Positions 1 through 64,000 of a stretch of DNA of 64,000 nucleotides are shown piece after piece. The notes below the pieces were generated by a model that was not told the origin of the DNA, did no database searches, and worked only from the letters and a program-made list of their open reading frames with translations. How positions within the stretch are numbered: the stretch's first letter is position 1; every line of letters begins with the position of its first letter. This stretch comes from a virus: the IMG/VR virus record IMGVR_UViG_3300029984_000008, positions 7,836 to 71,835 of that record. One strand, written 5' to 3'. The position numbers and the translations under genes were made by a program.

Positions 1-1
1 A

Positions 2-1015
2 CCATTTACTGCAAGCGCTCAGCAGTATGAAGGCACCCTATGGAACTTTATGAGCAAGTACAATATAAAGCCTTTTACAGAGCTATTTATTGATACTAGG
101 GACAAGTGGGAAATAATCAACCAGGGTACTGTGGCGCAGACAGTAAATGAGACTGTGGAAGAAACTAGTGAAGATGTAGAAAAAATAGCCTCTGGGGACT
201 GGGGAACACCTGTAATGTTTGGTGAAAAAGATAATGCACAGGTACTCTTAACCTTCAGGAATACGCCTTTTGATAAGACTTCGTGGGATAAACTCAGAAC
301 GCATACAGTAGCGTATGTAGATGTGCTGCAAGAGTCGCTATCCTACTCAGACAATGAGAACTATAATGTATTCTGGGCAGGGTCCACTATGTCGCCTCTG
401 GGTAATACTAAGAATGTAATAACACCATTAATGAACCAAGACAATGTGACCAGGTATGGTATGAACCCACTAGAAATTAGCATAGAGGGCCTCGAGATTG
501 ACCGCTCCCAGTCAGACACGACAGCTGTAGAGCTAGAGGTTATGTCAAATGACCTAAATACTAAGCTGAAGGCATGGTATGAGAACAATGTAGCTTATCT
601 GTCAGGAATGCTTACTATCAGAGGTAAGGGCAGCGTTAAGATTGGTCAAAAGCTAAACTATAAGGACCTAGGGAAAGAGTTCTATATCGAAGGCGTGGGC
701 CAAAATTTTCAAGTATACGGAGAGTGGCAGACTCAGGTGACTGTAACCCGTGGAGGGGATTCAACAACTACAGCCTCTACAGTGACTGTATCGCCTCCAC
801 TTGCAACGCAAACAGATGCTCAAGTTGCTGCAAAGTACTACACTGTGCAAGACGGTGACACGCTTCAGAGTATAGCTGACACCTGCTATGATGATAGTAC
901 TAAGTGGTCTACTCTTTGGGAGGCTAACAAAGATACACTTACAGCGAGAGATAGCAGAAATGCAGCTACCCCTGGTAAGTGGCTATACGCAGGTCAGACC
1001 CTAATAATTCCTTAA
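2..1015 (+). CDS. Baseplate hub-like tail protein with C-terminal LysM-like domain (5' end lies before the window)
   Basis: Frame is open from position 2. C-terminal hub-like motif (GMLTIRG..VKIGQKL..KEFYIEGV.QNF..GEWQTQVTVTRG) is followed by a LysM-like segment (YTVQDGDTLQSIA..W..LWEAN..LYAGQTLIIP). Lies directly upstream of the baseplate genes. Confidence 0.7.
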   Translation, partial: PFTASAQQYEGTLWNFMSKYNIKPFTELFIDTRDKWEIINQGTVAQTVNETVEETSEDVEKIASGDWGTPVMFGEKDNAQVLLTFRNTPFDKTSWDKLRTHTVAYVDVLQESLSYSDNENYNVFWAGSTMSPLGNTKNVITPLMNQDNVTRYGMNPLEISIEGLEIDRSQSDTTAVELEVMSNDLNTKLKAWYENNVAYLSGMLTIRGKGSVKIGQKLNYKDLGKEFYIEGVGQNFQVYGEWQTQVTVTRGGDSTTTASTVTVSPPLATQTDAQVAAKYYTVQDGDTLQSIADTCYDDSTKWSTLWEANKDTLTARDSRNAATPGKWLYAGQTLIIP

Positions 1016-1031
1016 TGAAAGAGGTGATAAT

Positions 1032-1514
1032 ATGCATGAACAATCTGGCCTAGGTGATAGGACAGTATACAAAAACGCTTCCTATGACCAAACACAGATA
1101 GGCAGAGTAACAAGCGTGGCAAACTATGACACTTATGGTCGCATTGAAGTAGTATTTTTAGACTTTAGTAAGCCAGCCCCTGTTTGGGTAGTAGGCGACT
1201 TAGATAAGAAGCCAAAAGAGGGTGACCTGGTGCTTGTAGGTTTCATACAGAGTAGGTCCGACTCACCATATCTAGCAGGCTTCGTGAGAAATGACCACTA
1301 CACAGCTAATTATATAAAGGTAGAACCAGATAAAATAACTATACAGCTGCCCACTAATACTACAGACATAAGTGGACACATGCTAGATGATAGCTTAAAG
1401 GCAACTAGACAGAGCGTAGAAATTACAGCAAGCGAAATAAAAATACAGGGTTCACTAACCTGCACAGGCTCGCTAACTTGCACGGGCACAGTACATGCTT
1501 CAAATATAAACTAG
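1032..1514 (+). CDS. Baseplate spike / gpV-like protein
   Basis: OB-fold-like N-terminus (GRVTSV..GRIEV..P.EGDLVLVGF..PYLAG), beta-repeat C-terminus (GSLTCT twice) and a terminal His; follows the hub gene. Confidence 0.65.
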   Translation: MHEQSGLGDRTVYKNASYDQTQIGRVTSVANYDTYGRIEVVFLDFSKPAPVWVVGDLDKKPKEGDLVLVGFIQSRSDSPYLAGFVRNDHYTANYIKVEPDKITIQLPTNTTDISGHMLDDSLKATRQSVEITASEIKIQGSLTCTGSLTCTGTVHASNIN

Positions 1515-1530
1515 GGGGAGGTGACTTATA

Positions 1531-2133
1531 ATGTCAAATGCACGGGTATCAAGTGCTACACTTAAACAAATGAAAAGCTATCATCACACCTTTGAAATTA
1601 GAAAAAATGATGTAATTATAGTGAGGCACACGCTGCTACTAAATCCACAGAGCTATAGCCAAACCGAGCAGGCTCGTGTAAATGTTACACAGACACTAGG
1701 AGGTTCTTATGTTGTAGACTTCGGTGCAGGCTTACCCACAGTGTCTATATCAGGTACAACTGGCTATAGCCAAAGGTACAATGATGACGGTGAGTACAGG
1801 GATGGCTATGAAGAGTTTATGCACTTCAGAAATAAAGTTTATAGAGAATTTATAGAAACAAATGACCCTGACTATACAATGTTTTGGTATAATTGGGAGG
1901 ATAAGGAGTACTGGCGTATTCAGCCTACTTCGTTTCGATTACAAAGAAGCGTCTCTGAGTCGCTGCTATATCGTTATGAATTCGCCTTCACAGGGCTAGA
2001 GAAGGCTAACGTGTCAGTTAAGAAGGTATCTAATGCTAATGTGGATGCACTGTCTCTAGACACTGCCGCCTCAAGCAAACGTATACTAATAGCTATATCC
2101 AATGCTTCAGAGGTAATTGCAAGTCTTAGTTAA
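1531..2133 (+). CDS. Baseplate / tail-tube initiator-like protein
   Basis: LNPQSYSQ..QTLGG..DFGAG..ISGTTG motif typical of myovirus baseplate genes; gene context. Confidence 0.55.
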   Translation: MSNARVSSATLKQMKSYHHTFEIRKNDVIIVRHTLLLNPQSYSQTEQARVNVTQTLGGSYVVDFGAGLPTVSISGTTGYSQRYNDDGEYRDGYEEFMHFRNKVYREFIETNDPDYTMFWYNWEDKEYWRIQPTSFRLQRSVSESLLYRYEFAFTGLEKANVSVKKVSNANVDALSLDTAASSKRILIAISNASEVIASLS

Positions 2134-2145
2134 GGAGGTGACAAG

Positions 2146-2505
2146 ATGGCTGTAATGTCAAGTACCTACTATCTGCCCAGTGAGGAGCTTAGGTACAGAA
2201 ACTACCCTGAAATAAACACGGTGCTAACTGATGTAAATAGTATTATTAGCTATGCTAAGCGTGTCAACATTGCACTGGTTAATTATAACTCAGGTGCCTA
2301 CGATAAGATTGATGTAGACACCGTAGCTCTTCAAAACTATATAGACTTATGCCGCTCAGTAAATGCAATTTTAGGTAATGCTACTAATGTATGTTACGAC
2401 CTTTTAGTTGAAATTAGAGCTCTGCAGACAGAGTTCCAGACAATAATGTACCTTAAAAATAAATACAATAATAAGTATGTAGGAACACCTACAAGTACCA
2501 CCTAG
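2146..2505 (+). CDS. Hypothetical virion protein
   Basis: Strong RBS (AAGGAGGTG); inside the baseplate operon. Confidence 0.6.
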   Translation: MAVMSSTYYLPSEELRYRNYPEINTVLTDVNSIISYAKRVNIALVNYNSGAYDKIDVDTVALQNYIDLCRSVNAILGNATNVCYDLLVEIRALQTEFQTIMYLKNKYNNKYVGTPTSTT

Positions 2506-2517
2506 GGAGGTGATAAG

Positions 2518-3453
2518 ATGGCAACAGCACACGTTTTAGCTTATATGGATACCCTACAATCATTAGCACTACAGTACCTAGGTGATGCTACAAGTTGGAC
2601 TACTATATCTGACTATAATAACTTGGCTAGCCCCTATATAGTGAGCAGCAAAGATGATACTTATCAGTTTTACGGAAGCGGTTATGCAACTGTGATAAGG
2701 TCTAATACCGCTGAGAATGCGACTGTACGAAAAGGCTGCCAGTTTAAAACAAAGCCTACACTATTTGAAGGCAGTGTAACTAGGACTTTTGAAGTTACCG
2801 AGGACACAGTTATACCAGCAGGTGTAGCCACTGCCTATCTACCTCTACGTTGCACAGCTCCAGGGACCTTCGGAAATGTAATGGAGTACATGATTACTGA
2901 GGCTGGAAGCAACTTAGATAGCTTCAGTGACACAGCTTTTGTAGCTATATACAATGAGGCATGTTTTACGGGTGGGTGTGATATTAACGTGCTAATAGTA
3001 GGTGACACAATCTATATACCTGTAAGCTCCTCTGAAGAGGCTATTACACAAAATAGTACAGCTGACTATGTAAACGGAGAGGACTTAGTGCTGGATATAT
3101 ATGGCAACCTGGTCTTTGATGACAGCGGCGGTGACCTATCCTCTGCATCAGGTGCACTTAATGTCAAGTATGCAGTAATTGCCAGAGTAACCACAATGCT
3201 TAATGAACTTACTATGCATCCGACATATGGCTCAGAGGTGCAAGACCTTATAGGAAACCCAAATATAGCTAACCAAACTAAGCTTATAGAAGTAGCCGTG
3301 CTGAGAGCACTAGCTTCAGAGGACCGTATTGATAATGTAACAATAAACTCAGTTACCACCTTGGGGACTAGTGTAAGTGTAGATATTTCCTATACTTTAA
3401 CTAGTAACAGTACTAGCGATAGTGCAGTGGCAACAGTAGCAGTAGCAGCATAG
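2518..3453 (+). CDS. Baseplate protein: N-terminal LysM-like and C-terminal gp25/GpW-like wedge domain
   Basis: DTLQSLALQYLGDA..W..I..YNNL..P (LysM-like); C-terminal HPTYGS..LIG..ALASEDRI (gp25-like). Confidence 0.7.
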   Translation: MATAHVLAYMDTLQSLALQYLGDATSWTTISDYNNLASPYIVSSKDDTYQFYGSGYATVIRSNTAENATVRKGCQFKTKPTLFEGSVTRTFEVTEDTVIPAGVATAYLPLRCTAPGTFGNVMEYMITEAGSNLDSFSDTAFVAIYNEACFTGGCDINVLIVGDTIYIPVSSSEEAITQNSTADYVNGEDLVLDIYGNLVFDDSGGDLSSASGALNVKYAVIARVTTMLNELTMHPTYGSEVQDLIGNPNIANQTKLIEVAVLRALASEDRIDNVTINSVTTLGTSVSVDISYTLTSNSTSDSAVATVAVAA

Positions 3454-3469
3454 AAGGGAGGTAGATAAA

Positions 3470-4615
3470 ATGTCTTTTGATAGAAAATCAATGGAAAGCA
3501 TAGTAGCCGACATGATTACCTGGACTAAAGGGGTATCCGTTAAGCTAACTGATTTTACAGTAGGCTCTAAAGTAAGAACCATTTATGAAGCAGTAGCTAT
3601 AGTACTGGAAGAGCAAACTGATAAGCTATATAGATACATGAAAGAGCTTATAGAAACTAATGTATATGCAGTGTTTGGTTTTGATAAAACACCAGCTGTG
3701 TATGCTACAGGGGTAGCTACATTTTCAAGGAGCACAGCGGCTACTGGTACCTACTATATTGCAGCTGGTACTACTCTAACATCTAAAGCTTCACAGTATA
3801 GTTCTCCCATTAAATTCTATACCACAGCAGCAGCAGTTATAGAAATAGGAGCTACTTCAGTGGACGTAGCAGTAATATGTGCTGTGGCAGGAACAGCGGG
3901 TAATATATATGCCAACACACTAACAACATTTATAATGCAACCTACAGGTGTTGAAAGGGTAACTAATGCCTCAGCCTTTATTAACGGGGCAGAGGAGGAG
4001 ACTTCTGATAAGCAAAAAACTAGGTTTCAGGAATTTATGGAAGCTCAGTCTAGAGGGGTACTTCAGTCTATAGCATACGGAGCTAAAAAAGCCACTGTAA
4101 CTAATAGTAGTGGCACAGTTATTGAGTTGGTAACTCAAGCCACAGCCACAGAGGACCTTGTTAATAAACTTTGCCAAGTAGACCTCTATATATGGAATGG
4201 CGTAGGCACTGCCTCTGCAGCTTTAATAACTAACGTAGGCACCGTGCTAACAGGTTACTATGACTCTAACGGTGACCCAGTGTACGGTTATAAGCCAGCA
4301 GGTGTAAAGGTAAATGTATACTCTGCACCTATGAAAACTGTTAAAGTGAAGCTAGCGTTAACACCTGAAAGTTGGACTACTTTGGCTGCTATTCAAGCTA
4401 CGGTGGAAGCAGAAGTAACTCGATACTTCAGTAGTCTTGTACTTAATCAAACAGCTATTCAGTCAGCAGTAGAGGCCTGTGTAAAAAATATCAGCGGTGT
4501 AAGTGACATTAAGCTCTATATGTCAATAGACTCAGGGGTTACCTATACTATGGACAATGTAACACCTAGTACTAATGGCATCGTGGTAATGAATAGCCCA
4601 ATTGTTTATGTGTAG
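3470..4615 (+). CDS. Baseplate J/gp47-family wedge protein
   Basis: DFTVGS..RTI.EAVA, ATG.ATFSR, C..AGTAGN and VTN..AF.NG.EEE motifs; indicates a contractile tail. Confidence 0.85.
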   Translation: MSFDRKSMESIVADMITWTKGVSVKLTDFTVGSKVRTIYEAVAIVLEEQTDKLYRYMKELIETNVYAVFGFDKTPAVYATGVATFSRSTAATGTYYIAAGTTLTSKASQYSSPIKFYTTAAAVIEIGATSVDVAVICAVAGTAGNIYANTLTTFIMQPTGVERVTNASAFINGAEEETSDKQKTRFQEFMEAQSRGVLQSIAYGAKKATVTNSSGTVIELVTQATATEDLVNKLCQVDLYIWNGVGTASAALITNVGTVLTGYYDSNGDPVYGYKPAGVKVNVYSAPMKTVKVKLALTPESWTTLAAIQATVEAEVTRYFSSLVLNQTAIQSAVEACVKNISGVSDIKLYMSIDSGVTYTMDNVTPSTNGIVVMNSPIVYV

Positions 4616-4629
4616 GGTGGTGATACTAC

Positions 4630-5661
4630 ATGAATGTACTAAATAAAGTTCTAGCAAACCTTACTAGTAAATGGAATACAGAGGCTCAGGATATTAGAGC
4701 TATAACCATAGCTAAAGGCACTGGCAAATACAACCTGGTAACTGTCACCTCTACACAGCTATATTTTCATTCAACTAGCTACCAAGCTAATATGCCAACG
4801 TCACAGTCTATTTACTTAGACGACTACACAATAGGTGAACTAATAACTGCTATTAATAAGCTGGGGTATATAGCAAATTTAGCTTCCGAGGCCACTGCAC
4901 AGTCATATGATTCTATGAAAGCTTGTACCCTGATGGAGGTTACAGGCATACCACTTTCAGGTATACCAACTTTAACAGTTTTCACTTCCACTTTATGGCA
5001 GCTATTATATCCTATTATGCGAGCCGTAGAGGCATGGGGTATTAATATGGACAATAGTATACCCCAAATGTATGCGAACGTCACAGGGGGCACCTGGGTA
5101 GATTACTGGGCTACTTTTTTCAATGTACAGAGAACTAATGGCCAAAGTGATGAGGCTGTGCGTAAAAATATGTTTATGAACCTAGCAGATATTAAAACAA
5201 ATAATATAGCACTTGCAGAGCTTGTATCACTTATCACAAAGAGTAAAGTATCTGTAATAGACGTATCCCCAGGGATATTTGAAATTGAAATAGGGCTTAG
5301 CTATATGAGTTCCGCTGTGGATGTTCACACGATTATTGATAGTGCTAAAGGTGGCGGCATAAAATACTACCTAAACTATACAGGTGTAGCTAGCACGGAG
5401 GACTATAAAGCAGAGTATAAAACTGTACATGGTAGTGACTTTGCAAGTAGCGCCGATGCGGGTGTTTCTGTGGCTATGACATTAGCTGAACCTGAAGCAT
5501 TCCGAATGGTACAGATAAACGCCTCACTTACACTAAATAAAGATAATATAGGTCCAGACGGGGCTACTATGCAGCTAGTACCAGCACCAGTTCGTATGAA
5601 GGATACAGCTACTATGACTTTAACATTAAACGGCACTGTCACAAGAACAGGCACAGTATAG
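4630..5661 (+). CDS. Baseplate wedge protein (gpI-like)
   Basis: G.WVDYWATFFNVQR.NGQSDE..R motif; immediately follows baseplate J. Confidence 0.6.
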   Translation: MNVLNKVLANLTSKWNTEAQDIRAITIAKGTGKYNLVTVTSTQLYFHSTSYQANMPTSQSIYLDDYTIGELITAINKLGYIANLASEATAQSYDSMKACTLMEVTGIPLSGIPTLTVFTSTLWQLLYPIMRAVEAWGINMDNSIPQMYANVTGGTWVDYWATFFNVQRTNGQSDEAVRKNMFMNLADIKTNNIALAELVSLITKSKVSVIDVSPGIFEIEIGLSYMSSAVDVHTIIDSAKGGGIKYYLNYTGVASTEDYKAEYKTVHGSDFASSADAGVSVAMTLAEPEAFRMVQINASLTLNKDNIGPDGATMQLVPAPVRMKDTATMTLTLNGTVTRTGTV

Positions 5662-5677
5662 AAGGAGGTACAACTAA

Positions 5678-6280
5678 ATGAACGATACAAAGTTTATGGA
5701 TTCATATCCAGAGGACTTAGGTGGTCCAAAAGGCTTTATAGGGGGCTACCTGCACAATGGAGAGGCTAAATTTATATCAATAGGCTCGGGGGCAGACCCT
5801 AGGCAGGGATACTTTGAAATTCCACAAGACAGTATAGTTAGGGAAATGCACGCCAAAAACCTTATAGTTAGTGAAGCCTCTGTATTCATGGCTAAACGTA
5901 TGGTACCAGGTACTTCATGGGGTAATGGTATAAATTACCTAGAGGTTGGCACAGGGGTGGGCACTGGTACAACAGCTGTGCCTCAAGCAGAAACACTTGC
6001 TCAGACAGCCCTAAGGGTGCCCTTAGCTAGAAAAGCTATCACAGCCTGGACATATTTAGACACGAACGGTAATGCTACAGCCACTGAGACTAATGTTATA
6101 CAATTTACCACCGTATTTGATGAAGCAGAGGCAGTAGGTAGCATAGTAGAAATGGGGCTCTTCGGTGGTAATGCAACTACTACCCTAAGCTCTGGCTATA
6201 TGTTCAACTATAAAACATTCGGAGTATGGACCAAAGGCTCAACACTGAAACTCACAGTAGCCTGGGTTATAACATTTTAG
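5678..6280 (+). CDS. Baseplate / tail-fibre attachment protein
   Basis: KNLIV, VGTG, EA.GSIVEMGLFGG and YKTF..K..L...W.ITF motifs common to myovirus fibre-attachment proteins. Confidence 0.6.
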   Translation: MNDTKFMDSYPEDLGGPKGFIGGYLHNGEAKFISIGSGADPRQGYFEIPQDSIVREMHAKNLIVSEASVFMAKRMVPGTSWGNGINYLEVGTGVGTGTTAVPQAETLAQTALRVPLARKAITAWTYLDTNGNATATETNVIQFTTVFDEAEAVGSIVEMGLFGGNATTTLSSGYMFNYKTFGVWTKGSTLKLTVAWVITF

Positions 6281-6296
6281 AGGGAGGTGCTTTTAA

Positions 6297-8009
6297 ATGA
6301 CAGTAAGCTATTCAGCAGTAGACAAATTTAATGTCAGTAATGGCTTTAACCAGGTCAAGTTCGGTAGCCCAGCTAAGATACTTGAAACTGAGCTTAATGA
6401 AATGCAAAAGATACAAAATAACCAATTAGGACTACTAGGGAAGTCACTTATAACAGATGGTTTCTATACTAAAGCCACTATGACACTCTCAGGTACTGTG
6501 CTAACAGTACCAGCTACCACTGTAGTAATTGGGGGCATAGCCTATATAATACTGGGAGACATGACCCTCAGTGTATCCAGTGGTGATATTGTATACTTAG
6601 CTGTTATTAATACAGAGGTCACTGGTGATACCTCACTGGTAGCTAGTGGTAACTTAAGTGGTGGCGCTGTTATAGCTAATAATATTAATGATACTAGAAT
6701 GGGCGGCCTAGAGACAGCACACAGAATACAGGTACAATTTCAGCTTACAAAGACTAATACAAACTCAGCGGCTATTTATTTAGCTGTAGCTACTATGACA
6801 AGTGGCACTACATTTACAGACAATCGTATAAAATGCACGGTAGCTCTAGGGGACGTTACAAAAGCAGACAAAATTGCAGCGCCAGTAGCTGATGACATAC
6901 TAACAATGGATGCCAGCGGTAACCTAAAAGATTCAGGTAAAAAAGTAACTGACCTTGTAGCTAACACCGACTTAATATACCCAGTAGCAGGTGGTACGGC
7001 TACAGCTCTTACAGTGACTGGTGTAACGCTGCTAAATAACTACCCTAAGACTTTTATAGCTGGTGCTAGCAACGGTGGCGCTGCTACTACTATTAACGGC
7101 ATAAAGGCGTACAAGCCAGGGGGTACTCTACCTCCGACTTTTGTAGTGGGTAAGCCCTATACTATTTACTACAATTTAGCAGGTCCCAATTTTTTTGTTT
7201 CTGCTAGTGCAGAGGGTACTGCACTAGCGTCTCAGGTTCTAGCACCTACAACATTCAGTAATGGTGTAGATGTCAATATTCCAGGAACTATGGTCGATAG
7301 AACAGGTACACTTTTAGGAGCAACAGGTGTAGCTGACGGAGTAGGGGATGTTACATTAATCCCTCCAATCGGATTTTACGACGGTGTTACTGCTAAAATA
7401 AAAGCATGGGATACTAACTTTATTGCTTCTAATTTTTTAAGCACTGTATCAATGTTTGGATTAACTGGAAGTATTCCCGTTTTAACGGGCTATAGAAATG
7501 CCACAGGTGTTGGAAAATGGGGGAATGGAGATTTAGCTGTTTATCCTGAAAAGGGTTATCAAAAAGGTGGTGCAGGTGATGGTGAAATAAGAGTATCAGT
7601 TGCTCAGATACAATCTGTAAATGGAAATCTACAGTCTGGTAATATAGTAAACAATATGGAAATATGTGGAATAATAGGTAATGTAACAATAGAAAGTTTG
7701 GGTGGAAAAAAATATGCTACTGGTACTTCCACTGTATCAACAGGTGTCATTTTAAGCACTATAAATTTATCTGGGCTAGGGTTTACACCTTCTACGATAA
7801 TGGGTATTGGAACAGCTATAGTTGATGGTAGTTATCAAGGTGTAGGGGTATTTTACCAAAGTAATTTAAATACGTTTTATTATTACTATCAAGGTATTGG
7901 AATGAAATTGTTTAATACTTCATCGTATAACTTATCTAGCCTTAATGTGCTTCAAACAGAGGGTAAGCCAGTAACTAGCGGCACTATTACATGGTACGCT
8001 TACGAATAA
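6297..8009 (+). CDS. Tail fibre / receptor-binding protein
   Basis: N-terminal F..V.FG..ILE.ELNEMQ baseplate-anchor motif; Gly/Thr-rich beta-type body; C-terminal W.AYE. Confidence 0.75.
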   Translation: MTVSYSAVDKFNVSNGFNQVKFGSPAKILETELNEMQKIQNNQLGLLGKSLITDGFYTKATMTLSGTVLTVPATTVVIGGIAYIILGDMTLSVSSGDIVYLAVINTEVTGDTSLVASGNLSGGAVIANNINDTRMGGLETAHRIQVQFQLTKTNTNSAAIYLAVATMTSGTTFTDNRIKCTVALGDVTKADKIAAPVADDILTMDASGNLKDSGKKVTDLVANTDLIYPVAGGTATALTVTGVTLLNNYPKTFIAGASNGGAATTINGIKAYKPGGTLPPTFVVGKPYTIYYNLAGPNFFVSASAEGTALASQVLAPTTFSNGVDVNIPGTMVDRTGTLLGATGVADGVGDVTLIPPIGFYDGVTAKIKAWDTNFIASNFLSTVSMFGLTGSIPVLTGYRNATGVGKWGNGDLAVYPEKGYQKGGAGDGEIRVSVAQIQSVNGNLQSGNIVNNMEICGIIGNVTIESLGGKKYATGTSTVSTGVILSTINLSGLGFTPSTIMGIGTAIVDGSYQGVGVFYQSNLNTFYYYYQGIGMKLFNTSSYNLSSLNVLQTEGKPVTSGTITWYAYE

Positions 8010-8024
8010 GGGGGGCGGTAAACA

Positions 8025-8279
8025 ATGAATCAAGTGCGTGCAAAAATATATTATGATACTACAACAGGTGCTGTTTTACTGGTTACGCCAGAAATGCAGG
8101 GCTATGTAAGCACGACAACTAAAGAACAAGATATGCTAATATATGCAGAAATAAAAGGTAAAAGTACGTATGCTATAGACTATATAGAGCTACCGTATGG
8201 TAGCATGGCTGCTACTTTTGCAAATGCCACTTCATGGTCTGTTGATATAAATACTAAGAAATTAAAATTAACATACTAA
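8025..8279 (+). CDS. Putative tail-fibre assembly/chaperone protein
   Basis: Small gene directly after the fibre (KIYYD..TG.VL motif). Confidence 0.5.
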   Translation: MNQVRAKIYYDTTTGAVLLVTPEMQGYVSTTTKEQDMLIYAEIKGKSTYAIDYIELPYGSMAATFANATSWSVDINTKKLKLTY

Positions 8280-8378
8280 AAGTATAAAGTGACACACAGA
8301 ATCTTCAAAATATGGTAATATTACAGATATAAAAACCTTTGAAAAGCTGGCAATAAAAAGCTTGAGGGGGAGATATAC

Positions 8379-8828
8379 ATGACTCTGAACTTATCTAATA
8401 TCCCGTGGTGGGCTGCAGTTATTGTAGCACTAATAGCCTCTGGGGGCACTTACATGGCTGTTATTAGGAAATCCAACGACGAGGTACAGCGCACAATGGT
8501 TACACAGGCAGTAGCAAGACAGCAGCAGCTAGACGAGCGACAAGAGAAGATGATGAATGACTTAAGCATGGAGATAGGCAGATTAAAAGATGACCAACTT
8601 ATAGTACGAAAGGAACTAAGTGAGGAGAGAGCAGCCAACCGTGTGCTTAATGAAAGTATGGAAACTCTTAAAGATAAGAATGAACAGCTTACAGTAACTA
8701 ACCTCGAACTAGTTAGACAGGTTAAAGAACTTACAGCTACTAATCTTGAGCTAGTTAAACAAATAAAAGAGCTACAGATGTCTTTGGCTAAATTTGAAAG
8801 TTCACAAAATAATGAAAAAGTTAATTAA
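8379..8828 (+). CDS. Membrane-anchored coiled-coil protein (lysis-associated?)
   Basis: One N-terminal TM segment followed by heptad repeats, including a duplicated TNLELV.Q.KEL. Confidence 0.55.
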   Translation: MTLNLSNIPWWAAVIVALIASGGTYMAVIRKSNDEVQRTMVTQAVARQQQLDERQEKMMNDLSMEIGRLKDDQLIVRKELSEERAANRVLNESMETLKDKNEQLTVTNLELVRQVKELTATNLELVKQIKELQMSLAKFESSQNNEKVN

Positions 8829-8853
8829 AATAAAAATAGGAAGGATGATATAA

Positions 8854-9585
8854 ATGGATGAAAATAATATCGTAATAACTGAACCAACCATAGCCACTGA
8901 AACTACTACAGGTGCAACTACTGGGGGTACTGATGCTATAGCAGCTGCTATTACTGCCGCTGTTAACACAGCTATTGCTAATGCCGTAACTGCAGCTACT
9001 GCAACACCTGCAGATGCTACAAGCGCTGACGCTCAACCAGCTGCTACAACTGCTACAACTGCTACAGATACTGGAGCTATACCTGCAGCCACTGAGGACA
9101 GCACTGCTAAAGTTGCTGAAGAAGTACAAGTCTCTGCACCTACAGAGGACAGCACTGATAAGGTCCCTGAAGACACTACTGTTACTTCTGAAGAAGCTAC
9201 ACCAGTAGAAGCTGAAGTAGTACAAGCCTCTACAGCTACTGAGGACACTGCTACCACAGGTTCTACAGATACTTCAGCCTCTACATCTATTGTTGAGACT
9301 GACAAAGTTATTGCAGCTATCACTGAAGCTATTACAGCAGCTACTACTGCTACAACTACAGTGGCTACAACTAAAGTAGTAACAGTGGATAGCATGGTTA
9401 ACAACATAGCTTCAAAAATGACTGCAGCTACTTTTTGGGTGGGAGCTATAGGAGTATTCAAATTATGTACTGACTCTTTTGGTGTAAAATTTCCAGATGA
9501 ACAATGGGATACAATAGCTAATGCTATGGCTACTATATGTACTGCCATTGGTGTTATAGCTAGTCATATCAAGAGCGGAGAGTAG
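8854..9585 (+). CDS. Putative holin with long low-complexity N-terminal extension
   Basis: C-terminal ~55 aa with two hydrophobic helices (FWVGAIGVF..; IANAMATICTAIGVI) resembling small Firmicutes phage holins; last gene of the late operon. Confidence 0.5.
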   Translation: MDENNIVITEPTIATETTTGATTGGTDAIAAAITAAVNTAIANAVTAATATPADATSADAQPAATTATTATDTGAIPAATEDSTAKVAEEVQVSAPTEDSTDKVPEDTTVTSEEATPVEAEVVQASTATEDTATTGSTDTSASTSIVETDKVIAAITEAITAATTATTTVATTKVVTVDSMVNNIASKMTAATFWVGAIGVFKLCTDSFGVKFPDEQWDTIANAMATICTAIGVIASHIKSGE

Positions 9586-9598
9586 TATATAGGTTTAC

Positions 9599-9632
9599 GA
9601 TTACAGAGGCTAAATGGCCTCTGTAATTTTTT
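9599..9632 (+). terminator. Rho-independent terminator of the late operon
   Basis: ttacagaggc-taaatg-gcctctgtaa followed by a T-run. Confidence 0.8.
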
Positions 9633-9645
9633 TCTTTAAAAAGGG

Positions 9646-9674
9646 TTTACATAGTTGTGCAAAGTTGTTATAAT
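9646..9674 (+). promoter_or_regulatory. Sigma-A promoter of hup with TTGT boxes in the spacer
   Basis: TTTACA-17-TATAAT with extended TG. Confidence 0.75.
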
Positions 9675-9739
9675 TTGTATAGATGATGGTTAAAGCCACA
9701 TTATACCAGGCACACAAAAAAACGTAGGAGGCATATAGT

Positions 9740-10063
9740 ATGAACAAAGAGGAATTAGTAAAATCAATAGCTGACAAAGCTACTAAGGAGACAGGGTTAC
9801 AAATATCTCAAAAGGTGGCCAAGGCTTGCTTAGACGCTGTAATACTTACAGTGGAGGAAAGAACTAAGAAAAGAGAAGATGTAATATTAGTTGGTTTTGG
9901 GACATTCTCTACAGCAGACCGAGCTGCTAGAGTTGGTAGAAACCCAAGAACTAAAGAAGTAATAAATATTCCTGCAAAAGTAGTACCTACATTTGCAGCT
10001 GGTAAAACTTTCAAAAGTTACACAGCTTCTTTAAAAGCTAAAGTTAAAAAAGTAAAGAAATAG
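9740..10063 (+). CDS. hup: HU-family DNA-binding protein with Lys-rich tail
   Basis: MNKEELV..IA, V.LVGFGTF, R.ARVGRNPRT.E.I.IPA..VP.F.AGK..K. Confidence 0.95.
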   Translation: MNKEELVKSIADKATKETGLQISQKVAKACLDAVILTVEERTKKREDVILVGFGTFSTADRAARVGRNPRTKEVINIPAKVVPTFAAGKTFKSYTASLKAKVKKVKK

Positions 10064-10131
10064 TCTTATCCTCATCGTGTTGACTATCTCATATCCCTAA
10101 AGCTACTCCTAGCACCCCCTTGATATAGAGT

Positions 10132-10166
10132 AAAAAGCTCCATCTAGCTAATAGATGGAGCTTTTT
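10132..10166. terminator. Bidirectional intrinsic terminator
   Basis: aaaaagctccatcta-gctaa-tagatggagcttttt. Confidence 0.85.
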
Positions 10167-10171
10167 CGTTA

Positions 10172-10204
10172 CGTATACTTTTAAAGGTCGCCTTTGTATG
10201 GTAA
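10172..10204 (+). promoter_or_regulatory. 33-bp repeated promoter-like motif, copy 1 of 9
   Basis: cgtatacttttaaaggtcgcctttgtatggtaa. Other copies start at 11496, 16613, 32089, 38665, 47268, 47996, 49850 and 52544. Confidence 0.75.
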
Positions 10205-10339
10205 AATAGAATAGAGGTGCTTCAACACCTCTATTAAACAAGTAGCTAGGAGAATTGCACCTCTGTATACTATGAGTTACAAAACATCTACGTATTAAAT
10301 TGTATCTATAGTATACACGATGCAGGCCTTCTAGCGCAA
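10203..10339 (-). ncRNA. Candidate antisense copy-control RNA unit in the rep leader (promoter plus terminator)
   Basis: Minus-strand TTGCGC-18-TATACT promoter (10339-10310) and hairpin aatagaggtg/cacctctatt (10210-10235) followed by Ts on the minus strand. Confidence 0.45.
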
Positions 10340-10359
10340 GTACTTAGGAGGAGAAAATT

Positions 10360-11016
10360 TTGAACAAAAATAAAATAATAACAGTGAATGACCTAAATTC
10401 AGATATATTTTACAAATTACCTAAGGCATTTTTCCTTAATCCTTTTTACACAAGCATGAAAAATGAGAGTAAGTTAGCTTATGCCTTACTGAAGGACCAG
10501 CTAAGTTTATCTGCTAAGAACGGGTGGATTAATGAGGATAATGAGATATACGTAAAATTGAGTAGAGAAAAACTAATGAAGTACTTAAATATAAAAGGTA
10601 CACAAAAGATGACCCAAATTATGGACGAGCTAAAGAGCAAAAATTTGATAGTAGAAAAGCAGCTAGGTGTAAATAGATGCAATGAAATTTATATGTGTAG
10701 CCCTGATGAGCTGGACACTATATACTCAGATGATGAGTTGTTAGAAAATGGAAATGAATCCTCTGCAAGTACTGAAAATACTTTGACCTTTGAAAATCAA
10801 AACTCAGGACTTTTGAAAAACAAAGGTCAAGACTTTTTAAAATCAAAGGTCAAGACTTTTGAAAATCAAATTCATAATAAGAATAACTATAATAAGACTA
10901 ATTATAATAACAATAAGAGTGCAGGGGAGAAAAAATTAAAGTTTGATAATTTTGAAGCTAGAAAATATGATTATGATGCCCTAGAGAAAAAACTACTAGG
11001 ATGGGATAAAGATTAA
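10360..11016 (+). CDS. RepA_N-family replication initiator
   Basis: FYKLPK.FF.NP.Y..M..ESKLAY.LLKD..LS.KNGWI.ED..IY (RepA_N), internal iterons, and a C-terminal FDNFE.RKYDY..LEKKLLGW motif familiar from clostridial phage initiators. Confidence 0.85.
   Translation: MNKNKIITVNDLNSDIFYKLPKAFFLNPFYTSMKNESKLAYALLKDQLSLSAKNGWINEDNEIYVKLSREKLMKYLNIKGTQKMTQIMDELKSKNLIVEKQLGVNRCNEIYMCSPDELDTIYSDDELLENGNESSASTENTLTFENQNSGLLKNKGQDFLKSKVKTFENQIHNKNNYNKTNYNNNKSAGEKKLKFDNFEARKYDYDALEKKLLGWDKD
10785..10876 (+). repeat. Four tandem 23-bp iterons inside the rep gene (probable origin)
   Basis: Units start at 10785, 10808, 10831 and 10854; consensus GACTTTTGAAAATCAAAGGTCAA. Confidence 0.85.
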
Positions 11017-11031
11017 GGAGGCTGATGTTAA

Positions 11032-11490
11032 GTGTATATACTTTCAGATTTTATTCGTGACGGGAATTTTACTATGCCTGAAAAGATGACATATATGGTG
11101 CTATGGAGCTACAGAGAGCAAAATAGTCTCATCTGTAATGTTACTTGTAAGCAAATAGCACATGATATGACGACCTCTACTAAAACAGCTTATAGGCTAC
11201 TAGATTCGCTAGCTAAAAAGAAGCTGATAAAAATAAATAAGCTAAATGTATATGAAATCAAGAAAGAGTTAGAAGCTAAAAATATGCAAGGAAAAGGCAT
11301 AGGTAGTAATACATGCACATGGTGTAAGTGTAAAACTTATATACTACATGCACACCATTTTCCCATAAGGAAGGAAGCTGGTGGTAATGTAACAGTAGAC
11401 ATCTGCCCCAGCTGTCACCAGGAATTTCACTTTTTAGAGAATAGCATAGAACTAGTTGACAGCGGCTATATAGCAGATAAGTTGACATAA
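11032..11490 (+). CDS. HTH-HNH endonuclease
   Basis: N-terminal winged-HTH-like segment; C-terminal CxxC..HHFP..GG..ICPSCH..FH. Confidence 0.7.
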   Translation: MYILSDFIRDGNFTMPEKMTYMVLWSYREQNSLICNVTCKQIAHDMTTSTKTAYRLLDSLAKKKLIKINKLNVYEIKKELEAKNMQGKGIGSNTCTWCKCKTYILHAHHFPIRKEAGGNVTVDICPSCHQEFHFLENSIELVDSGYIADKLT

Positions 11491-11576
11491 GCTACCGTAT
11501 ACTTTCTGGGAAGACCTTTGTATAGTAAGAATAGGGGAGCGACATGCTCCCAAAATAAAAAAGGATGGTGTATTAA

Positions 11577-11864
11577 ATGAAAAAAGAATTTAGACTACCT
11601 AAAGTAGGAAATGGCGCAACTGTACTATGTGGAGAGGACAGAAAAGCATTTACAGTAATTGTAATTGACGAGGATACAGGCGTAGTATTAATTCAAAGAG
11701 ACATAGCTATTAGACTAGAAAGAGTAAGTGATGCACAAGTTTTTGACTATAAAAAGGATACTGGGGGCACAGTAAAAGTTGTAACTTTTATAAATGGCCG
11801 CTGGGAACTTATAGGTGAAGAGGTAGAAGTCATCTTTGGTGAGAGAGACGAGTATTGGAGCTAA
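11577..11864 (+). CDS. Hypothetical protein (first gene after motif copy 2)
   Basis: ORF with the shared AAGGATGGTG leader. Confidence 0.65.
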   Translation: MKKEFRLPKVGNGATVLCGEDRKAFTVIVIDEDTGVVLIQRDIAIRLERVSDAQVFDYKKDTGGTVKVVTFINGRWELIGEEVEVIFGERDEYWS

Positions 11865-11930
11865 ATTAATAGAATATAGGAGAGTAGCTGCTTAGGCGGC
11901 TACTAAAAATTTTAAGGAGGACCAAATAAT

Positions 11931-12119
11931 ATGAAAGTAAGTGCTTTAAGTAAAAAGAAGATTGCTAAACTAAAATCATTCTATAAAACTGAAATGGATG
12001 TAGATGCTACAGAGGAGGACGTATTAGAGATATTAATATGCGAGGGGTATAAAAGCTTGCAAAGAGAATTGACCGCTAAAATGAAGTCTGAGGCTAAAAT
12101 AAGAGGGGGTATAAGATAA
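11931..12119 (+). CDS. Hypothetical protein
   Basis: RBS AAGGAGG. Confidence 0.6.
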   Translation: MKVSALSKKKIAKLKSFYKTEMDVDATEEDVLEILICEGYKSLQRELTAKMKSEAKIRGGIR

Positions 12120-12262
12120 TGGCTAAAGTTTGTAAATGTGCACAAACACTAAAGGTAGAAATGTTTGAAGGACCAGAAAAAGAATGCGAAGAATTTTGTG
12201 ATATGTATAACTGGGAATTTTGGGATGAAAATGATTTTTGCTGGTATTTAGAAATAATTTAG
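12119..12262 (+). CDS. Small acidic/Cys protein, 47 aa (not in ORF track)
   Basis: MAKVCKCAQTLK...WYLEII; RBS GGGGGT; start overlaps the upstream stop. Confidence 0.55.
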   Translation: MAKVCKCAQTLKVEMFEGPEKECEEFCDMYNWEFWDENDFCWYLEII

Positions 12263-12277
12263 AGGAGGTATAAGATA

Positions 12278-12454
12278 ATGAATAAAGAAGAAGTTAAAAA
12301 TATGTTTATAACAATTAAGGCAGAGTGTGCTAAATATAACAACTGTGTAGATTGTACTTTTTATGCTAAAGAAATAGGAAATTGTATATTTAGTGAAATA
12401 GACTACCCAGGTGACTTAAATATAGATGACCTAGAAAATTTAAAGGAGGTATAA
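12278..12454 (+). CDS. Small Cys-rich protein, 58 aa (not in ORF track)
   Basis: MNKEEVKNMF..ECAKYNNCVDCTFY..CIF; RBS AGGAGGT. Confidence 0.6.
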   Translation: MNKEEVKNMFITIKAECAKYNNCVDCTFYAKEIGNCIFSEIDYPGDLNIDDLENLKEV

Positions 12455-12458
12455 GATA

Positions 12459-12770
12459 ATGAATAAATATGAAATAGTATCAGGTTGGTATAATCCAGGA
12501 GGTAGCTGGTGTGAAGGCTCTACCTCCTATGCAACTATACCTGAATTAATTGAAGCTTACAAAAGCAAAAGACACAGAACTGGCATAATGATAAAAAGAA
12601 TATGCTTAACTTGTGAGTATTCAAATAGCTTAGATTGGGATGAAAGAGCAGCTCAGAAGGCTAAAGACTACCTAGAACTATGCAAAGAGTTAGAGGTTAA
12701 TGAAATATATGATAATTTTGTAGTTAGGATGGCTAACCTAGTGAGCCCAATAAAATCTAGCACAATTTAG
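12459..12770 (+). CDS. Hypothetical protein
   Basis: RBS AAGGAGGT; same junction sequence as the preceding gene. Confidence 0.6.
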   Translation: MNKYEIVSGWYNPGGSWCEGSTSYATIPELIEAYKSKRHRTGIMIKRICLTCEYSNSLDWDERAAQKAKDYLELCKELEVNEIYDNFVVRMANLVSPIKSSTI

Positions 12771-12829
12771 TTGTATACAACTAAACAGCAAAATATATAT
12801 ATATAATAAAAAATCAGTTTCAATTAGAA

Positions 12830-13000
12830 TTACTTACGTACTCGTAAGGAAATCTCGATATAACACACTTTTATTTTTTCAAAAATTTTAATTTTTTCAG
12901 AAGAGGTTTTAAAAGTAAAATAAAAAAATTGTCATAGGCACTTGGTGTGATGTATCGACATTTGCTTACGAGTTGGTACGTGAAAACGATTTACATTGCA
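12830..13000. repeat. Palindrome-armed non-coding element, copy A
   Basis: 28-bp inverted arms at 12841-12868 and 12945-12972 (24/28 match) around a 76-bp A/T-tract spacer; homologous in inverted orientation to 60548-60725. Confidence 0.85.
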
Positions 13001-13117
13001 TCTTTTTCAAAAAAAAAAAGAGACGGTCATTTAGCACCTGCCTCTTCCCCCAAAGCATAAAATACTCAATATTGAGCATACTATAAATAGACTAAAATAA
13101 GAAAGGTGGAATAAACT

Positions 13118-13444
13118 ATGAATAAAGAATTATTAGTAAGTAAGTTAAAGGCTATTAAACTTAAAACAGTAAAAGCTAAAATGATAATAGAAGCTATAGA
13201 GACTGGCACCTCTGAGAGAGGTAATCACTCAATGTGGTGCACTGGCAATGAAATAACTATGTGGTACAGAGGCACACCAATAATAACTGTTTACCTATCA
13301 ATAAGCGAACTTGGTGTAACCTACTTAATAACTAACTTATATGCTGGCGAATATGATAGAACACCAGCAACTATAAGACAGCGTAAAGACTTTGAGACCT
13401 CAGTGAATGAAATTGTATCGGATGCAATGCTATGGACATTATAG
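13118..13444 (+). CDS. Hypothetical protein
   Basis: ORF with RBS AAAGGTGG. Confidence 0.6.
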   Translation: MNKELLVSKLKAIKLKTVKAKMIIEAIETGTSERGNHSMWCTGNEITMWYRGTPIITVYLSISELGVTYLITNLYAGEYDRTPATIRQRKDFETSVNEIVSDAMLWTL

Positions 13445-13547
13445 TATTATTTATAATCCTATGGCTATTTTTCACCTGGTGTGTTATATCACCATTTATT
13501 CCCAAAGACCCTAAAAATAAAAAATAGAAAGAAGGTATATTAAAAAA

Positions 13548-13844
13548 ATGGAAATGGATAAGACAATTAGTCAATCACAGCTAGAAATTGATGCAACAGA
13601 ATTTGAAAAGGCACGTAAGAGAGTATATGAAGCACATGATTCATTGCTTATAAAACTCTTTGGATATATCCCAGGAGAACCAGGTAACTACACAGTAAGC
13701 CGAAGTGCATATACTAAAGCAATGCACGAAGTCCAAAAAGAAACTGGCCTTGTTGAAGGCGACCCTGATATGATATTATTTGTACTAGAACAATTAAGTA
13801 GGTCACCAAGATTTTTAGATGAAGAGGAGGTATCAGAGCTATGA
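13548..13844 (+). CDS. Hypothetical protein
   Basis: ORF with RBS; overlaps the next gene (ATGA). Confidence 0.6.
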   Translation: MEMDKTISQSQLEIDATEFEKARKRVYEAHDSLLIKLFGYIPGEPGNYTVSRSAYTKAMHEVQKETGLVEGDPDMILFVLEQLSRSPRFLDEEEVSEL

Positions 13845-14134
13845 GCCAACCACAGTGGGTAAAATTACACTTAGCACCACAAACTTATGAAACAGACATG
13901 CCATCATATGTAGTGGGACTATTAATTAGTGAAGTACCAGGACAATATGTATTAAACCCTATGCTAGAGCTAGAACATGACGAGAGTACAGGCAAAGAAG
14001 CCTATGTGAGTGCAGGAATGAACCTTATCAGCAAAACTTACGTATGGCGCTGCCAGATACTGGAAAGAAAGCCTGAGATAGATGAAATAGACGATAACCC
14101 TTTATATGAAGACCTTGGAGGCGGCTTAGGCTAA
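13841..14134 (+). CDS. Hypothetical protein
   Basis: RBS AGGAGG; followed by a terminator-like hairpin (14133-14162). Confidence 0.6.
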   Translation: MSQPQWVKLHLAPQTYETDMPSYVVGLLISEVPGQYVLNPMLELEHDESTGKEAYVSAGMNLISKTYVWRCQILERKPEIDEIDDNPLYEDLGGGLG

Positions 14135-14246
14135 GGACTACAGATGTGGTCCTTTATTTTTTATCTAAAAATATTGTTCACACTTGTAAAAAGTTGTATA
14201 TAATGATATGATAAGAATATACTAAAATATAGGAGGTTGGAAATTA

Positions 14247-14477
14247 ATGAGAGAGCTACTAAATGCATATGCAGAGTATGTAAATATAATTAATTCATAT
14301 AAAAAAGCAGTTAATATAGATTGGAGCAATGTAGGCAACAGACTAACAACACTACGTAGTAAGGTTTGCCTCATGAAAGTAAGAAGCTCCCACAAAACAG
14401 GTTTCATAGTTTGGACAAAGACTAATCTAGTTAAGGAGATTGATGCAGAGCTAGTTAGAATAAAAATAAAATTGTAA
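14247..14477 (+). CDS. Hypothetical protein
   Basis: RBS AGGAGGT; downstream of a TTGT-box promoter with TATAAT at 14199-14204. Confidence 0.55.
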   Translation: MRELLNAYAEYVNIINSYKKAVNIDWSNVGNRLTTLRSKVCLMKVRSSHKTGFIVWTKTNLVKEIDAELVRIKIKL

Positions 14478-14490
14478 ATGAGGTGAGATT

Positions 14491-16242
14491 ATGATTCTAA
14501 AGCTATCAGAGGACAAGCAAACCGCCTACTTTGATGGTAATACAATGAGCTATCGAAGCATGATTAAAGCAATACCAGGAAATGACTGGAATAAGAAAAA
14601 GAGACAGTGGACCATTCCTATAGCATCTATAGAGGATGTAAAAAGAATATGGCCTGACATACAAGTAGCTACTGAGGTCCTGAAAATATATGTAGCACTA
14701 AAAGAGCGTAATAAGCAAGCTATAAAGGCTAAAGACATTGATATGAGCAGCATAGACACAGAGGTCCAAGGACTGAAGGGGCAGCTGTATCCATACCAAG
14801 CAAAAGGAAAAGCCTTCTTAGATGCTATAGGCTCAGGCATACTAGCTTTTGACATGGGGCTAGGTAAGTCACTCACAAGCCTAGCAACTTTCATTGACTG
14901 GCAACGCGCGGGTCTAGTAGACCATTGCTTAGTAATTTGTCCCTCTCCACTGAAGTATTCTACCTGGGAAAAAGAAATTAATAAATGGACCGACTTAAAT
15001 TATATAGTAGTAGATGGTGACAAAACCGAACTAGTTGCCTGGGATGATGGAACGACACAAAAGCTAAAAGGTAGAGAGCTCAGAGCAATACAGTACATGC
15101 AGTGGGAGTACGGCACAGACGTTATAGTGATGAACTATGAGTTATTCCTAAAGGACATGGATATAATACCAAAGCTGGACGAACGGTGGTGCGTTGTAAT
15201 GGATGAGTGCCACAGAGTAAAGTCAAATAAGGCAAAAACTACTAAAAATATTATGAAGGCAGTAAAATCTGCAGGTAGAAAAATCCTAGGCTCAGGTACA
15301 CCCCTTGAAAATAATATCCAAGAAATGTGGAGCCTAATAGATATATGTAAGCCTGGACTTTTAGGTAGCTACTTCAGGTTTGTGGACAGGTACTGTATAA
15401 AAGATTATTTTGGTAATGTAACAGCACCGAAGCCAGAGCTTATGCAGGAGCTAAGAAAAAAGATAGCCCCTATAATGTATCGGATGCTAAAGGCAGAGGC
15501 ACTTCCAGACCTACCAGAGCTTATAGTTCAAGAATACTGGGTGACTATGACACCTCTACAAAAGACTTTATACAAAACTGTTAAAGAAGGTATACTTGAG
15601 AATTTAAGTACAGGCGAATTTAGCTATTTAGAAGCTCTAGCACAGCTAACAAGACTTCAGCAACTACTTGATAGTCCAAGACTATTGAAAGAGGTTCTGG
15701 GGGACGATAGCCTACCTATGGAGAGTGGTAAATTAAATGAGCTAGCAAATATAATTAAAGACCTTGACCCTACTAAAACCAAATTTATACTATTTAGTCA
15801 ATATAGGCAAATGACAGACTTGTTATATCAGTGGCTTCAGGATAAGAAGTTGCTCACTGAGGACCAGATAGGCTATGTGAGAGGTGGCATGAAATCCTCA
15901 GACACTGCTAAGGTACAAGAAGGCTTTCAAGAAGGCAGCATACAGTGTGTGTTAATGACGACGGCTGGAAATTATGGTCTTGACTTAAGTGCTGGCAGCT
16001 ATGTTATATGCTATGACTCCCTATTTAATCCTGCAAAAATGGAGCAAATTTATTCCAGAGCTCATAGAAATGGTGTCAAAACTGCAGTGACAGCTATAAA
16101 CCTAGTTACGAAGGACTCGTATGAAGAGAAGAAAGTAAAGATATTAGAGAGTAAGCGAGAGCTGTCTAGGGCAATGATAGATAATGATGATAATGCGTTT
16201 ATGAAACTATTCACAGTGCAAGATATTATAAATATGATGTAG
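14491..16242 (+). CDS. SNF2-family helicase
   Basis: LYPYQ, LAFDMGLGKS (motif I), DECH (II), SGTPLENN (III), GNYGLDL (V), Q..SRAHRNG (VI). Confidence 0.92.
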   Translation: MILKLSEDKQTAYFDGNTMSYRSMIKAIPGNDWNKKKRQWTIPIASIEDVKRIWPDIQVATEVLKIYVALKERNKQAIKAKDIDMSSIDTEVQGLKGQLYPYQAKGKAFLDAIGSGILAFDMGLGKSLTSLATFIDWQRAGLVDHCLVICPSPLKYSTWEKEINKWTDLNYIVVDGDKTELVAWDDGTTQKLKGRELRAIQYMQWEYGTDVIVMNYELFLKDMDIIPKLDERWCVVMDECHRVKSNKAKTTKNIMKAVKSAGRKILGSGTPLENNIQEMWSLIDICKPGLLGSYFRFVDRYCIKDYFGNVTAPKPELMQELRKKIAPIMYRMLKAEALPDLPELIVQEYWVTMTPLQKTLYKTVKEGILENLSTGEFSYLEALAQLTRLQQLLDSPRLLKEVLGDDSLPMESGKLNELANIIKDLDPTKTKFILFSQYRQMTDLLYQWLQDKKLLTEDQIGYVRGGMKSSDTAKVQEGFQEGSIQCVLMTTAGNYGLDLSAGSYVICYDSLFNPAKMEQIYSRAHRNGVKTAVTAINLVTKDSYEEKKVKILESKRELSRAMIDNDDNAFMKLFTVQDIINMM

Positions 16243-16255
16243 AGGAGGTTCTAGT

Positions 16256-16519
16256 ATGAGCGAATTACTGAAGCCAACACGCACAGGTAAAAAGGCTGTA
16301 GTAACTATGAAGATAGAAGTATTAGTAGAAGTTGAAGAGTCCGATGATTACTATGATATGGTAGAACAGGCAGAGACTAAGCTAGGTAAACATGTAGTAG
16401 TAGGCAAAGGTTTTTTTCCTTTTAGAAAAGCGGCAGATATGGTGCAAGATGGCACCACAGTGGATGAACTTATACAGAGGCTCACTGTGCAGCCTGGTAC
16501 TGGCTGGTATGATAAATAG
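16256..16519 (+). CDS. Hypothetical protein
   Basis: RBS AGGAGGT. Confidence 0.6.
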   Translation: MSELLKPTRTGKKAVVTMKIEVLVEVEESDDYYDMVEQAETKLGKHVVVGKGFFPFRKAADMVQDGTTVDELIQRLTVQPGTGWYDK

Positions 16520-16849
16520 CAGCAGCGTTGTACATTATGTCATACAGCTAAAGCCACTGCTACCAGTACTTAGCCAATATGCTGTAAAACGTTATGTAGA
16601 ACACAGAGGTTCCGTATACTTTTAGAAAACGCCTATGTATAGTGAGACTAAGACAAGCCCCCTACTAATAATTATATAGTGCCCTCATATAAACAACTAC
16701 AAAATAAAAGAGCTAGGATAGCCTCTACACCAAGAGGCACAACCTGTATGCCAAAAATAAATAAAAAATATTTGTTCAAAGTTGTTGATTGTTGTGTATT
16801 TTTTGTGGTATACTGAATATAATAGATAGTAGGAAGGAGCTGATGCACA

Positions 16850-17113
16850 TTGTTAAAGAAAAAGAAGAGCACAGTGCAATCTTGTACACCTCCTAAAACT
16901 AAGGGTGTAGGTAAGATGATAACCATGCAACAAGCAATGGATTATCTAAGTGAAAAAGGTGTACCATGTAGAAGTCGTGCGACATTCTATAGAATATTAG
17001 AGGATTTTGGTGTACAATTTGTAGACATTAATCCAAATGGTAAGCATAAAGTAAGAAGATTCAGCACTGAGGAGCTTAATAAAGTACTTCAGGCGAATGG
17101 ACTACAGGAATGA
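16850..17113 (+). CDS. HTH DNA-binding protein (excisionase/MerR-like); true start may be 16916
   Basis: TMQQAMDYL..SRATFYRIL..RRFS.EEL; preceded by a sigma-A promoter covered by TTGT boxes. Confidence 0.65.
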   Translation: MLKKKKSTVQSCTPPKTKGVGKMITMQQAMDYLSEKGVPCRSRATFYRILEDFGVQFVDINPNGKHKVRRFSTEELNKVLQANGLQE

Positions 17114-17256
17114 TTACCTACTAGGTTCCCAGCCTAGTACACAGCCCCCTTCTTTGCGGAGGCCGTGTAGTGGGCTGGAATTTTAACAGACCACGGTAGT
17201 GTGACAACAAGCAGCAAGCAGTATGAAACACGAAGTATGAGAGGAGATTAAAGATT

Positions 17257-18006
17257 ATGGCATTAAGAGCATTCAAACCAGTACCAAACACAGGAGCAGC
17301 AACACCAGGTGTAACACCAACAAATGTAGCACCAGTAGCAAACACAAATGTAGCAGCAGGTGTAGGAAATCCAGCACCAAACGCAAATGTAGCAGCAGGT
17401 GCAGCAACACCAGTAACAAATACACAAGTAGCTCCAGTAAAACAACCAACAGCACCAGTACACGTTAGTGCAGCAGGTGCAGTGATGCAAGATTTAAATG
17501 CAGGAATACTAGACAATATTGATGGTATGGGAAATACAGGAAACTATGTTAGTATGGACGGCTCAGAGTTTTTGTACAAGTCTACAGAGGCTAGAGTGAA
17601 CTATATTGACCTTATAGTTAACTACGGTAAAAGATACTATCAATTTGTAGATGACTCAGACCCTGATAACAAAGTATTCAACAACAGTGACACAAAATTA
17701 GATGACAGATATAAACTTAAATTTGAAATCCACTGGGAAGAAGAAGTTACAGAGGGTGAAGTTATTGAACCTGAGTTCCATTTACCTACAGCAAGCGCTA
17801 TGAGATTCATTGACTATGTTAAAGAATTAGCTAAAGCTGGTTACGGAATTGGCCAAGTAGTAACTCGTATGACTATATCTAGGCAAGTGCAAAAAAATTC
17901 TACCAACAGATATAGCAGAGCAGAGTTTACTATGCTAGGTATCATGAATGCAGATGGAACTTACACTGAGATAGCTAATGGTATTACTACAGTTAATAAA
18001 AAATAG
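17257..18006 (+). CDS. Putative ssDNA-binding/replication accessory protein with Ala/Pro/Thr/Asn-rich N-terminus
   Basis: Strong RBS; position before the primase-helicase; beta-rich core. Function is inferred from context only. Confidence 0.4.
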   Translation: MALRAFKPVPNTGAATPGVTPTNVAPVANTNVAAGVGNPAPNANVAAGAATPVTNTQVAPVKQPTAPVHVSAAGAVMQDLNAGILDNIDGMGNTGNYVSMDGSEFLYKSTEARVNYIDLIVNYGKRYYQFVDDSDPDNKVFNNSDTKLDDRYKLKFEIHWEEEVTEGEVIEPEFHLPTASAMRFIDYVKELAKAGYGIGQVVTRMTISRQVQKNSTNRYSRAEFTMLGIMNADGTYTEIANGITTVNKK

Positions 18007-18031
18007 ATAACAGGGGCATAAGCCCGTAGAC

Positions 18032-18068
18032 CAAGGGCTTCTGAATTATAGTATTCAGAGGCCCTTTT
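18032..18068 (+). terminator. Intrinsic terminator
   Basis: aagggcttctgaat...attcagaggccctttt. Confidence 0.75.
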
Positions 18069-18240
18069 ATATATCAAATATAAAACTTATAATTTAGGGA
18101 ACTAGCATATGAATTACAGTGGCTTTCCATTTTAGGCACAGTAGCAGAATGTACTGAAAGGACACATATGCTGACCAGCTGTGCGGATAGCAAAACTTAT
18201 TTCAATGCTAGCAAGCTCAAAGAAGCAGGGGGAAAACAAT

Positions 18241-21200
18241 ATGACAAAAGGAACAGACCAAAAGAGCGCAGAGACAAATAATGTAACAGATAACATAGCA
18301 GAGTTTAAATATGTAGATGCTTTTCATCAAAACCCAAAAACAGGGGATAGAACCAAATGGATAAGACTTGAGGTAGGCGAAGCAATAGAGAAGTACAGAA
18401 GCCAGTGTAACAACTATAATGTATTTAATACAGTACAGCTATATAGGAATAAAGTAAGGCAAGCAGGCAATGAGCCGATGTATATGCCTTTATATTTTGA
18501 CATAGACTCTAAGATGCTACTTGCAGCCGATTATACAACTACACCAGCTGCACCAGGGCTTATAGAGGCTGGCTGTGTAAAAGCAGCAGAGCTACAAGGA
18601 ATACTACCAGCTGAGCTTTTAGCACATGTCAGCAATAGTGAAATGGGGATACCCTTAACACAGGACACATGTACTAAAATCAATCAAGTAATAGACGCCT
18701 CTAACTTAAACGATTTTGTTTGGATAAGAAATCTAGAACAGAGTAGAGCAGACGCTGTTAAAATTATAAGATTCTTTAGAGATAGGTTTGGTTTTACTGA
18801 GGATGAAATAAGAGTATACTTCAGTGGCTCTAAAGGATTTCACCTATTGGTTAATCCAGTAGTGCTCGGTATAAAACCTGATAAAAACCTACACAGAGTA
18901 TATAAATTGATAGCAACCTATTTAGAAACACAGCTAGGCTTAAAATGTTTAGACACTGCCTCCATATATGGACATAGCCGCCAACTAAGGCTACAAAACT
19001 CAATACATTACAAATCAGGTCTCTTCAAAGTAGAGCTTACACCTGCAGAGCTTATGGGGGATATTAGAGATATAATTACTAATATAGCAAAATCCCCTAG
19101 AGGGGACATATACCCACCAGAACAAGTAGAGTATCAACTAAATGTAAAAGCTAATGAGTGGTACCTAACTAAAGTACAAGAATACACAGAGGCTAAAAGA
19201 TTGGAAGATACCAGAGCTTCTATAACTGATGATGTGCTATCTAGTATGGAGAGTGTACCAACATGCGTACAATATGTACTAGACAAAGGTATCCTCAAAA
19301 ATGGCGATAGAAACAAAGCTACAATGGCCCTAGCCTCCTATTATAAAGGTATAGGCACAACTGTAGGTGAAACTTGTGATATATTGACAGCCTGGGCTAA
19401 GAAAATACCAGCATCAATGACCTCTAGCTCAAGTACTGAGGTCGAAGCATCTACTATATCTTGTGTAAAAACAGTTTATCAGGAAGATAGGTATAAGTTC
19501 CACTGTGCATATATTAGAAGCTTGCACGGAGATAAGAACGGCCAAGGCTATGAAAATATACCATGTAGTGGTAGGGGCTGCCCTGCACACTCAGACCATG
19601 CTATAGAAGCAGAGCCAGCTGAGTTTATGCACCTATCACAAACAGGTAGGGCAGAGTATACAGGTAAGAAGGTAGCCTTTAATGCCTTAGTTAGTGGCAA
19701 GATGGATACACCTTATATAATACCAAGCAAGGTTAGATTTACATGTCACCATGAAGAAGATTGTCAAAAGCCTTGTATATTACATGACTACAGCGGAATG
19801 TATGAAAAGGAATTTCATGAAAATGACAGCTTTCTAATTGAGGCTACTAACCAAAATGCTACACAGCTAAAAGGTATATTAAGATATCATAGTGGAGCTA
19901 GCTGCACTAAAGTAGTTCACGAAGTTATAGACACAGTTAATATAAGTGAGCTGCTAGTAGTACCAATGGCAGAGCGTATTAAGTCTGTGAAGACCTCTGA
20001 GGATGGCCCTATAGTAGATATAGATGAAAGCGGTAATGAATATGTTACACGTAAAATTTATGCTGTAGGGGATGACGTAAAGTCTAATAGTCACTATAGA
20101 ATAGAGGGCTATGTATACCCACACCCAAAGAATAGAATGGCTACACTACTAAGTCAAGCGCAGGAGCCTCTACAAGATAGTGTTTCTAGGTTTGAGCTCA
20201 CTGACGAAATAAAGGACAGCTTTAAAGTACTTCAAGTGCAGCCAGGAGAGACCCTAGACGATAGAATAAGCTTAATTGTAGACGACCTAGTAAACAATGT
20301 CACCCTAGTAAGAGATAGGTTTGCACCACACTTAGCAGTGCTTTTAACTTACCACTCATGCTTGAATTATTACTTTCAGGGGCAACTTGAAAAGAGAGGC
20401 TGGGTAGAAACTATTCTTGTAGGGGACAGCGGTCAGGCTAAGAGCCAATTGGTGTCAAATATTATGGAATTTAGTGGCTTAGGTAGCTTAGCTTCAGGTG
20501 AAGGTGCCAGTCGTACAGGTCTTGTTTATAGATTGGACCAATTTGGTGACCGCTGGTTTATTACCTGGGGTAAGTACCCTTTATCTGATAGAAAACTTAT
20601 TGCAATAGATGAGTTTTCAGAGCTAGACCCTGAAGACTTTGGAAAGATTACAGAGGCTAGAACCACTGGGGTACTAAGAGTAGATAGGACAGTAAATGCA
20701 GAGACAAATGCCAGAGTAAGAACTATACTTATGACTAACCCAGCAAAAGCAAAAGAACTAAGTAGTTTTACTCATGGTGTGGAAGCACTGAAGCCCTTAT
20801 TTGCCTCTCCAGCAGATATTAGAAGACTAGACCTAGCTGTATTTCTAGAGTCTGGGGACGTTTCAAAGGATGTATTAAATGCAGAGTATGAGAAATCAAC
20901 TAAACAGCTAATAGACTCTACAGTATTTAGAGACTCAATACTGTGGGCCTGGAGCCGTAGTGCTAGTGATATAGAAATAGATAAGAAAACTATGAAGGCT
21001 ATACTAGCAAAAGCCGAGTCTCTTGGTGAAAAGTATGGCTATTCAAAGGACGTACCGCTAATGGAACCTGCAGACTTGCGTAAGAAAATAGCCAGACTAG
21101 CAATAGCTCTAGCTGCCTTAGTGCATTCTACAGATGAAACACATACTAAGGTTATAGTTAAAAAAGAGCATGTAGATGCAGTAGAAGATTTTATAACTAT

Positions 21201-21525
21201 CATATATGATGATAACAACTGTAGGTTAGATGAATATTCCGCACGAAGTCGTGCAGAGTCTGAGCTTACAGATGAAGAGAGAGCTGAGGTATCTAAAGCA
21301 TTAAAAGCCTTAGACTTTGGTGATAACGCTGCAGTATCTGCAGAAATATTAGCACTCTTCAGGAGAAATGACATATTGAAGCCTAACGAGATTATGGATA
21401 TGTTAGGTTATGACCGTGCTCAGGTAACTGCTAGACTAGCTATATTAAATAAGCATAGCATGACAAAGAGCACCAGGTCAGGTCTTAAGAAGCTACCAAA
21501 GTTTATAGACTTTTTAATGCAATAA
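18241..21525 (+). CDS. AEP primase fused to MCM-family helicase
   Basis: AEP motifs LYFDID and FSGSKGFHL; PriCT-like RN..T..LA; Zn-finger Cys cluster; MCM Walker A GDSGQAKS, Walker B IAIDEF and Arg finger RRLDL. ATG at 18241 follows a GGGGG RBS. Confidence 0.85.
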   Translation: MTKGTDQKSAETNNVTDNIAEFKYVDAFHQNPKTGDRTKWIRLEVGEAIEKYRSQCNNYNVFNTVQLYRNKVRQAGNEPMYMPLYFDIDSKMLLAADYTTTPAAPGLIEAGCVKAAELQGILPAELLAHVSNSEMGIPLTQDTCTKINQVIDASNLNDFVWIRNLEQSRADAVKIIRFFRDRFGFTEDEIRVYFSGSKGFHLLVNPVVLGIKPDKNLHRVYKLIATYLETQLGLKCLDTASIYGHSRQLRLQNSIHYKSGLFKVELTPAELMGDIRDIITNIAKSPRGDIYPPEQVEYQLNVKANEWYLTKVQEYTEAKRLEDTRASITDDVLSSMESVPTCVQYVLDKGILKNGDRNKATMALASYYKGIGTTVGETCDILTAWAKKIPASMTSSSSTEVEASTISCVKTVYQEDRYKFHCAYIRSLHGDKNGQGYENIPCSGRGCPAHSDHAIEAEPAEFMHLSQTGRAEYTGKKVAFNALVSGKMDTPYIIPSKVRFTCHHEEDCQKPCILHDYSGMYEKEFHENDSFLIEATNQNATQLKGILRYHSGASCTKVVHEVIDTVNISELLVVPMAERIKSVKTSEDGPIVDIDESGNEYVTRKIYAVGDDVKSNSHYRIEGYVYPHPKNRMATLLSQAQEPLQDSVSRFELTDEIKDSFKVLQVQPGETLDDRISLIVDDLVNNVTLVRDRFAPHLAVLLTYHSCLNYYFQGQLEKRGWVETILVGDSGQAKSQLVSNIMEFSGLGSLASGEGASRTGLVYRLDQFGDRWFITWGKYPLSDRKLIAIDEFSELDPEDFGKITEARTTGVLRVDRTVNAETNARVRTILMTNPAKAKELSSFTHGVEALKPLFASPADIRRLDLAVFLESGDVSKDVLNAEYEKSTKQLIDSTVFRDSILWAWSRSASDIEIDKKTMKAILAKAESLGEKYGYSKDVPLMEPADLRKKIARLAIALAALVHSTDETHTKVIVKKEHVDAVEDFITIIYDDNNCRLDEYSARSRAESELTDEERAEVSKALKALDFGDNAAVSAEILALFRRNDILKPNEIMDMLGYDRAQVTARLAILNKHSMTKSTRSGLKKLPKFIDFLMQ

Positions 21526-21653
21526 AAATTATATGAGGCAACCACTGAGGGGAGACAACTAAGCCCCTCTTTTTTATGTTGACAAATTGTTCAATGTTGT
21601 TTAAACTTGTATATATAGACAGTAATAAACAAATGGTATAGGAGGAGTTAATT

Positions 21654-21932
21654 ATGATGGAAAGTGGAATATTCTTAGAAGAGCAAGTGCAACAATTTTG
21701 TTCTAAGTACAACAAAGAAGAGGGCTATATATGGCAGGCTATAAATAGCATCCATACAAAGACCTATAACAGAAATATTATGTGGGAAAAGCAAAAAGAA
21801 GAGCAAGAAAATAATACAGGGGACATACCTATGGCACAAGCATTTGCAAAGGCACAGTTAGTACACAATGTTATAAGCATTCTAAGGGGGCTAACAAATT
21901 GCTGTGAGCACGGGTGGAGCCTGGAAGATTAA
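21654..21932 (+). CDS. Hypothetical protein
   Basis: RBS AGGAGG; promoter TTGACA-17-TAAACT at 21579-21607. Confidence 0.6.
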   Translation: MMESGIFLEEQVQQFCSKYNKEEGYIWQAINSIHTKTYNRNIMWEKQKEEQENNTGDIPMAQAFAKAQLVHNVISILRGLTNCCEHGWSLED

Positions 21933-22326
21933 TCAAAAGGAGCTGGAATATATGATTACACCAGAAAAGATATTAGAGGATTATAAATTGCGTGTGCAAC
22001 TAATGTATGCGCAAAAGGTACCAAGTAAAGAGGTGCAGGACTTAAGCACGCAGGACGTAATGTATATAAGAGCTATACTACATCCAACAAAAAGAGTAGA
22101 ATCTAAAGCTATGACACGGGAGCTGCTTAAGTTCATATATGAAAATAAGATAGTAACCGCAGAACAGATATACGACACCTACGGCTGGAGCGACAATCCA
22201 GTAATGAAGAGACTAAAGCTGCTGAAAGGTTTTGGCTTAGTTAAAAGAGTATCTAAAAAGTACTATTTAGCTACACCGAGGCTAGGAATACTAATGACCG
22301 AGTATTTAGACGAGCTATGTAAATAA
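21904..22326 (+). CDS. Winged-helix DNA-binding protein (start may be 21952)
   Basis: ELLKFI..VTAEQI..V.KRLK.LK.FGLV.R..K.Y pattern. Confidence 0.55.
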   Translation: MSTGGAWKINQKELEYMITPEKILEDYKLRVQLMYAQKVPSKEVQDLSTQDVMYIRAILHPTKRVESKAMTRELLKFIYENKIVTAEQIYDTYGWSDNPVMKRLKLLKGFGLVKRVSKKYYLATPRLGILMTEYLDELCK

Positions 22327-22346
22327 GACAGAGGAGCTGGGGGAAA

Positions 22347-25300
22347 ATGGGAAATTTATCAATGCTAAAAAAGAAAATAGAAGACCAGAAAAATAAAAAG
22401 CCAACTAATAATGATATAGATGCTGGTACAGGCATCGGAATTACGCGTAAGAGGACGCCTGTGCAATTAAAAGAGGTTACCGAGGCCAATTTATCGACCA
22501 CTATAGTGGCACCTCTTAAAAAGGCTGTAAAGCCTATTGTAAAAGCAGTGGCCTCTACAGGTGGATTGCCTGAAAGTGGCTACCATATTATAAGTAGAAA
22601 TGAACCTGAGAAGCTTGAGCTTCTAAGACAGCATATAATAAAAGGGGGCATATGTGCCCTAGACTATGAAACAGACGGGGACCCAGATGATGAAGCACAG
22701 GACCCACAAGACCATCATTTAACTATGGTGTCATTTGCCTATAAGGTGGGTCAAGCTTTCTGTATGCCTTTGGCTATGGATAGCTATGGAGCTAATTGGA
22801 ACCTAGACGAATTTATAAAGGACTTTATGAAGCCTATAATGGAAGACCCTAATATTTTATTGGTCATCCACAACGTTAGACATAATTGATGTTGTAAAAC
22901 CCCTCTCACAACGGTGAATCCTAAGTTGAAAGATAAGGTAACGCCGTGTCTACAGTAATGGTGACATTAGCTGGGATGTAACGACTGATACGAGCCTTTG
23001 CAGGGCAAGTAGAGAAGTGATGTAAAAAATAAATTAAAGTAGGTGATATGATGATATGTACTAAATGTGGAGCAGATAAGACACCTGAAGAGTTTGCTAC
23101 TTTCTTAGTTAAAGGCGAAAGACGCTTAAGAGGTCATTGTAAAGTCTGTGAAAAAGATTATAAACATGCATGGAGAGAAAAGAATATAGAAAAGTGTTTA
23201 GCTCACTCTAGGGAATGGAGAGAGCAAGACCCTGAGGCATATAAAGCGTATTTAAAGCAAAACTATAAAGAGCATAAAGATGAGCGCATAGCTAAAGAGA
23301 AGGTCAGGCTTAGCACACCTGAAGGAAAGGCCAGGCGTAATGCTAATTCAAGAAAATATAGGCGCACAGCGGAGGGCAAGCTGAAGGAGAATACCAGAGC
23401 TAAAGTTAATGCAGCTATTAAGTATGGTAAGCTAGTAAAGCCCACTAATTGCACTATATGTGGTAAAGAATGTAATACTGAAGCCCACCATGTAGACTAC
23501 AATAAACCTTTTGAAATTACATGGTTATGCAAGCAGTGTCACGAGAATATACATCACTTAAATGAGGGGCAAGAGTCCTAGGGGGTAACTGCAAACAAAC
23601 CTCCTGCAAAAGGGTTCTTGAAGGCATAGTCTGTGCCACTAGAAATAGTGGAATTACATGAAAGCAGAGCATGAGTGGTCAATGTTATATGGAATTGATA
23701 TGTTTGACAAAGCCTGCAATGGTAAGGTAATGGATACTATGATAATGGTAAAAGCTGCAGCATTAGATGAGAATATAGTGCCTATGAATGATGGTTATGA
23801 AGTCCAAGTAGGGCTAAAGCCAGCAACTAAGGCTCTGCTAGCTGATAAAGATGGTATGGTACACGGCCTTATACACGTAGATGATATAAAGAGTTTTAAA
23901 GAGACAGTAGGCAAGCATAACTGGGAAGAACCTACAGGTGAGTTTTATAAGTCAGGTCCTAACAAAGGGCTGCCTAAAACTAAGAAGTTCTCACGAAGCA
24001 GAACATTTAATGAGCTACCTATAACTCAGGAAATTATAGACTACAGCTGCTCAGATAGTGACTGGGCACTTGGGATATACTATAAGCTCTTACCTATACT
24101 AATAGCTGAAGGTATGATGGAAGTAATAACAGAGATAGACATACCTAGAATGATGGTATTAGGTGAGTATGAGCTTGCTGGTTGGAAAATAAATCCTAAT
24201 AAGCTTATAGCTATGGGGCATATAGCCGACAGAGCCTTAAAAGGTGAATATGATGATGCAGGGACCCTAATAAAAGAGGGGCTTGAAGCTAAGCTACAAG
24301 AAGTATTAGTTGAAGTCACCAGGGGCTATGCAGACATGAAAGAGGACGGCCAGGTAATAGTACCAGCAGGTAGCTACGACATGGGAAAATGGAAAGGTGA
24401 CCCTACTATACTAAAAATATCGACACCGAGACCCTTTACCTGGGGAAGCACACAGCATTTAGCATGGCTATTTTTCCACGTGCTTAAGGTATCCACTGCA
24501 GGCCTTGATAGGTCTAAGACCACAGGGATGCCTGCAACAGGTAAAAAGAATATAGATGCTATCATAGAGAGCTATGAAGCGAGCAGCGATAATAAATTTA
24601 TGAAAGTTTTAAATGAGAAAAGAAAATATGATAAAATTAAAAGCACTTACGTGGGAAGCTATGATGATGAATCTGGTAAATATGTAGGGGGTATGCTTCA
24701 GTTCTGTAGAGCAGATACGCATAAGCTGCATACATGCCTAAACCTAGTAAACACATGGAGGCTAGCGTCTAAGAAACCAAATCTTCAGAACATACCTCGT
24801 GCTGATAATGACCCGATGGGTATACGTGGTGTATTTGAAGCTCCAGACTATGACCCTAAGAAGGACTACAGCGGCCTCAGAAGCCCTTTGACTAGACCTA
24901 CAGTATATATAAATACTAATAAACTATCAGGCAAAACTGTCTGGGTAGGCGCTGATTATTCACAAGTAGAATTAAAAGTGCTAGCCTGGTATGCAGGAGA
25001 GCAAGGTATGATAGATGTATTAGCTCACGGAGGCGACTTACACGCGAAAGCTGCACTAGATGTATTTAAGCTACCTTGTAAACTTGAAGAAGTGGCAAAA
25101 TTATACAAGCCAGCCAGGTATAGAGCTAAAAAGGTAAACTTTGGATTAGTTTATGGAATGACAGAATATGGATTATCAGCTGACCCTAAGATGTGTATGA
25201 CTGTGGACGAGGCTAAAAACTTTATAGCTCAGTACATGGCTACTTATCCAGGGGTTAGACAGTACCAACATGACCTTATAGCATATGCTAGACAACACGG

Positions 25301-25781
25301 TTACGTTGAGACTATGTTTGGCCACCGAAGACCTATACCTGAAATAAATAGTCCCAATAAGTGGCTAAGAAAAAAAGGTGAAAATAAAGCAATGAACACA
25401 CCTATTCAGGGCTCAGCGGCTGATATTATAGCTGCAGCTATGGTAAACCTAAGAAGAGAAGCACCTAAGTGGCTAAAGCCAGTTATACAAATACATGATG
25501 AATTAATGTGTGAGACACCAGTAGAGTATGCTATAGAAGGTTGCAAGATATTACAGTCTATTATGGAAAGACCAGTAGACGGCTTCAGTGATATAATGCC
25601 TCTAATAGCAGAGCCTTCAGTGGGTAAGATATGGAGCCACGCGCTAGACTTAAAGCATGATGAACACGGGGCACCATATGTACACCCTAAGGAAACTCGT
25701 AAAGAAGCTACAGACGTAACTTACGACGATATTAAACCTGATATGCACCTATTTAAGTTAGCAGGGATTGAGGTGCGTTGA
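22347..25781 (+). CDS. polA: Family A DNA polymerase, spliced: exon 1 22347-22877, exon 2 23661-25781 (883 aa)
   Basis: Exo I motif LDYET; the splice joins HNV|KAE (exo II); polymerase motifs RL.S.KPNLQNIP, ADYSQVEL, AKKVNFGLVYG, NTPIQGSAAD and QIHDE. Confidence 0.92.
22878..23660 (+). mobile_element. Group I intron (783 nt) in polA
   Basis: P1 caacgtT/Gatgttg with U.G at the 5' splice site; R element gtaacgactga; S element aaggcatagtctg; terminal G at 23660; splicing restores the frame. Confidence 0.9.
23048..23581 (+). CDS. Intron-encoded HNH-type homing endonuclease
   Basis: N-terminal CxxC pairs; C-terminal CTICG..EAHH.DY.KP..I.WLC..CH..H. Confidence 0.85.
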   Translation: MMICTKCGADKTPEEFATFLVKGERRLRGHCKVCEKDYKHAWREKNIEKCLAHSREWREQDPEAYKAYLKQNYKEHKDERIAKEKVRLSTPEGKARRNANSRKYRRTAEGKLKENTRAKVNAAIKYGKLVKPTNCTICGKECNTEAHHVDYNKPFEITWLCKQCHENIHHLNEGQES

Positions 25782-25782
25782 T

Positions 25783-26166
25783 ATGGCTATATTGAAGAAG
25801 AGGGTACCACAAGGTGCCCTAGTGCCCAATAGACCAGCAGCCCCAGTGACTAAGCCTCTACAGGCCAAAGACCCTGAAAAGATACTGGAGCTAATAAATA
25901 GAAGACAGAGACAGATTATAGTGCATAGTGTAATCTACTATCGTATGAACAGTAATCTACTACCAGACAAGACCTGGGACATCTGGGCTAGAGAATTAGT
26001 GGCACTACAAAAAGACCACCCAGATATAGCTGCAGAGTCAGTGTTCTGGGAGGATATGAAGGACTTTGACGGTACTACAGGCTTTCACTTAGCAGACCAT
26101 GTCTGGGGACTTAAGATAGCCCCTAGCCTCATGCGTGTGCATACTAATATAGCAGGAGGTAAATAG
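25783..26166 (+). CDS. Protein resembling isolated subdomain Ia of NAD+-dependent DNA ligase
   Basis: RQI..HS..YY..D..WD..EL..LQK.HPD; RBS GAGGTG before ATG 25783. Confidence 0.55.
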   Translation: MAILKKRVPQGALVPNRPAAPVTKPLQAKDPEKILELINRRQRQIIVHSVIYYRMNSNLLPDKTWDIWARELVALQKDHPDIAAESVFWEDMKDFDGTTGFHLADHVWGLKIAPSLMRVHTNIAGGK

Positions 26167-26169
26167 CTT

Positions 26170-26445
26170 ATGAATAGAATAATGGCATTTTGGAAATATG
26201 ATATGTACCCATACCTACTCTGGGGCGAAGTTGTAGAGTTTAAAGCTAAAGGTAGTATTGTGGCTAAAGGCTATGAACCTATGGCATTTATGCCTGAGTT
26301 TATACTAGAATACGAAGAAGGACTTAAGCTAAGTGTACGGCTAGAAACGCTTAGGAAAAACTATAATGCGCAGAAAAAAAGTCTGCTAAAGACTTACCAA
26401 GACCTAGCTACCGAGGTAGTTAGTAAGTGTATAGGAGGTAAATAA
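26170..26445 (+). CDS. Hypothetical protein
   Basis: RBS GGAGGT. Confidence 0.6.
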   Translation: MNRIMAFWKYDMYPYLLWGEVVEFKAKGSIVAKGYEPMAFMPEFILEYEEGLKLSVRLETLRKNYNAQKKSLLKTYQDLATEVVSKCIGGK

Positions 26446-26447
26446 AG

Positions 26448-27167
26448 ATGATAAGTACAAGACTTAGCCCTATGCCCTCTATGGACATAAATGAAGATTA
26501 TATTATTGACGGTATATCTATTAAAGCATTAGTTAGTGAGATAGACAAGTTTAACGGGAACTCAGTGGCTACGATAGCCCTGACTATTAAGAGGATTCCA
26601 TCCTATAGTGAGCCTTATGCCATTATAGGCAACTACCCCTATGCAATGCGCCCTGAATTTAAGTTTGATTTTATGTTTGAAATAAAGGACCTATACAGCT
26701 CTGGTACCACTATCACAGCCTACAGCACAGAACAAGTGGCTAGTGCCTTTGAGCTAAGCAAGCTGATATGTACTAGAACCAATATAACATTTAAAATAGA
26801 CTCACTAGTACAAGAGCACTGTGCCTCTGTAATAAATGGGTATGAGAAACATACAGAGGACTGGAATAAGTATTTAGCAAACTGGCATCACCAAAGGCAC
26901 TGGGAGTCATTCAGTGAAACTATGGCTGCATATGACAAGTTTTCTTGCAGCTTAAAAGGTGAGATAAAAGAGCACTTAAAACTACACTATCCTGAGGTCT
27001 TAAAAAAGATAAACGAGCTAAACAAGCAACTAGCTAAGGGGTCCGCTAGGCTAGTAGAAATAAAAGCTACTGCTTGCTTACACATGGACACAGAGTTTAG
27101 TGGAAGTTATGCCTGCAATTTCCCTAGATATGCTTATAATTTTAATGAGGAGATAAGGTATGAGTAA
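26448..27167 (+). CDS. Hypothetical protein
   Basis: RBS AGGAGGT; operon context. Confidence 0.6.
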   Translation: MISTRLSPMPSMDINEDYIIDGISIKALVSEIDKFNGNSVATIALTIKRIPSYSEPYAIIGNYPYAMRPEFKFDFMFEIKDLYSSGTTITAYSTEQVASAFELSKLICTRTNITFKIDSLVQEHCASVINGYEKHTEDWNKYLANWHHQRHWESFSETMAAYDKFSCSLKGEIKEHLKLHYPEVLKKINELNKQLAKGSARLVEIKATACLHMDTEFSGSYACNFPRYAYNFNEEIRYE

Positions 27168-27459
27168 GATATGTGCAACATGTGATACTAAGAATAGATT
27201 AGGCCTATGTCCTGGAAAAGAAGAAGACTTTAAGTACTGTTATAGAAGAGTAGGCTCTCTCGAAGGCCTAGAAGATACCATAACACCTTTTAATACAGTA
27301 GAGCAGCTATACGATAAGCTACCAGAGACCCTCTCCGATGTAGAAAAGGACAGCTTAATAATTAAAGAATACGGTGGTGCACATGTAGGAATTTTAGTTG
27401 GAAAATATAAATATTGTGGCAGGGATAAAGAATACCCTATAGGTTATATAATAAAATAA
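27160..27459 (+). CDS. Hypothetical Cys-containing protein
   Basis: RBS GAGGAG. Confidence 0.55.
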   Translation: MSKICATCDTKNRLGLCPGKEEDFKYCYRRVGSLEGLEDTITPFNTVEQLYDKLPETLSDVEKDSLIIKEYGGAHVGILVGKYKYCGRDKEYPIGYIIK

Positions 27460-27482
27460 GCTATGAAAGAAGGTGAAATAAT

Positions 27483-27641
27483 ATGCAAGTACAAATACAA
27501 TCATTAAATCAGTGGTTAAAATACTATGGCTACGTTTGGGTAGAGGGCAAAGAAGAGATTAACAAAGCTCAAATAGATGCAAACACTGCCCGTAATCAAA
27601 TTTATACCTTGTTAGCTAAGGGGGCAATCAAGCATGAATAA
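27483..27641 (+). CDS. Small hypothetical protein, 52 aa (not in ORF track)
   Basis: MQVQIQSLNQWLKYYG...; RBS AAGGTG. Confidence 0.5.
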   Translation: MQVQIQSLNQWLKYYGYVWVEGKEEINKAQIDANTARNQIYTLLAKGAIKHE

Positions 27642-27915
27642 TGATAAACTTACCACAGAGGACCTAGACTTATTCTTTAAGCAGCTCAATGAGCTAGAGA
27701 GTCAGTATATTTACTGGGCACAAGAGCCCCCAAAGAAGCTAATTATAAACCCAGGGATTATAGCTAAACTTGCTAGAGTTGAAGGATTCTACCAGAGGCC
27801 AGAGCTGCAATCTACAGTGACTATATATGCACCAGTAGTAAGACATTTTAAGCTGGAGCACACAGTGGTTACGATACGTGAGGACTATGATGAGAACTAT
27901 CTACACTTTGAATAA
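27634..27915 (+). CDS. Hypothetical protein
   Basis: RBS AAGGGGG. Confidence 0.55.
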   Translation: MNNDKLTTEDLDLFFKQLNELESQYIYWAQEPPKKLIINPGIIAKLARVEGFYQRPELQSTVTIYAPVVRHFKLEHTVVTIREDYDENYLHFE

Positions 27916-27927
27916 AGGAGAGGACCT

Positions 27928-28551
27928 ATGAAGAAACACAGAGGCTTATTTATAACTTTCGAGAAAACAGCAGAAGGCCTAGGAGGTACTCTCCAAAGCC
28001 TTCTGCTACAAAAAAACATACAAAAATTAGGAATAGAGGCCGTCCTAACCAGGGAGCCAGGGGGCACACCGTTAGGACAAGAACTCCGTAAAATATTGCT
28101 AGACCCAGCGGCACAGCTGAGTAAAGCTACTTCGCTATTTTTAATGATGGCCGACCGAAGCCAACATTATAAGGAAGTACTAAAGCCTACATTATTTAAA
28201 CGAGGTGGTATAGTAATATCTGACCGTTATTTTGACAGCTCGTTAGTGTATCAGGGTAGCTGCGAGGGCTGGAAAACTGCATTTTTATTGCAGCTACATC
28301 ATGCCGCTACGGGGTTGCTATTGCCTGACCTAACGTTTGTGCTGGATGGAAAACCATATAGAGAACTTAGTGCTCAAGACAGCTACGAGAGCAAAGGTGC
28401 TGCCTATCATGCTAAAGTAAAAGCAGGAATGCTTTACTTTGCCTCTAAGTCAGACCGCTACGTTATACTAAATGCCAATCAACCCAAAGAGGTGCTGGCA
28501 GAACAAATATTAAATATTGTTAAGACTCGTCATCCCAGTTACTTTGAGTAG
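27928..28551 (+). CDS. tmk: Thymidylate kinase family protein with aberrant P-loop
   Basis: FITFE, TREPGGT, ADR.QH, SDRY.DSS..YQG and PDLT..LD are present; the P-loop reads KTAEGLGGT. Confidence 0.85.
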   Translation: MKKHRGLFITFEKTAEGLGGTLQSLLLQKNIQKLGIEAVLTREPGGTPLGQELRKILLDPAAQLSKATSLFLMMADRSQHYKEVLKPTLFKRGGIVISDRYFDSSLVYQGSCEGWKTAFLLQLHHAATGLLLPDLTFVLDGKPYRELSAQDSYESKGAAYHAKVKAGMLYFASKSDRYVILNANQPKEVLAEQILNIVKTRHPSYFE

Positions 28552-28648
28552 CTTAATATATTATATGCCTTGCATATCATAGTATGCACAGTTTTATAAT
28601 ATGTTATTCAACTTTTAAAATAAAAATTGGAAAGTGGTGAATTATAAT

Positions 28649-29173
28649 ATGGCTATAATCACTCTACTAGCCTTTGACCCAGGGACCGCTAATATGGGAT
28701 ACTCCGTGTTAGTGGGTAATACAGCTACATCTGAAATCCACATCACTAACACCATTGGTGTACTAAATACATCAAAGCGTAAAGACGGTGTAGAGGTACA
28801 GGTTAGAGACCGAATAGACCACCTTGGCCTTAGTATACAACAAATTGTCGAAAAAGTAAACCCTACGGACATAGTTATGGAAGATTTTGTTGAACAAGGG
28901 AAGTTTGTGGGGAAGACATATAAAGAAATGGCGTTTCTAACTGAGCATATGCGCCTGCTTACTAGGCAGCTTGGGCTACCCGCTACTATATATGCAAACG
29001 GGTATTGGAAGAAGCAAACACTAGGAATCATGAGAGCTAGCAAGCTGCAAGTGCAGCATTATATTAAGCATAAACTACCAGAGGCAGCTACAGTATTACA
29101 CAAGCAACCAGACCATGTTTGGGACTCAGTGGGTATCGGTTACTGCAAATGGTTAGAAATACAGGGGGTATAG
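28649..29173 (+). CDS. ruvC: Holliday junction resolvase RuvC family
   Basis: LAFDPGTANMGYS, IVMED, WKK..G..ASK.QV and DH.WDS.GI. Confidence 0.85.
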   Translation: MAIITLLAFDPGTANMGYSVLVGNTATSEIHITNTIGVLNTSKRKDGVEVQVRDRIDHLGLSIQQIVEKVNPTDIVMEDFVEQGKFVGKTYKEMAFLTEHMRLLTRQLGLPATIYANGYWKKQTLGIMRASKLQVQHYIKHKLPEAATVLHKQPDHVWDSVGIGYCKWLEIQGV

Positions 29174-29176
29174 GAT

Positions 29177-31255
29177 ATGAAGAAATTATTAAGTACAGAA
29201 TTTTTAGGTGAGTACCTGGATTTTCCAGAAGAAATGAATGCACTAGGTAAATTTGTCTACTACAGAACTTACAGTAGGTGGCTACCTGAGGTGCATAGGA
29301 GAGAGACTTGGAAAGAGACTTGTGCTAGAGCCACTGAGTACAATGTATCTTTAGCACCTATCACTGAAGCAAGCACAGCAGAGGCTGAAGAATACTTTGA
29401 CAACATGTTCCACCTTAGAGAATTCCTTAGTGGTAGGACTTTGTGGGTAGGTGGCACAGAGGCTGCTAGGAAGTTTCCAATGTCAAATTTCAACTGTGCA
29501 TTTACTACTATTGAGAAGTGGGAAGACTTCAGAGACCTTCAATATCTACTGCTATTAGGCACAGGGGTAGGCTTCAGAATACTACAAAAAGATGTAGCTA
29601 AACTAAAGCCAGTGCGCCAGGGTATAAGATTAATTAGTCATGATTACAACCCAGTAAGAGGCAAAAATGCTAGGGAGGATGATACAAGCTTAAAAGTATA
29701 CGGTAGCGTTGCAGCTATAGTAATTGGTGATAGCAAAGAAGGCTGGTGTGAAGCTATATACCAATACTTCAGACTAATCACCGAGGATGAGTACTCAAAA
29801 GTAGATACTATTCGTGTAGTCTATGATTTTATAAGACCTAAGGGTGAGAGACTAAAAACATTCGGAGGCACAGCTAGTGGTGGTGAGAGCATGAAAATTA
29901 TGCTTACAAAAATACACAATGTCCTAATGACTGATATGTATGCACCGAGACCAGTAGATGGTAAAATAAGACCTATACATGCACTAGATATAGCTAATAT
30001 AATAGGTGCACTAGTTGTAAGCGGCGGTGTAAGAAGAACCTCCGAGATAGCTTTAATAGACCCTAAGGACACTGAGACCTTACAAGCTAAGGCTAAGATA
30101 ACCCTAGAAAATAACTTCAGGTATATGAGTAATAACAGTGTATTCTATGAAGAGAAACCAACTAGAGAGCAGCTAACTAAACACTTTGAGACTATGAGAG
30201 CTAATGGAGAACCTGGTTTTGTTAATGCCTATGCAGCCAGACTACGTAAGCCTACGTTCCAAGGTATTAACCCATGTGCAGAAATCTTACTAGAAAATAA
30301 GGAACTCTGTAACCTAGTAACTACTAACGCTATGGCCTTTGTAGTAGGTAATATGCTAGATATACCAGCTTTTGTACAAGCGCATAGAATGAATGCAAGG
30401 GCAGCCCTTAGAATGACCCTAGTAACACTGGAGCTACCTGAATGGGATAAAGTAGCTAAAGCAGATAGAATAGTAGGTGTAAGCTTATTAGGCTGGTACG
30501 ATATGCTAGACAGCGTAGGAATTGCAGCAGGTAGCCCCCCTGAAAAGCTACTACAAATGCAATTAAAAGAGGCAGTAAAAGAAGCACTTGAAGAATACGC
30601 CTGTGAGCTAGGAATAGATACACCTAAGTTAGCCACTACTATGAAGCCTGAGGGTACATTATCCAAAGTAGCTGGGGGTAGGTCACCAGGAGCACACAGA
30701 AGCCGTGCACCTTACTATATAAGAAGAGTAAGAGTAAATGCGAATGACCCAGTTTTAAAGACTGTGGAAGCTCAAGGGTGGCCAGTAGTTAACGAAACAG
30801 GGCAAGGTGTGTATAATGCTAAGGGTAAACTTACACCAGTTACTACTAGGGTTGTTGAGCTACCAGTAAAGAGTGGAGCTATTCACACTACGATGGACGT
30901 AACAGCAAAGGACCAGCTTGATACGTACTTTGGATTTCAAAGGAACTACACAGAACACAACACAAGCATAACTATAGATGTGCACCCTCACGAGTGGCCT
31001 GAAGTAGAGCAAGCTATCTGGGATAACTGGGACGACTTTGTAGGTGTAAGCTTCTTAGAGAGATTTACTACATTCTATCCACTATTACCTGAAGAAGCTT
31101 GTACTGAGGAGGAGTATGAGGCTAGAGAAGCTAAGATGACTGTATTAGACTCAGAGCTTTTAAATAAGTTTGAAGCTGAGCTTGATACTGCAGGTGAGGA
31201 CTTTGATTTATCTAAGGAAGATGGATGCTCCAACGGAGTTTGTCCCGTGAGGTGA
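29177..31255 (+). CDS. nrdJ: Class II (B12-dependent) monomeric ribonucleotide reductase
   Basis: YYRTYSR, SGRTLW, NCAF, G.GVGF, VVSGGVRR, NPCAE, LCNL, KPEGT and C-terminal CxxGxCPVR. Confidence 0.92.
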   Translation: MKKLLSTEFLGEYLDFPEEMNALGKFVYYRTYSRWLPEVHRRETWKETCARATEYNVSLAPITEASTAEAEEYFDNMFHLREFLSGRTLWVGGTEAARKFPMSNFNCAFTTIEKWEDFRDLQYLLLLGTGVGFRILQKDVAKLKPVRQGIRLISHDYNPVRGKNAREDDTSLKVYGSVAAIVIGDSKEGWCEAIYQYFRLITEDEYSKVDTIRVVYDFIRPKGERLKTFGGTASGGESMKIMLTKIHNVLMTDMYAPRPVDGKIRPIHALDIANIIGALVVSGGVRRTSEIALIDPKDTETLQAKAKITLENNFRYMSNNSVFYEEKPTREQLTKHFETMRANGEPGFVNAYAARLRKPTFQGINPCAEILLENKELCNLVTTNAMAFVVGNMLDIPAFVQAHRMNARAALRMTLVTLELPEWDKVAKADRIVGVSLLGWYDMLDSVGIAAGSPPEKLLQMQLKEAVKEALEEYACELGIDTPKLATTMKPEGTLSKVAGGRSPGAHRSRAPYYIRRVRVNANDPVLKTVEAQGWPVVNETGQGVYNAKGKLTPVTTRVVELPVKSGAIHTTMDVTAKDQLDTYFGFQRNYTEHNTSITIDVHPHEWPEVEQAIWDNWDDFVGVSFLERFTTFYPLLPEEACTEEEYEAREAKMTVLDSELLNKFEAELDTAGEDFDLSKEDGCSNGVCPVR

Positions 31256-31316
31256 TTATTTACCCGTTGACTAACCACCTTTTATGCAGTATAATAAGGC
31301 TAGGAGGTGGTAATCT

Positions 31317-32084
31317 ATGGAAACAAAGATATGCCAGACATGTGGGAAAGAAAAAAATGTAGGTGACTTTGCAAAAAACGGCTTTAAAAGGAATGGAGAA
31401 CAGTCATACAGACCTAATTGTAGGCACTGCGAAGGACATGATAAACCAAAACGTGCTGCAATGGTAACTAAGGTAGTTAAAGGCACGCTGTATAGGAAAT
31501 GTGCGGCATGTAACAGCTATAAACCGAGCACATCTGAATACTTTGAGGGAAATCGGACTATGTGCCTTATGTGCAAGGCCTTTGCTAACAAGCAAAGAAG
31601 ACAGAGACAAAAAGAGACTGATATTGTTATGTATAAGTGCAGAGAAATGGCATGGTCTGCCTACGCTAGGGTATTTGCTAAATCTAAATCGTATAAAAAG
31701 GGCTACAGACATTTAGTGGAACCTTTTGGCTTTAGTACACCCACAGAAATGAAACTATACTTGTATGCAAACTTCTATGCTGATATAAAGACCCTACTAG
31801 ATAAAGGGCTAGTACCTAGTGTAGACCGCAAAGATACTAGTATAGGCTATACACCTGCTAATATTCATATCTTAGACTTTGTAGAGAATACTGAGTTGGG
31901 AGTGAATACTAGGAAACACCCTGTTAGTGTAAGCTATCCAGACGGTGCAATAAAAAACTTTAGTAGCGTGAGGCAGTGTGCTGATTTTTTTAATACAAAT
32001 GACTCGCATATTAGACAATGGATTAAAGGTACTTATAAGCCGTTAAATAAGTGTAAATTTGCCTACACAGAGGCAGTAAAATAG
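31317..32084 (+). CDS. Free-standing homing endonuclease-like protein
   Basis: CxxC repeats, PSVDR.D..IGY..NI..EN core and NUMOD1-like C-terminus; own promoter TTGACT-17-TATAAT at 31267-31295. Confidence 0.7.
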   Translation: METKICQTCGKEKNVGDFAKNGFKRNGEQSYRPNCRHCEGHDKPKRAAMVTKVVKGTLYRKCAACNSYKPSTSEYFEGNRTMCLMCKAFANKQRRQRQKETDIVMYKCREMAWSAYARVFAKSKSYKKGYRHLVEPFGFSTPTEMKLYLYANFYADIKTLLDKGLVPSVDRKDTSIGYTPANIHILDFVENTELGVNTRKHPVSVSYPDGAIKNFSSVRQCADFFNTNDSHIRQWIKGTYKPLNKCKFAYTEAVK

Positions 32085-32170
32085 CCACCGTATACTTTCT
32101 AAAAAGACCTTTGTATAGTAGGAGTAAGAGGTCGCAAGGCCTCTACAAATAAAATTATGGAGGTATCAGT

Positions 32171-32368
32171 ATGTTATACAGAGTAGTAGCTAACATGAAT
32201 AAAAATGAGAGGGTAACTTTTGAAGGTGTGACAAAGGAAAAGGCGTTAGAGTACGCAAAGGATACTCTAACAAGTGCTAGGTTTGCAAAGGATAATATTA
32301 CAGGAATATTAGTATATGAAGTCAAAGAAGTTGGGGAGCTTACTTACGACGAACTATTAAGTAAATAA
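32171..32368 (+). CDS. Hypothetical protein
   Basis: Follows motif copy 4; RBS GGAGGT. Confidence 0.6.
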   Translation: MLYRVVANMNKNERVTFEGVTKEKALEYAKDTLTSARFAKDNITGILVYEVKEVGELTYDELLSK

Positions 32369-32425
32369 AGATATTGGGAGGCCTTATGACCTCTACAAAT
32401 AAATAAAATAAGAGGAGAGATTATT

Positions 32426-33058
32426 ATGAAAAAATGGTCAACTAGAAGAAAAAAGGAAATAGCAGCAAAAATTGAAGAGTCAGCAGAGGCTGCACAACTA
32501 CAACTTATGGGAAAATTAATAATTGAGAAATTACATGTAGATGCAATAATACCAACTTATGCATCAGATGGTGATAGCGGTATGGATGTGTACGCTGTAG
32601 AAGATATTACATTGCAGCCAGGGGAAACTAAAATAATTAAAATAGGAATTAAAATGGAAATACCTAGACACCCTCTACATGAATTAGGCTATCGTTTTGA
32701 GTGTCAAGTAAGGCCTAAATCAGGCATAAGCGCTGCTACACTTATTAGAATGGCTAATGCCCCAGGCACAGTAGATAATTTTTTCAGGGATGAGATAGGT
32801 GTTATATTAACTAACACAGCCGATAGAGTTAATCTACTATATCGTACAGACCACTTCTTAGACCTAAAAGGAAATAAGGTGCCTGTAGAAGATGTAGAGA
32901 CAGCAGCCGCTATACCAGCTAAAACTTACCTTATACGTAAGGGTAACAAAATAGCTCAATTAGTATTCAATGAAGTAATAAGACCTCTAGTCATTGAAGA
33001 AGGAATAGTCAATGATGAAGACAGCAGAGGCGGTGGCTTCGGACATACTGGAATATAA
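32426..33058 (+). CDS. dut: Trimeric dUTPase with insertion
   Basis: Motifs SGMDV, RPKSG, GTVD..FR.EI, KIAQLV and RGGGFGHTG. Confidence 0.9.
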   Translation: MKKWSTRRKKEIAAKIEESAEAAQLQLMGKLIIEKLHVDAIIPTYASDGDSGMDVYAVEDITLQPGETKIIKIGIKMEIPRHPLHELGYRFECQVRPKSGISAATLIRMANAPGTVDNFFRDEIGVILTNTADRVNLLYRTDHFLDLKGNKVPVEDVETAAAIPAKTYLIRKGNKIAQLVFNEVIRPLVIEEGIVNDEDSRGGGFGHTGI

Positions 33059-33152
33059 ACATTGTATAAATAGGTAAGTAATAGTATAGTAATAGCAAGA
33101 CCTTAGAATATAGTCAAAAATTTATTTAACAAGTATATTGCGTAAGGTCAAA

Positions 33153-33189
33153 GAAAGCACCTAGGGCCCACTCTCTAGGCGCTTTTCTT
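33153..33189 (+). terminator. Intrinsic terminator
   Basis: gaaagcacctag..ctaggcgcttttc hairpin followed by a T-rich tail. Confidence 0.6.
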
Positions 33190-33317
33190 ATGACTTAAAA
33201 GTTGTTCATGTTTGTAAAAAGTTGTTGACTAATTCTAACCGTTAGTATATACTATTATATAACAGCATAAGTTATAGCAAAGAGAGTAAATAATATAAAT
33301 GAAAGAGAGTTGATATA

Positions 33318-34949
33318 TTGATGTTAATGCAAGCAGTGAACAAATTTATAATGGCCAGTAGAGAGTACAGTGAGCAATCAAAAGCTCAATACACAGATAA
33401 AGGGAATGTTAAGAACTATTTCAGAGCCTCAGAGTTAGGCGGTGGTGATAGAAAAATCTTATACGGATTCTTCAAACACCAAATACCAGTTATACCTAGA
33501 ACAACAAAAAACCTTAGACAGCTAGCAAATGGAGACAGTATGCATGCCAGATACCAAAAGTGGTGGGAAGACATGGGTGTTCTAATCTCAATGGAAGAAC
33601 GTCTAAGCTCAAAGGACGACGATTACTTAAAGCAATTTGAATGGGAATGGGCAGGACACTATGATGGATTACTAGACGTAAATATCCTCAGAGCTCATGC
33701 ACAAGATTTATGCACTATAGGTTACAGCAAGAATGAAGACACTGACCAGTGGGAAATTGAAGTAGACATAGACGACACATACGCTAAGTCAATAGGTTTA
33801 TATACAGCCGAAGGAGAGTACAACGAAGCATACGAAGCTCTTCCAATGGTAGCGGACCTTAAGACTATGAACCCTTGGGGATTTAAAAGAGTAGCTAATG
33901 GTGATGTATCTGAGCTCAGAGGCTATATAGACCAAATAACTTTCTATATGTACATGCTAAATACACCATATGGAAGCATCTACATTGAAGATAAGGGCAG
34001 CAATGATTTAGTAGAGGTCCAAATACTATGGCATGATATGCACGAAGGCGCTGACTACCAGTTTACACCTGAGATACACGGTGAGCCAGCAGACGGTGTG
34101 CTTAGAGTAGTAGTAGACAGTGAAAGATTCTACGGAAGCGACCAAGTATTAGGTGTAGTAGCTAGAGTAAATCAACTTTGGGAAACAAAGAAATTACTAG
34201 AGGCAGCGCAAGCAACTAATGCAGATATGGCAGATATAATGCCACCAAGATGTTCTGAGTCTCCTGATGCTTTTCCTTGTTCGTGGGGAAAAGGCGCTGA
34301 AAAGTGTGAGTTCTTCAATCATTGCTGGAATCAGTACACTAACGGCCTTTCAATAGTAGCATATGAAGCGTGTCCTGAAGAGCTTCAGTGGGAAATTATA
34401 GCTGAAGGTGAAGCTAATTATAAAGTAGACAGCAGAAAAGTACCTGCAGGTGTAACACTAGAAGCATTACAAGCTTTAGTAGATATGCAAGCAGTAGACA
34501 TAAGCCAGTTCTTAGTTGATACAGAGGCTGATGTAGCACCCGAAGTTGAAGAAGAAGACTTAAATGCAGACCACTTATTTGACTCAGGCGGCGAGCTTAA
34601 TCTAGGTCCTGCTACAGTAGAATTTATAGGGCAAGCACTTAATGTACCTATTACACCAGCAGCAGCTACACCAGCAGCAGCTACACCTACTAAAACTGTA
34701 GGTTCACCTGCAGCGAAGTCTCCAAGTGTAGGAAAGCCTGTGCTTCAAGGTGGCCCAGCACCAGCAAATAAGGTAGATACAGCAGCCACAGCACTACCAA
34801 ACGTAGCTGTAGAGTATATAAATGCGGATAATAAAAAAGCAATTAAGTGTTTGAAGTGTAGTGAAGAGCTAACTTATATGAAGCTAGGAAATGGTTGCAC
34901 TAAGAAATGTGAAAAATGTGGCAATGTAAATAAAGTATTAAGAGCATAA
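33318..34949 (+). CDS. PD-(D/E)XK (Cas4-like) exonuclease with C-terminal Zn ribbon
   Basis: RASELG, G..MH..Q, GHYDGLL, ADLKT, Q..FYM, Cys cluster C..CEF..HC; Ala/Pro linker; CxxC..CxxC tail. Confidence 0.7.
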   Translation: MMLMQAVNKFIMASREYSEQSKAQYTDKGNVKNYFRASELGGGDRKILYGFFKHQIPVIPRTTKNLRQLANGDSMHARYQKWWEDMGVLISMEERLSSKDDDYLKQFEWEWAGHYDGLLDVNILRAHAQDLCTIGYSKNEDTDQWEIEVDIDDTYAKSIGLYTAEGEYNEAYEALPMVADLKTMNPWGFKRVANGDVSELRGYIDQITFYMYMLNTPYGSIYIEDKGSNDLVEVQILWHDMHEGADYQFTPEIHGEPADGVLRVVVDSERFYGSDQVLGVVARVNQLWETKKLLEAAQATNADMADIMPPRCSESPDAFPCSWGKGAEKCEFFNHCWNQYTNGLSIVAYEACPEELQWEIIAEGEANYKVDSRKVPAGVTLEALQALVDMQAVDISQFLVDTEADVAPEVEEEDLNADHLFDSGGELNLGPATVEFIGQALNVPITPAAATPAAATPTKTVGSPAAKSPSVGKPVLQGGPAPANKVDTAATALPNVAVEYINADNKKAIKCLKCSEELTYMKLGNGCTKKCEKCGNVNKVLRA

Positions 34950-35019
34950 TAATAGTAGAAGCCAAGGACCTCTACGGAGGTCCTTTTCTTGCACAATAAT
35001 TTATAGGGGGACGATGTAA

Positions 35020-35463
35020 ATGTTTATAGAAGAAGATTTTTATTCAGCAATAAGTGCTAAAACTACCTGGAGCACAAAGAATTTAGTAATGGAACTATTT
35101 AAGCAAGTAGATAAAATAGAGGATAGCAACACCGCAAAAGTATATGCGCAGGCGTTAGAGAATTTTAGTGATTATGCTAAAGCTAATAATATAACTTCAA
35201 TAGGGCGTAACCAATTTTATAGCTGGTTTAAGCCCGAGGTTGGCAAACTTTCACATATGGCTAGACATGAAACTATTCATGAAACTATTAAGCCAGTGCA
35301 AGTAGCCACCTCGGCCTTAGATTACCACTTCTCAAGCTATGAGGAGCTACTGCATGAAAATGACCAGCTAAAAAGGCTACTAAATCAGGCGATGAGTCAG
35401 ACAACTATATTACTACGCACTACACAAGCCCTAGCATCAGCTCTGGGGATGCAAAGTAAGTAG
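35020..35463 (+). CDS. Hypothetical protein
   Basis: RBS AGGGGG; coiled-coil C-terminus. Confidence 0.55.
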   Translation: MFIEEDFYSAISAKTTWSTKNLVMELFKQVDKIEDSNTAKVYAQALENFSDYAKANNITSIGRNQFYSWFKPEVGKLSHMARHETIHETIKPVQVATSALDYHFSSYEELLHENDQLKRLLNQAMSQTTILLRTTQALASALGMQSK

Positions 35464-35564
35464 GAATGTAATTGCACCTGAAATCTATATTTGCCTCTCC
35501 AGGAGGTCATATAACGTGGCAAATATAGGTTTAACTGTAAAGAACTAAAAGGAGAGGGTATAGT

Positions 35565-36483
35565 ATGAAAAAAGAACCAGAAGAACCAGTAATCTTAAGA
35601 AAGGCAAAAGAGACTGTAACAGACCAGTATGATAGGGTGCACCTTATAGAAGACCATGACTATTCATTATTTTATGAGACCGAGGATAAAATATATGTAC
35701 ATGATGAGTTCCATCATGTGGTCGGATTTAGTAGGAATGCTTTTTATGCAGAGGGTGAAGCTGCACCTAATAACTTAAGCACAGAATAAGGGGGGTACAA
35801 AATTATGGGTAAAGTTTTAAGCCTCAGCACAGGGGCTCAATTGGATAAACAAGATTGTAGTGAAAATGATAAGCTTGCAGCTCAGGGGATATACCTAGGC
35901 CGTATATCAGTGCTTGAAGCAGAGGCTATGCGTGGTCTACAGGATAGACTTACATGTGAAAAAGCTAAGCTAGATGAGCTTATAGCAGACTTCGATATGC
36001 ACTATCAGGACTACCTAGAGAATGTATTAAATGTTTATATACTGCTAGATATGGATTATAACAAGTACACTACTAAGGACTTACTAATGTTTAGTGAGGA
36101 TGGCAATGTGTGGTTAGCTAAAAAATAATAGAGGGGGATTGAGGGTAATGAATAAATACTGTGACCACTGTGATTGGTTGTCTTTAACAGAAGAGAGACA
36201 GCGCTATTTAAGATACAGGGCGAAGACAGAAGGACTAGTTTTACATGCAACGGAGGAGAATCATTACTGCAATATGTATAGAAAAAAGCTATTGCACTTT
36301 AATGAGCATCCACTAATACCTAGGCTACCAGAGTGCATTAAAGCTGAGATAGAGACCGACCTGAAAGCACAGCTAGAAAATGATATAGAGATTGTAGAGC
36401 TTAAAGAGTCTTTTGCACCTGGCTCTGAAGCAATTGTACACAGCATAGATATAACTTATAGCACTGAGGAGGCTAAGAAGTAG
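35565..36483 (+). other. Three small hypothetical genes (35565-35789, 35805-36128, 36139/36148-36483)
   Basis: Consecutive ORFs with RBSs. Confidence 0.55.
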
Positions 36484-36485
36484 CT

Positions 36486-36866
36486 ATGAATAAAGTAAGG
36501 ATGACCAGAAAAAATAACGGTAAATGTATACAGTGTGGTCAACCATTGGATAGGGAGGGTATATATTGTGCTGCATGCAACAGCTATAATAATAAAAATA
36601 GTAGAAAGCATGTGCATGAGCTGCATGAGCAGGGGATATGTAGTACTTGCAGAAAGCCTCTGGAGGCAGGTAGAAAAACCTTACTGTGTGGGCCTTGTGC
36701 AGCTAAGCTAAGACTCCGAGCAAGAATGGTAACGGCAGAACGCAGAGAAAAACATTTATGTGTACAGTGTGGGGCACCAGCTGATGGAAGGTCACAGTGT
36801 CGCAGATGTTTGGACATGGTAATAGAAAGACGTAGAAAAGCATTAAATTTAGAGTTGAGGTGGTAA
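36486..36866 (+). CDS. Repetitive CxxC zinc-finger protein
   Basis: Three G.C..CG..C..C units; paralogue of 38229-38618. Confidence 0.7.
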   Translation: MNKVRMTRKNNGKCIQCGQPLDREGIYCAACNSYNNKNSRKHVHELHEQGICSTCRKPLEAGRKTLLCGPCAAKLRLRARMVTAERREKHLCVQCGAPADGRSQCRRCLDMVIERRRKALNLELRW

Positions 36867-37084
36867 TAATGGTTATAGGAAAAGATAGCCTAGTAAAAGT
36901 GGTGAGAACCAACAGTGTACCTATAGAGCTTTTAGGTGCATACGGTATTGTTACTTGTAGAGCATATGAAGATAAATGGTTAGTAGAATTTAAGGGTCGT
37001 ACAGGAGGCACAATGGCGCTATCTTGTACTGTAAGAGAGGAAGACCTGGAAGTAATTGGCACAGTGGTTAGGCTAGAGGTGTAA
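36860..37084 (+). CDS. Hypothetical SH3-like protein
   Basis: Short beta-rich ORF (LVKV..YGIV..WLVEF..VREEDLEVI). Confidence 0.45.
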   Translation: MVIMVIGKDSLVKVVRTNSVPIELLGAYGIVTCRAYEDKWLVEFKGRTGGTMALSCTVREEDLEVIGTVVRLEV

Positions 37085-37163
37085 AACTTATCGGGAAACG
37101 TAAATTTCCCGAAATTTCGACACTAAATGTAAGTATAGCGAATTGAGTTTAAGGGGTGATTAT

Positions 37164-37319
37164 ATGAAAGTATGCAGTTTTTGTGGTAAAACTGAAAAAC
37201 AAGCAAAGAGAATAATAACATCTACAAATGCTGATATATGCGATGAATGTATTTTAGTTTGTCTTGATATTCTTATTAAATCCCAAGCAGAATACAAAGA
37301 AATAGCATTTAAAAAGTAA
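37164..37319 (+). CDS. Stand-alone ClpX C4-type zinc-binding domain, 51 aa (not in ORF track)
   Basis: MKVCSFCGKTEKQAKRIITSTNADICDECILVCLDILIKSQ matches the ClpX N-domain pattern CSFCGK..ICDEC..C..I; RBS AAGGGGTGA. Confidence 0.85.
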   Translation: MKVCSFCGKTEKQAKRIITSTNADICDECILVCLDILIKSQAEYKEIAFKK

Positions 37320-37336
37320 TGAGAGGGTGAAGAGCT

Positions 37337-38228
37337 ATGGGAAAATATGAAATGAGAAAATGCAAAAGTTGTGGTAAAGACTTTGAGCCAAAAAGAAAAA
37401 ATCAAGTTAATTGTACAGCAGAGTGTCCTATGCTATTCGGTGGTGGGGTAACAAGAAAAGGTAAGACAACTACTGTAAAAGGTGCTTTAAATTGCTATAT
37501 GTATATGAAAGGGTGGTTATAAAATGAATGAAAATGGAGAACAATTTAAAAAGGAATTAGCAGAGCTATGTGCAAAATATAACGTAGCTATTTTTGCAGG
37601 GTTCCGTGGGCTGATGTTTAATTTTATGAATGAGGCTGATAAAGAAAATAGCGCTCATGACTACTACAGTCAAAATTTAGAAACAAAGGAGCTTATAGTA
37701 TATGAAGAAAGTAAAAGATAATATGGTGGAGAAAATAATAGTCAAATATGACGACGGCACAGAGAAGGAAATATTAAAAGGTGTAATAATTACAGATGAA
37801 GACACTTATAATGAAGACGGGGACCATAATTTAACTTTCGAGTTTGCTAGTATGAGTGGTACTGAGGTCGCTAATGTTATCATAGGCTGTGTGCAATTAG
37901 GTACAGAGCTAGGCCTATTCAATGATGCTGAGGAGGCTGATGAGTAATGGCATGTAAGTGTATCTATGAAATTGAAGCAGAGCTAAAAGAACGCTATGCA
38001 AAAAATAAAGATATAGAAGAGGTGCTAGGCGCAAAGCTACAGAATACAGCTTTAATGTTCAGTGACGGAGGCGCAGTTAAGCAGGAGCTATATAGTCCTG
38101 TAGTAATTGAGCACACCTACAAAAATAGGAAGGGTGAGCCTAAGACCAAAAAATCAAAGGCAAATATGGCCTATAAATACTGTCCGTTCTGTGGTGTACC
38201 TTATAATGAAGAGGAGGCTAAAAAATAA
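37337..38228 (+). other. Four small hypothetical genes (37337-37522, 37524-37721, 37702/37723-37947, 37947-38228), two Cys-rich
   Basis: Abutting ORFs with RBSs; CKSCGKDF..CT.EC and YCPFCG motifs. Confidence 0.55.
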
Positions 38229-38618
38229 TTGGGAAATATGACGATAGATTATCGTAAGGCGAATGGGCTATGTATAAAGTGTGGAGAACTTTTGGATAGA
38301 AAAGGCACGTATTGTGTGGATTGTTGTAAGTATCTGAGAGCAGAGCATAAGTTGCAATTAATACGGTTACGAGCAAAAGGGCTATGCACAGCTTGTGGAA
38401 AACCAGTAGACCGTGATGGGTCAGTGTGCTCTAGTTGTGTAGCTAAATATAGTCAGATGCAAAAAGATAGAATAGCTGAGCGTAAGGCAAATGGCCAATG
38501 TGCTCAGTGTGGGGTTAAGAATACTAATGGTAGAATTAGATGCGAGACATGTCTAGCCTGGCACAGGATAGCTGCAAAAGCGTCAAGAGAAGAGAAAAGA
38601 AAAAGCATTAAAAACTAG
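38229..38618 (+). CDS. Repetitive CxxC zinc-finger protein
   Basis: GLCIKCG..LDR.G.YC..C repeats; paralogue of 36486-36866. Confidence 0.7.
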   Translation: MGNMTIDYRKANGLCIKCGELLDRKGTYCVDCCKYLRAEHKLQLIRLRAKGLCTACGKPVDRDGSVCSSCVAKYSQMQKDRIAERKANGQCAQCGVKNTNGRIRCETCLAWHRIAAKASREEKRKSIKN

Positions 38619-38646
38619 TATAAAAAGCTTAAACTTGGACATACTA
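38618..38646 (+). promoter_or_regulatory. Sigma-G/sigma-F-type (forespore) promoter
   Basis: GTATA-14-GGACATACTA, i.e. 17 nt to CATACTA. Confidence 0.6.
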
Positions 38647-38890
38647 ATAATAGACCCAGAGGACTGTATACTTTTTAGAAAGACCTTTGTATATTAACAA
38701 TAAGGAAGTGGGAAACATTTCCAATTAATATATAAGGAGAGGGTAGTATGCTAATATTTGTAGGGTATGTGGTAGCTCTATTTGCAACTCTATTGTGGCT
38801 AGAGAGTGCGCTGTATAAAAAAGACCCAAGAGACTAGCTAAGTGGAGCATACAGTGCTCCCAAAATAAAATAAAGAGGATGTGTTAATTA

Positions 38891-40072
38891 ATGAATAAAG
38901 AAGAGATATTTGAAATAATGAAAGAAATAACTGGTAGGTGCTTTGAAAGCCCCCAAGAAGTAGAGGTATTTTTTGGTGTATCGTACAGCGAAATTTATAT
39001 AGAAATACATCATATAATAGTTAGTAATAATGACCCAGAGCTTTTTGAAATGGCTGTGAGGGCACATACAGCTCTAACATATATAACATTACAAAAATCT
39101 ACTAATAGGGCAGAAATAGAATTATATCTATTATCATTATTAAAAAATAAAAAGGATGGTGAATAATTATGAAATTGAATAAAAATACACCTGTAAAACA
39201 AGCTGTAAAACAAGAGGTAGTACAAACTGTAAAACAACCAGTAACAAAGGCACCTGTAAAACCTACTATACCTGCACCTAAGGCTACAGAGGCTGTAAAA
39301 CAAGTAGCACCTAAAGTTGTTGCACAAGCTGTAAAACCTACACCTATAAATCTACCTATAAATCTAGATGATGCTAAGCTATTATTTAAGCCAGAGCCTA
39401 ACGAGACAGCTGTAGCTCAGGAACAAAAAGGAATAATGATAAGTGATAAGTATATGATACAGACTCTGGACGTACTTAATGTAGTATTAAAAGAAAAGTA
39501 TATACCTAAGCCTAAGGTTATAGCTGGGGAACCTACAGAGGACTCTGAGGATATAGAAGAGCCTGATGCTGAGGTGCCTGAAGGTCAATGGAAAATAGTA
39601 GCGTTCTGCGCTAGCATAGAGCTTGCATTTAAGGTTATTGTAAATAGAGAAATCAATATCACCATTAATAAAGGACTCGAAGAAGTAGTTAAGAAGGTAG
39701 CAGAGCTTAAGACCTTTAAAACTAAATTAGTAGAGAGGTGCAGTAGTGAGAATGAATAGAATATCAAATGCTTATAGCGATGTAGTAAATACTCTTACAG
39801 AGGCTAGTATAGAGGTCACAGTGTTAACACTAAATGCTATTAGATTTATAGACCTGAAGGATGAGATGCAGCTGCAGGAAGCACTGGCTACGGCTAGGCA
39901 GCTAGAGCCTATAGAGAACGACTATGTGGTTAATAGATATGCTGACGTATTAGACTTCTTAATAGAGCATAGGCTAGAAACTAATAAAGCTAACATACAT
40001 GTATTCACTTTCATAGACCTTAATGACAAAGATAGGGTTAAGAGTGCCCTAAGAAATCTAGAGGTGGTGTAG
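38891..40072 (+). other. Three hypothetical genes (38891-39166, 39169-39759 with Pro/Lys/Val repeats, 39746/39752-40072)
   Basis: Consecutive ORFs with RBSs. Confidence 0.55.
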
Positions 40073-40119
40073 TACGTAATATGTTTAAATTGCGTAGTAA
40101 ATTTAAGGAGGAATTAAAA

Positions 40120-40653
40120 ATGAAAAAAGTAAATGGGACTTATGTAATTAGTGCTTTTCCTGCATGTGGAAAAAGTTATTGCTTTAATAATCATCAAGAT
40201 GAGTTTTCTATGTTGGATAGTGATAGTAGCGAGTTTAGTTGGATTAAAGGTGCTGATGGAAAAAATACTACAGAAAGAAATCCCAATTTCCCACAAAATT
40301 ATATCGAGTATATAAAGGCTAATATAGGCAAGGTAGATATAATATTTGTATCAAGCCATGATGTAGTTAGAAAGGCTCTAAAAGACAATAATATAAAAGT
40401 AATTATAGTATATCCTATTAAAGATTTGAAAGAAGAATGGATAAGAAGATTCAAAGAAAGAGGTAATAACGAAGGCTTTATTAACTTTATATCAAGCAAT
40501 TGGGATAATTTTATTGATGATATAGAGAATGAAGATTATGGTTTTCTAAAAGAAGGATTGAGTCGTGCAGATATATACTTAGATTTGAATTTCTTATACG
40601 GTTGTTTTGACAATTCAATGGGAAATTTAACTTGTCTTTGGAAAAATGAGTAA
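40120..40653 (+). CDS. P-loop kinase/NTPase
   Basis: VISAFPACGKS Walker A; DSDSS.F; RBS AAGGAGG before ATG 40120. Confidence 0.7.
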   Translation: MKKVNGTYVISAFPACGKSYCFNNHQDEFSMLDSDSSEFSWIKGADGKNTTERNPNFPQNYIEYIKANIGKVDIIFVSSHDVVRKALKDNNIKVIIVYPIKDLKEEWIRRFKERGNNEGFINFISSNWDNFIDDIENEDYGFLKEGLSRADIYLDLNFLYGCFDNSMGNLTCLWKNE

Positions 40654-40675
40654 TTCGCAATACTAAAATATGACG

Positions 40676-40724
40676 AAGAAAAGCCCGTAGCCTCTACACT
40701 ATAGTAGAGACACGGGCTTTTCTT
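40676..40724. terminator. Bidirectional terminator between convergent units
   Basis: aagaaaagcccgt...acgggcttttctt. Confidence 0.7.
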
Positions 40725-41616
40725 CTTTTCCATACCATATGCTACCCAGTGGATTTATCTCTACTTCATCTTTTGAAGCAAAGAGCCACTGAAGGTCTGT
40801 ATTATCTATTCCGTATATACAGTCTCTTAGTACCAGGGCCCTAGCTTTTGTAGGGGCAACGGTTAGCACTAAAGGAAAACTTCCATAGGTAGCCTCAAAG
40901 GTTCCTGAGCCATAGAAAGCTGCATATCTTTTATGCTTACGCTGGAATACTTGCGGTGTCATAGTCCCATTGTCCCACTCTAAAAAGAAGTGAAAGCCTT
41001 CATCTTCAGAGAACCAATACTGGCCGTAGGCATCTGGATTGCATATCATACGCTCGCCCCAGAACTTAAAACTATGCCTACAGTGGTTCTCTGTTCTGAA
41101 GCCAGTTACCTCATGACCTAGCTCTCTAGCTTTTCTAAGCAAGTAGAGATAGAAGTTATTAGTATCTACCATGTGCTCTAGGTACGGAAGTCTAGCCTCA
41201 TTCATTTCATAGGACCAGGAAATATCTTCTATCTTTTGGCCTAGCATACCAGCGACTACCTTAGCACCTAATTCATCTAGGACCACGTGCCCCTGTGAGC
41301 TGCCTTCATTTCCTACGTCAACAAAGAACCTGTCTACTATACGGTTATCAAATAATTTTCTAATCCTACGTCTTGCTATGAGTTCTGCTTGTGTATTTTC
41401 TTTGCCTCTGAAGCTATACTTATAGTGCATTTCAGCTATTTGCCTAGTGGTGAGGCAGCGCTGATAGTAGAGAGACAGCAGCATTTCTTTATCTCTAGGG
41501 GTTAGACTAGCTTTTTGAAGAGCTTCAGGGGTACTACGACTCACCTCTGTATACTTACGACTAAACTTAGATATTCTGCGACTAGTTATACACCTAGCCT
41601 TTTCTTTATCGTCCAC
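40699..41616 (-). CDS. Replication-relaxation (Replic_Relax) family nuclease
   Basis: LTPRD..ML..LY..R.LTT.QIA, RRR.RKL, LEH..TN.FY, PDAYG and FFLEWD.GT (wHTH plus PD-(D/E)XK). Confidence 0.85.
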   Translation of the reverse strand: MDDKEKARCITSRRISKFSRKYTEVSRSTPEALQKASLTPRDKEMLLSLYYQRCLTTRQIAEMHYKYSFRGKENTQAELIARRRIRKLFDNRIVDRFFVDVGNEGSSQGHVVLDELGAKVVAGMLGQKIEDISWSYEMNEARLPYLEHMVDTNNFYLYLLRKARELGHEVTGFRTENHCRHSFKFWGERMICNPDAYGQYWFSEDEGFHFFLEWDNGTMTPQVFQRKHKRYAAFYGSGTFEATYGSFPLVLTVAPTKARALVLRDCIYGIDNTDLQWLFASKDEVEINPLGSIWYGKEEKPVSLL

Positions 41617-41629
41617 TTTTTTAACCTCC

Positions 41630-44158
41630 TTATTTTTTCTTTTTAATGCGTCCTGTGGCCTTACCTATTTTCACAGGAGCACTGTCATCCTCTGTAATCT
41701 GGTTCTTTTGAGTTAAGCTATATCTTTCTTGTATATCATCTTTAATCTGGTCTAGCCTCATATAGTTCTTTTTCTTATACTGCTCTTTCCACGCTTGCAC
41801 TTCCTTAAGTCTAGTAGCCTCTGCAACTACTCTGCCTTTATCATCTACATATGGAAAATAGACATTCATATCTAAATTGTCAAATGTGAAGGGATTAGGG
41901 TGAATCTTTTTAAACCTACCATAGCCAGTATACTGAATCATAGAGGTCAGGTCGTCCTCTGTTACGCCAGGGAACATTCTTTTAATCTTAGTGGCTGAAG
42001 AGGTACCAATGAGTAGACTAATTTGAGTAAAGGTATTATCCTCTATCATACCCATAAGCTGTGCTGGAATCTGCTCTACGCTCTGATGAGCCATGATTAA
42101 GCCTAGGCCGTAACTTCTAGCCAGCTCAAGGAACTTTTGTATATCCTCTGACTGATTAATGAATAGTTCAAACTCATCCATGAATAGTATATGAGGTACA
42201 CGGTCCTTAACTGGTATATCACCTCTAGAGAATATTCCATTAGATACAAGGGCTGTGAAAAGTGTACCAAAAAAGGACACTATTTCTGTGGTATTTTTAT
42301 CCATAGCATAATTAACTATAATTATAGCTTTTTCATCTAATAATTTACGCCAGTCGAATAAATTAGCCCTTTGACACATACTATAGCGAGGTAGCTCATT
42401 TTGTGTAATAATTTCAAGTTTATTTAATATAGCCTTAGCTTCATTTTGTCGAGCCTTTGGTGTCATATGAGCATAGCTCAGCCAGTAACTGAGGACGTCA
42501 GGAAAGTCTGTGTGGTCCTGCATCTTTTCAATAGTGTGTATTAGGTAGTCTTCATCTGTGAACATACGATATACTTCGAGGATAGAACCCTCTTCATTAG
42601 TAGATATAACAGCTATAAGAGCTCTCCTTAGTATACTTTGGCTGTGCTCTTTTATAGAGCCTTCAGAGTTTAATTTTAGGAATACACTTACTATCATAGT
42701 TGCTAGGTTATAAGTGCTCATGCCTGGCTGTCTTAGAAAATTGATAGGCATAAACATTGTTAGGTCCTGCATATCTATATACTGTATGCGGTTCCACTCA
42801 GACTTAGGTAAGTGGGCCATAAGGTCATCTGCTACGTCTCCCTTTACATCAAAGAATGTCATGCCGCAAAATCTAGTAATCTGAAGAGCTATAAATGATA
42901 ACCAGTAGCTCTTACCTGAGCCTGTACCTCCTATACAGTAGACATGCTGCATTAGCATCTTAAGGTCCTTAAAAGCTAGGTATTTTTGTCTACCTCTGAA
43001 GTTAGACATTCCGAATACTATAGCTTTATCTGCCCATGCCTCTTCAATAGTGTTATATTGATATACACCGTCTGGTACTGCCATTTTCTTAGCTCGGAGT
43101 CTTATTACACCTGGAATGTTTTTGGAGGGAAAGTGGAGCACTGTGGCGAGTTCTGGAGGGGTCACATAGTTTTCTGTAGGGTAGACTGCAATGCTTCTAT
43201 CTGAATATTCTTTCAGAAATTTACTCACTTGAGTTATATTAAATATCTTAAGCCAGGGCCTCTTCACTGTCTGCTTATAGACTTCACGGTAGTTTGTATA
43301 AGCTCTAAATCTATTTTTATCGGTGGCTGGTGCAAAGGCGCTTATTACAGTATTTAATCTAGCCCTACCTTTTTTAAAGTCTGGGTTATAACAAACTGCC
43401 CTAATATTGAGGTCAAAATATACACCAGCTTCCAGCTTTTTCTGAATACTGGAGAGACTGGTGTTATGGTCTTTAGCTCCTGAATTACCCACTACTGCAT
43501 ACTTTAATGCGCCTACCAGAGCTTTTGGTGATTCTAATAAGCCCGTCCACTTAGTGTAAGGCTGGTGTAATTTAGAAGGTCTGGAGCTTGTCTTTTTATA
43601 TATTTCATAATAGCTACTGGCTATAGTAAGTGCTCTGAAGTTGATAGGGCGTAGTGTAAACTGCACCCATACCTCTTCATTATCATCTAAATTTTGCATA
43701 CTAGCACAGAGGCTAGCCACCATGTCAGCACCTACACGCTCACCGTCACTCTGTAGTAGATTAAATATATAATGACTATCAAGGTCCAGGGTAGCACAGG
43801 CACTTTTTACAGCGGTTATACTACCAGGTTTGGCGTAGTCTTTATTTGCATCTATTGCTACTATCTCTGCAGCTGGGTGGATTGAGTTTATATTAGACTG
43901 TAAAAATTCCTGTGTAACATTATCTGATAGCCATGCGTAGAGGCTTATACCTTTAGCTGTCCCTTGAAACTCAAAGGTTAGCCAGGTATAAGGATTTTTA
44001 GAATTATATATAGTGTAGAGGCTATCGAATAGGTTGTTATACTGTGAAGGTTTAAACTCTGCATCTTTCTCTATATAAATCTGGTAGAGGTGGCCACCTT
44101 CAGAGGCCTTTCTTAATTTATTTCTACAGTAAGGGTACATTAATGATTTAATTATCAT
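41630..44158 (-). CDS. VirD4/TraG-like coupling ATPase (HerA/FtsK superfamily)
   Basis: H..CIGGTGSGKS (Walker A), FFDVKGD, PINFL, ILFMDEF (Walker B), ARSYGL.L.MAHQS.EQI; ~350-aa N-terminal extension. Confidence 0.85.
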   Translation of the reverse strand: MIIKSLMYPYCRNKLRKASEGGHLYQIYIEKDAEFKPSQYNNLFDSLYTIYNSKNPYTWLTFEFQGTAKGISLYAWLSDNVTQEFLQSNINSIHPAAEIVAIDANKDYAKPGSITAVKSACATLDLDSHYIFNLLQSDGERVGADMVASLCASMQNLDDNEEVWVQFTLRPINFRALTIASSYYEIYKKTSSRPSKLHQPYTKWTGLLESPKALVGALKYAVVGNSGAKDHNTSLSSIQKKLEAGVYFDLNIRAVCYNPDFKKGRARLNTVISAFAPATDKNRFRAYTNYREVYKQTVKRPWLKIFNITQVSKFLKEYSDRSIAVYPTENYVTPPELATVLHFPSKNIPGVIRLRAKKMAVPDGVYQYNTIEEAWADKAIVFGMSNFRGRQKYLAFKDLKMLMQHVYCIGGTGSGKSYWLSFIALQITRFCGMTFFDVKGDVADDLMAHLPKSEWNRIQYIDMQDLTMFMPINFLRQPGMSTYNLATMIVSVFLKLNSEGSIKEHSQSILRRALIAVISTNEEGSILEVYRMFTDEDYLIHTIEKMQDHTDFPDVLSYWLSYAHMTPKARQNEAKAILNKLEIITQNELPRYSMCQRANLFDWRKLLDEKAIIIVNYAMDKNTTEIVSFFGTLFTALVSNGIFSRGDIPVKDRVPHILFMDEFELFINQSEDIQKFLELARSYGLGLIMAHQSVEQIPAQLMGMIEDNTFTQISLLIGTSSATKIKRMFPGVTEDDLTSMIQYTGYGRFKKIHPNPFTFDNLDMNVYFPYVDDKGRVVAEATRLKEVQAWKEQYKKKNYMRLDQIKDDIQERYSLTQKNQITEDDSAPVKIGKATGRIKKKK

Positions 44159-44174
44159 AATAGTCTGTGCCTCC

Positions 44175-44366
44175 TTATATTAGCGCTTTTACAGCTTCCC
44201 AAATATGGGTAACTAGGTCTGTAGCTAATTTTCCGCTACCAATGTAGTCCCGTAGTAAGAATAGTATTTTTGTTACGAAGATAACTGTTACACCTGTATA
44301 TGTGGTTACTAGAGTCCATTTAATTATAAAACCTTCAACTTCTGTGTGCTTTTGAGCATCATACAT
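44175..44366 (-). CDS. Small membrane protein
   Basis: One long hydrophobic segment; RBS AGGAGGTG; same operon as the ATPase. Confidence 0.7.
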   Translation of the reverse strand: MYDAQKHTEVEGFIIKWTLVTTYTGVTVIFVTKILFLLRDYIGSGKLATDLVTHIWEAVKALI

Positions 44367-44377
44367 GCCAACACCTC

Positions 44378-44944
44378 CTACATATTAAGCATAGTGCTTA
44401 TTGACTGATAGATAGTAGTGAATAGACCTATTACTTCCTTGAGTATAATTGCACCGCCTACAAAGGATACTAGAGGTATAAAATCACCACGGCCTGTAAA
44501 CTTTAAGAAGCTGCATACTACTAGAGTAATAAATCCTATAATTAGCATATGAAGCAGTATAGCCCCTTGACCTGAGAAGAAGTTACCTCCACCTTCAGCG
44601 TATACTTCAATTGCGTCGCCACCGTATTTATTGTAGGCTACAATTTTTTGTAGAAATTCTCCTGGATGTAGTTTAAATAAACCAAAACTAAATGCAGGTA
44701 CCCCTATCATAATAGCAGCTGTGATTTTTTTATTATTCATGAACCAGCGGATAAAATGTCTGCTATTTACTATAGCTGAAATATCCTCTGTAGAGGCTGT
44801 AGGAAATACTGTTTTACATGTTACTATGTCATCTACAACGCCCCTTCGACCTAGTTTAAATACCTCTGACATAGTAGTACCAGGCATTAGCTCCTTTATA
44901 GTATTTAGTTCACTAAATTTTACTGAATAGCTGTTGTTTAACAT
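44378..44944 (-). CDS. Membrane protein with C-terminal SpoIIIAC/AD-like domain
   Basis: C-terminal 60 aa IIGFITLVVCSFLKFTGRGDFIPLVSFVGGAIILKEVIGLFTTIYQSISTMLNM follows the SpoIIIAC pattern G(I/F)..V..LK..GR....G...L..VI....Q...TM; similarity judged by eye. Confidence 0.6.
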   Translation of the reverse strand: MLNNSYSVKFSELNTIKELMPGTTMSEVFKLGRRGVVDDIVTCKTVFPTASTEDISAIVNSRHFIRWFMNNKKITAAIMIGVPAFSFGLFKLHPGEFLQKIVAYNKYGGDAIEVYAEGGGNFFSGQGAILLHMLIIGFITLVVCSFLKFTGRGDFIPLVSFVGGAIILKEVIGLFTTIYQSISTMLNM

Positions 44945-45004
44945 CTAAATCCTCTCCTATATGTTTTTGTTGTATCAGGGTATATTACCCTGTATTCCTA
45001 CTAA

Positions 45005-45032
45005 TAAATTATGCTGTTTTACAAAATGTGTG
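45005..45032 (-). promoter_or_regulatory. Sigma-K/sigma-E-type (mother-cell) promoter
   Basis: Minus strand cAC-16-CATAattTA, upstream of the 44944 operon and downstream of a terminator. Confidence 0.5.
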
Positions 45033-45078
45033 AATATTTTTACTGTACTTGAAGGTGTATTGGCTATGAATAATACAT

Positions 45079-45125
45079 AAAAAGAACACAGCAAGCGCCT
45101 AAATAGCTGCATTTGCTGTGTTCTT
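45079..45125 (-). terminator. Intrinsic terminator after the hydrolase gene
   Basis: aagaacacagcaa...ttgctgtgttctt with a T-run on the minus strand. Confidence 0.75.
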
Positions 45126-45161
45126 AATCAATGTGACTTATTTCTATTTTTTATTTTTCTT

Positions 45162-45584
45162 TTACCATATTTTAATAAGAAATTTGTGTCTCTTCATTGC
45201 GGAACTTAGTTTGTCACCAAATAAATGTGATAAGCCGCCTATAACTACCATATAATACATATCTGTTCCTTTTATTGTATCTGTAGTTAATAGTAAGAAA
45301 GGTATTGATATTATTAGTAGGCCAACTATACTATGACAATGTCCTCTGTGTTTCATAAATGGTGTAAATGGATTATATCGCCCTAGTGTACTATTTCTCT
45401 GGTCAATATCTGGTAATAAGCTGCCTATAAGTACTGCCATGAATAATACTGGACTATGCGCTATAAAGTAAGCTACTATGGAACCTATGACCAAATGTCC
45501 TGTATAATTGAAGATAACACACCTTCCTTCTATCTCTCTTATTTCTCTACTATTAGTATGTGCATTTCTAGCTTTTATATGCAC
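45162..45584 (-). CDS. Membrane-bound metal-dependent hydrolase (YdjM-like); true start probably near 45515
   Basis: GH, GSLLPDID, HRG..HS and SHL.GD motifs with TM segments. Confidence 0.8.
   Translation of the reverse strand: MHIKARNAHTNSREIREIEGRCVIFNYTGHLVIGSIVAYFIAHSPVLFMAVLIGSLLPDIDQRNSTLGRYNPFTPFMKHRGHCHSIVGLLIISIPFLLLTTDTIKGTDMYYMVVIGGLSHLFGDKLSSAMKRHKFLIKIW
45554..45582 (-). promoter_or_regulatory. Sigma-G promoter
   Basis: Minus strand GCATA-17-CATACTA, an exact consensus match. Confidence 0.7.
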
Positions 45585-45600
45585 GGTAAATAATGGAATT

Positions 45601-46038
45601 TTAAAAATTATTGCCTAATAGCCTACTCTTCACTGAGCTTCTTAGCTGCTCTTTATCCTTATTCTTAGCTAGGGGGCTTGGCTTAACTGTAGGCTCTGGG
45701 AAGTTCTGCCAAAAAAAGTCCTCTCTCTTATGTTCTTCTTTTACCTCTTCAGGTGTATTAACTACTTTCTCCTCTTCCTGTATGTTGTTAGCTACTACTA
45801 GTTTATCTATTTGACGCTGTGGTAGCACCTCTGTGGCTACTTGAGTCTCTGTTGCTGCTCTGTCTATTTGATGCTGTGTTAAAGCACCTGGGTACTTTTG
45901 TTGCTCTATAGCAAGCACCCTACGATATACCTCTTTAAGCCTGCTTGTCCTATCTTTGTATTTGTCTAGGTCCTTTATTATATCAGCATCTGTATTTGGA
46001 TTAAGTCGAAAACCAACTGGTTTACTAATCATAGCCAT
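45601..46038 (-). CDS. ParR-like ribbon-helix-helix adaptor
   Basis: N-terminal VGFRLN..DADII..L..RT..LK (RHH-like); disordered middle; directly downstream of parM. Confidence 0.65.
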   Translation of the reverse strand: MAMISKPVGFRLNPNTDADIIKDLDKYKDRTSRLKEVYRRVLAIEQQKYPGALTQHQIDRAATETQVATEVLPQRQIDKLVVANNIQEEEKVVNTPEEVKEEHKREDFFWQNFPEPTVKPSPLAKNKDKEQLRSSVKSRLLGNNF

Positions 46039-46039
46039 C

Positions 46040-47080
46040 TTATATCAATCCTTCCTTAATCTTTAGCATTCCATATTTCCTATAGCCACTGGCGTTAGAG
46101 TACTCAGGCTCGTCTAACTTTATAACGGGGATGCCTGTAAGCTCTACTAGATAGTCATAGTAGAGGTTTGCGCCACCTCCACATATTAGTATAGCTGAGA
46201 ACCTTCTGAAGTCTGGAACCCATACACTAAGCTCCTGAGCAAGCTCTGGGAATACCTGGTCTATTGCTTGCTTGCATAAGTCAGCAACGTCTGTGCTAAC
46301 ACCTCCGAGTTTAACTAGTCCTGTTCTTAGGACCTCATCAACTTTATAAGGGGGTATAGCGTACTTATGCTTCTTAAGCACAAGCTTCCTAAGCTCATTT
46401 TGTACTTTATGAACGCCGTGCTGTATAGTGAAGCTATCCTGGCTGAAGCTTGCAGCCTCCATGATACAACCATCTGTAGTCTTTCCACCGAGGTCAAGCA
46501 CTAGCACATCCTCTGAGGCTAATTCTATGTGGTCCATGTTCTCAGTGCCATCTTCATTTAATACAAAGTCAAAGAACGCCCCAGCGGACTGTGGGAGAGT
46601 AAGAGACCTTTTAACTTGCACAAACTTCTCACTATCACCAAAACCAAACTTGAAGTCACCTTTAAGCCTCTCCGTAAAGTTATCCCTTATCTCATCTACC
46701 ATAAACTCTTCTACGGGTAAGCCGCTAACTATTAAGTCTATAACACTCTTTCCAGTCTCCTCATTGTAGAGGCCTAGCATTGCAAGCATCTTCGGTGTAT
46801 CGCTCTGAGATACTAGACGCTCTGCGTTAAAGTCATATGAACCCTTAGCACCTACATTCCATACACCTACCTGGTCTGTTATGATATAGCCCTCTGAGTC
46901 TGCTAAACCTGAAACTACGACCTCCGAACGTCTCTTTACTATGCTAGCAAATTTACAGCTCCAGTGAGCTGCTACTGCCTTACCTTGGGTATAGCCTAGG
47001 TCAATTGCTAATACTTCTGGGTCCACTGTAATTGCTGGTTTTAGATTTGTTTTCTTGATTGCTGTATTTGTCATTTTCAC
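46040..47080 (-). CDS. parM: ParM/StbA actin-like partition ATPase
   Basis: AIDLGY..K, VSGLP, PQSAGA, VLDLGGKTTD, ICGGGA and N..GY.KYG. Confidence 0.9.
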   Translation of the reverse strand: MKMTNTAIKKTNLKPAITVDPEVLAIDLGYTQGKAVAAHWSCKFASIVKRRSEVVVSGLADSEGYIITDQVGVWNVGAKGSYDFNAERLVSQSDTPKMLAMLGLYNEETGKSVIDLIVSGLPVEEFMVDEIRDNFTERLKGDFKFGFGDSEKFVQVKRSLTLPQSAGAFFDFVLNEDGTENMDHIELASEDVLVLDLGGKTTDGCIMEAASFSQDSFTIQHGVHKVQNELRKLVLKKHKYAIPPYKVDEVLRTGLVKLGGVSTDVADLCKQAIDQVFPELAQELSVWVPDFRRFSAILICGGGANLYYDYLVELTGIPVIKLDEPEYSNASGYRKYGMLKIKEGLI

Positions 47081-47131
47081 TGCTCCTATTCCTTTATTGT
47101 TATACAGAAAACTAAGTCCCTGTAATACACT

Positions 47132-47160
47132 ATATTCGACACCATTACAGAAGTTCCTGC
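47132..47160 (-). promoter_or_regulatory. Sigma-H promoter of parM-parR
   Basis: Minus strand GCAGGAACT-11-GTCGAATAT versus consensus RnAGGAwWW-11/12-RnnGAATww. Confidence 0.75.
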
Positions 47161-47223
47161 CTGGCTGTATAACACTTATATAAATTTTTGTTGTACACAG
47201 ACTATACTACCAGAGTTATCCTT

Positions 47224-47252
47224 GTATAACAAGCAGCGTAAAGGGTATACTA
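47224..47252 (+). promoter_or_regulatory. Sigma-F/sigma-G-type promoter
   Basis: GTATA-14-GGGTATACTA. Confidence 0.5.
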
Positions 47253-47348
47253 TTACTATAAAGATAGCGTATACTTTTTAGAAAGGCCTTTGTATAGTAA
47301 TATTGAGGGGATACAGTCCCCCAGAATAAAAAGGATGGTGTTGTATAA

Positions 47349-47906
47349 ATGGAAAGAATATCAAACATTATTAATGAATTAGAACTTGACTCTTATGTAG
47401 GAACTTATGAAGGTAAAGACTTCCTAGTTGTTAGCAGCTGGAATGAACACGCACAAATTGAAAAGGCGCTAGGTAATAGCATAGACAGCGAAATAAGCAA
47501 CGACTGGGGCTTCGATGATGAGTATTCAACTTGCAGCAGATGCAATAAAATAGTTAGGATTAGTCCTGACAGCTATAGCTGGTTACCTGACTATGTAGAT
47601 ATGAACTGTGAGCGTATATGTCATGAGTGCTTAAACATTGAAGACTACTTTGAGTTTATAAGTAATAACCCTAAAAACGCTAATACCATATATAAAGATA
47701 CTGACATAATAGAACAAGGCTACGAGCTACTAGGTGTCTATGAATCTGGATGGGATGGTGTTAATACTAGACCCGTAGATATATACAATAGATATAAAGA
47801 TGACTATGAAAGTATAATATTCTCTATATTCAATCAAGAACAATTTAGAACTGAATACAGTGCCTGGGGAAAAGGTAAAATAGAGATAGTAGAGGATGAA
47901 GAGTAA
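47349..47906 (+). CDS. Acidic hypothetical protein with CxxC pairs
   Basis: CSRC..CHEC; D/E-rich; follows motif copy 6. Confidence 0.65.
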   Translation: MERISNIINELELDSYVGTYEGKDFLVVSSWNEHAQIEKALGNSIDSEISNDWGFDDEYSTCSRCNKIVRISPDSYSWLPDYVDMNCERICHECLNIEDYFEFISNNPKNANTIYKDTDIIEQGYELLGVYESGWDGVNTRPVDIYNRYKDDYESIIFSIFNQEQFRTEYSAWGKGKIEIVEDEE

Positions 47907-47946
47907 GCCTCTACAATAATTAACAATATATGCACTTCAAAGAGGT

Positions 47947-47975
47947 GCATATATTTTTGGTTCCTGGACATACTA
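47947..47975 (+). promoter_or_regulatory. Sigma-G/sigma-F-type promoter
   Basis: GCATA-14-GGACATACTA. Confidence 0.6.
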
Positions 47976-48081
47976 ATACTGTAGACATAAAGGGCCGTAT
48001 ACTTTTTAGAATGGCCTTTGTATAGTAATAATAAGGGAAGTGCAGTACACTCCCAAAATAAAAAAAGGATGGTGTATTAAT

Positions 48082-48819
48082 ATGAGTAAAACAAAAAACA
48101 ATTTCAAAGAATTAGTAGAAGGTACAGTTACTGAAGTAGTAAACAAAGAAAATGAAATAAAGGAAATACAAGAGAAGCTTCGTAACCTACAAAAGGATTT
48201 AACAGAAAAAGAAGAAATTAGAAATTATCATTATAAATTATATGCAATGGTAAATTGGACTGAAAAACCTTATACATGGCACTGTAGAAAACAAGAAGGT
48301 AGTAGCTACCAAAAAGTAGCCTGGTATGAGGTTTACGAATATAAAACAGTTAACTATGAATTTACTATAAGCATGAAGGAAAGAACAGACCTTAAAAAGA
48401 TGAAATGGGAAGTTTCAGTAAGAGGCCAAAAGCTTACACTTGCAGGTGATAAATATAATCATAAAAACTTAGGTGACAGCGTACACGATACCTATAGAGA
48501 CCAAGACTACTTAATTAAAAAATATAGAAATTACCACTATGATAATACTAGTAGTAGCTGGATATGCTCAGAGGAGCCAGGAAAAGAGTTTATAGACTTA
48601 GAACAAAAATTTAGTAGTGAAGCTAAAGCTAGAACCTGGGCCAATGCATGGATGGCTAAACTAGTTGAAGACCACAAAGAAATCATAGACAAAGAAGTAG
48701 AGCTATATAAGCAAGCTACAGAGGCTAGGCCTGCTATGGAAAAAGAAGCAGCAGCTAAACAGGCAGCTGAAAAAGCCAGAATAGCTGAAATAATGGCTAA
48801 GCATAGAAATAAAAAGTAA
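48082..48819 (+). CDS. Hypothetical protein
   Basis: ATG 48082 follows the shared AAGGATGGTG leader. Confidence 0.65.
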   Translation: MSKTKNNFKELVEGTVTEVVNKENEIKEIQEKLRNLQKDLTEKEEIRNYHYKLYAMVNWTEKPYTWHCRKQEGSSYQKVAWYEVYEYKTVNYEFTISMKERTDLKKMKWEVSVRGQKLTLAGDKYNHKNLGDSVHDTYRDQDYLIKKYRNYHYDNTSSSWICSEEPGKEFIDLEQKFSSEAKARTWANAWMAKLVEDHKEIIDKEVELYKQATEARPAMEKEAAAKQAAEKARIAEIMAKHRNKK

Positions 48820-48868
48820 ATAATAGGTGGGCCTCAGGGTCCACTATAATATAAGGATGGTGTATTAA

Positions 48869-49680
48869 ATGAAATTACCAGTTAAAGAAGCAGAGTGTGA
48901 CAGACTAAAAAGTATAGAAGCAGCTATAGAGCTATTAAAAACTAAAGTAGAATATACACAGAATAATTGTATGTCAATTATAGTTGGGCATGATTTATAC
49001 CAGGACTATGAAAGAATAAACAGACACTTACACAGGGCACTATTAGAAACTGAAAAGCTAAGAAAAGCCTACGAACATGCATTAAATGAAAATATAAATG
49101 AGGATGGTGTTAAATAATGGATTATAAAAAATTAGCAGCTGTATTAGAACAACATGAGTACGACGTAACTAGTATTAAAATTATAGATAACGATGAAGTA
49201 GAAATAGACGGGTGCGACACCTATAAAGTGTATACAAGACATGAGGCTGATGCCGCTTTTAAGCAATTTGAAAAGGACCTATATGATGACTTAGGCCTAG
49301 ACTTTGTATCAAAAGAGACACAAAAGTACTTCCTAGACAACTATGTAGATACAGAGTGGTTTGACGACTGTATGCATGACCACTTTGAAGGCGAAATAGG
49401 CTGTATGGACGAAGAAGAGCTTAAGGTTGAGCTTGAAGGCGCAGATGCAGCGGACGAGGACGAGCTAGTAGAGACTATGTGTGGAGAGCAAGACCCTATA
49501 GAGTGGTATAAAAATGAATATGGTGATGAAATGTTTAAAGACGCTATAAAATATAATAGCCTACTAGACTTGAAAGCATGTATAGAGTATATACAAGATA
49601 ATGACGGTAGAGGCATCTTATCCCCCGTAGATGGTGAAGAGCACTATATGAATGGTTTTTACATCTATCAAATACACTAA
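48869..49680 (+). other. Two hypothetical genes (48869-49117; very acidic 49117-49680)
   Basis: Shared leader/RBS GGATGGTG. Confidence 0.6.
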
Positions 49681-49933
49681 ATAAAATTAGACACTGGTTT
49701 ACCGTCCAGTATCTAATAGCCCTTGAAATTAATTCTCTCTATTAACTCTTGCATTTACATTATAACCCAATTAAATAAAATATTCAAGGACCAGCAGCTC
49801 ATGTAGCCTCTGGTCCTTTTTTATGCCCTGGAGAGACCCTAGAATGGGGCGTATACTTTCTCGAATGGCCTTTGTATAGTAATAGTGAGGGGATACAGTC
49901 CCCCAAAATAAAATAAAAGGATGTGTATTAATA

Positions 49934-51842
49934 ATGAGTAAAAGAATCGGTTGTGTAGAAAACATGGTAAAAAGAGCAATGGAAAATGTAGAGGCGCATA
50001 TAACAAGAAATGGAAAACACGTATATGCTGCTACTTATGCGGCTGGAATATTAGAGCTAGAGCACTATGACACTACAATACTAGAGTATGACCTAAACGC
50101 TAAAAAGATAGTAAGCTGGGGTGGCTGGAGCAACTCAGACAGAGATGCTCTAAATACAGTATTAGAGCATTGCATGTATCATCCAGGTAATGAATACTTC
50201 TACATGAAAAAAGATGAATTACACCTCGGCGGTGTAACTGAATAGCTACTAAATAATACAGGGGCTACAGCATAGCCCCTACAATAAAATAAAAGGATGG
50301 TGTTAATTATGAAAACAACAGTAATGAGTATATCTGAATACAACCAATATATGAATAAAGAGCTTACTTTGAGACAGATAAGGAAGCAACATTCAAATAA
50401 TAATAAAGCAGCAATTGCACTAGGGATAGCCGCAGCACTTTTAATAGCTGGGATTACTTTAAATGCAATGGATGGTGCGGTGGCTTATGCGTATGTTACA
50501 GAGGCTGAAACAGCTTCAGCTATTCAAGCATTTTTTATAGGAACTGGTTTATCAATATAACAAATAGAGGGGACCTCAGGGTCCTCCAAAATAAATAAGA
50601 AAGATGTGTATTAATTATGGCAGGTAAAAAAGAATTTAAGTGGGATAAAGAAGAGTTAGTAAGTACAGAGATTATAAGTGAGCATGAAAAGAGAGAGGCT
50701 AGAATCTGTGAATTAAAAGGTAAAGAGTTTGTGGTATTCACTACTCTTAAATATATCAAGAATGCGTGGTTACCCTGTAGCGGCTATAGTATACCCAAAG
50801 AAATCTGGTCAAGTATCGTAGAGGCTGTAAATAAAACATTAAAAGGAGGTAAAAAATAATGTTAGATAAGTTTGGTGTATCATACGGAAGTGATAGAGTA
50901 GAAAATGGTTTAAAAGGTGATTGTAAGCGATATGCTGGTAAAATAGGTGCTGAGCGTGTAGCTAGAATAGGTGAAGAAAAAATGAAGTACTACCACCAAT
51001 TGCAAGAGCTTAATGCAACCATAGAAGCTACGACTAAAAATAAACGTATCAAAAATAAACAAATAAGTCATAAGGTATTAGCAGATAGATATAGAGCCTT
51101 ATTTAATTATAGAAGTTTAGACTATTACATGTATAGACTAGGTGTTGACTCACTAATTACTAGTACTACTAAAGTTGGCGTTGAGTATGAGCTACATGAG
51201 CTATATGATGAAGCTAGTTATATGCTATTAGCATTAGGTGAGTATAAAGGCTATGGCTCAATACACTGGATGTATGGCTGTGGCTGCCATGCCTGGGAAG
51301 CAGCAGGTGAACCAGACTTTCCTGAAAAAGACAGCTATTTACGTGAGGATTTAGGAATCCTGCTTTACTAGGATATAATGATAGTGGGGCCTCTGGGCTC
51401 CCAAAATAAATAAAAGGGTGTGTATTAAATGAAAAAAGATAATATAAGTGTTAAAGGATTTAAAGGGACTTGGTATATAATAGATGAGGCTTATTTCAGT
51501 GGCAAAGAGGTGTATCTATTAGAGCATGAAGAGTTTGGAGACGAGGCAGCATGCATAATAATAAATAAAGAACTTGAATTAATCTTAAATAATGTATGGA
51601 ATGGTTTTGATGACCTAGAGGAGCAAGTAGAAAAGAAGGAGCTTGACTTCAGTACCTGGAGACGAGACAACGGATATAAGTCTAAAGCTCAGCTATATAT
51701 TGACATAGTAGAGAGCCCTGAAGAGGACGAAGATGCAGAGGAGACGCAAGACAGGGCACATGATGAGCAAGAAGAGCTAGAACAAAAGTTTTACGACTAC
51801 TGTGAAAGCTACGGCTTTACAGCGGTAATGGATGAAGACTAA
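49934..51842 (+). other. Cassette cluster of five genes (49934-50245; 50309-50560 membrane; 50617-50859 possibly PC4/YdbC-like; 50859-51371; acidic 51429-51842)
   Basis: Follows motif copy 8; most genes are preceded by a hairpin plus the AAAATAAAAGGATGTGTATTAA-type leader. Confidence 0.6.
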
Positions 51843-51976
51843 CAAGTAGAGGGTGCCGACAGTGGTGCCCTTTTTTGTCAGAAAAAAGATGTTTAAATTT
51901 GTTCAATATTGTGTATAATAATAGTATAGCAATAATATAAAATATGTAAAAAACGTAAGCGAGAGGATGAAGATAT

Positions 51977-54116
51977 ATGATATTAAAATTTATAAATCAA
52001 CATGGTCACATTAAATTAGTAGAGGTTCCTGAGGATACTATGTGTATAAAGATAGAGATAAATGACAGTATTACCAATAGCATAGTGATAAATGATGAGG
52101 GTAGAGTACCAGGCAGCGTAAGCACTGAGGTAATAGTGGACGGTGCAACTTATAATTTTGATACACCTGAAACAGCTCTTAGCATAGGCAAGATGGATGA
52201 AGAGGGTTACCTATGGAGAACAGAGGCCGTGTTATACGCTACAGACAACGGCAGGTTATTAGCGCAAAACCAAACTCAAGGATACTCAAGTACACCTAAA
52301 CCTGTGGCAACAAAACCTTGGACCAGAAGAGATATAAGCTACAGGTATATTAAGAAATCAGAAAAAGGAGGTACACTATAATGGCCTGTAAATTTGAGGA
52401 CCTATGTGAACACAGGGGCACTAGCTACTGTGAAGATTGTACACATGACCCTGAATATGTAAGAGAATGCCAATTTGACTGGAACGGTGAAGACGAGGAG
52501 CCTACGCAAGAAGAATTAGCTGATGAGACCTATTCATAGAGCCCATATACTTTCTGGAAAGGCCTTTGTATAGTAAGAGTAGAGGAGCAGCAGCTCCCAA
52601 AATAAAATAAAAGGATGTGTATTAATAATGAGAACTATCCATAATAAAAAGACTATACCTATTAACGGCTGGAGAAGTAGAACATTAGCTCAATATTATT
52701 TTAGTGATTATCATGCAGAGGATAAGTTTTTTGATGACATGAAGTTTATAGTACCAGCAAAAATTATTCAATTACTACCAGACTTTGACGGGACAAACCA
52801 AGCTTATGCTAATAGCTTCAAGGGTGAGCTACTATGCACAATAGAGGACATGGACGGTGACTACGGCTTCCATATAAGTTTAGAGCCTATTAAAACTGTA
52901 GAGCAAATGAGAGAGGCTTATGGCGTATGGAGCGACTGTCTTAAAACTAGTATAGAACGCAAATGTGTAGGCCTCTACTGGAAAGATGTAAGACCAGAGG
53001 ACCTTATAATGCTTATAAGATTGGACGAGATAAGAGGCGCAAGACTTTTAATAAATGAACACGACCACGGGTACTTGTATGACAACGACTTAATATACAC
53101 AATGCTACAATTATACGGGGACGATATTTTCGACAAGCTAAATAAAGCATGTATGCTATAAAAGGGGTGTGGGTGTAAATGAAAAAGATGCATGTATATG
53201 AGTTTAATGAGGGACTAGATGGTGTGATAGTGGCTAAGAGTGATAAGCAAGCGGCTAAGATGCTGGTAAAAGTCTATGATGGCTATACTGTTAATCAAAT
53301 ATTAGCACTTTGTAAAAATAAAGACTGTGAGGCAAAGATAGGGGGCGACGACTGGATAGTGGACATAGGAAAAGAGCCCAAAAAAGAGTGCTATAAGAAA
53401 GCAGCATTCCTAGGCTGGTGCAACTATTAGTAAATAAATAGGTTCTGGGGCAGGGGTGCCTCAGGACTTAACTTAAGAAATAAATTTGAATAGTGAAAGG
53501 ATGTAATGTAATGAAACCAATGGTAGAAATTAAGGACTTAAAGGACTGGGATATATTCAATATGTTAGAGCTAGCACAGGGTGCCCTAGCTAATGCAGGG
53601 CAGGCTGAGCAATTAGTATCAATGACTAGTCGTGTACTGAGTAGCCAAAGCTACAGCGACTCAAAACTTATATTACAGGACTATGTGGATTTTAAGTAAG
53701 GTAAACTAAATGGTATAAGGGTAAACAATTGAGAAATAAATAGATATATGTGAGAGGGGAAGTTAATTATGCTAAGGTTGTTAAAAGTAATAAATAAATC
53801 AGAGGATAGAGAGAGTACAGGTTCACCTGAGGTGGGCTTTGCGCACTATACAGTTAATTACCCAGCACTTAATTCAAGACTATTTAAAAATGATAGAAGA
53901 ACCTATGACCTCTGTATTATTCATGTACATGCTAAGGAGTGTGGCTTAGGGTTCAAGGTAGTAGAAATAGGTAAGCCTCATTTAATAGGCACCAGGGTCC
54001 ACTATGAAGCACTACAGGGGCCAGTAGATTTTAATGCTTATCAAGATGTGCTACAAGCGCTAATAACTAAGTTTAATGAAACCTATAAGGAGGACTTAAG
54101 CTATGACTGTATATAG
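51977..54116 (+). other. Hypothetical genes (51977-52381, 52381-52539, 52628-53161, 53179-53430, 53511-53699, 53769-54116)
   Basis: ORFs with RBSs. 52381-52539 is a 52-aa Cys/acidic ORF absent from the track. Confidence 0.55.
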
Positions 54117-54278
54117 GTGGCTGCTTATAGCAAAGGTTATACTAGAGCTAATTGTATTACGCTTATTTATAATAGCATTAATAGTGCGCTTAAAGAATTT
54201 TAAACATAGATAGTAGGAAGTAAGTGCACAGCGTCTAGGCGTTGTGCATTAATATTTTATAGGAGAGGATGATAGATA

Positions 54279-55040
54279 GTGAATGTAACGGGTGTGTGCA
54301 CACATGGTATGAGCAATACTAAAATATACAAAAAGTGGCGAAGTATGAAGAGAAGGTGCAATGCTAAAAACACTGAAAGTAAAATGTATAAAAACTACAG
54401 TGGCAGGGGCATTACAGTATGTGACGAGTGGAAAAATGATTTCATGGCCTTCTATACTTGGGCTATGGCCAATGGTTATGCTGAGGGACTAGAACTAGAT
54501 AGAAAAGATAATGACAAAGGCTATAGCCCTGACAATTGTAGGTTTATAACGCATAAAGAAAATGAGAGGCATAAGAGAACCGCTAAATATGCAACTATAA
54601 ACGGTGTCACAAAAACAGGCACTGAGTGGGCAGAAGAATATGGGTTGTCACCACACGTAGTTAATGAGAGAATTAAGCATGGCTGGGAGCCTGAAAGAAT
54701 ACTAGAAGCATCACAGTATAAAATAAGACGTATAACTATAGATGGGGAAACGAAGTCCATAAAAGAGTGGGCAGCTATCAGTGGCCTAGCCATAGACACA
54801 ATCCAAGCCAGAATGGACAGGCAATGGGACAACAGCAGGCTACTAGAGCCTTTAGCTAAGCCTGGCCACCGCGCTACACGTATAACTATCAATGGAGAAA
54901 CTAAAACAGTGTCTGAGTGGGCAGACGTTAGCGGTGTAGCTAAAAGTACTATACAAGGCAGACTTGCAAGAGGTTGGACTGGTGAAGACCTATTAAAACC
55001 AGCTGAGTACATTGCTAATTTTATGAAAGGGAGGAATTAA
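54279..55040 (+). CDS. HNH-family homing endonuclease with repeated C-terminal DNA-binding modules
   Basis: MKRRC..Y.GRGI.VC.EW, LDR.DND.GYSP.NCR, and three I.G.TK...EWA..I..R...W repeats. Confidence 0.8.
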   Translation: MNVTGVCTHGMSNTKIYKKWRSMKRRCNAKNTESKMYKNYSGRGITVCDEWKNDFMAFYTWAMANGYAEGLELDRKDNDKGYSPDNCRFITHKENERHKRTAKYATINGVTKTGTEWAEEYGLSPHVVNERIKHGWEPERILEASQYKIRRITIDGETKSIKEWAAISGLAIDTIQARMDRQWDNSRLLEPLAKPGHRATRITINGETKTVSEWADVSGVAKSTIQGRLARGWTGEDLLKPAEYIANFMKGRN

Positions 55041-55042
55041 AG

Positions 55043-55720
55043 ATGTTAAAGAAAATAAGTAAGGCTTATAGTGTTAAAGAAATGCCACTTTCATTTACAG
55101 TAATTGATTTCGAGACAACTGGTCTTGACCCAACTAACAGCGCAATAATAGAGATAGGCGCAGTAAGATTTACAGAGTTTGAACCTGTGGCTATGTTCAA
55201 TACAATGGTATGTCAAGACCCTGTGCTTTATCCAATGAGTGAAGAAATGACTAAGCTCACTGGTCATACAACTGAAGACATTGCTAAGGGTCTGACCGAG
55301 GAGCTAGCAATAGATGTACTAATACAATTTATAGATGATAGCTTAGTAGTGGGTCAAAATATACTATTTGATTACTCATTTCTAACTACAGCGGCAGAGG
55401 GCTATGGCTATGCACTAGAACATGATTTACTTGATACACTAACAATAGCCAGGGATAGGAAGCCCTACCCACATAAACTAGAAAGCCTATGCAAATACTA
55501 CGGGGTCGAGAATATGGCATGGCACAGCGCCTACTATGATGCCTTAGCAACTGGTCAAGTATTACTTGCAATGTATGCAGAGGACCACACATATATAGCA
55601 GGCAAGCAAGTAATGGACTATGTAAATGTAATTGGATATAAAAGGAAATATGGTGAGCCTAGCTGGATACCTGGGTGGACAACGCTTAAGGCTCAGGGTT
55701 CAACTACAGTGCAGCACTAA
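55043..55720 (+). CDS. DEDDh 3'-5' exonuclease (DnaQ-like)
   Basis: IDFETTGL, IIEIGAV, QN..FD..FL, DTL and H.A..DA.AT. Confidence 0.9.
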   Translation: MLKKISKAYSVKEMPLSFTVIDFETTGLDPTNSAIIEIGAVRFTEFEPVAMFNTMVCQDPVLYPMSEEMTKLTGHTTEDIAKGLTEELAIDVLIQFIDDSLVVGQNILFDYSFLTTAAEGYGYALEHDLLDTLTIARDRKPYPHKLESLCKYYGVENMAWHSAYYDALATGQVLLAMYAEDHTYIAGKQVMDYVNVIGYKRKYGEPSWIPGWTTLKAQGSTTVQH

Positions 55721-56498
55721 GGAGGCTACTATATGCAAAAGAAACTGGTAATAGAATATTGGATTGATGAAAAAAGGGAAGCTGAGGCTAATAAAATATT
55801 AAATGATTTAACATCACAAGGGATACAGGGTGCGTATTTTAGCACTAAAGATGGTGTAAAAATAATTGATGTTAAAGTTATAGAAATGTAGCTAATTAAG
55901 GCACAATTCTTAAATATTGTGCATTAGTAGGAGGTGGAAATATACTATGTTTTTAGTTAAAAAAGATGAAATAATAACTTTAAACGGAATTGAGTTTAGA
56001 TGCAAAGTTAATGCATTTCAGATGCCTAGCATAATAAGTAGACAACTGTTGCACCAATTGGTTGACGATAATGTATTTGAAGAAATAGAAGAGGAGGAGC
56101 AGTAATATGATGACTAAATTAGAGGTGATGATAAATGCTAAAAAGAAATGATAAGGGACTACTGGTCCTACAATTTTTAGATGTGATGGCATTTTTAGAT
56201 GACTTATATAATCAGTGCAAGACAGAGGATGAGGTAAATTGGCTAAGGTATCAAATAACCTTTGCCTCTACTACTGCTGCAAATGTAAGGAAGCCTAAAA
56301 TTAATAATAGGGAGGCAATGATAGATGAATAGTAAGTTAGAAGACCTTATGAGACAATGTGCAAAGGATGGTGCACCAAGCGACAGCTGCACATTCTGTA
56401 CCTGCAGCAAAAGAGCGTGTCTATTAAATCTACTAGAACAATATAATGATGACTGTGATGAAACTGAGATAATCAATTATGATAGATAGCTAATAAGT

Positions 56499-56533
56499 AA
56501 AACCAGTAGAGTAACATCTACTGGTTTTTTTTT
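56499..56533. terminator. Bidirectional intrinsic terminator
   Basis: aaaaccagtaga...tctactggtttttttt. Confidence 0.8.
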
Positions 56534-56534
56534 G

Positions 56535-57593
56535 TTATTTTTTATAGCTAGTTGATACTAAGTGTCCACGGTGGCCGTCGATTGTGTTACTAAATGTATA
56601 AGTTACACCATCTATAGTATGAGTGCCAGTGTACATTACACCACTTGCATCTAAGTAGTACTTATAGCCATCAGCGTCTGAGAACCAGCCTACCTTATTA
56701 GCGCCATTATCCACATAATACCAATTCATATTCTTTAAGGTCCAGCCAGTGAAAGTATCTTTAGTAGCTGCCTCTGTGGCTGCAGCTGCATATACACTAC
56801 TTGAGTTTGAGTGGTGGTGGCCTGATGAAGATGAAGTAGCTATTACAGCTGAGCCAGTAGTAGTTGTAGCTGCAACAGGTGTAGTAGTTGTACTATTTCC
56901 AGTATTTGAAGTTGCGTTATTATCTTTAGCAGGAGCTATTACAACAGGAACTACAGTGCTAGTATCTTTTGTAGTTGTACTAGAAACGTTGGTAATATTT
57001 GTTATCACATTAGTAGTATTATTTATAGTTGTGTTATTGCTGCCTATAGTTGTATTGTTGCTATTTATATTAGTGATGCTCTTATCAATGTTAGTTGTGC
57101 TATTATCTATGCTAGTATTATTACTATCTGTAGTCTTGCTCTTATCAATGTTAGTGGTGCTCTTATCAATGTTAGTGGTACTTGCGTCAATGTTAGTATT
57201 ATTGCTATCTATAGTCTTGCTCTTATCTATAGTAGTTGTGCTATTATCAATGCTAGTGTTATTTGTAGTTGTGCTAGTAGTGTTTCCGCTGTCCTTAACA
57301 TCTACAGAGGTGCTTTTATCTATGGTGGATGTACTATTGTCGGTGGTATTATTAGCAGTACTACTATTACTATTAGCAGTGCTACTATTATTATCAGAGG
57401 CTGCACCAGTAGTAGTTCCAGTATCTTTATCTTTATGTGCATTTTGATTTGCATTAGGGTTAGTGGTTCCAGTACCTTGAGTAGTTCCATTAGTATTACA
57501 TTGGTTAGAATTAGTAGCAGCAAATACTGGAGTAGCTAATAGAGTAGTAGAGGCAACAATCATAGCAGTAAAGATTCTTAATGATTTTTTCAT
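56535..57593 (-). CDS. Secreted Asn/Thr/Ser-rich protein with C-terminal cell-wall-binding repeats
   Basis: Signal peptide (MKKSLRIF..PVFAA); ID.S.T / D.NNT repeats; GW..WYY..GW..YY.D.SG.M.TG choline-binding-like repeats. Confidence 0.75.
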   Translation of the reverse strand: MKKSLRIFTAMIVASTTLLATPVFAATNSNQCNTNGTTQGTGTTNPNANQNAHKDKDTGTTTGAASDNNSSTANSNSSTANNTTDNSTSTIDKSTSVDVKDSGNTTSTTTNNTSIDNSTTTIDKSKTIDSNNTNIDASTTNIDKSTTNIDKSKTTDSNNTSIDNSTTNIDKSITNINSNNTTIGSNNTTINNTTNVITNITNVSSTTTKDTSTVVPVVIAPAKDNNATSNTGNSTTTTPVAATTTTGSAVIATSSSSGHHHSNSSSVYAAAATEAATKDTFTGWTLKNMNWYYVDNGANKVGWFSDADGYKYYLDASGVMYTGTHTIDGVTYTFSNTIDGHRGHLVSTSYKK

Positions 57594-57705
57594 AATTTAT
57601 ATATCCCCTTTTTAATTAAATTTATTTTATACTATATATGTATTCCGTTATTAGTAAAAAGATGACAAATAATTTTTTAACCAGCATATAATATAAATAA
57701 AGGGG

Positions 57706-57915
57706 ATGAAAACTATGGTAGAGAGCAACTTACAGAGGCTACTAACAGAGAAGAAAATGACCCAGCAAGAAATAGCTACTATGACAAAAATAAGATTAGC
57801 AACAATATCTTTCTATTGCACTAACAAATGGAGATACATTGCTAAGGAACATTTAGAAAAGCTTTGCAGTGTATTGGACTGCAAAGTAGAGGACTTACTT
57901 ACTTATACTAAATAA
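57706..57915 (+). CDS. Cro/CI-type HTH regulator
   Basis: L..LL..KKMTQQE.A..T.I..ATIS..L.KLC.VL.C.V.DLL. Confidence 0.85.
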   Translation: MKTMVESNLQRLLTEKKMTQQEIATMTKIRLATISFYCTNKWRYIAKEHLEKLCSVLDCKVEDLLTYTK

Positions 57916-57933
57916 TATAGAGGAGCGTATAAA

Positions 57934-59472
57934 ATGAATAAAGACTTTGAAATTATTATTGAGGATTATATGGACAGTGTGAAAAGAGGCGCTTTTAATA
58001 TATCGGACATGCCCTGGTTTATAGGTAGGCGGCTACTTGATACTGTACCAAAGTATTTATATTCTGATGTAATAGGAAAGCCCAGGGAGCAGTATGTTAA
58101 TCCAGCATTTAATGTATTACACGAGGCTATATGCATAGAGGCTAAGAAAGCACTAGAGGCTGACCCAGATATGGATAAGTATGTAGCAAGGGATAAAGTA
58201 CATGAGGATAGGTATAATATGCTAGTAAAAGAATTTACAGAGGCTGGCTATAGTTTAGATGCGATAGCAAGCATAGCAGGTCATACAGCTTATAGGGATA
58301 GAGCAGTTAATCTTAGTTATGATAAGGCTCACTGGGGCGATAAGTAATAAAAGAGAGGTACACCAAGACCATCTGGTGCACCTCTCTTTTTTATTTTGTA
58401 GATGTATATAGGATATTACTGGTTCATCAGATATAGTATAACATGGAAAGTATTGCTATGCAAGGGGTGCAAAGGGTAATAAAATAAAATTTAAAAAATT
58501 TAAGATAAATTTACATAATTGTGTTGTATATGTTTGTTCAATGTTGTATACTATAAATAGGCCAGGAGATAGAGCCTGGTCGTTTTTGTTTATGTAAGTG
58601 AGAGGTGGTATAGGGCTATGGCAGCTAGAAAGAGTGGTGCACTAAAGTACGTGTCTGCAACTAAGCGCATAAGCAAGCCTGCAAGTAAAAAAACAACTAG
58701 AACAAAAAGCATAAAGACACGGAAGGCAGATGTTAATGTGGAAAAGCAAGTAGTAAGTAGTAAAGTAGTTACGAAGGCTAAAACAGACAAGAGTACAAAA
58801 GCGACTGAAGAGGTAGACAAAGTTAAAATCCATAAGCCAAACAAGCCAGAAATATCTTGGTTTGCTATTGCAAAGCAGGGAGGCCAATGCAAGGTAGTTA
58901 ATGTTGGAACTCAACTTGAGTGTATACAATATATGGCACAATATGTTGAAGCTAATGGTGAGGCCAATACACCTATGTTCTTGGCAAACGGTTTTAAGGT
59001 CCTAGGTTATTAATAAATAAAAAAATAATATAAGAATGAGGAGAGCTGGAGAATTATGGATAGTATATTAAATGAATTACTAAAGGGTGCATTTAAAGGT
59101 ATGATGAGTGGTAAAGAGGGACACACTGAAGAGGATTGCAAGGTATGCAAGGTTAAAGATAAGTGCCCAGTACGTGTAGGCACTAATGATACTGAAGAGG
59201 CTGGAGCTCAAGAAGAATACACAGTGATTAGTACAATGACAGCTGAAGAAATAAATTCTTTTATGAACTTGAGTGTAGCTAGAACAATGGCTGATTGGCA
59301 AAAAGATGAAGTAGTAGAGGCTATGAAGAAACACAAAGCAGCAGCGGAAGTGTATAAGATGAAGAGTGAGCTTTTCTGGGAAGAAGTAGCAACTAAGTAT
59401 AATTTAGATAATGGCAAAGATGACTTAAGAGTTAATAGCAAAACTATGAGCATTGAGAAAAGAACTAAGTAA
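57934..59472 (+). other. Three hypothetical genes (57934-58347, basic 58618-59013, 59056-59472)
   Basis: ORFs with RBSs; terminator hairpin at 58349-58391. Confidence 0.55.
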
Positions 59473-59652
59473 GCTTAGGATATACAGAGGACACAGGGTA
59501 TGCGCCGCATGGTGTGTACTCTTTTTTATGTAGACAAATAAGACTATAGGTGATACAATGGTGTCAGTGTCGTTAATGCTATAACCGCACTGCTTGCTGT
59601 AAATAATACATAAGGCCTTGGAGCACCGAGCTCTGAGGCCTATTTTAATATA

Positions 59653-60213
59653 TTAAATGATATTTGATTTTTGTTCTTTTAACTTTTTATTTATTACCTT
59701 ATCCCACTCTCTTTCCCTTTTAGCTTGTATGTTTCTATCATACCAATCTACATATTTATTGAGAGGCATACTATGCATAATATCTAGTAATATACTCTGA
59801 GCCTCTCCAGTCTCTTTCATGTACCCACACTCAGTAAATGTTTCCTTAGGTAATTTATCGACTACCTTTTTAATGGACATTTCTCTTATTATCCTTCTTA
59901 TCTTAGCACGGAACTTTTTACCCTCTTCAGTACGAGCTAACATTGCTATCTCATATATACCATCTTCAGTGAAAACCCTGGTATCACGGAGTTTGCCGTC
60001 AACCGCATTCAGTTTGAGGGTAGTTGAAAACTCAGGTTCTTTTAAGTACTCATTACGATTTAATACATTCTCTATACCTTTCTTATCCTTGTAGCCTACT
60101 ATCTGTGCTAGCTGCACAGCGGTCATAAATACCTGGCCACTGCTATTCTCCCACAAGTCATAAGCTATACCATAGTTTGAGCGCCTTGAAATTAGTGTTA
60201 AATTATTTTCCAT
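59653..60213 (-). CDS. BRO-N domain antirepressor-like protein
   Basis: FMT..QLA..GY, DGK.R.T.VFTEDGIYEI.M..T..KKFR..IR. Confidence 0.8.
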   Translation of the reverse strand: MENNLTLISRRSNYGIAYDLWENSSGQVFMTAVQLAQIVGYKDKKGIENVLNRNEYLKEPEFSTTLKLNAVDGKLRDTRVFTEDGIYEIAMLARTEEGKKFRAKIRRIIREMSIKKVVDKLPKETFTECGYMKETGEAQSILLDIMHSMPLNKYVDWYDRNIQAKREREWDKVINKKLKEQKSNII

Positions 60214-60388
60214 TTACTACACCTTCCCTTTCATTTACTGCTTGAATATCAGCATCAGTATAATAGCGCCTACCACCTAGTGTGCGCTTAGCTATTAATA
60301 TACCCTTTCTATCCCACTTTTGTACACCGCATATTGACCTGCCTATAGCCTTTGCAAACTCACCTGTTGTGTATCTTTTCTCTTCCAT
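60203..60388 (-). CDS. MerR-type HTH protein
   Basis: YTTGEFAKAIG.S...QKWD..G.L...RT.GGRRYYT..DI. Confidence 0.75.
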   Translation of the reverse strand: MEEKRYTTGEFAKAIGRSICGVQKWDRKGILIAKRTLGGRRYYTDADIQAVNEREGVVNGK

Positions 60389-60547
60389 ATACCACCACTC
60401 CTTTATTTTCCTATAGTATAATATATATGCCTATGTATTACAATATGCCAATGAATTATTTTAATTACTATTCAGAGGTACTATATCTATAATTAAATGA
60501 TATAATATTATTATCACATCTAATTGAGCATCGCTTTTTGCAAACTC

Positions 60548-60725
60548 TGCAATCTAAACCGTTTTCACGTACGAGTACGTAAGGAAATCTCGATACAACA
60601 CACAAACACCCCCCTCCATTTTTTTTTATTTTTTTAAGGGTCTTTTTTTTCTTCAAAAATTTAAAAAAATCTGAAAAAATAAAAGTGTGTTACATCGAGA
60701 TTTCCTTACGAGTTGGTACGTAATT
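60548..60725. repeat. Palindrome-armed non-coding element, copy B
   Basis: 26-bp inverted arms at 60578-60603 and 60685-60710 (24/26 match) around an 81-bp A/T-tract spacer; inverted homologue of 12830-13000. Confidence 0.85.
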
Positions 60726-61061
60726 ATAGTTTGAAAAATTCTTTTGATAAAAAATCACTAATAAATAAAATAAAATAGAAAATAATCCCAAATAAATTCT
60801 ACTCAATTCCTATAGTGTTTGTGTACTTTAAACTTTTTCTTTTTTTTCTAGTTTTCTACTCTACTACTACTGAAGCTTTTTTTAATAAATAATAATAATA
60901 AATAATAATAATCCTCTATATATATATAAATATATGTTGTTCAAAGTTGTAAAGAGTTGTATACAAAAGCTACTATAATATGGTAGAATTGGGTTATACA
61001 AAACTAGACAGAAGCTTATTTTTTGCCTATAGAAAATTTTGGAAGCAGGAGGAATGAGGCT

Positions 61062-61823
61062 ATGGCACTGATACGGAAACTAAAGGCAGCAATTAAACCA
61101 GTAAAGCATACAGAGGAAGACCTCAACAGAGACGAGGACAAACTAGTTAGAAGCCTACCACTGCCTGGCTCAGAGGTAGTTGAGATACTAGACGATGTAC
61201 CACCGAAGCAGGATGGCGCTTCTTATATACCACTTGAAGTCAGAGGTAGCAATGGAAAGAAGTATAAGATAGTTATACCAAGGGCCTACTATAAGTCAGT
61301 GCCTAAGGTTTGGGAATGGAATGAGCCACGATATAAAGCAGCAGAACTAATGGCAGCAGGCTGGCCTCTACGACAAGTGGCTGAGGCAGTGGGCTATAGC
61401 AGGATGACAATGTATGGATGGTTGCAGCATCCTGAGTTTAAGGAGCATGTTGACGGTCTAACACTAGAGACAGGCTGGGCCAACCAGAGAGAGAGAATAG
61501 CAGGTCTCAACAAAATAACAGCACTATTATTTGACAAAGTAATAAATGAAATAGGTCATGTTAAATTGACTGATAAAAGCATAGGTCCAGTACTGAGTGC
61601 TATCCAGACTATAGCCAAGCAGATAAGCCAGGAGAAAGGCGAGTTTGTTGAACAGACTAGTATTGAACAAAGTACCACAATCCAAGGCACACTGGGGCTT
61701 GCAGCTATACCAGTGGAAATGATGCTTAATACTAAAACAGCTGAAGAGCGCAAGGCACTAGAGGCTGAGTTTGATGCAGTGGGCAATGATATTATAAGGT
61801 CCATTACTGGAGAGAAAGAGTAA
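61062..61823 (+). CDS. Probable terminase small subunit (HTH)
   Basis: AAELMA.G..LRQVAEAVG.SR.T.Y.W.Q.PEF HTH; upstream of TerL. ATG 61062 follows AGGAGG. Confidence 0.6.
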   Translation: MALIRKLKAAIKPVKHTEEDLNRDEDKLVRSLPLPGSEVVEILDDVPPKQDGASYIPLEVRGSNGKKYKIVIPRAYYKSVPKVWEWNEPRYKAAELMAAGWPLRQVAEAVGYSRMTMYGWLQHPEFKEHVDGLTLETGWANQRERIAGLNKITALLFDKVINEIGHVKLTDKSIGPVLSAIQTIAKQISQEKGEFVEQTSIEQSTTIQGTLGLAAIPVEMMLNTKTAEERKALEAEFDAVGNDIIRSITGEKE

Positions 61824-62007
61824 AACGTTATGTAATACACTAGCCTCTACAGTATACTCAGAGGCTAGATATATCAATTGAAGAGGCTAAATTACGATGT
61901 ACAACAAAGTGTTATACAGCCTCTTCATATATACTTAATGCAGCAGGGTTACTACCCTACAGTATATGCAGCTATATGAATAATAATTACAGAGAGGATG
62001 ATAATTA

Positions 62008-62499
62008 ATGAAAAGCAGACTAACAGTATTAATAGGATTACCAAGAGCAGGTAAGAGCACCTGGGCACGTGATTATAAGACTAGCGAGGTTGTAATATCC
62101 GCTGATGAGTTTAGACAGCTAATGTATGGCCAAAGATATTATGCAGAGGGCAAGGCTATGATGTGGGCCACAAGAGATATAAGTTTAAAGATACTTATGC
62201 AGCAGGGCGTTAATATAATTATAGATGAGACTAACACCACAGTACAAGCAAGAGCTAAGCTGCTAAAGTTAGCTACTAAGTATGACTACTATGCAGAGGC
62301 TATATGGATAGATGCAACACAGTATATGTGTAGGGTAAGGGCAGCACAAGCAGACCAAAAAGACCTAATACCTATAATTGAGAAAATGAGCGACCAACTA
62401 GAGCCACCTGAGTACTCTGAGGGGTTTGGTGATATATGCTATGTAGGTAAGGACCCTGATTTAAGGGAAAAATATAGCCCACTAGGAGAGAGCAGGTGA
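62008..62499 (+). CDS. Polynucleotide-kinase-like P-loop protein (AAA_33)
   Basis: LIGLPRAGKSTW, IS.D..R, IIDETN..R and P...EGF. Confidence 0.85.
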   Translation: MKSRLTVLIGLPRAGKSTWARDYKTSEVVISADEFRQLMYGQRYYAEGKAMMWATRDISLKILMQQGVNIIIDETNTTVQARAKLLKLATKYDYYAEAIWIDATQYMCRVRAAQADQKDLIPIIEKMSDQLEPPEYSEGFGDICYVGKDPDLREKYSPLGESR

Positions 62500-62503
62500 G
62501 CAC

Positions 62504-63079
62504 ATGCAAGCCCTAACTAATGAGCAGATTCTTGAATACCAGATAAAGCATAGGCCCAGCATCTGGGCCCAGTATTACACAGGCCTCAGAGGTAAGCCTT
62601 ATAGATTCGAGCAGCTAAATAAAGATGGAAGCTATGATATAAGACGAGCTAATCAGATAAGCCCAGCAGAACAAAGCATAGGACTCAGAGGGCAGCGACA
62701 ACTATTGCAGCAGATACTAGATGACCAGCACCCACACAAAGCTACTCAAAAGTCCAGACAATGTGGTATGAGTGAGAATGAAGTTAGAGAAACCTTATGG
62801 TTTTGTGATACTCATCCATACACTAAAGCAGTATATGTATTTCCAACCTTTGACCAAGTAGCCGATTTTAGTAAGACCAGAATAGAAGAGGTTATGAAAG
62901 ACAGCCCGTATATTAAAGACCGTATGGGTATTGACGTAACCACTGGTAAGAAGAAGCAAGGTGAGGATATAGTAGATAATGTAAGGCTAAGAAGAATAGG
63001 TAGTAGCTTTATATTTTTCAGGTCAGGACATAGTGCTAAGCTCGGTGAAGGTGTTGATGCTGATGTTATCATATTCGAT
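62504..63079 (+). CDS. Terminase large subunit, exon 1
   Basis: KSRQCGMSE (Walker A), YVFPT, and VIIFD (Walker B, cut before E by the intron). Confidence 0.85.
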
Positions 63080-64000
63080 TAACAACATGGTCGAATTAAA
63101 AAGTAGCCATATGCGGGAACGTCCCGAAGACATGCATACTAACCTCAGGTAGTGATACACTGAGGGGCGAAGGGTAACGCCTTAGAGATAGTAAAAAGTG
63201 CAATGGAAGGGATAATCCGCAGGAAAGACGTACTCCTAAGGGAGTCGAATCCTCAACGACTATACGCTACTGAATGGAGATTTATTTATAATGTAGCTTG
63301 ACATTGATTGACAGGATGTAATATAATACCAGTAGAGGATATTTTATATAAAGGGGTGTTATATTATGCTATGTAAAGACTGCGGGCAAGAGTTTGATAA
63401 GCTCTATGCACCAAGTAAACAACAATGTCGCAAGTGCTATAAGAGAGAGTGGGAACGCAACGCCAACAAAGACCCTGAATTGCACAAGAAGATTAGAGCA
63501 AGGGCTAAGAGAACCTATGGAAATAATAAAGATACTATACTTCAAAGGAACAAGGCCTTCAGGGAAAAAGAATATTTTGACAGCAAGAGGCAAGAGCTAC
63601 TAATAGCGTGTAATTATACTTGTAGCAAATGTGGACAGCAGTATGATGAAAAGAACTTAACTGTACATCATAAGGACAGACATGGCAGAGGCGTTAAAGA
63701 CCCAAACAATGAGGACAGCAATCTAATAGTTGAATGCAGAAAATGCCACTGTAATGAGCACCAAGAGGAGCTTATAGCAGCACGTAAGGCTAAGTATGCA
63801 GGTCGTTGGGCTAGGAACTACGATTGTTGTACTATGTGTGGTACTACTCAAACTAAGCACAATAGCGGAGGCCTATGTAGGAACTGCTATATGAGAGCAC
63901 GTAATAAGAATCAAAAGGGATGATATAGTCTAGTCCGACCTCTTCAGTGGGTGACTATTGAAGAGGTGTCAAAGTACCTAGTAATAGGCGGTGGAATCGG
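63080..64000 (+). mobile_element. Group I intron in terL (3' end probably beyond the window)
   Basis: P1 attcgaT/Gtcgaat with U.G; R element cctcaacgacta (~63251); S element gatatagtctag (~63922). Confidence 0.85.
63366..63923 (+). CDS. Intron-encoded HNH homing endonuclease
   Basis: CSKCG..LTVHHKD..NN..SNL..CRKCH..H with flanking Zn fingers; internal promoter TTGACA-18-TATAAT at 63298-63327. Confidence 0.85.
   Translation: MLCKDCGQEFDKLYAPSKQQCRKCYKREWERNANKDPELHKKIRARAKRTYGNNKDTILQRNKAFREKEYFDSKRQELLIACNYTCSKCGQQYDEKNLTVHHKDRHGRGVKDPNNEDSNLIVECRKCHCNEHQEELIAARKAKYAGRWARNYDCCTMCGTTQTKHNSGGLCRNCYMRARNKNQKG

Follow-up and report, generated by a model that had tools for sequence, protein, structure and literature searches.

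A phage DNA translocation cassette with a SpoIIIAC-like membrane protein and a sigma-K-type promoter motif: a possible aid to spore loading

A 'DNA translocation operon' was described in 2012 in the Bacillus phages 0305phi8-36 and SPO1 (Pathria et al., PMC3357382). In the account given there, it is a self-contained island with no other T4SS genes in the phage, is linked to ParM-type partition genes and encodes an ATPase of ~800 aa without membrane helices. The 0305phi8-36 genes orf207-orf200 run in the order of actin-like protein, adaptor, membrane protein(s), tiny membrane protein, ATPase and MobC-like protein, and the SPO1 counterparts are gp27.3, gp27.4 and gp27.9. Deletion of the 0305phi8-36 cassette is reported to leave lytic growth unaffected (PMC3357382). 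SPO1 is described as forming virospores, and the authors of that work draw attention to gene 27.9, its ParM gene, with which the operon begins (PMC12991052).

The Thrax phages (Tyroviruses) carry a comparable block, gp11-gp18, in which genes for ParM and an RHH-type adaptor accompany those for a small membrane protein, an ATPase of the type IV secretion kind and a replication-relaxation protein. Its authors call it plasmid-like and propose acquisition from a plasmid, naming no function (PMC9703825). On plasmids, the gene of a coupling-type ATPase directly precedes that of a MOBC-family relaxase in detA-detB of the pWBG4-family staphylococcal conjugative plasmids, given as transfer-proficient, and in mobB-mobC of CloDF13 (PMC4993578).

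The window, meaning the whole 64,000-nt stretch of viral DNA analysed here, holds a cassette that very probably belongs to this phage family, a cut-down relative of the conjugation machinery. The preliminary description proposed a new system, a claim that falls with the accounts of 0305phi8-36 and SPO1 (PMC3357382) and of the Tyroviruses (PMC9703825). The gene order is that of 0305phi8-36 and is identical in SP8 and Thrax3, while the identity to the 0305phi8-36 and SPO1 proteins is only 19-26%. Unlike those two phages, the window has a SpoIIIAC-like hairpin, an inserted YdjM-family gene and a sigma-K-type motif before the operon. In the slot of the SpoIIIAC-like protein, 0305phi8-36 holds the polytopic orf203 and orf204, which resembles T4SS pilin (hhalign probability 65, Pfam E 1e-3), whereas in the Tyroviruses an M23 peptidase gene and an HNH gene replace the YdjM and SpoIIIAC-like ones. 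The SpoIIIAC likeness and the recurring sigma-K-type motif set this uncultured clade apart.

As described earlier, the operon consists of four close-set minus-strand ORFs with intergenic gaps of 11, 16 and 13 nt. They encode a 188-aa membrane protein (44378..44944), a 63-aa single-pass membrane protein (44175..44366), an 842-aa ATPase of the VirB4/VirD4/HerA kind (41630..44158) and a 305-aa Replic_Relax protein of the MOBC relaxase family (40699..41616). The flanking terminators that had been proposed are borne out as two perfect hairpins bracketing the block. The upstream one (45082..45125, minus strand) has 13-nt arms (45082-45094/45113-45125) followed by a T run, and the other, between convergent genes (40675..40725), has 14-nt arms (40675-40688/40712-40725) and extends into the final codons of the Replic_Relax gene. 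A consensus terminator scan missed both, since it allows loops of up to 8 nt and theirs measure 18 and 23 nt.

Upstream on the same strand (45162..47080), Pfam, PHROGs and NCBIfam identify a ParM-like actin (46040-47080), a 145-aa adaptor (45601-46038) and a YdjM-family membrane hydrolase (45162-45584). The synteny of these neighbours is retained in the related loci, and the whole block is syntenic in 8/8 distinct ones.

The Replic_Relax assignment is firm. PF13814 matches at 88.1 bits (cut-off 25.3), phrog_9381 ('replication initiation by nicking') also matches, and the protein combines a helix-turn-helix with a PD-(D/E)XK-type nuclease part whose P194, D195, E213 and K227 are invariant in 10/10 and 30/30 aligned relatives. 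A hydropathy scan finds no membrane segment in it.

In the ATPase a C-terminal P-loop domain follows an N-terminal one of ~350 aa, Walker A (GGTGSGKS) and Walker B (DEF) are invariant among aligned relatives, and the hydropathy scan finds no membrane helix. PF02534 T4SS-DNA_transf matches at 28.1 bits (cut-off 20.1), in line with the 'VirD4-like' name given earlier. The AlphaFold2 model (pLDDT 84.9) qualifies that name, as its residues 354-764 fit VirB4 (4ag6, Z 27.5), TrwB (Z 26.8) and HerA (Z 23.7), and the top 8 Foldseek matches are full-length TrwK/VirB4. The modelled fold is equally close to VirB4 and VirD4.

The 188-aa protein has three hydrophobic segments, arranged as a soluble N-terminal part, a membrane helix (74-92) and a two-helix hairpin (129-178) whose loop, LKFTGRGD, resembles SpoIIIAC. 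SpoIIIAC itself is a membrane subunit of the mother cell, and its gene belongs to the sigma-E spoIIIA operon. PF06686 (SpoIIIAC) covers residues 130-185 with all 56 model positions at 23.9 bits (cut-off 24), scores 26.3 bits in a six-frame search and matches 22/24 homologues at E<=0.01; the same model also picks up a ZIP transporter falsely, at 21.8 bits. By hhalign, the phage hairpin aligns with SpoIIIAC (25 sequences) over 55 columns at a probability of 93.9 and P 1.6e-7. None of 200 within-segment shuffles came near (best score 21), and SpoIIIAC against SpoIIIAD gives a weaker P of 1.7e-4. A bridging sequence, P0151, was found with the phage profile and scores 31.5 bits on Pfam SpoIIIAC, above the cut-off.

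Both are two-helix hairpins of ~56 residues with conserved positions in common, namely a Gly in each helix, an LK..G[KR].[DE] loop and an LF..I tail. Unlike SpoIIIAC, the phage hairpin lies behind ~128 extra residues including another membrane helix, and its gene is outside any spoIIIA operon. We reject the 188-aa protein as a SpoIIIAC orthologue. It scores 16 bits on the equivalog model TIGR02848 (cut-off 56.65), the identity is 20%, and the phage profile recovered SpoIIIAC from 0/49 spoIIIA-bearing genomes and among none of 22 library-wide matches. The earlier call of a SpoIIIAC-like C-terminus stands as a likeness that is genuine but remote; of the two profile matches then considered, SpoIIIAC is found and SpoIIIAD is not, hhalign showing no likeness to it. 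Nor does this clade's hairpin resemble T4SS_pilin (probability 1.0).

The 63-aa protein has a single hydrophobic segment and no family match in Pfam. A counterpart of 61-80 aa occupies the same position in 8/8 distinct loci, with the motif E..I.K.T....F....F..K in common.

Ahead of the operon, a promoter-like element on the minus strand (45005..45033) reads TCACA (45033-45029), 14 nt and GCATAATTTA (45014-45005). The spacing rule used for the sigma-K call is general background. The element agrees with every specified position of the sigma-K consensus KCACM / GCATANNNTA, which is tabulated for B. subtilis (PMC3416734) and is borrowed here for an uncultured phage. This single match is by itself at chance level, as AC-N16-17-CATANNNTA occurs 12 times on both strands of the window against 9.95 +/- 3.4 in 100 Markov shuffles. 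The sigma-K/E-type promoter of the preliminary description nevertheless gains comparative support. The motif is present with the same spacing in 4/7 related upstream regions and absent from the other 3/7, and at least three occurrences arose in 0/5000 simulations; upstream of cassettes from other lineages it is found in 0/9. Between the element and the ribosome-binding site, a minus-strand palindrome, CAGGGTA-ATA-TACCCTG (44976..44992), may be an operator, and ATACA(G/C)(G/C) boxes recur at its position in related loci.

The SpoIIIAC-like part and the late-sporulation-type promoter motif make it plausible that the cassette helps phage DNA to enter spores. In the leading reading, to which we give a probability of about 30%, the sigma-K/E-type promoter would turn the cassette on in the mother cell during sporulation, and together with the ParM partition genes it would help the extrachromosomal phage genome reach the spore. 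The Replic_Relax protein would bind phage DNA by its helix-turn-helix and nick or cut it with the nuclease part, as its family suggests. The ATPase would act as a ring motor, as its modelled fold implies. With no membrane helix of its own, it would be held at the membrane by the 63-aa and 188-aa proteins, a tether to which gene order, translational coupling in relatives and conservation point. Whether the motor would then move DNA at or across the membrane is an even bet.

Direct use of the SpoIIIA-SpoIIQ (A-Q) channel is a narrower claim than forespore loading and much less likely. Timing weighs against the broader forespore reading as well. The spoIIIA genes are listed as sigma-E genes in the table of PMC3416734. 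A sigma-K promoter would fire later than their operon. Sigma-K becomes active once engulfment is over, at a stage where entry into the forespore should be most difficult. A further point against that reading is that spore entrapment, as with phi29, is not known to need a dedicated channel.

Among phage records in which the SP8 ATPase has a relative, 145/146 come from endospore-forming hosts (Bacillus, Geobacillus, Lysinibacillus, Alicyclobacillus, Brevibacillus, Clostridium or phage D6E), a raw count that ignores phage kinship and collection make-up. For the ATPase, the restriction to spore-formers that had been asked about nearly holds among phages; homologous pairs are also on plasmids of Staphylococcus, which does not sporulate. 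These pairs serve ordinary conjugation, which counts against the forespore reading. A staphylococcal plasmid ATPase used as query found no phage.

Helper-dependent mobilisation from cell to cell is unlikely. The phage-plasmid, as the ParM genes suggest it to be, would be nicked at an oriT and passed to the mating channel that a conjugative plasmid or ICE in the same cell provides, its coupling protein and relaxase serving as in CloDF13 mobB-mobC or pWBG4 detA-detB, which are arranged alike (PMC4993578). PF13814 is MobC, which in mobilisable elements is paired with coupling proteins of the VirD4 type (PMC5357655). On S. aureus pSA159 and B. subtilis NRS6116_2, a DUF87 ATPase and Replic_Relax pair detectably related to the window's precedes TcpC, TcpD, TcpE and a second ATPase gene. 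The phage has no pore of its own, as had been stated from the window: profiles for AAA_10, CagE_TrbE_VirB, TcpE, TrbL and T4SS_pilin each match 0/4 records, comprising this genome (CheckV 74% complete) and three relatives (100% complete), and VirB4, VirB6, TcpE and pilin genes are absent from the complete relatives. The full conjugation cluster that detA-detB and mobB-mobC head or depend on is likewise missing from all four. A helper might be at hand in Ammoniphilus resinae, which has a VirB4-like gene on a contig separate from its cassette.

Mobilisation, however, makes little sense in strictly lytic carriers (the SPO1 group, 0305phi8-36), no oriT was identified, and the sigma-K-type motif ill matches vegetative mating. 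Unlike VirD4/MobB, the ATPase has no membrane anchor (hydropathy; compare the operon account in PMC3357382) and travels with its own membrane proteins. Among plasmids with a relative, 121/125 are typed non-mobilizable in PLSDB, though the typing tool may simply have a gap there.

Intracellular plasmid housekeeping is comparably doubtful. Here the Replic_Relax protein would serve as a resolvase or as an initiator that nicks, and the ATPase, tethered to the membrane, as a translocase or helicase, so that with ParM the copies are replicated, untangled or positioned with no membrane passage. The PHROGs name and the Pfam name, which cites replication as well as relaxation, agree with this, and the family is essential for plasmid replication according to PMC9703825. 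The ATPase fold matches FtsK/HerA-type motors acting on intracellular DNA, and the partition linkage is constant (ParM here; in A. resinae a ParA-like ORF, judged by eye). Against it, the phage already encodes a polymerase and a primase-helicase, lytic phages need no plasmid maintenance, 0305phi8-36 is reported to grow unchanged on deletion (PMC3357382), and the conserved membrane partners, pilin-like in sister lineages, point to a membrane machine.

Exclusion or defence, with a membrane-tethered HerA-like ATPase and the PD-(D/E)XK nuclease cutting incoming phage or plasmid DNA, is very improbable: the ATPase matches PADLOC mad8 (E 3e-13) and, weakly, HerA models, HerA-nuclease defence complexes are among its fold neighbours (Z ~20) and the cassette is reportedly dispensable for lytic growth (PMC3357382), but its closest sequence relatives are conjugation proteins, its nuclease partner, a true MOBC-family member carrying a DNA-binding head, is none of the known defence effectors and has no PADLOC match, and the partition linkage is left unexplained.

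In PK2.1 (gp43-gp44), vB_BpsM-61 (gp6-gp7) and 031MP003 (gp52-gp53), which are Geobacillus and Bacillus siphoviruses, a 130-141-aa protein with a C-terminal hairpin is encoded directly upstream of a related ATPase. Unlike the window's, these hairpins are clearly T4SS_pilin (VirB2-type; hhalign probability 96.6-97.5), and the pairs have no adjacent Replic_Relax gene. The pilin-like protein in this slot in sister lineages implies that the cassette as such is independent of the A-Q complex. As other lineages combine it with a VirB2-type pilin-like protein and lack the sigma-K motif, its general function cannot rest on these two clade-specific features. The only cultured-genome carrier, A. resinae, has a spoIIIA operon.

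The four minus-strand genes at 40699-44944 belong, as a variant, to a kind of cassette that was published in 2012 and whose function is unexplained. As far as the sequences tell, the SpoIIIAC-like subunit and the sigma-K-type promoter motif are peculiar to the studied clade, and both point to the mother cell. Our main reading, held at a probability of roughly 0.3, is that this clade's cassette loads or keeps the phage genome in the spore. The preliminary description, which proposed a new forespore DNA-transfer system, is supported in part: its gene content, the SpoIIIAC likeness, though remote, and the motif stand, and the novelty of the kind does not.

The source virus record is a single sequence of 71,835 bp, of which the window is bases 7836-71835, with a CheckV completeness of 74%. 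Judged by eye, ORFs in the first 8 kb resemble sheath, tube and tape-measure genes, which suggests a myovirus. Genes for a family A polymerase, an SNF2 helicase and a ribonucleotide reductase, together with a primase-helicase akin to those of Bacillus phages, set the genome close to phages that infect Bacillus-like hosts. All the 24 listed sequencing runs containing 40699-45160 are DNA from peat metagenomes, five flagged as the possible source; no RNA run is among them.

Nearly all genes lie on the plus strand, and an island at 40.7-47.1 kb runs in the opposite orientation. It opens with a ParM-like actin gene (46040-47080, minus strand; ALP_N and MreB-like_C domains; phrog_691 at E 3e-48), followed by a 145-aa adaptor, a YdjM-family membrane hydrolase (45162-45584, minus strand; 62.1 bits, with a weak Zn-dependent phospholipase C match at E 0.0015) and then the four cassette genes. 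Relatives of the hydrolase begin about 22 codons downstream of its listed GTG, so the true start is probably further downstream.

The cassette encodes a 188-aa membrane protein (44378-44944), a 63-aa membrane protein (44175-44366), an 842-aa ATPase (41630-44158) and a Replic_Relax protein (40699-41616), spaced by 11, 16 and 13 nt, the last gap being that between the ATPase and Replic_Relax genes. These ORFs, their spacing, membrane segments and Pfam matches are confirmed as first described. The terminators said to insulate the operon are likewise there, as perfect inverted repeats with arms of 13 and 14 nt on the two flanks. The convergent neighbour at 40081-40653 (plus strand, 190 aa) belongs to PHROG 4182 (E 1e-52), of unknown function in PHROG, and has weak matches to restriction endonuclease N-terminal domains.

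The sections of Pathria et al. 2012 (PMC3357382) on the "DNA translocation operon" describe orf200 of phage 0305phi8-36 as a relaxase related to CloDF13 MobC, orf201 as a VirD4-like ATPase without a membrane helix, and further membrane proteins with the MreB-like orf207; the SPO1 counterparts are gp27.3, gp27.4 and gp27.9. The word "spore" has no occurrence in that paper. The window shares with this operon the MobC-like relaxase gene beside an anchor-less VirD4-like ATPase (PF13814 at 88.1 bits, PF02534 at 28.1 bits), and also the separate membrane proteins and the actin-like gene in the same block (188-aa, 63-aa and ParM-like). Its gene order is that of the 0305phi8-36 record, of SP8, an SPO1 relative, and of the Tyrovirus Thrax3, so the claim of a new system falls. 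The Tyrovirus authors regard the Thrax block as plasmid-like (PMC9703825). Megablast of the operon against the phage and plasmid collections returned no close DNA relatives.

The assignment to Replic_Relax is supported. The protein scores 88.1 bits against PF13814 (curated cut-off 25.3), a family counted as MobC by CONJscan (PMC5357655), and Replic_Relax has been assigned to the PD-(D/E)XK nucleases (PMC3424549). P194, D195, E213 and K227 are invariant in 10/10 distant and 30/30 closer relatives. A solved-structure sequence search with the Replic_Relax alignment gave only noise.

A tblastn search found relatives of the ATPase in 125 plasmid records, where their genes stand in the place of a coupling-protein gene. 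The pair of a DUF87 ATPase gene and a replication-relaxation gene immediately precedes genes of the TcpC, TcpD and TcpE types and a second ATPase gene, both on pSA159 of S. aureus and on NRS6116_2 of B. subtilis. The same arrangement is that of detA-detB in the conjugative pWBG4 family, which the authors, in the part of their paper concerned with this pair, liken to mobBC of CloDF13 (PMC4993578). Therefore, the phage ATPase-relaxase pair descends from a coupling-protein-plus-relaxase unit of Firmicute conjugation.

The ATPase had been called VirD4-like, which its P-loop domain bears out. It matches PF02534 at 28.1 bits, and its Walker A (GxxGxGKS) and Walker B (DEF) motifs are invariant in the relatives. 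The coupling proteins VirD4, TraG and TrwB carry an N-terminal membrane anchor, whereas a hydropathy scan found no hydrophobic segment in the 842 residues. The AlphaFold2 model, built from 27 sequences, has a mean pLDDT of 84.9. Its residues 354-764 align with 4ag6, the C-terminal domain of VirB4 (Z 27.5, rmsd 3.0, 336 residues), and the model aligns with TrwB (Z 26.8, rmsd 3.9, 371 residues) and DndH-C (Z 26.7); these three are tied, all ahead of HerA (Z 23.7).

The eight top Foldseek matches of the model are full-length TrwK/VirB4 structures. The full-length alignment with TrwK (VIA) covers 564-572 residues over both domains, but at an rmsd of 14. Modelled alone from 8 sequences, the N-terminal 352 residues reached a poor pLDDT of 53.7, with no match at E<=0.001 and TrwK at E 0.014-0.03. 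From these model matches, the protein is predicted to be a ring ATPase of the VirB4/VirD4 type, built like VirB4 in two domains and with no anchor. The VirB4 sequence models are not matched: TIGR00929 gives 21.6 bits against 643, and PF03135 has no match in the genome. A solved-structure sequence search with the ATPase found no match. PF26449 is listed in the precomputed domains of most ATPase relatives and may be the N-terminal domain. The complex prediction with the 63-aa protein returned a score of 0.00, or "no answer", and counts neither way.

The observation that conjugation pore genes are missing extends beyond the window. AAA_10, CagE_TrbE_VirB, TcpE, TrbL and T4SS_pilin were each found in none of four phage records, namely the window's genome and three relatives of 99-105 kb that are rated complete. 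We put at about even odds that the cassette is a membrane-tethered DNA pump, with nicking, assembly of the ATPase ring, recruitment to the membrane and passage of DNA all inferred. Mobilisation through the channel of a helper element would take up the same conjugative ancestry and the same lack of a pore of its own. The inverted repeats found are terminator-like and no oriT was identified among them, and we judge such mobilisation unlikely.

The subunit that sets the studied clade apart is the 188-aa protein. A search of 5.8 billion clusters yields 24 relatives, among which its final 60 residues are nearly invariant. Against the SpoIIIAC/AD family PF06686, it scores 23.9 bits as a whole protein (cut-off 24) and 26.3 bits when searched in six frames; 22/24 relatives match over the whole model at E<=0.01. 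A bridging sequence, P0151, a distant member of the phage family, exceeds the Pfam cut-off with 31.5 bits. On this scale, true SpoIIIAC/AD proteins score 28-77 bits and a false match, a ZIP transporter, 21.8 bits.

Since matches so near the cut-off may be false, as the ZIP transporter was, we built profiles from 25 SpoIIIAC and 22 SpoIIIAD sequences of sampled Bacilli genomes and compared them by hhalign. The phage hairpin matched SpoIIIAC over 55 columns with a probability of 93.9 (score 38.9, P 1.6e-7). Reversing the profile lowered the score to 10.1, and shuffling the helix and loop segments internally, 200 times, gave a mean of 12.0 (sd 2.5, maximum 21). SpoIIIAD and T4SS_pilin were not matched by the hairpin. 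SpoIIIAC and SpoIIIAD themselves, accepted members of one Pfam family, reach a probability of only 49.6. The positions common to the phage hairpin and SpoIIIAC include an LK..G[KR].[DE] loop, and their identity is 20%.

The likeness stops short of orthology. The equivalog TIGR02848 gives 16 bits (cut-off 56.65), and in reverse the phage profile recovers SpoIIIAC/AD in 0/49 genomes having them. An exhaustive search with the same profile over 1.84 billion representatives gave 22 matches, none of them an ordinary SpoIIIAC. By tblastn, the 188-aa protein has no relative in 72,556 plasmid records and none in 50,697 phage records, save for one chance Vibrio match to its N-terminus (E 0.08). The host SpoIIIAC versions stand alone, with 66-72 aa, and adjoin SpoIIIAD, whereas the window's protein has 188 aa, an extra domain and a place in a phage cassette. 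The SpoIIIAC-like C-terminus thus survives as a remote likeness, and we read the protein, from its profile matches, as a remote SpoIIIAC homologue fused behind an extra domain, with no claim to be an orthologue. The best ESM Atlas feature scores (0.80-0.81) serve as leads only.

The PF06686 genome search also turned up three outliers, none of which adjoins a cassette relative. One is a divergent genuine spoIIIA operon and another is the ZIP transporter; both were set aside. The third, at about 9766-9927 (minus strand) of L041, is a second, stand-alone ORF of 82 aa (28.4 bits) in the genome of a member of the Bacilli whose spoIIIA operon is normal. It is chromosomal and adjoins an arginyl-tRNA synthetase gene.

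In other phages, the slot of the hairpin protein is filled differently. PK2.1 gp43, vB_BpsM-61 gp6 and 031MP003 gp52, directly upstream of the ATPase, are VirB2-type pilin-like (hhalign probability 96.6-97.5, P 5e-12 to 6e-10), and orf204 of 0305phi8-36 reaches a probability of 65 against pilin (Pfam E 1e-3). By hhalign, the small proteins of SP8 and Thrax3 and orf202/orf203 of 0305phi8-36 resemble neither SpoIIIAC nor the phage hairpin nor pilin. Therefore, the cassette works with differing hairpin subunits, and the SpoIIIAC-like one is a speciality of the studied clade. By analogy, the order of hairpin protein, tiny membrane protein and ATPase recalls virB2-virB3-virB4.

The three pilin-like loci, from Geobacillus/Bacillus siphoviruses, pair the pilin-like protein with a related ATPase and have no Replic_Relax gene (L077, 3070-5654; L078, 1761-4352; L079, 3093-5648). 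In two of them, a Spo0E-like gene follows 1-1.5 kb further downstream. In Bacillus phage G (L080, 354-5918, gp153-gp156), two proteins come before the related ATPase gp156: the polytopic membrane protein gp153, which has 6 or more hydrophobic segments, and one of 549 aa whose annotation is VirB-like.

The cassette is syntenic in all eight distinct loci (the window, L003, L005, L006, L007, L072, L073 and L076). All 8 have the small membrane protein, and Replic_Relax occurs in the 7/7 reaching that far. Among the seven loci extending upstream, YdjM occurs in six and ParM in four; L006 and L076 have no ParM match, and L076 ends within the YdjM gene. A role in replication or partition inside the cell could draw on the actin-like gene as the head of the island, and is doubtful in our judgement. 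According to the sections of PMC3357382 on the operon, deletion of the cassette caused no defect in lytic growth, as shown for 0305phi8-36 only.

A sigma-K/E-type promoter had been reported before the operon. Upstream of the 188-aa gene lies TCACA-14 nt-GCATAATTTA, which agrees in full with KCACM / GCATANNNTA, the sigma-K consensus tabulated for B. subtilis in the part of PMC3416734 devoted to it; the host's own sigma factors may differ from this consensus. The window holds 12 such matches against about 10 expected, so a single one is not special. What carries weight is recurrence: AC-N16-17-CATANNNTA stands at a similar position in L003, L006 and L007, hence in 4/7 regions. The chance per region is 0.7-4.3%, and at least three regions were reached in none of 5000 simulations. 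The upstream regions are otherwise not alignable. The sigma-K spacing rule is 16-17 nt.

The motif is absent upstream of the cassettes in nine other lineages or plasmids, where 93.8 kb hold 2 matches, both inside genes. A box (G/A)ATACA(C/G/A)(C/G) occurs 25-35 nt before the 188-aa start codon in 6/7 related loci (the window, L003, L005, L006, L007 and L073), flanked in the window by the palindrome CAGGGTA-ATA-TACCCTG (44976-44992, minus strand). Going by the position and sequence of the box, a regulator might bind there, or it might be the real -10 element. A Spo0A-box heptamer, TGTCGAA, lies at 47135-47141 (minus strand), just upstream of the ParM-like gene and on the same strand. Spo0A boxes are not significantly enriched in the window (4 against 1.7 expected; 10/100 shuffles reach 4).

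The cassette occurs widely among phages whose hosts form endospores. Relatives of the SP8 ATPase occur in 146 phage records: 133 of Bacillus, 5 of Geobacillus, 2 of phage D6E, whose host we take to be Geobacillus, 2 of Lysinibacillus and single ones of Alicyclobacillus, Brevibacillus, Clostridium and Microcystis. These are raw records, uncorrected for relatedness and for the make-up of the collection. Bacillus, Geobacillus, Lysinibacillus, Alicyclobacillus, Brevibacillus and Clostridium are endospore formers. The phage matches of the window's Replic_Relax protein are Bacillus phages in 30/30 cases. The staphylococcal plasmid ATPase found no phage in the same collection, which presumably holds many staphylococcal, streptococcal, listerial and enterococcal phages.

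The entry of phage genomes into spores is an old open question, on which the cassette offers a testable handle. Entrapment of lytic Bacillus phages in spores has been known for decades, and for phi29 the mechanism is known; we know of no dedicated phage machinery for spore entry. SPO1 forms virospores, as recently measured, and the authors, in the portion dealing with candidate genes, propose its ParM gene 27.9 as a possible factor (PMC12991052). This gene is the first of the SPO1 cassette. The main text of the NAR 2026 SPO1 paper, supplements aside, leaves genes 27.3, 27.4 and 27.9 unmentioned, and the literature searched held no report tying forespore entry to the cassette.

In a narrower form of the spore reading, the cassette would be made in the mother cell and its SpoIIIAC-like subunit would join, or mimic, the SpoIIIA-SpoIIQ (A-Q) channel. 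The ATPase would dock there, and relaxase-led phage DNA would be pumped from the doomed mother cell into the forespore, yielding a virospore. This narrower form, a conjugation-like system within one sporangium with direct use of the A-Q channel, is improbable. Weighing against the spore reading as a whole, sigma-K acts late against the sigma-E timing of the spoIIIA genes, and sister lineages have neither sporulation-type feature. If it fails, the cassette is a set of conjugation parts retained by phages for a purpose yet to be found. A role in exclusion or defence is also improbable.

One related locus, L007, is carried by a 32-kb Ammoniphilus resinae contig; this species belongs to the Paenibacillaceae, and its genome has a spoIIIA operon. 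The L007 cassette stands without a ParM or YdjM gene. By eye from the translations, a ParA-type-like ATPase ORF follows it (5133-6077, minus strand) and a tyrosine recombinase-like ORF precedes it (12571-13371, plus strand).

Follow-up and report, generated by a model that had tools for sequence, protein, structure and literature searches.

A SpoIIIAC-like membrane hairpin encoded beside a VirD4/HerA-type ATPase and a relaxase-like gene on viral DNA

The AC188 locus

The window analysed in this study is a stretch of 64,000 nt from a virus (IMG/VR record IMGVR_UViG_3300029984_000008, positions 7,836 to 71,835). The gene under study, AC188, and its neighbours are listed below in 5′ to 3′ order of the strand that encodes them.

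46040..47080, minus strand: ParM (ParM346), a 346-aa actin-like partition ATPase of the ParM/Alp type
45601..46038, minus strand: ParR-like candidate, 145 aa, directly after ParM
45162..45584, minus strand: YdjM-like protein (YdjM140), 140 aa with two TM segments, upstream of AC188
45076..45125, minus strand: RNA hairpin with a U-run, between the YdjM-like gene and AC188
44378..44944, minus strand: AC188, a 188-aa membrane protein in an open frame with an ATG start
44175..44366, minus strand: TM63, a 63-aa protein with a single TM segment at residues 19-37
41630..44158, minus strand: 842-aa P-loop ATPase of the VirD4/T4CP and HerA-FtsK kind
40699..41616, minus strand: Replic_Relax protein, 305 aa, relaxase- or nicking-initiator-like

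ParM matched the Pfam families ALP_N (8e-12) and MreB-like_C (3.9e-13) and phrog_691, 'partition protein' (3.4e-48), and it belongs to the family of SPO1 gp27.9 (tblastn, 4.6e-14). The 145-aa protein had no significant match in Pfam, PHROG or NCBIfam. Judged by its position only, it is likely a ParR-type DNA-binding adaptor; its N-terminal ~40 residues are kept beside ParM in the related loci L002, L004 and L060, and an analogous RHH gene follows ParM in the Tyroviruses as described in PMC9703825. The YdjM-like protein, a putative metal-dependent hydrolase, matched Pfam YdjM at 5.9e-17.

TM63 starts 12 nt past the stop codon of AC188 and ends 17 nt before the start codon of the ATPase gene, and the protein has no match in Pfam, PHROG or NCBIfam. 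The ATPase lacks a TM segment by hydropathy. It matched Pfam T4SS-DNA_transf with 28.1 bits (cut-off 20.1), as well as TraG-D_C and DUF87, phrog_5156 at 6.8e-47 and, with 38 bits and below the cut-off, the NCBIfam family VirD4-like CD1115. The HMM of its family detected SPO1 gp27.4 (2.4e-48), phage G gp156 (1.4e-79) and D6E gp23 (7.4e-42); PDB sequences gave weak matches only (HerA, FtsK, DotL, TrwB). The 305-aa protein matched Pfam Replic_Relax (1.1e-24) and phrog_9381, 'replication initiation by nicking' (2e-23). It is of the family of SPO1 gp27.3, with tblastn matches to that protein and to Tyrovirus gp18, and the Replic_Relax family was assigned as relaxase by Pathria 2012 (PMC3357382).

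A ribosome-binding site, GGAGAGG, lies 6 nt 5′ of the AC188 start. In the 217-nt spacer that precedes the gene, promoter prediction called none of the sigma-70 type. The spacer contains the RNA hairpin, which has a folding energy of -22.4 kcal/mol and a z score of -4.28, with 0 of 200 shuffles as stable. A consensus scan that allows loops of 3-8 nt did not list it. The hairpin probably acts as an intrinsic terminator or an attenuator, in which case AC188, TM63, the ATPase gene and the relaxase-like gene would form a separate or separately tuned transcription unit.

Domain organization of AC188

Hydropathy, the family alignment and an AlphaFold model divide AC188 as follows.

Residues ~1-70: N-domain, cytoplasmic and helical
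Residues 74-92: TM1, by hydropathy
Residues ~94-125: linker, variable and acidic
Residues 129-147: TM2, by hydropathy
Residues 146-154: loop FLKFTGRGD, from the family alignment, cytoplasmic in the proposed topology
Residues ~156-178: TM3, by hydropathy, followed by an amphipathic C-terminal helix

The model has a mean pLDDT of 76. It contains a helical domain (residues 10-70), a helix (72-89), a disordered linker (108-122) and a hairpin (126-150/153-187) with pLDDT of 85-91. Four K/R and zero acidic residues stand before TM1; the linker, which is also rich in Ala, Gly, Pro and Val, is net acidic, and the loop is basic. By hydropathy, charges and the model, the C-terminal region forms a hairpin of two TM segments joined by a short, basic loop on the cytoplasmic side. 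The N-terminal part of ~130 residues with one more TM segment, described in the first-pass annotation, is real as well, since both hydropathy and the AlphaFold model show it, at a length of ~125 residues. When the full model was run against the PDB with Foldseek, nothing matched at E <= 0.001, and the entries ranked first, designed helical bundles and connexins, are uninformative. The family profile likewise matched no PDB sequence at E <= 1.

Kinship of the hairpin with SpoIIIAC/AD

SpoIIIAC, which shares the PF06686 family with SpoIIIAD, is a subunit of the SpoIIIA-SpoIIQ 'feeding tube' of endospore formers, and the two proteins are among the least understood parts of that structure. The first-pass annotation had placed a SpoIIIAC-like two-helix hairpin at the C-terminal end of AC188. 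Profile searches and controlled profile-profile alignments confirmed it. Residues 130-185 align to positions 1-56 of the 56-position PF06686 model (E 4.7e-5), with 23.9 bits, just under the gathering cut-off of 24. The whole model was also matched by 23 of 24 AC188 homologues at E <= 0.1 (best 4.7e-6). The homologue from Ammoniphilus scored 24.6 bits, over the cut-off; two distant members of the family, P0043 and P0044, match the model too, P0044 with 31.5 bits, again over the cut-off.

The C-terminal region of 42 AC188 family members was compared with 28 SpoIIIAC ORFs from Firmicutes genomes using hhalign locally. The alignment scored 49.4 over 57 columns, with a probability of 96.4% and P 1.4e-9, against 10.0 for the reversed SpoIIIAC alignment and a mean of 10.1 (sd 1.7, maximum 13.9) for 50 column shuffles. 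For scale, SpoIIIAC against SpoIIIAD gives 46.2, a kinship of comparable strength. The AC188 family scored 20.8 against SpoIIIAD and 12.5, with a probability of 0.5%, against a TrbC alignment of six Firmicutes sequences, and no VirB2/TrbC or holin match was better than that to SpoIIIAC/AD. The motifs noticed earlier by eye, a Gly in TM1 of the hairpin, an LKxxGR loop and a Gly in its TM2, are visible in these alignments, where the loop reads LKxxG[RK]G.

AC188 scored 16 bits (E 0.012) with the SpoIIIAC equivalog TIGR02848 of NCBIfam, under the cut-off of 56.65, and the identity of its hairpin to genuine SpoIIIAC reaches no more than 27-28%, also for the SpoIIIAC of the Ammoniphilus host itself. 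An Atlas search with AC188 gave a best feature score of 0.81 and 0.80 for the SpoIIIAC cluster, which is lead level, and all structure rows had TM < 0.5. No spoIIIA or spoIIIAD gene adjoins AC188; the adjoining genes encode the YdjM-like protein, TM63, the T4CP-like ATPase and the Replic_Relax protein. In 61 Firmicutes genomes the SpoIIIAC/AD domain is almost confined to the spoIIIA operon, usually as three adjacent matches (one in AC and two in AD), and the sole extra match, in genome G001, is a member of the AC188 family. By these alignments, the C-terminal hairpin of AC188 and that of SpoIIIAC/AD are distantly homologous, and AC188 is not SpoIIIAC itself.

The likeness to SpoIIIAC extends over a two-TM hairpin of ~56-60 residues with a Gly in its first TM segment, an LKxxG[KR]-acidic loop on the cytoplasmic side, a Gly in its second TM segment and an amphipathic C-terminal helix. 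Both proteins are coded beside a secretion-type ATPase system (PMC2703783 for the SpoIIIA side). In contrast, SpoIIIAC has ~65 residues whereas AC188 has 188, with an added cytoplasmic domain, TM1 and linker. AC188 is coded on phage DNA or plasmid-like DNA, and its partner ATPase is of VirD4/HerA type while SpoIIIAA is of GspE/VirB11 type.

The AC188 family

The family is small, with 22 representative clusters among 1.84 billion. Pairs of members share a mean identity of 0.73 over the hairpin and 0.32 over the N-terminal part, and the loop signature (FLKFTGRGD in AC188) is nearly invariant. Because of this signature of its own, the family looks like an old, separate one and not like a recently captured host subunit. 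DNA and protein searches of phage and plasmid collections with AC188 and its region gave no match. Close relatives were found only in IMG/VR, in metagenomes and on one 32-kb contig of Ammoniphilus resinae DSM 24738; the Ammoniphilus genome with the module also holds a full spoIIIAC/AD pair. A search for shorter proteins made up of the hairpin alone was negative, as were scans of viral contigs for the distant members P0043 and P0044. A further candidate, P0042 (1461 aa, 10 stretches), is a low-complexity repeat protein and was rejected as spurious.

No phage-borne SpoIIIAC-like gene was found in titles and abstracts of the literature on SpoIIIAC, SpoIIIAD and phage sporulation genes. In 'Human-gut phages harbor sporulation genes' the main text does not contain the term spoIII; the supplements of that paper may list such genes.

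Conserved gene order around AC188

Eleven related loci represent seven distinct operons, and the window adds an eighth. In all eight, an AC188-like gene is followed by an ORF of 61-80 aa with a single TM segment and then by the gene of a TM-less VirD4/HerA-type ATPase. A Replic_Relax gene comes after the ATPase gene wherever the contig reaches that far (7/7 operons). Neighbouring genes overlap or are separated by 12-20 nt. The four genes usually come after genes for ParM, a ParR-like protein and a YdjM-like protein, the last of which is upstream of the AC188-like gene in six of the seven operons that could be assessed. The AC188-like gene is thus a fixed part of a four-gene core with the ~65-aa TM protein, the ATPase and Replic_Relax.

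Comparison with known DNA translocation loci

A 'DNA translocation operon' was defined for phages 0305phi8-36 and SPO1 by Pathria 2012 (PMC3357382). As in these phages, a Replic_Relax gene of the window stands beside the gene of a TM-less VirD4-like ATPase of the SPO1 gp27.4 family, and ParM and the membrane proteins AC188, TM63 and YdjM140 are encoded in the same cluster. Judged by gene content, the AC188 core is a version of this phage/plasmid operon. The window has its gene set and order in common with 0305phi8-36 (orf200-207), SPO1 (gp27.3-27.9) and the plasmid-like region gp11-18 of the Tyroviruses, as described in PMC3357382 and PMC9703825. All of them encode an actin-like ParM, a small protein that binds DNA, small membrane proteins, a TM-less coupling ATPase of ~840-935 aa and a Replic_Relax relaxase. 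According to PMC3357382, deletion of the operon from 0305phi8-36 caused no laboratory growth defect, and the translocation role given there rests on informatics together with this phenotype-less deletion.

The membrane proteins differ among these loci. That of 0305phi8-36 is VirB6-like (PMC3357382), and those of SPO1 and the Tyroviruses have 48-73 aa, with one of 160 aa, and lack SpoIIIAC likeness. The Tyroviruses have an M23 peptidase and a tyrosine recombinase in addition, and the ATPase of Thrax1 did not match the HMM of the window ATPase family. SpoIIIAC likeness was searched for, with none found, in SPO1 gp27.5-27.7, the Thrax1 proteins of 68, 160 and 50 aa, the D6E protein of 127 aa and phage G gp154. 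The small membrane proteins at the AC188 position in SPO1, Thrax1, D6E and phage G have no detectable kinship with AC188, and the role of AC188 is therefore argued from position and not from homology across phages.

Geobacillus phage D6E carries a leader-plus-hairpin ORF between ParM/RHH and the homologous ATPase gene, which makes it the positional analogue of AC188. This ORF scored 25.3 bits with T4SS_pilin (cut-off 26.6) and is also near threshold for TrbC. Proteins of the VirB2/TrbC and T4SS_pilin families share with AC188 a leader, a two-TM hairpin and a gene just upstream of a T4SS-type ATPase gene, but they have no detectable sequence kinship to it. Phage G has TrbL-like, VirB4-like and window-type ATPase genes in a row, and a B. 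subtilis plasmid has the same pair of ATPase and Replic_Relax genes beside the conjugation genes TcpC/TcpD/TcpE. TcpD and TcpE of pCW3-type Gram-positive conjugation resemble AC188 as small integral membrane proteins from a type of locus that shares this pair. However, AC188 had no match to TcpD_dom of NCBIfam at E <= 1, and hhalign against one TcpD gave 0.1%. Of 301 genomes scanned for TcpD, none scored over the cut-off.

Proposed role of AC188

Pathria et al. (2012, PMC3357382) argued that a coupling ATPase of this TM-less kind depends on membrane proteins encoded by other genes. With slightly better than even confidence, we propose that AC188 is a membrane anchor or conduit subunit of a VirD4/HerA-type translocase. 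The relaxase-like protein would nick or mark phage/plasmid DNA, and the soluble hexameric-type ATPase would pump or couple it. The membrane attachment or conduit missing from the ATPase would come from AC188 and TM63. The N-domain and the FLKFTGRGD loop are predicted to face the cytoplasm and could dock the ATPase, and packing of the AC188 hairpins in the membrane may follow the arrangement supposed for SpoIIIAC/AD next to the SpoIIIAA ATPase. What the analysis shows is the domain homology, the topology signals, a constant gene order and the families to which the neighbouring genes belong; binding of AC188 to the ATPase, a channel function, and the DNA cargo and its destination are inferred.

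Nothing directly supports the earlier suggestion that AC188 modulates the host feeding tube or acts on it as a dominant-negative, and some evidence speaks against it. The corresponding reading is unlikely. It makes the hairpin a SpoIIIAC mimic that, in a sporulating host, enters or binds the SpoIIIA-SpoIIQ channel and either disturbs sigma-G activation or uses the channel region to bring phage DNA into the forespore. Such mimicry would agree with the hhalign result, where the homology is to SpoIIIAC specifically and not to SpoIIIAD or TrbC, and with the full spoIIIAC/AD pair in Ammoniphilus, the only named host genome with the module. Spores trap SPO1, a carrier of a related operon, as virospores, and the ParM of this phage, gp27.9, was named a possible aid to this trapping (PMC12991052), but the SPO1 operon is without a SpoIIIAC-like protein. 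One Spo0A-box motif is located 55 nt upstream of the ParM start codon, yet it is not conserved in L002 or L004, and the four Spo0A boxes of the window (1.7 expected) are not above chance, as 10 of 100 shuffles reach four. The low identity to genuine SpoIIIAC, even that of the same host genome, the equivalog score, the nearly invariant loop signature of the family's own and the lack of another SpoIIIA-like gene nearby also argue against mimicry, as does the constant chaining of the AC188-like gene to the small TM ORF, the T4CP-like ATPase gene and the relaxase-like gene.

The architecture of AC188 resembles that of the propilins TraA, TrbC and VirB2. An N-terminal leader, a hydrophobic segment, a variable linker and a conserved hairpin follow one another in an order compatible with a cleaved leader. 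TM1 might belong to a leader cut by signal peptidase or by the YdjM-like hydrolase, the ~65-aa hairpin polymerizing as a VirB2-type conduit or pilus. The near-threshold pilin scores of the D6E analogue and the membrane hydrolase gene just upstream in 6/7 assessable operons are consistent with such processing. We nevertheless consider it improbable. AC188 had no match to TrbC (PF04956) or T4SS_pilin (PF18895) at E <= 1, and TrbC/VirB2 was matched weakly by only two of 24 homologues (0.094). The hhalign probability against TrbC was the 0.5% given above, the operon is without VirB4-, VirB6- or VirB8-type genes, and short hairpin relatives standing alone were not found.

Another reading takes AC188 for a small membrane protein without kinship to SpoIIIAC, for instance a holin, an exclusion protein or a filler ORF, and ascribes the likeness to convergent hydrophobic composition. 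It is very improbable, the controls having largely refuted it. TM hairpins often yield false similarities, the PF06686 score is just under its cut-off, the Atlas score is at lead level and the Foldseek search was blank, but the reversed and shuffled controls reached 10-14 against 49.4, the whole 56-position model is matched in 23/24 members, and strict conservation goes with fixed synteny. A holin was rejected specifically, AC188 lying away from the endolysin-like ORF at 56535-57593 and in fixed synteny with the ATPase gene.

Implications for SpoIIIAC/AD and for spore trapping

As a membrane subunit of the translocase, AC188 would fill a gap, the membrane partner of the operon having been predicted in 2012 and not identified for most phages. 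With its wiring to a conjugation-type ATPase and a relaxase, the AC188 family gives the SpoIIIAC/AD domain a second, independent context, and the job of the domain, whether ATPase docking or channel lining, is testable in the phage.

On a broader view, which we regard as a long shot, the ParM/T4CP-like ATPase/relaxase operon of Bacillus-group phages would be a virion-free mover of the phage genome across a membrane, to the forespore (virospore formation) or to a neighbouring cell, and in this clade a SpoIIIAC-type hairpin would have been recruited for work or docking at the mother-cell/forespore interface with the SpoIIIA-SpoIIQ channel. The converse, if true, would make SpoIIIAC/AD ancient membrane adaptors of translocation ATPases and would point to a transport role, not merely a structural one, in the feeding tube. 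Since phages of the SPO1 type are trapped in spores (PMC12991052), the AC188 operon is a concrete gene set to test in spore trapping.

The AC188 protein and its SpoIIIAC-type hairpin

AC188, a 188-aa membrane protein, is encoded by the ORF at 44378..44944 (-), whose ATG is preceded by a ribosome site (GGAGAGG) 6 nt upstream. Hydropathy placed TM segments at residues 74-92, 129-147 and ~156-178. The first lies ahead of the two hairpin segments, in agreement with the N-terminal part with one further TM segment that the first-pass annotation described. Four Lys/Arg and no acidic residues precede TM1, the linker 94-125 is net acidic and the loop 146-156 is basic. The sequence would fit a topology with the N-terminus inside, the linker outside, the loop inside and the C-terminus outside. 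In the AlphaFold model (24-row alignment, mean pLDDT 76, pTM 0.38), residues 10-70 form short helices and 72-89 one more helix; 108-122 are disordered, and the hairpin at 126-150/153-187 is modelled with confidence. A fold search of the PDB with this model returned nothing at E <= 0.001, and a profile search of PDB sequences with the AC188 family (AC188 and its relatives) gave no match.

In the profile search that the first-pass annotation proposed for the C-terminal part, residues 130-185 matched Pfam SpoIIIAC (PF06686) over 56/56 model positions at E 4.7e-5 and 23.9 bits, just short of the cut-off of 24; this is the one real Pfam match of AC188. The NCBIfam SpoIIIAC equivalog scored 16 bits, below its cut-off of 56.65, and PHROGs gave no match. 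Among 5.8 billion proteins, a word-indexed search found 24 relatives, two homologues already carrying the automatic label SpoIIIAC/AD family. When aligned, the 24 hardly vary over the last ~65 residues (31 invariant columns, FLKFTGRGD among them) and differ in the length and sequence of the N-terminal part; the mean identity between pairs is 0.73 for the hairpin versus 0.32 for the N-terminal part. The SpoIIIAC model matched 23 of the 24 relatives at E <= 0.1, and TrbC matched two, at 0.094. No shorter stand-alone relatives of the hairpin were found in the indexed protein collection. Searched exhaustively by profile, 1.84 billion representatives yielded no more than 22 clusters at E <= 0.001, with 18 at 1e-10 and 13 at 1e-30. 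P0042, counted in the 22, was rejected as a low-complexity artefact; the distant members P0043 and P0044 scored 22.4 and 31.5 bits against the SpoIIIAC model.

Comparison with SpoIIIAC, SpoIIIAD and TrbC

Among 61 Firmicutes genomes, 53 had a SpoIIIAC Pfam match (52 over the cut-off), almost always as three adjacent matches, one falling in SpoIIIAC and two within SpoIIIAD. The Ammoniphilus genome had a fourth, at 24.6 bits, which is a member of the AC188 family. With phmmer, 28 SpoIIIAC-size and 32 SpoIIIAD-size ORFs were collected from 30 spoIIIA loci. All 28 of the former and 30 of the latter entered hhalign, two SpoIIIAD-size ORFs being left out because their loci already had a SpoIIIAD; identical sequences were collapsed. 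The C-terminal alignment of the family held 42 of 43 proteins, without one that was truncated. TrbC ORFs came from a search of 151 genomes, of which 12 matched, 5 over the cut-off.

Table. hhalign comparisons of the AC188 family C-terminal alignment and controls (percentages are probabilities)
Family vs SpoIIIAC: 96.4%, score 49.4, P 1.4e-9, 57 columns
Family vs SpoIIIAD: 8.4%, score 20.8
Family vs 6 Firmicutes TrbC ORFs: 0.5%, score 12.5
Family vs reversed SpoIIIAC: score 10.0
Reversed family vs SpoIIIAC: score 11.3
Family vs 50 column-shuffled SpoIIIAC: mean 10.1, sd 1.7, max 13.9
SpoIIIAC vs SpoIIIAD, for scale: 94.3%, score 46.2

The SpoIIIAC-like hairpin first recognized by eye thus stood well clear of the reversed and shuffled controls (<=13.9). 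By score (49.4 vs 46.2), the AC188 hairpin and SpoIIIAC resemble each other as closely as SpoIIIAC and SpoIIIAD do. Identity to genuine SpoIIIAC is low, 13/48 for AC188 and 13/47 when the Ammoniphilus member is compared with its own genome's SpoIIIAC. Sequence analysis established AC188 as a predicted three-TM membrane protein with a SpoIIIAC-type hairpin.

The ~130-aa SpoIIIAD ORF regularly gave two separate full-length SpoIIIAC-model matches (L007 and 29 other spoIIIA loci), which makes it a tandem duplication of the hairpin. Neither SpoIIIAD half comes near SpoIIIAC as a match for the AC188 family.

Operon layout and synteny

AC188 lies in a same-strand run, in the following order:

46040-47080 (-), ParM346, ParM-like, 346 aa
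45601-46038 (-), 145-aa protein
45162-45584 (-), YdjM-family membrane protein
45125-45076 (-), strong hairpin and U-run, -22.4 kcal/mol, z -4.28
44378..44944 (-), AC188
44175-44366 (-), TM63, 63-aa single-TM protein
41630-44158 (-), 842-aa ATPase; Pfam T4SS-DNA_transf over cut-off, TraG-D_C and DUF87; no TM segment
40699-41616 (-), Replic_Relax protein

Eleven related loci were fetched. Since L002, L003 and L058 are identical in sequence, as are L004, L061 and L062, merging left seven distinct operons plus the window. In 8/8 operons the AC188-like gene precedes a single-TM ORF of 61-80 aa, which in turn precedes the ATPase. Replic_Relax comes after the ATPase in all seven where the DNA reaches that far, L059 stopping within the ATPase. 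A YdjM-like gene is upstream in 6/7 assessable operons (absent from L006; L059 is cut), and ParM is present in 4/6, L005 and L006 having no match at E <= 1e-3. On the Ammoniphilus contig the four core genes touch or overlap, flanked by a tyrosine recombinase on one side and a gene that by eye looks ParA-type on the other. The AC188 gene is locked to the small TM gene, the TM-less T4CP-like ATPase and the relaxase-like gene.

Shortly before the ribosome site of AC188, at 44976-44992 (-), is a perfect palindrome of 17 nt (7-nt arms, 3-nt centre), and a TACAGGG half-site near 47120 in the ParM leader resembles it; both may be operator sites. PF26449 appears in precomputed domains on the N-terminal part of the ATPase family, and the local Pfam scan of the window ATPase did not return it.

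Relation to known DNA-translocation modules

An HMM of the ATPase family, built from 38 sequences, matched SPO1 gp27.4 (2.4e-48), phage G gp156 (1.4e-79), a B. subtilis plasmid DUF87 protein (1.3e-73) and Geobacillus phage D6E gp23 (7.4e-42) over nearly the whole protein length; the Thrax1 ATPase gave no match. For the relaxase-like protein, matches came from 30 phage records, with SPO1 gp27.3, Tyrovirus gp18 and CP-51-type phages; ParM346 matches SPO1 gp27.9. SPO1 has the same layout as the window: gp27.9 ParM, gp27.8, three 48-73 aa proteins, gp27.4 and gp27.3. The Thrax1 set comprises ParM, small proteins, M23 peptidase, ATPase, Replic_Relax and recombinase.

This type of operon is already in print. 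The sections of Pathria et al. 2012 (PMC3357382) on phage 0305phi8-36 name such a gene set the "DNA translocation operon", tie its relaxase to CloDF13 MobC, describe a coupling ATPase without TM helices for which separate membrane proteins are argued to be the anchor, and report that deletion of the operon caused no laboratory growth defect. The Tyrovirus region is termed plasmid-like in the relevant text of PMC9703825. The literature searched, mostly titles and abstracts, gave no account of a phage or plasmid DNA-translocation operon with a SpoIIIAC-type hairpin among its fixed components; supplements may list phage spoIII-like genes.

In the B. subtilis plasmid the module sits with the type IV secretion parts TcpC, TcpD and TcpE. 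This plasmid, NRS6116_2 (NZ_OX419581), is typed "non-mobilizable" by MOB-suite, yet its ATPase and Replic_Relax genes adjoin TcpC, TcpD and TcpE-family genes; the relaxase type may therefore escape current typing schemes. Phage G (L011 854-6418, gp153-gp156) has a run of type IV secretion-like genes: gp153 is TrbL/VirB6-like (PF19597, 1.8e-11), gp154 has two TM segments, gp155 is VirB4-like (CD1110 family, 3.3e-51) and gp156 is T4CP-like. In D6E (NC_019544, L013 3351-3731), a 127-aa ORF absent from the feature table lies between an RHH-like gene and ATPase gp23. It has a leader and a two-TM hairpin, and matches T4SS_pilin at 25.3 bits (cut-off 26.6; E 1.6e-5) and TrbC at 0.0044. No SpoIIIAC likeness was seen in the small membrane proteins of the SPO1, Thrax1, D6E, phage G and plasmid versions.

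Proposed role of AC188

On balance we lean towards a role in which AC188 and TM63 would give the TM-less ATPase a membrane seat or conduit, the invariant cytoplasmic loop and the N-domain of AC188 being its likely docking surfaces. That AC188 mimics or hijacks the SpoIIIA-SpoIIQ channel, the host sporulation feeding tube, stays of interest because SPO1 forms virospores and its ParM is suggested as a helper, according to the pertinent text of PMC12991052. We nevertheless consider it unlikely: the SPO1 operon has no SpoIIIAC-like gene, and the family hairpin is distant from host SpoIIIAC. A Spo0A box (TGTCGAA, 47135-47141 (-)), 55 nt upstream of the ParM start codon, is not conserved at ParM in L002 and L004, and such boxes are not enriched in the window (4 vs 1.7 expected; 10 of 100 shuffles reach that count). 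A processed pilin-like subunit is hardly probable; a better match to a pilin or holin family, which the first-pass annotation named as counting against its own reading, did not emerge, TrbC scoring far below SpoIIIAC in hhalign. Chance likeness to SpoIIIAC is very improbable.

The source phage

The parent virus record has 71,835 bases and an estimated completeness of 74% (IMG/VR). Among the genes of the window are those for baseplate and tail proteins, helicase, primase, DNA polymerase and ribonucleotide reductase. Its source is therefore a large tailed phage whose baseplate is of the contractile-tail type. Phage and plasmid collections gave no matches for window 40000-48000 (megablast) or AC188 (tblastn). 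Imperfect 21/60-nt tandem repeats were observed at 56954-57342, inside a 352-aa endolysin-like ORF (56535-57593 (-)) whose endolysin PHROG match is weak (1.4e-7).

A repeated intergenic element of 85-100 nt precedes plus-strand genes at 38651-38705, 47254-47350, 47982-48078, 49836-49932 and 52530-52626 (+). It consists of a conserved GTATAC...TTTGTATAGTAATA, a short GC stem-loop and a AAAATAAAAGGATGTG leader up to the start codon, and looks like a phage promoter with a common 5' leader. The leader also occurs by itself at 50274, 50581 and 51395.
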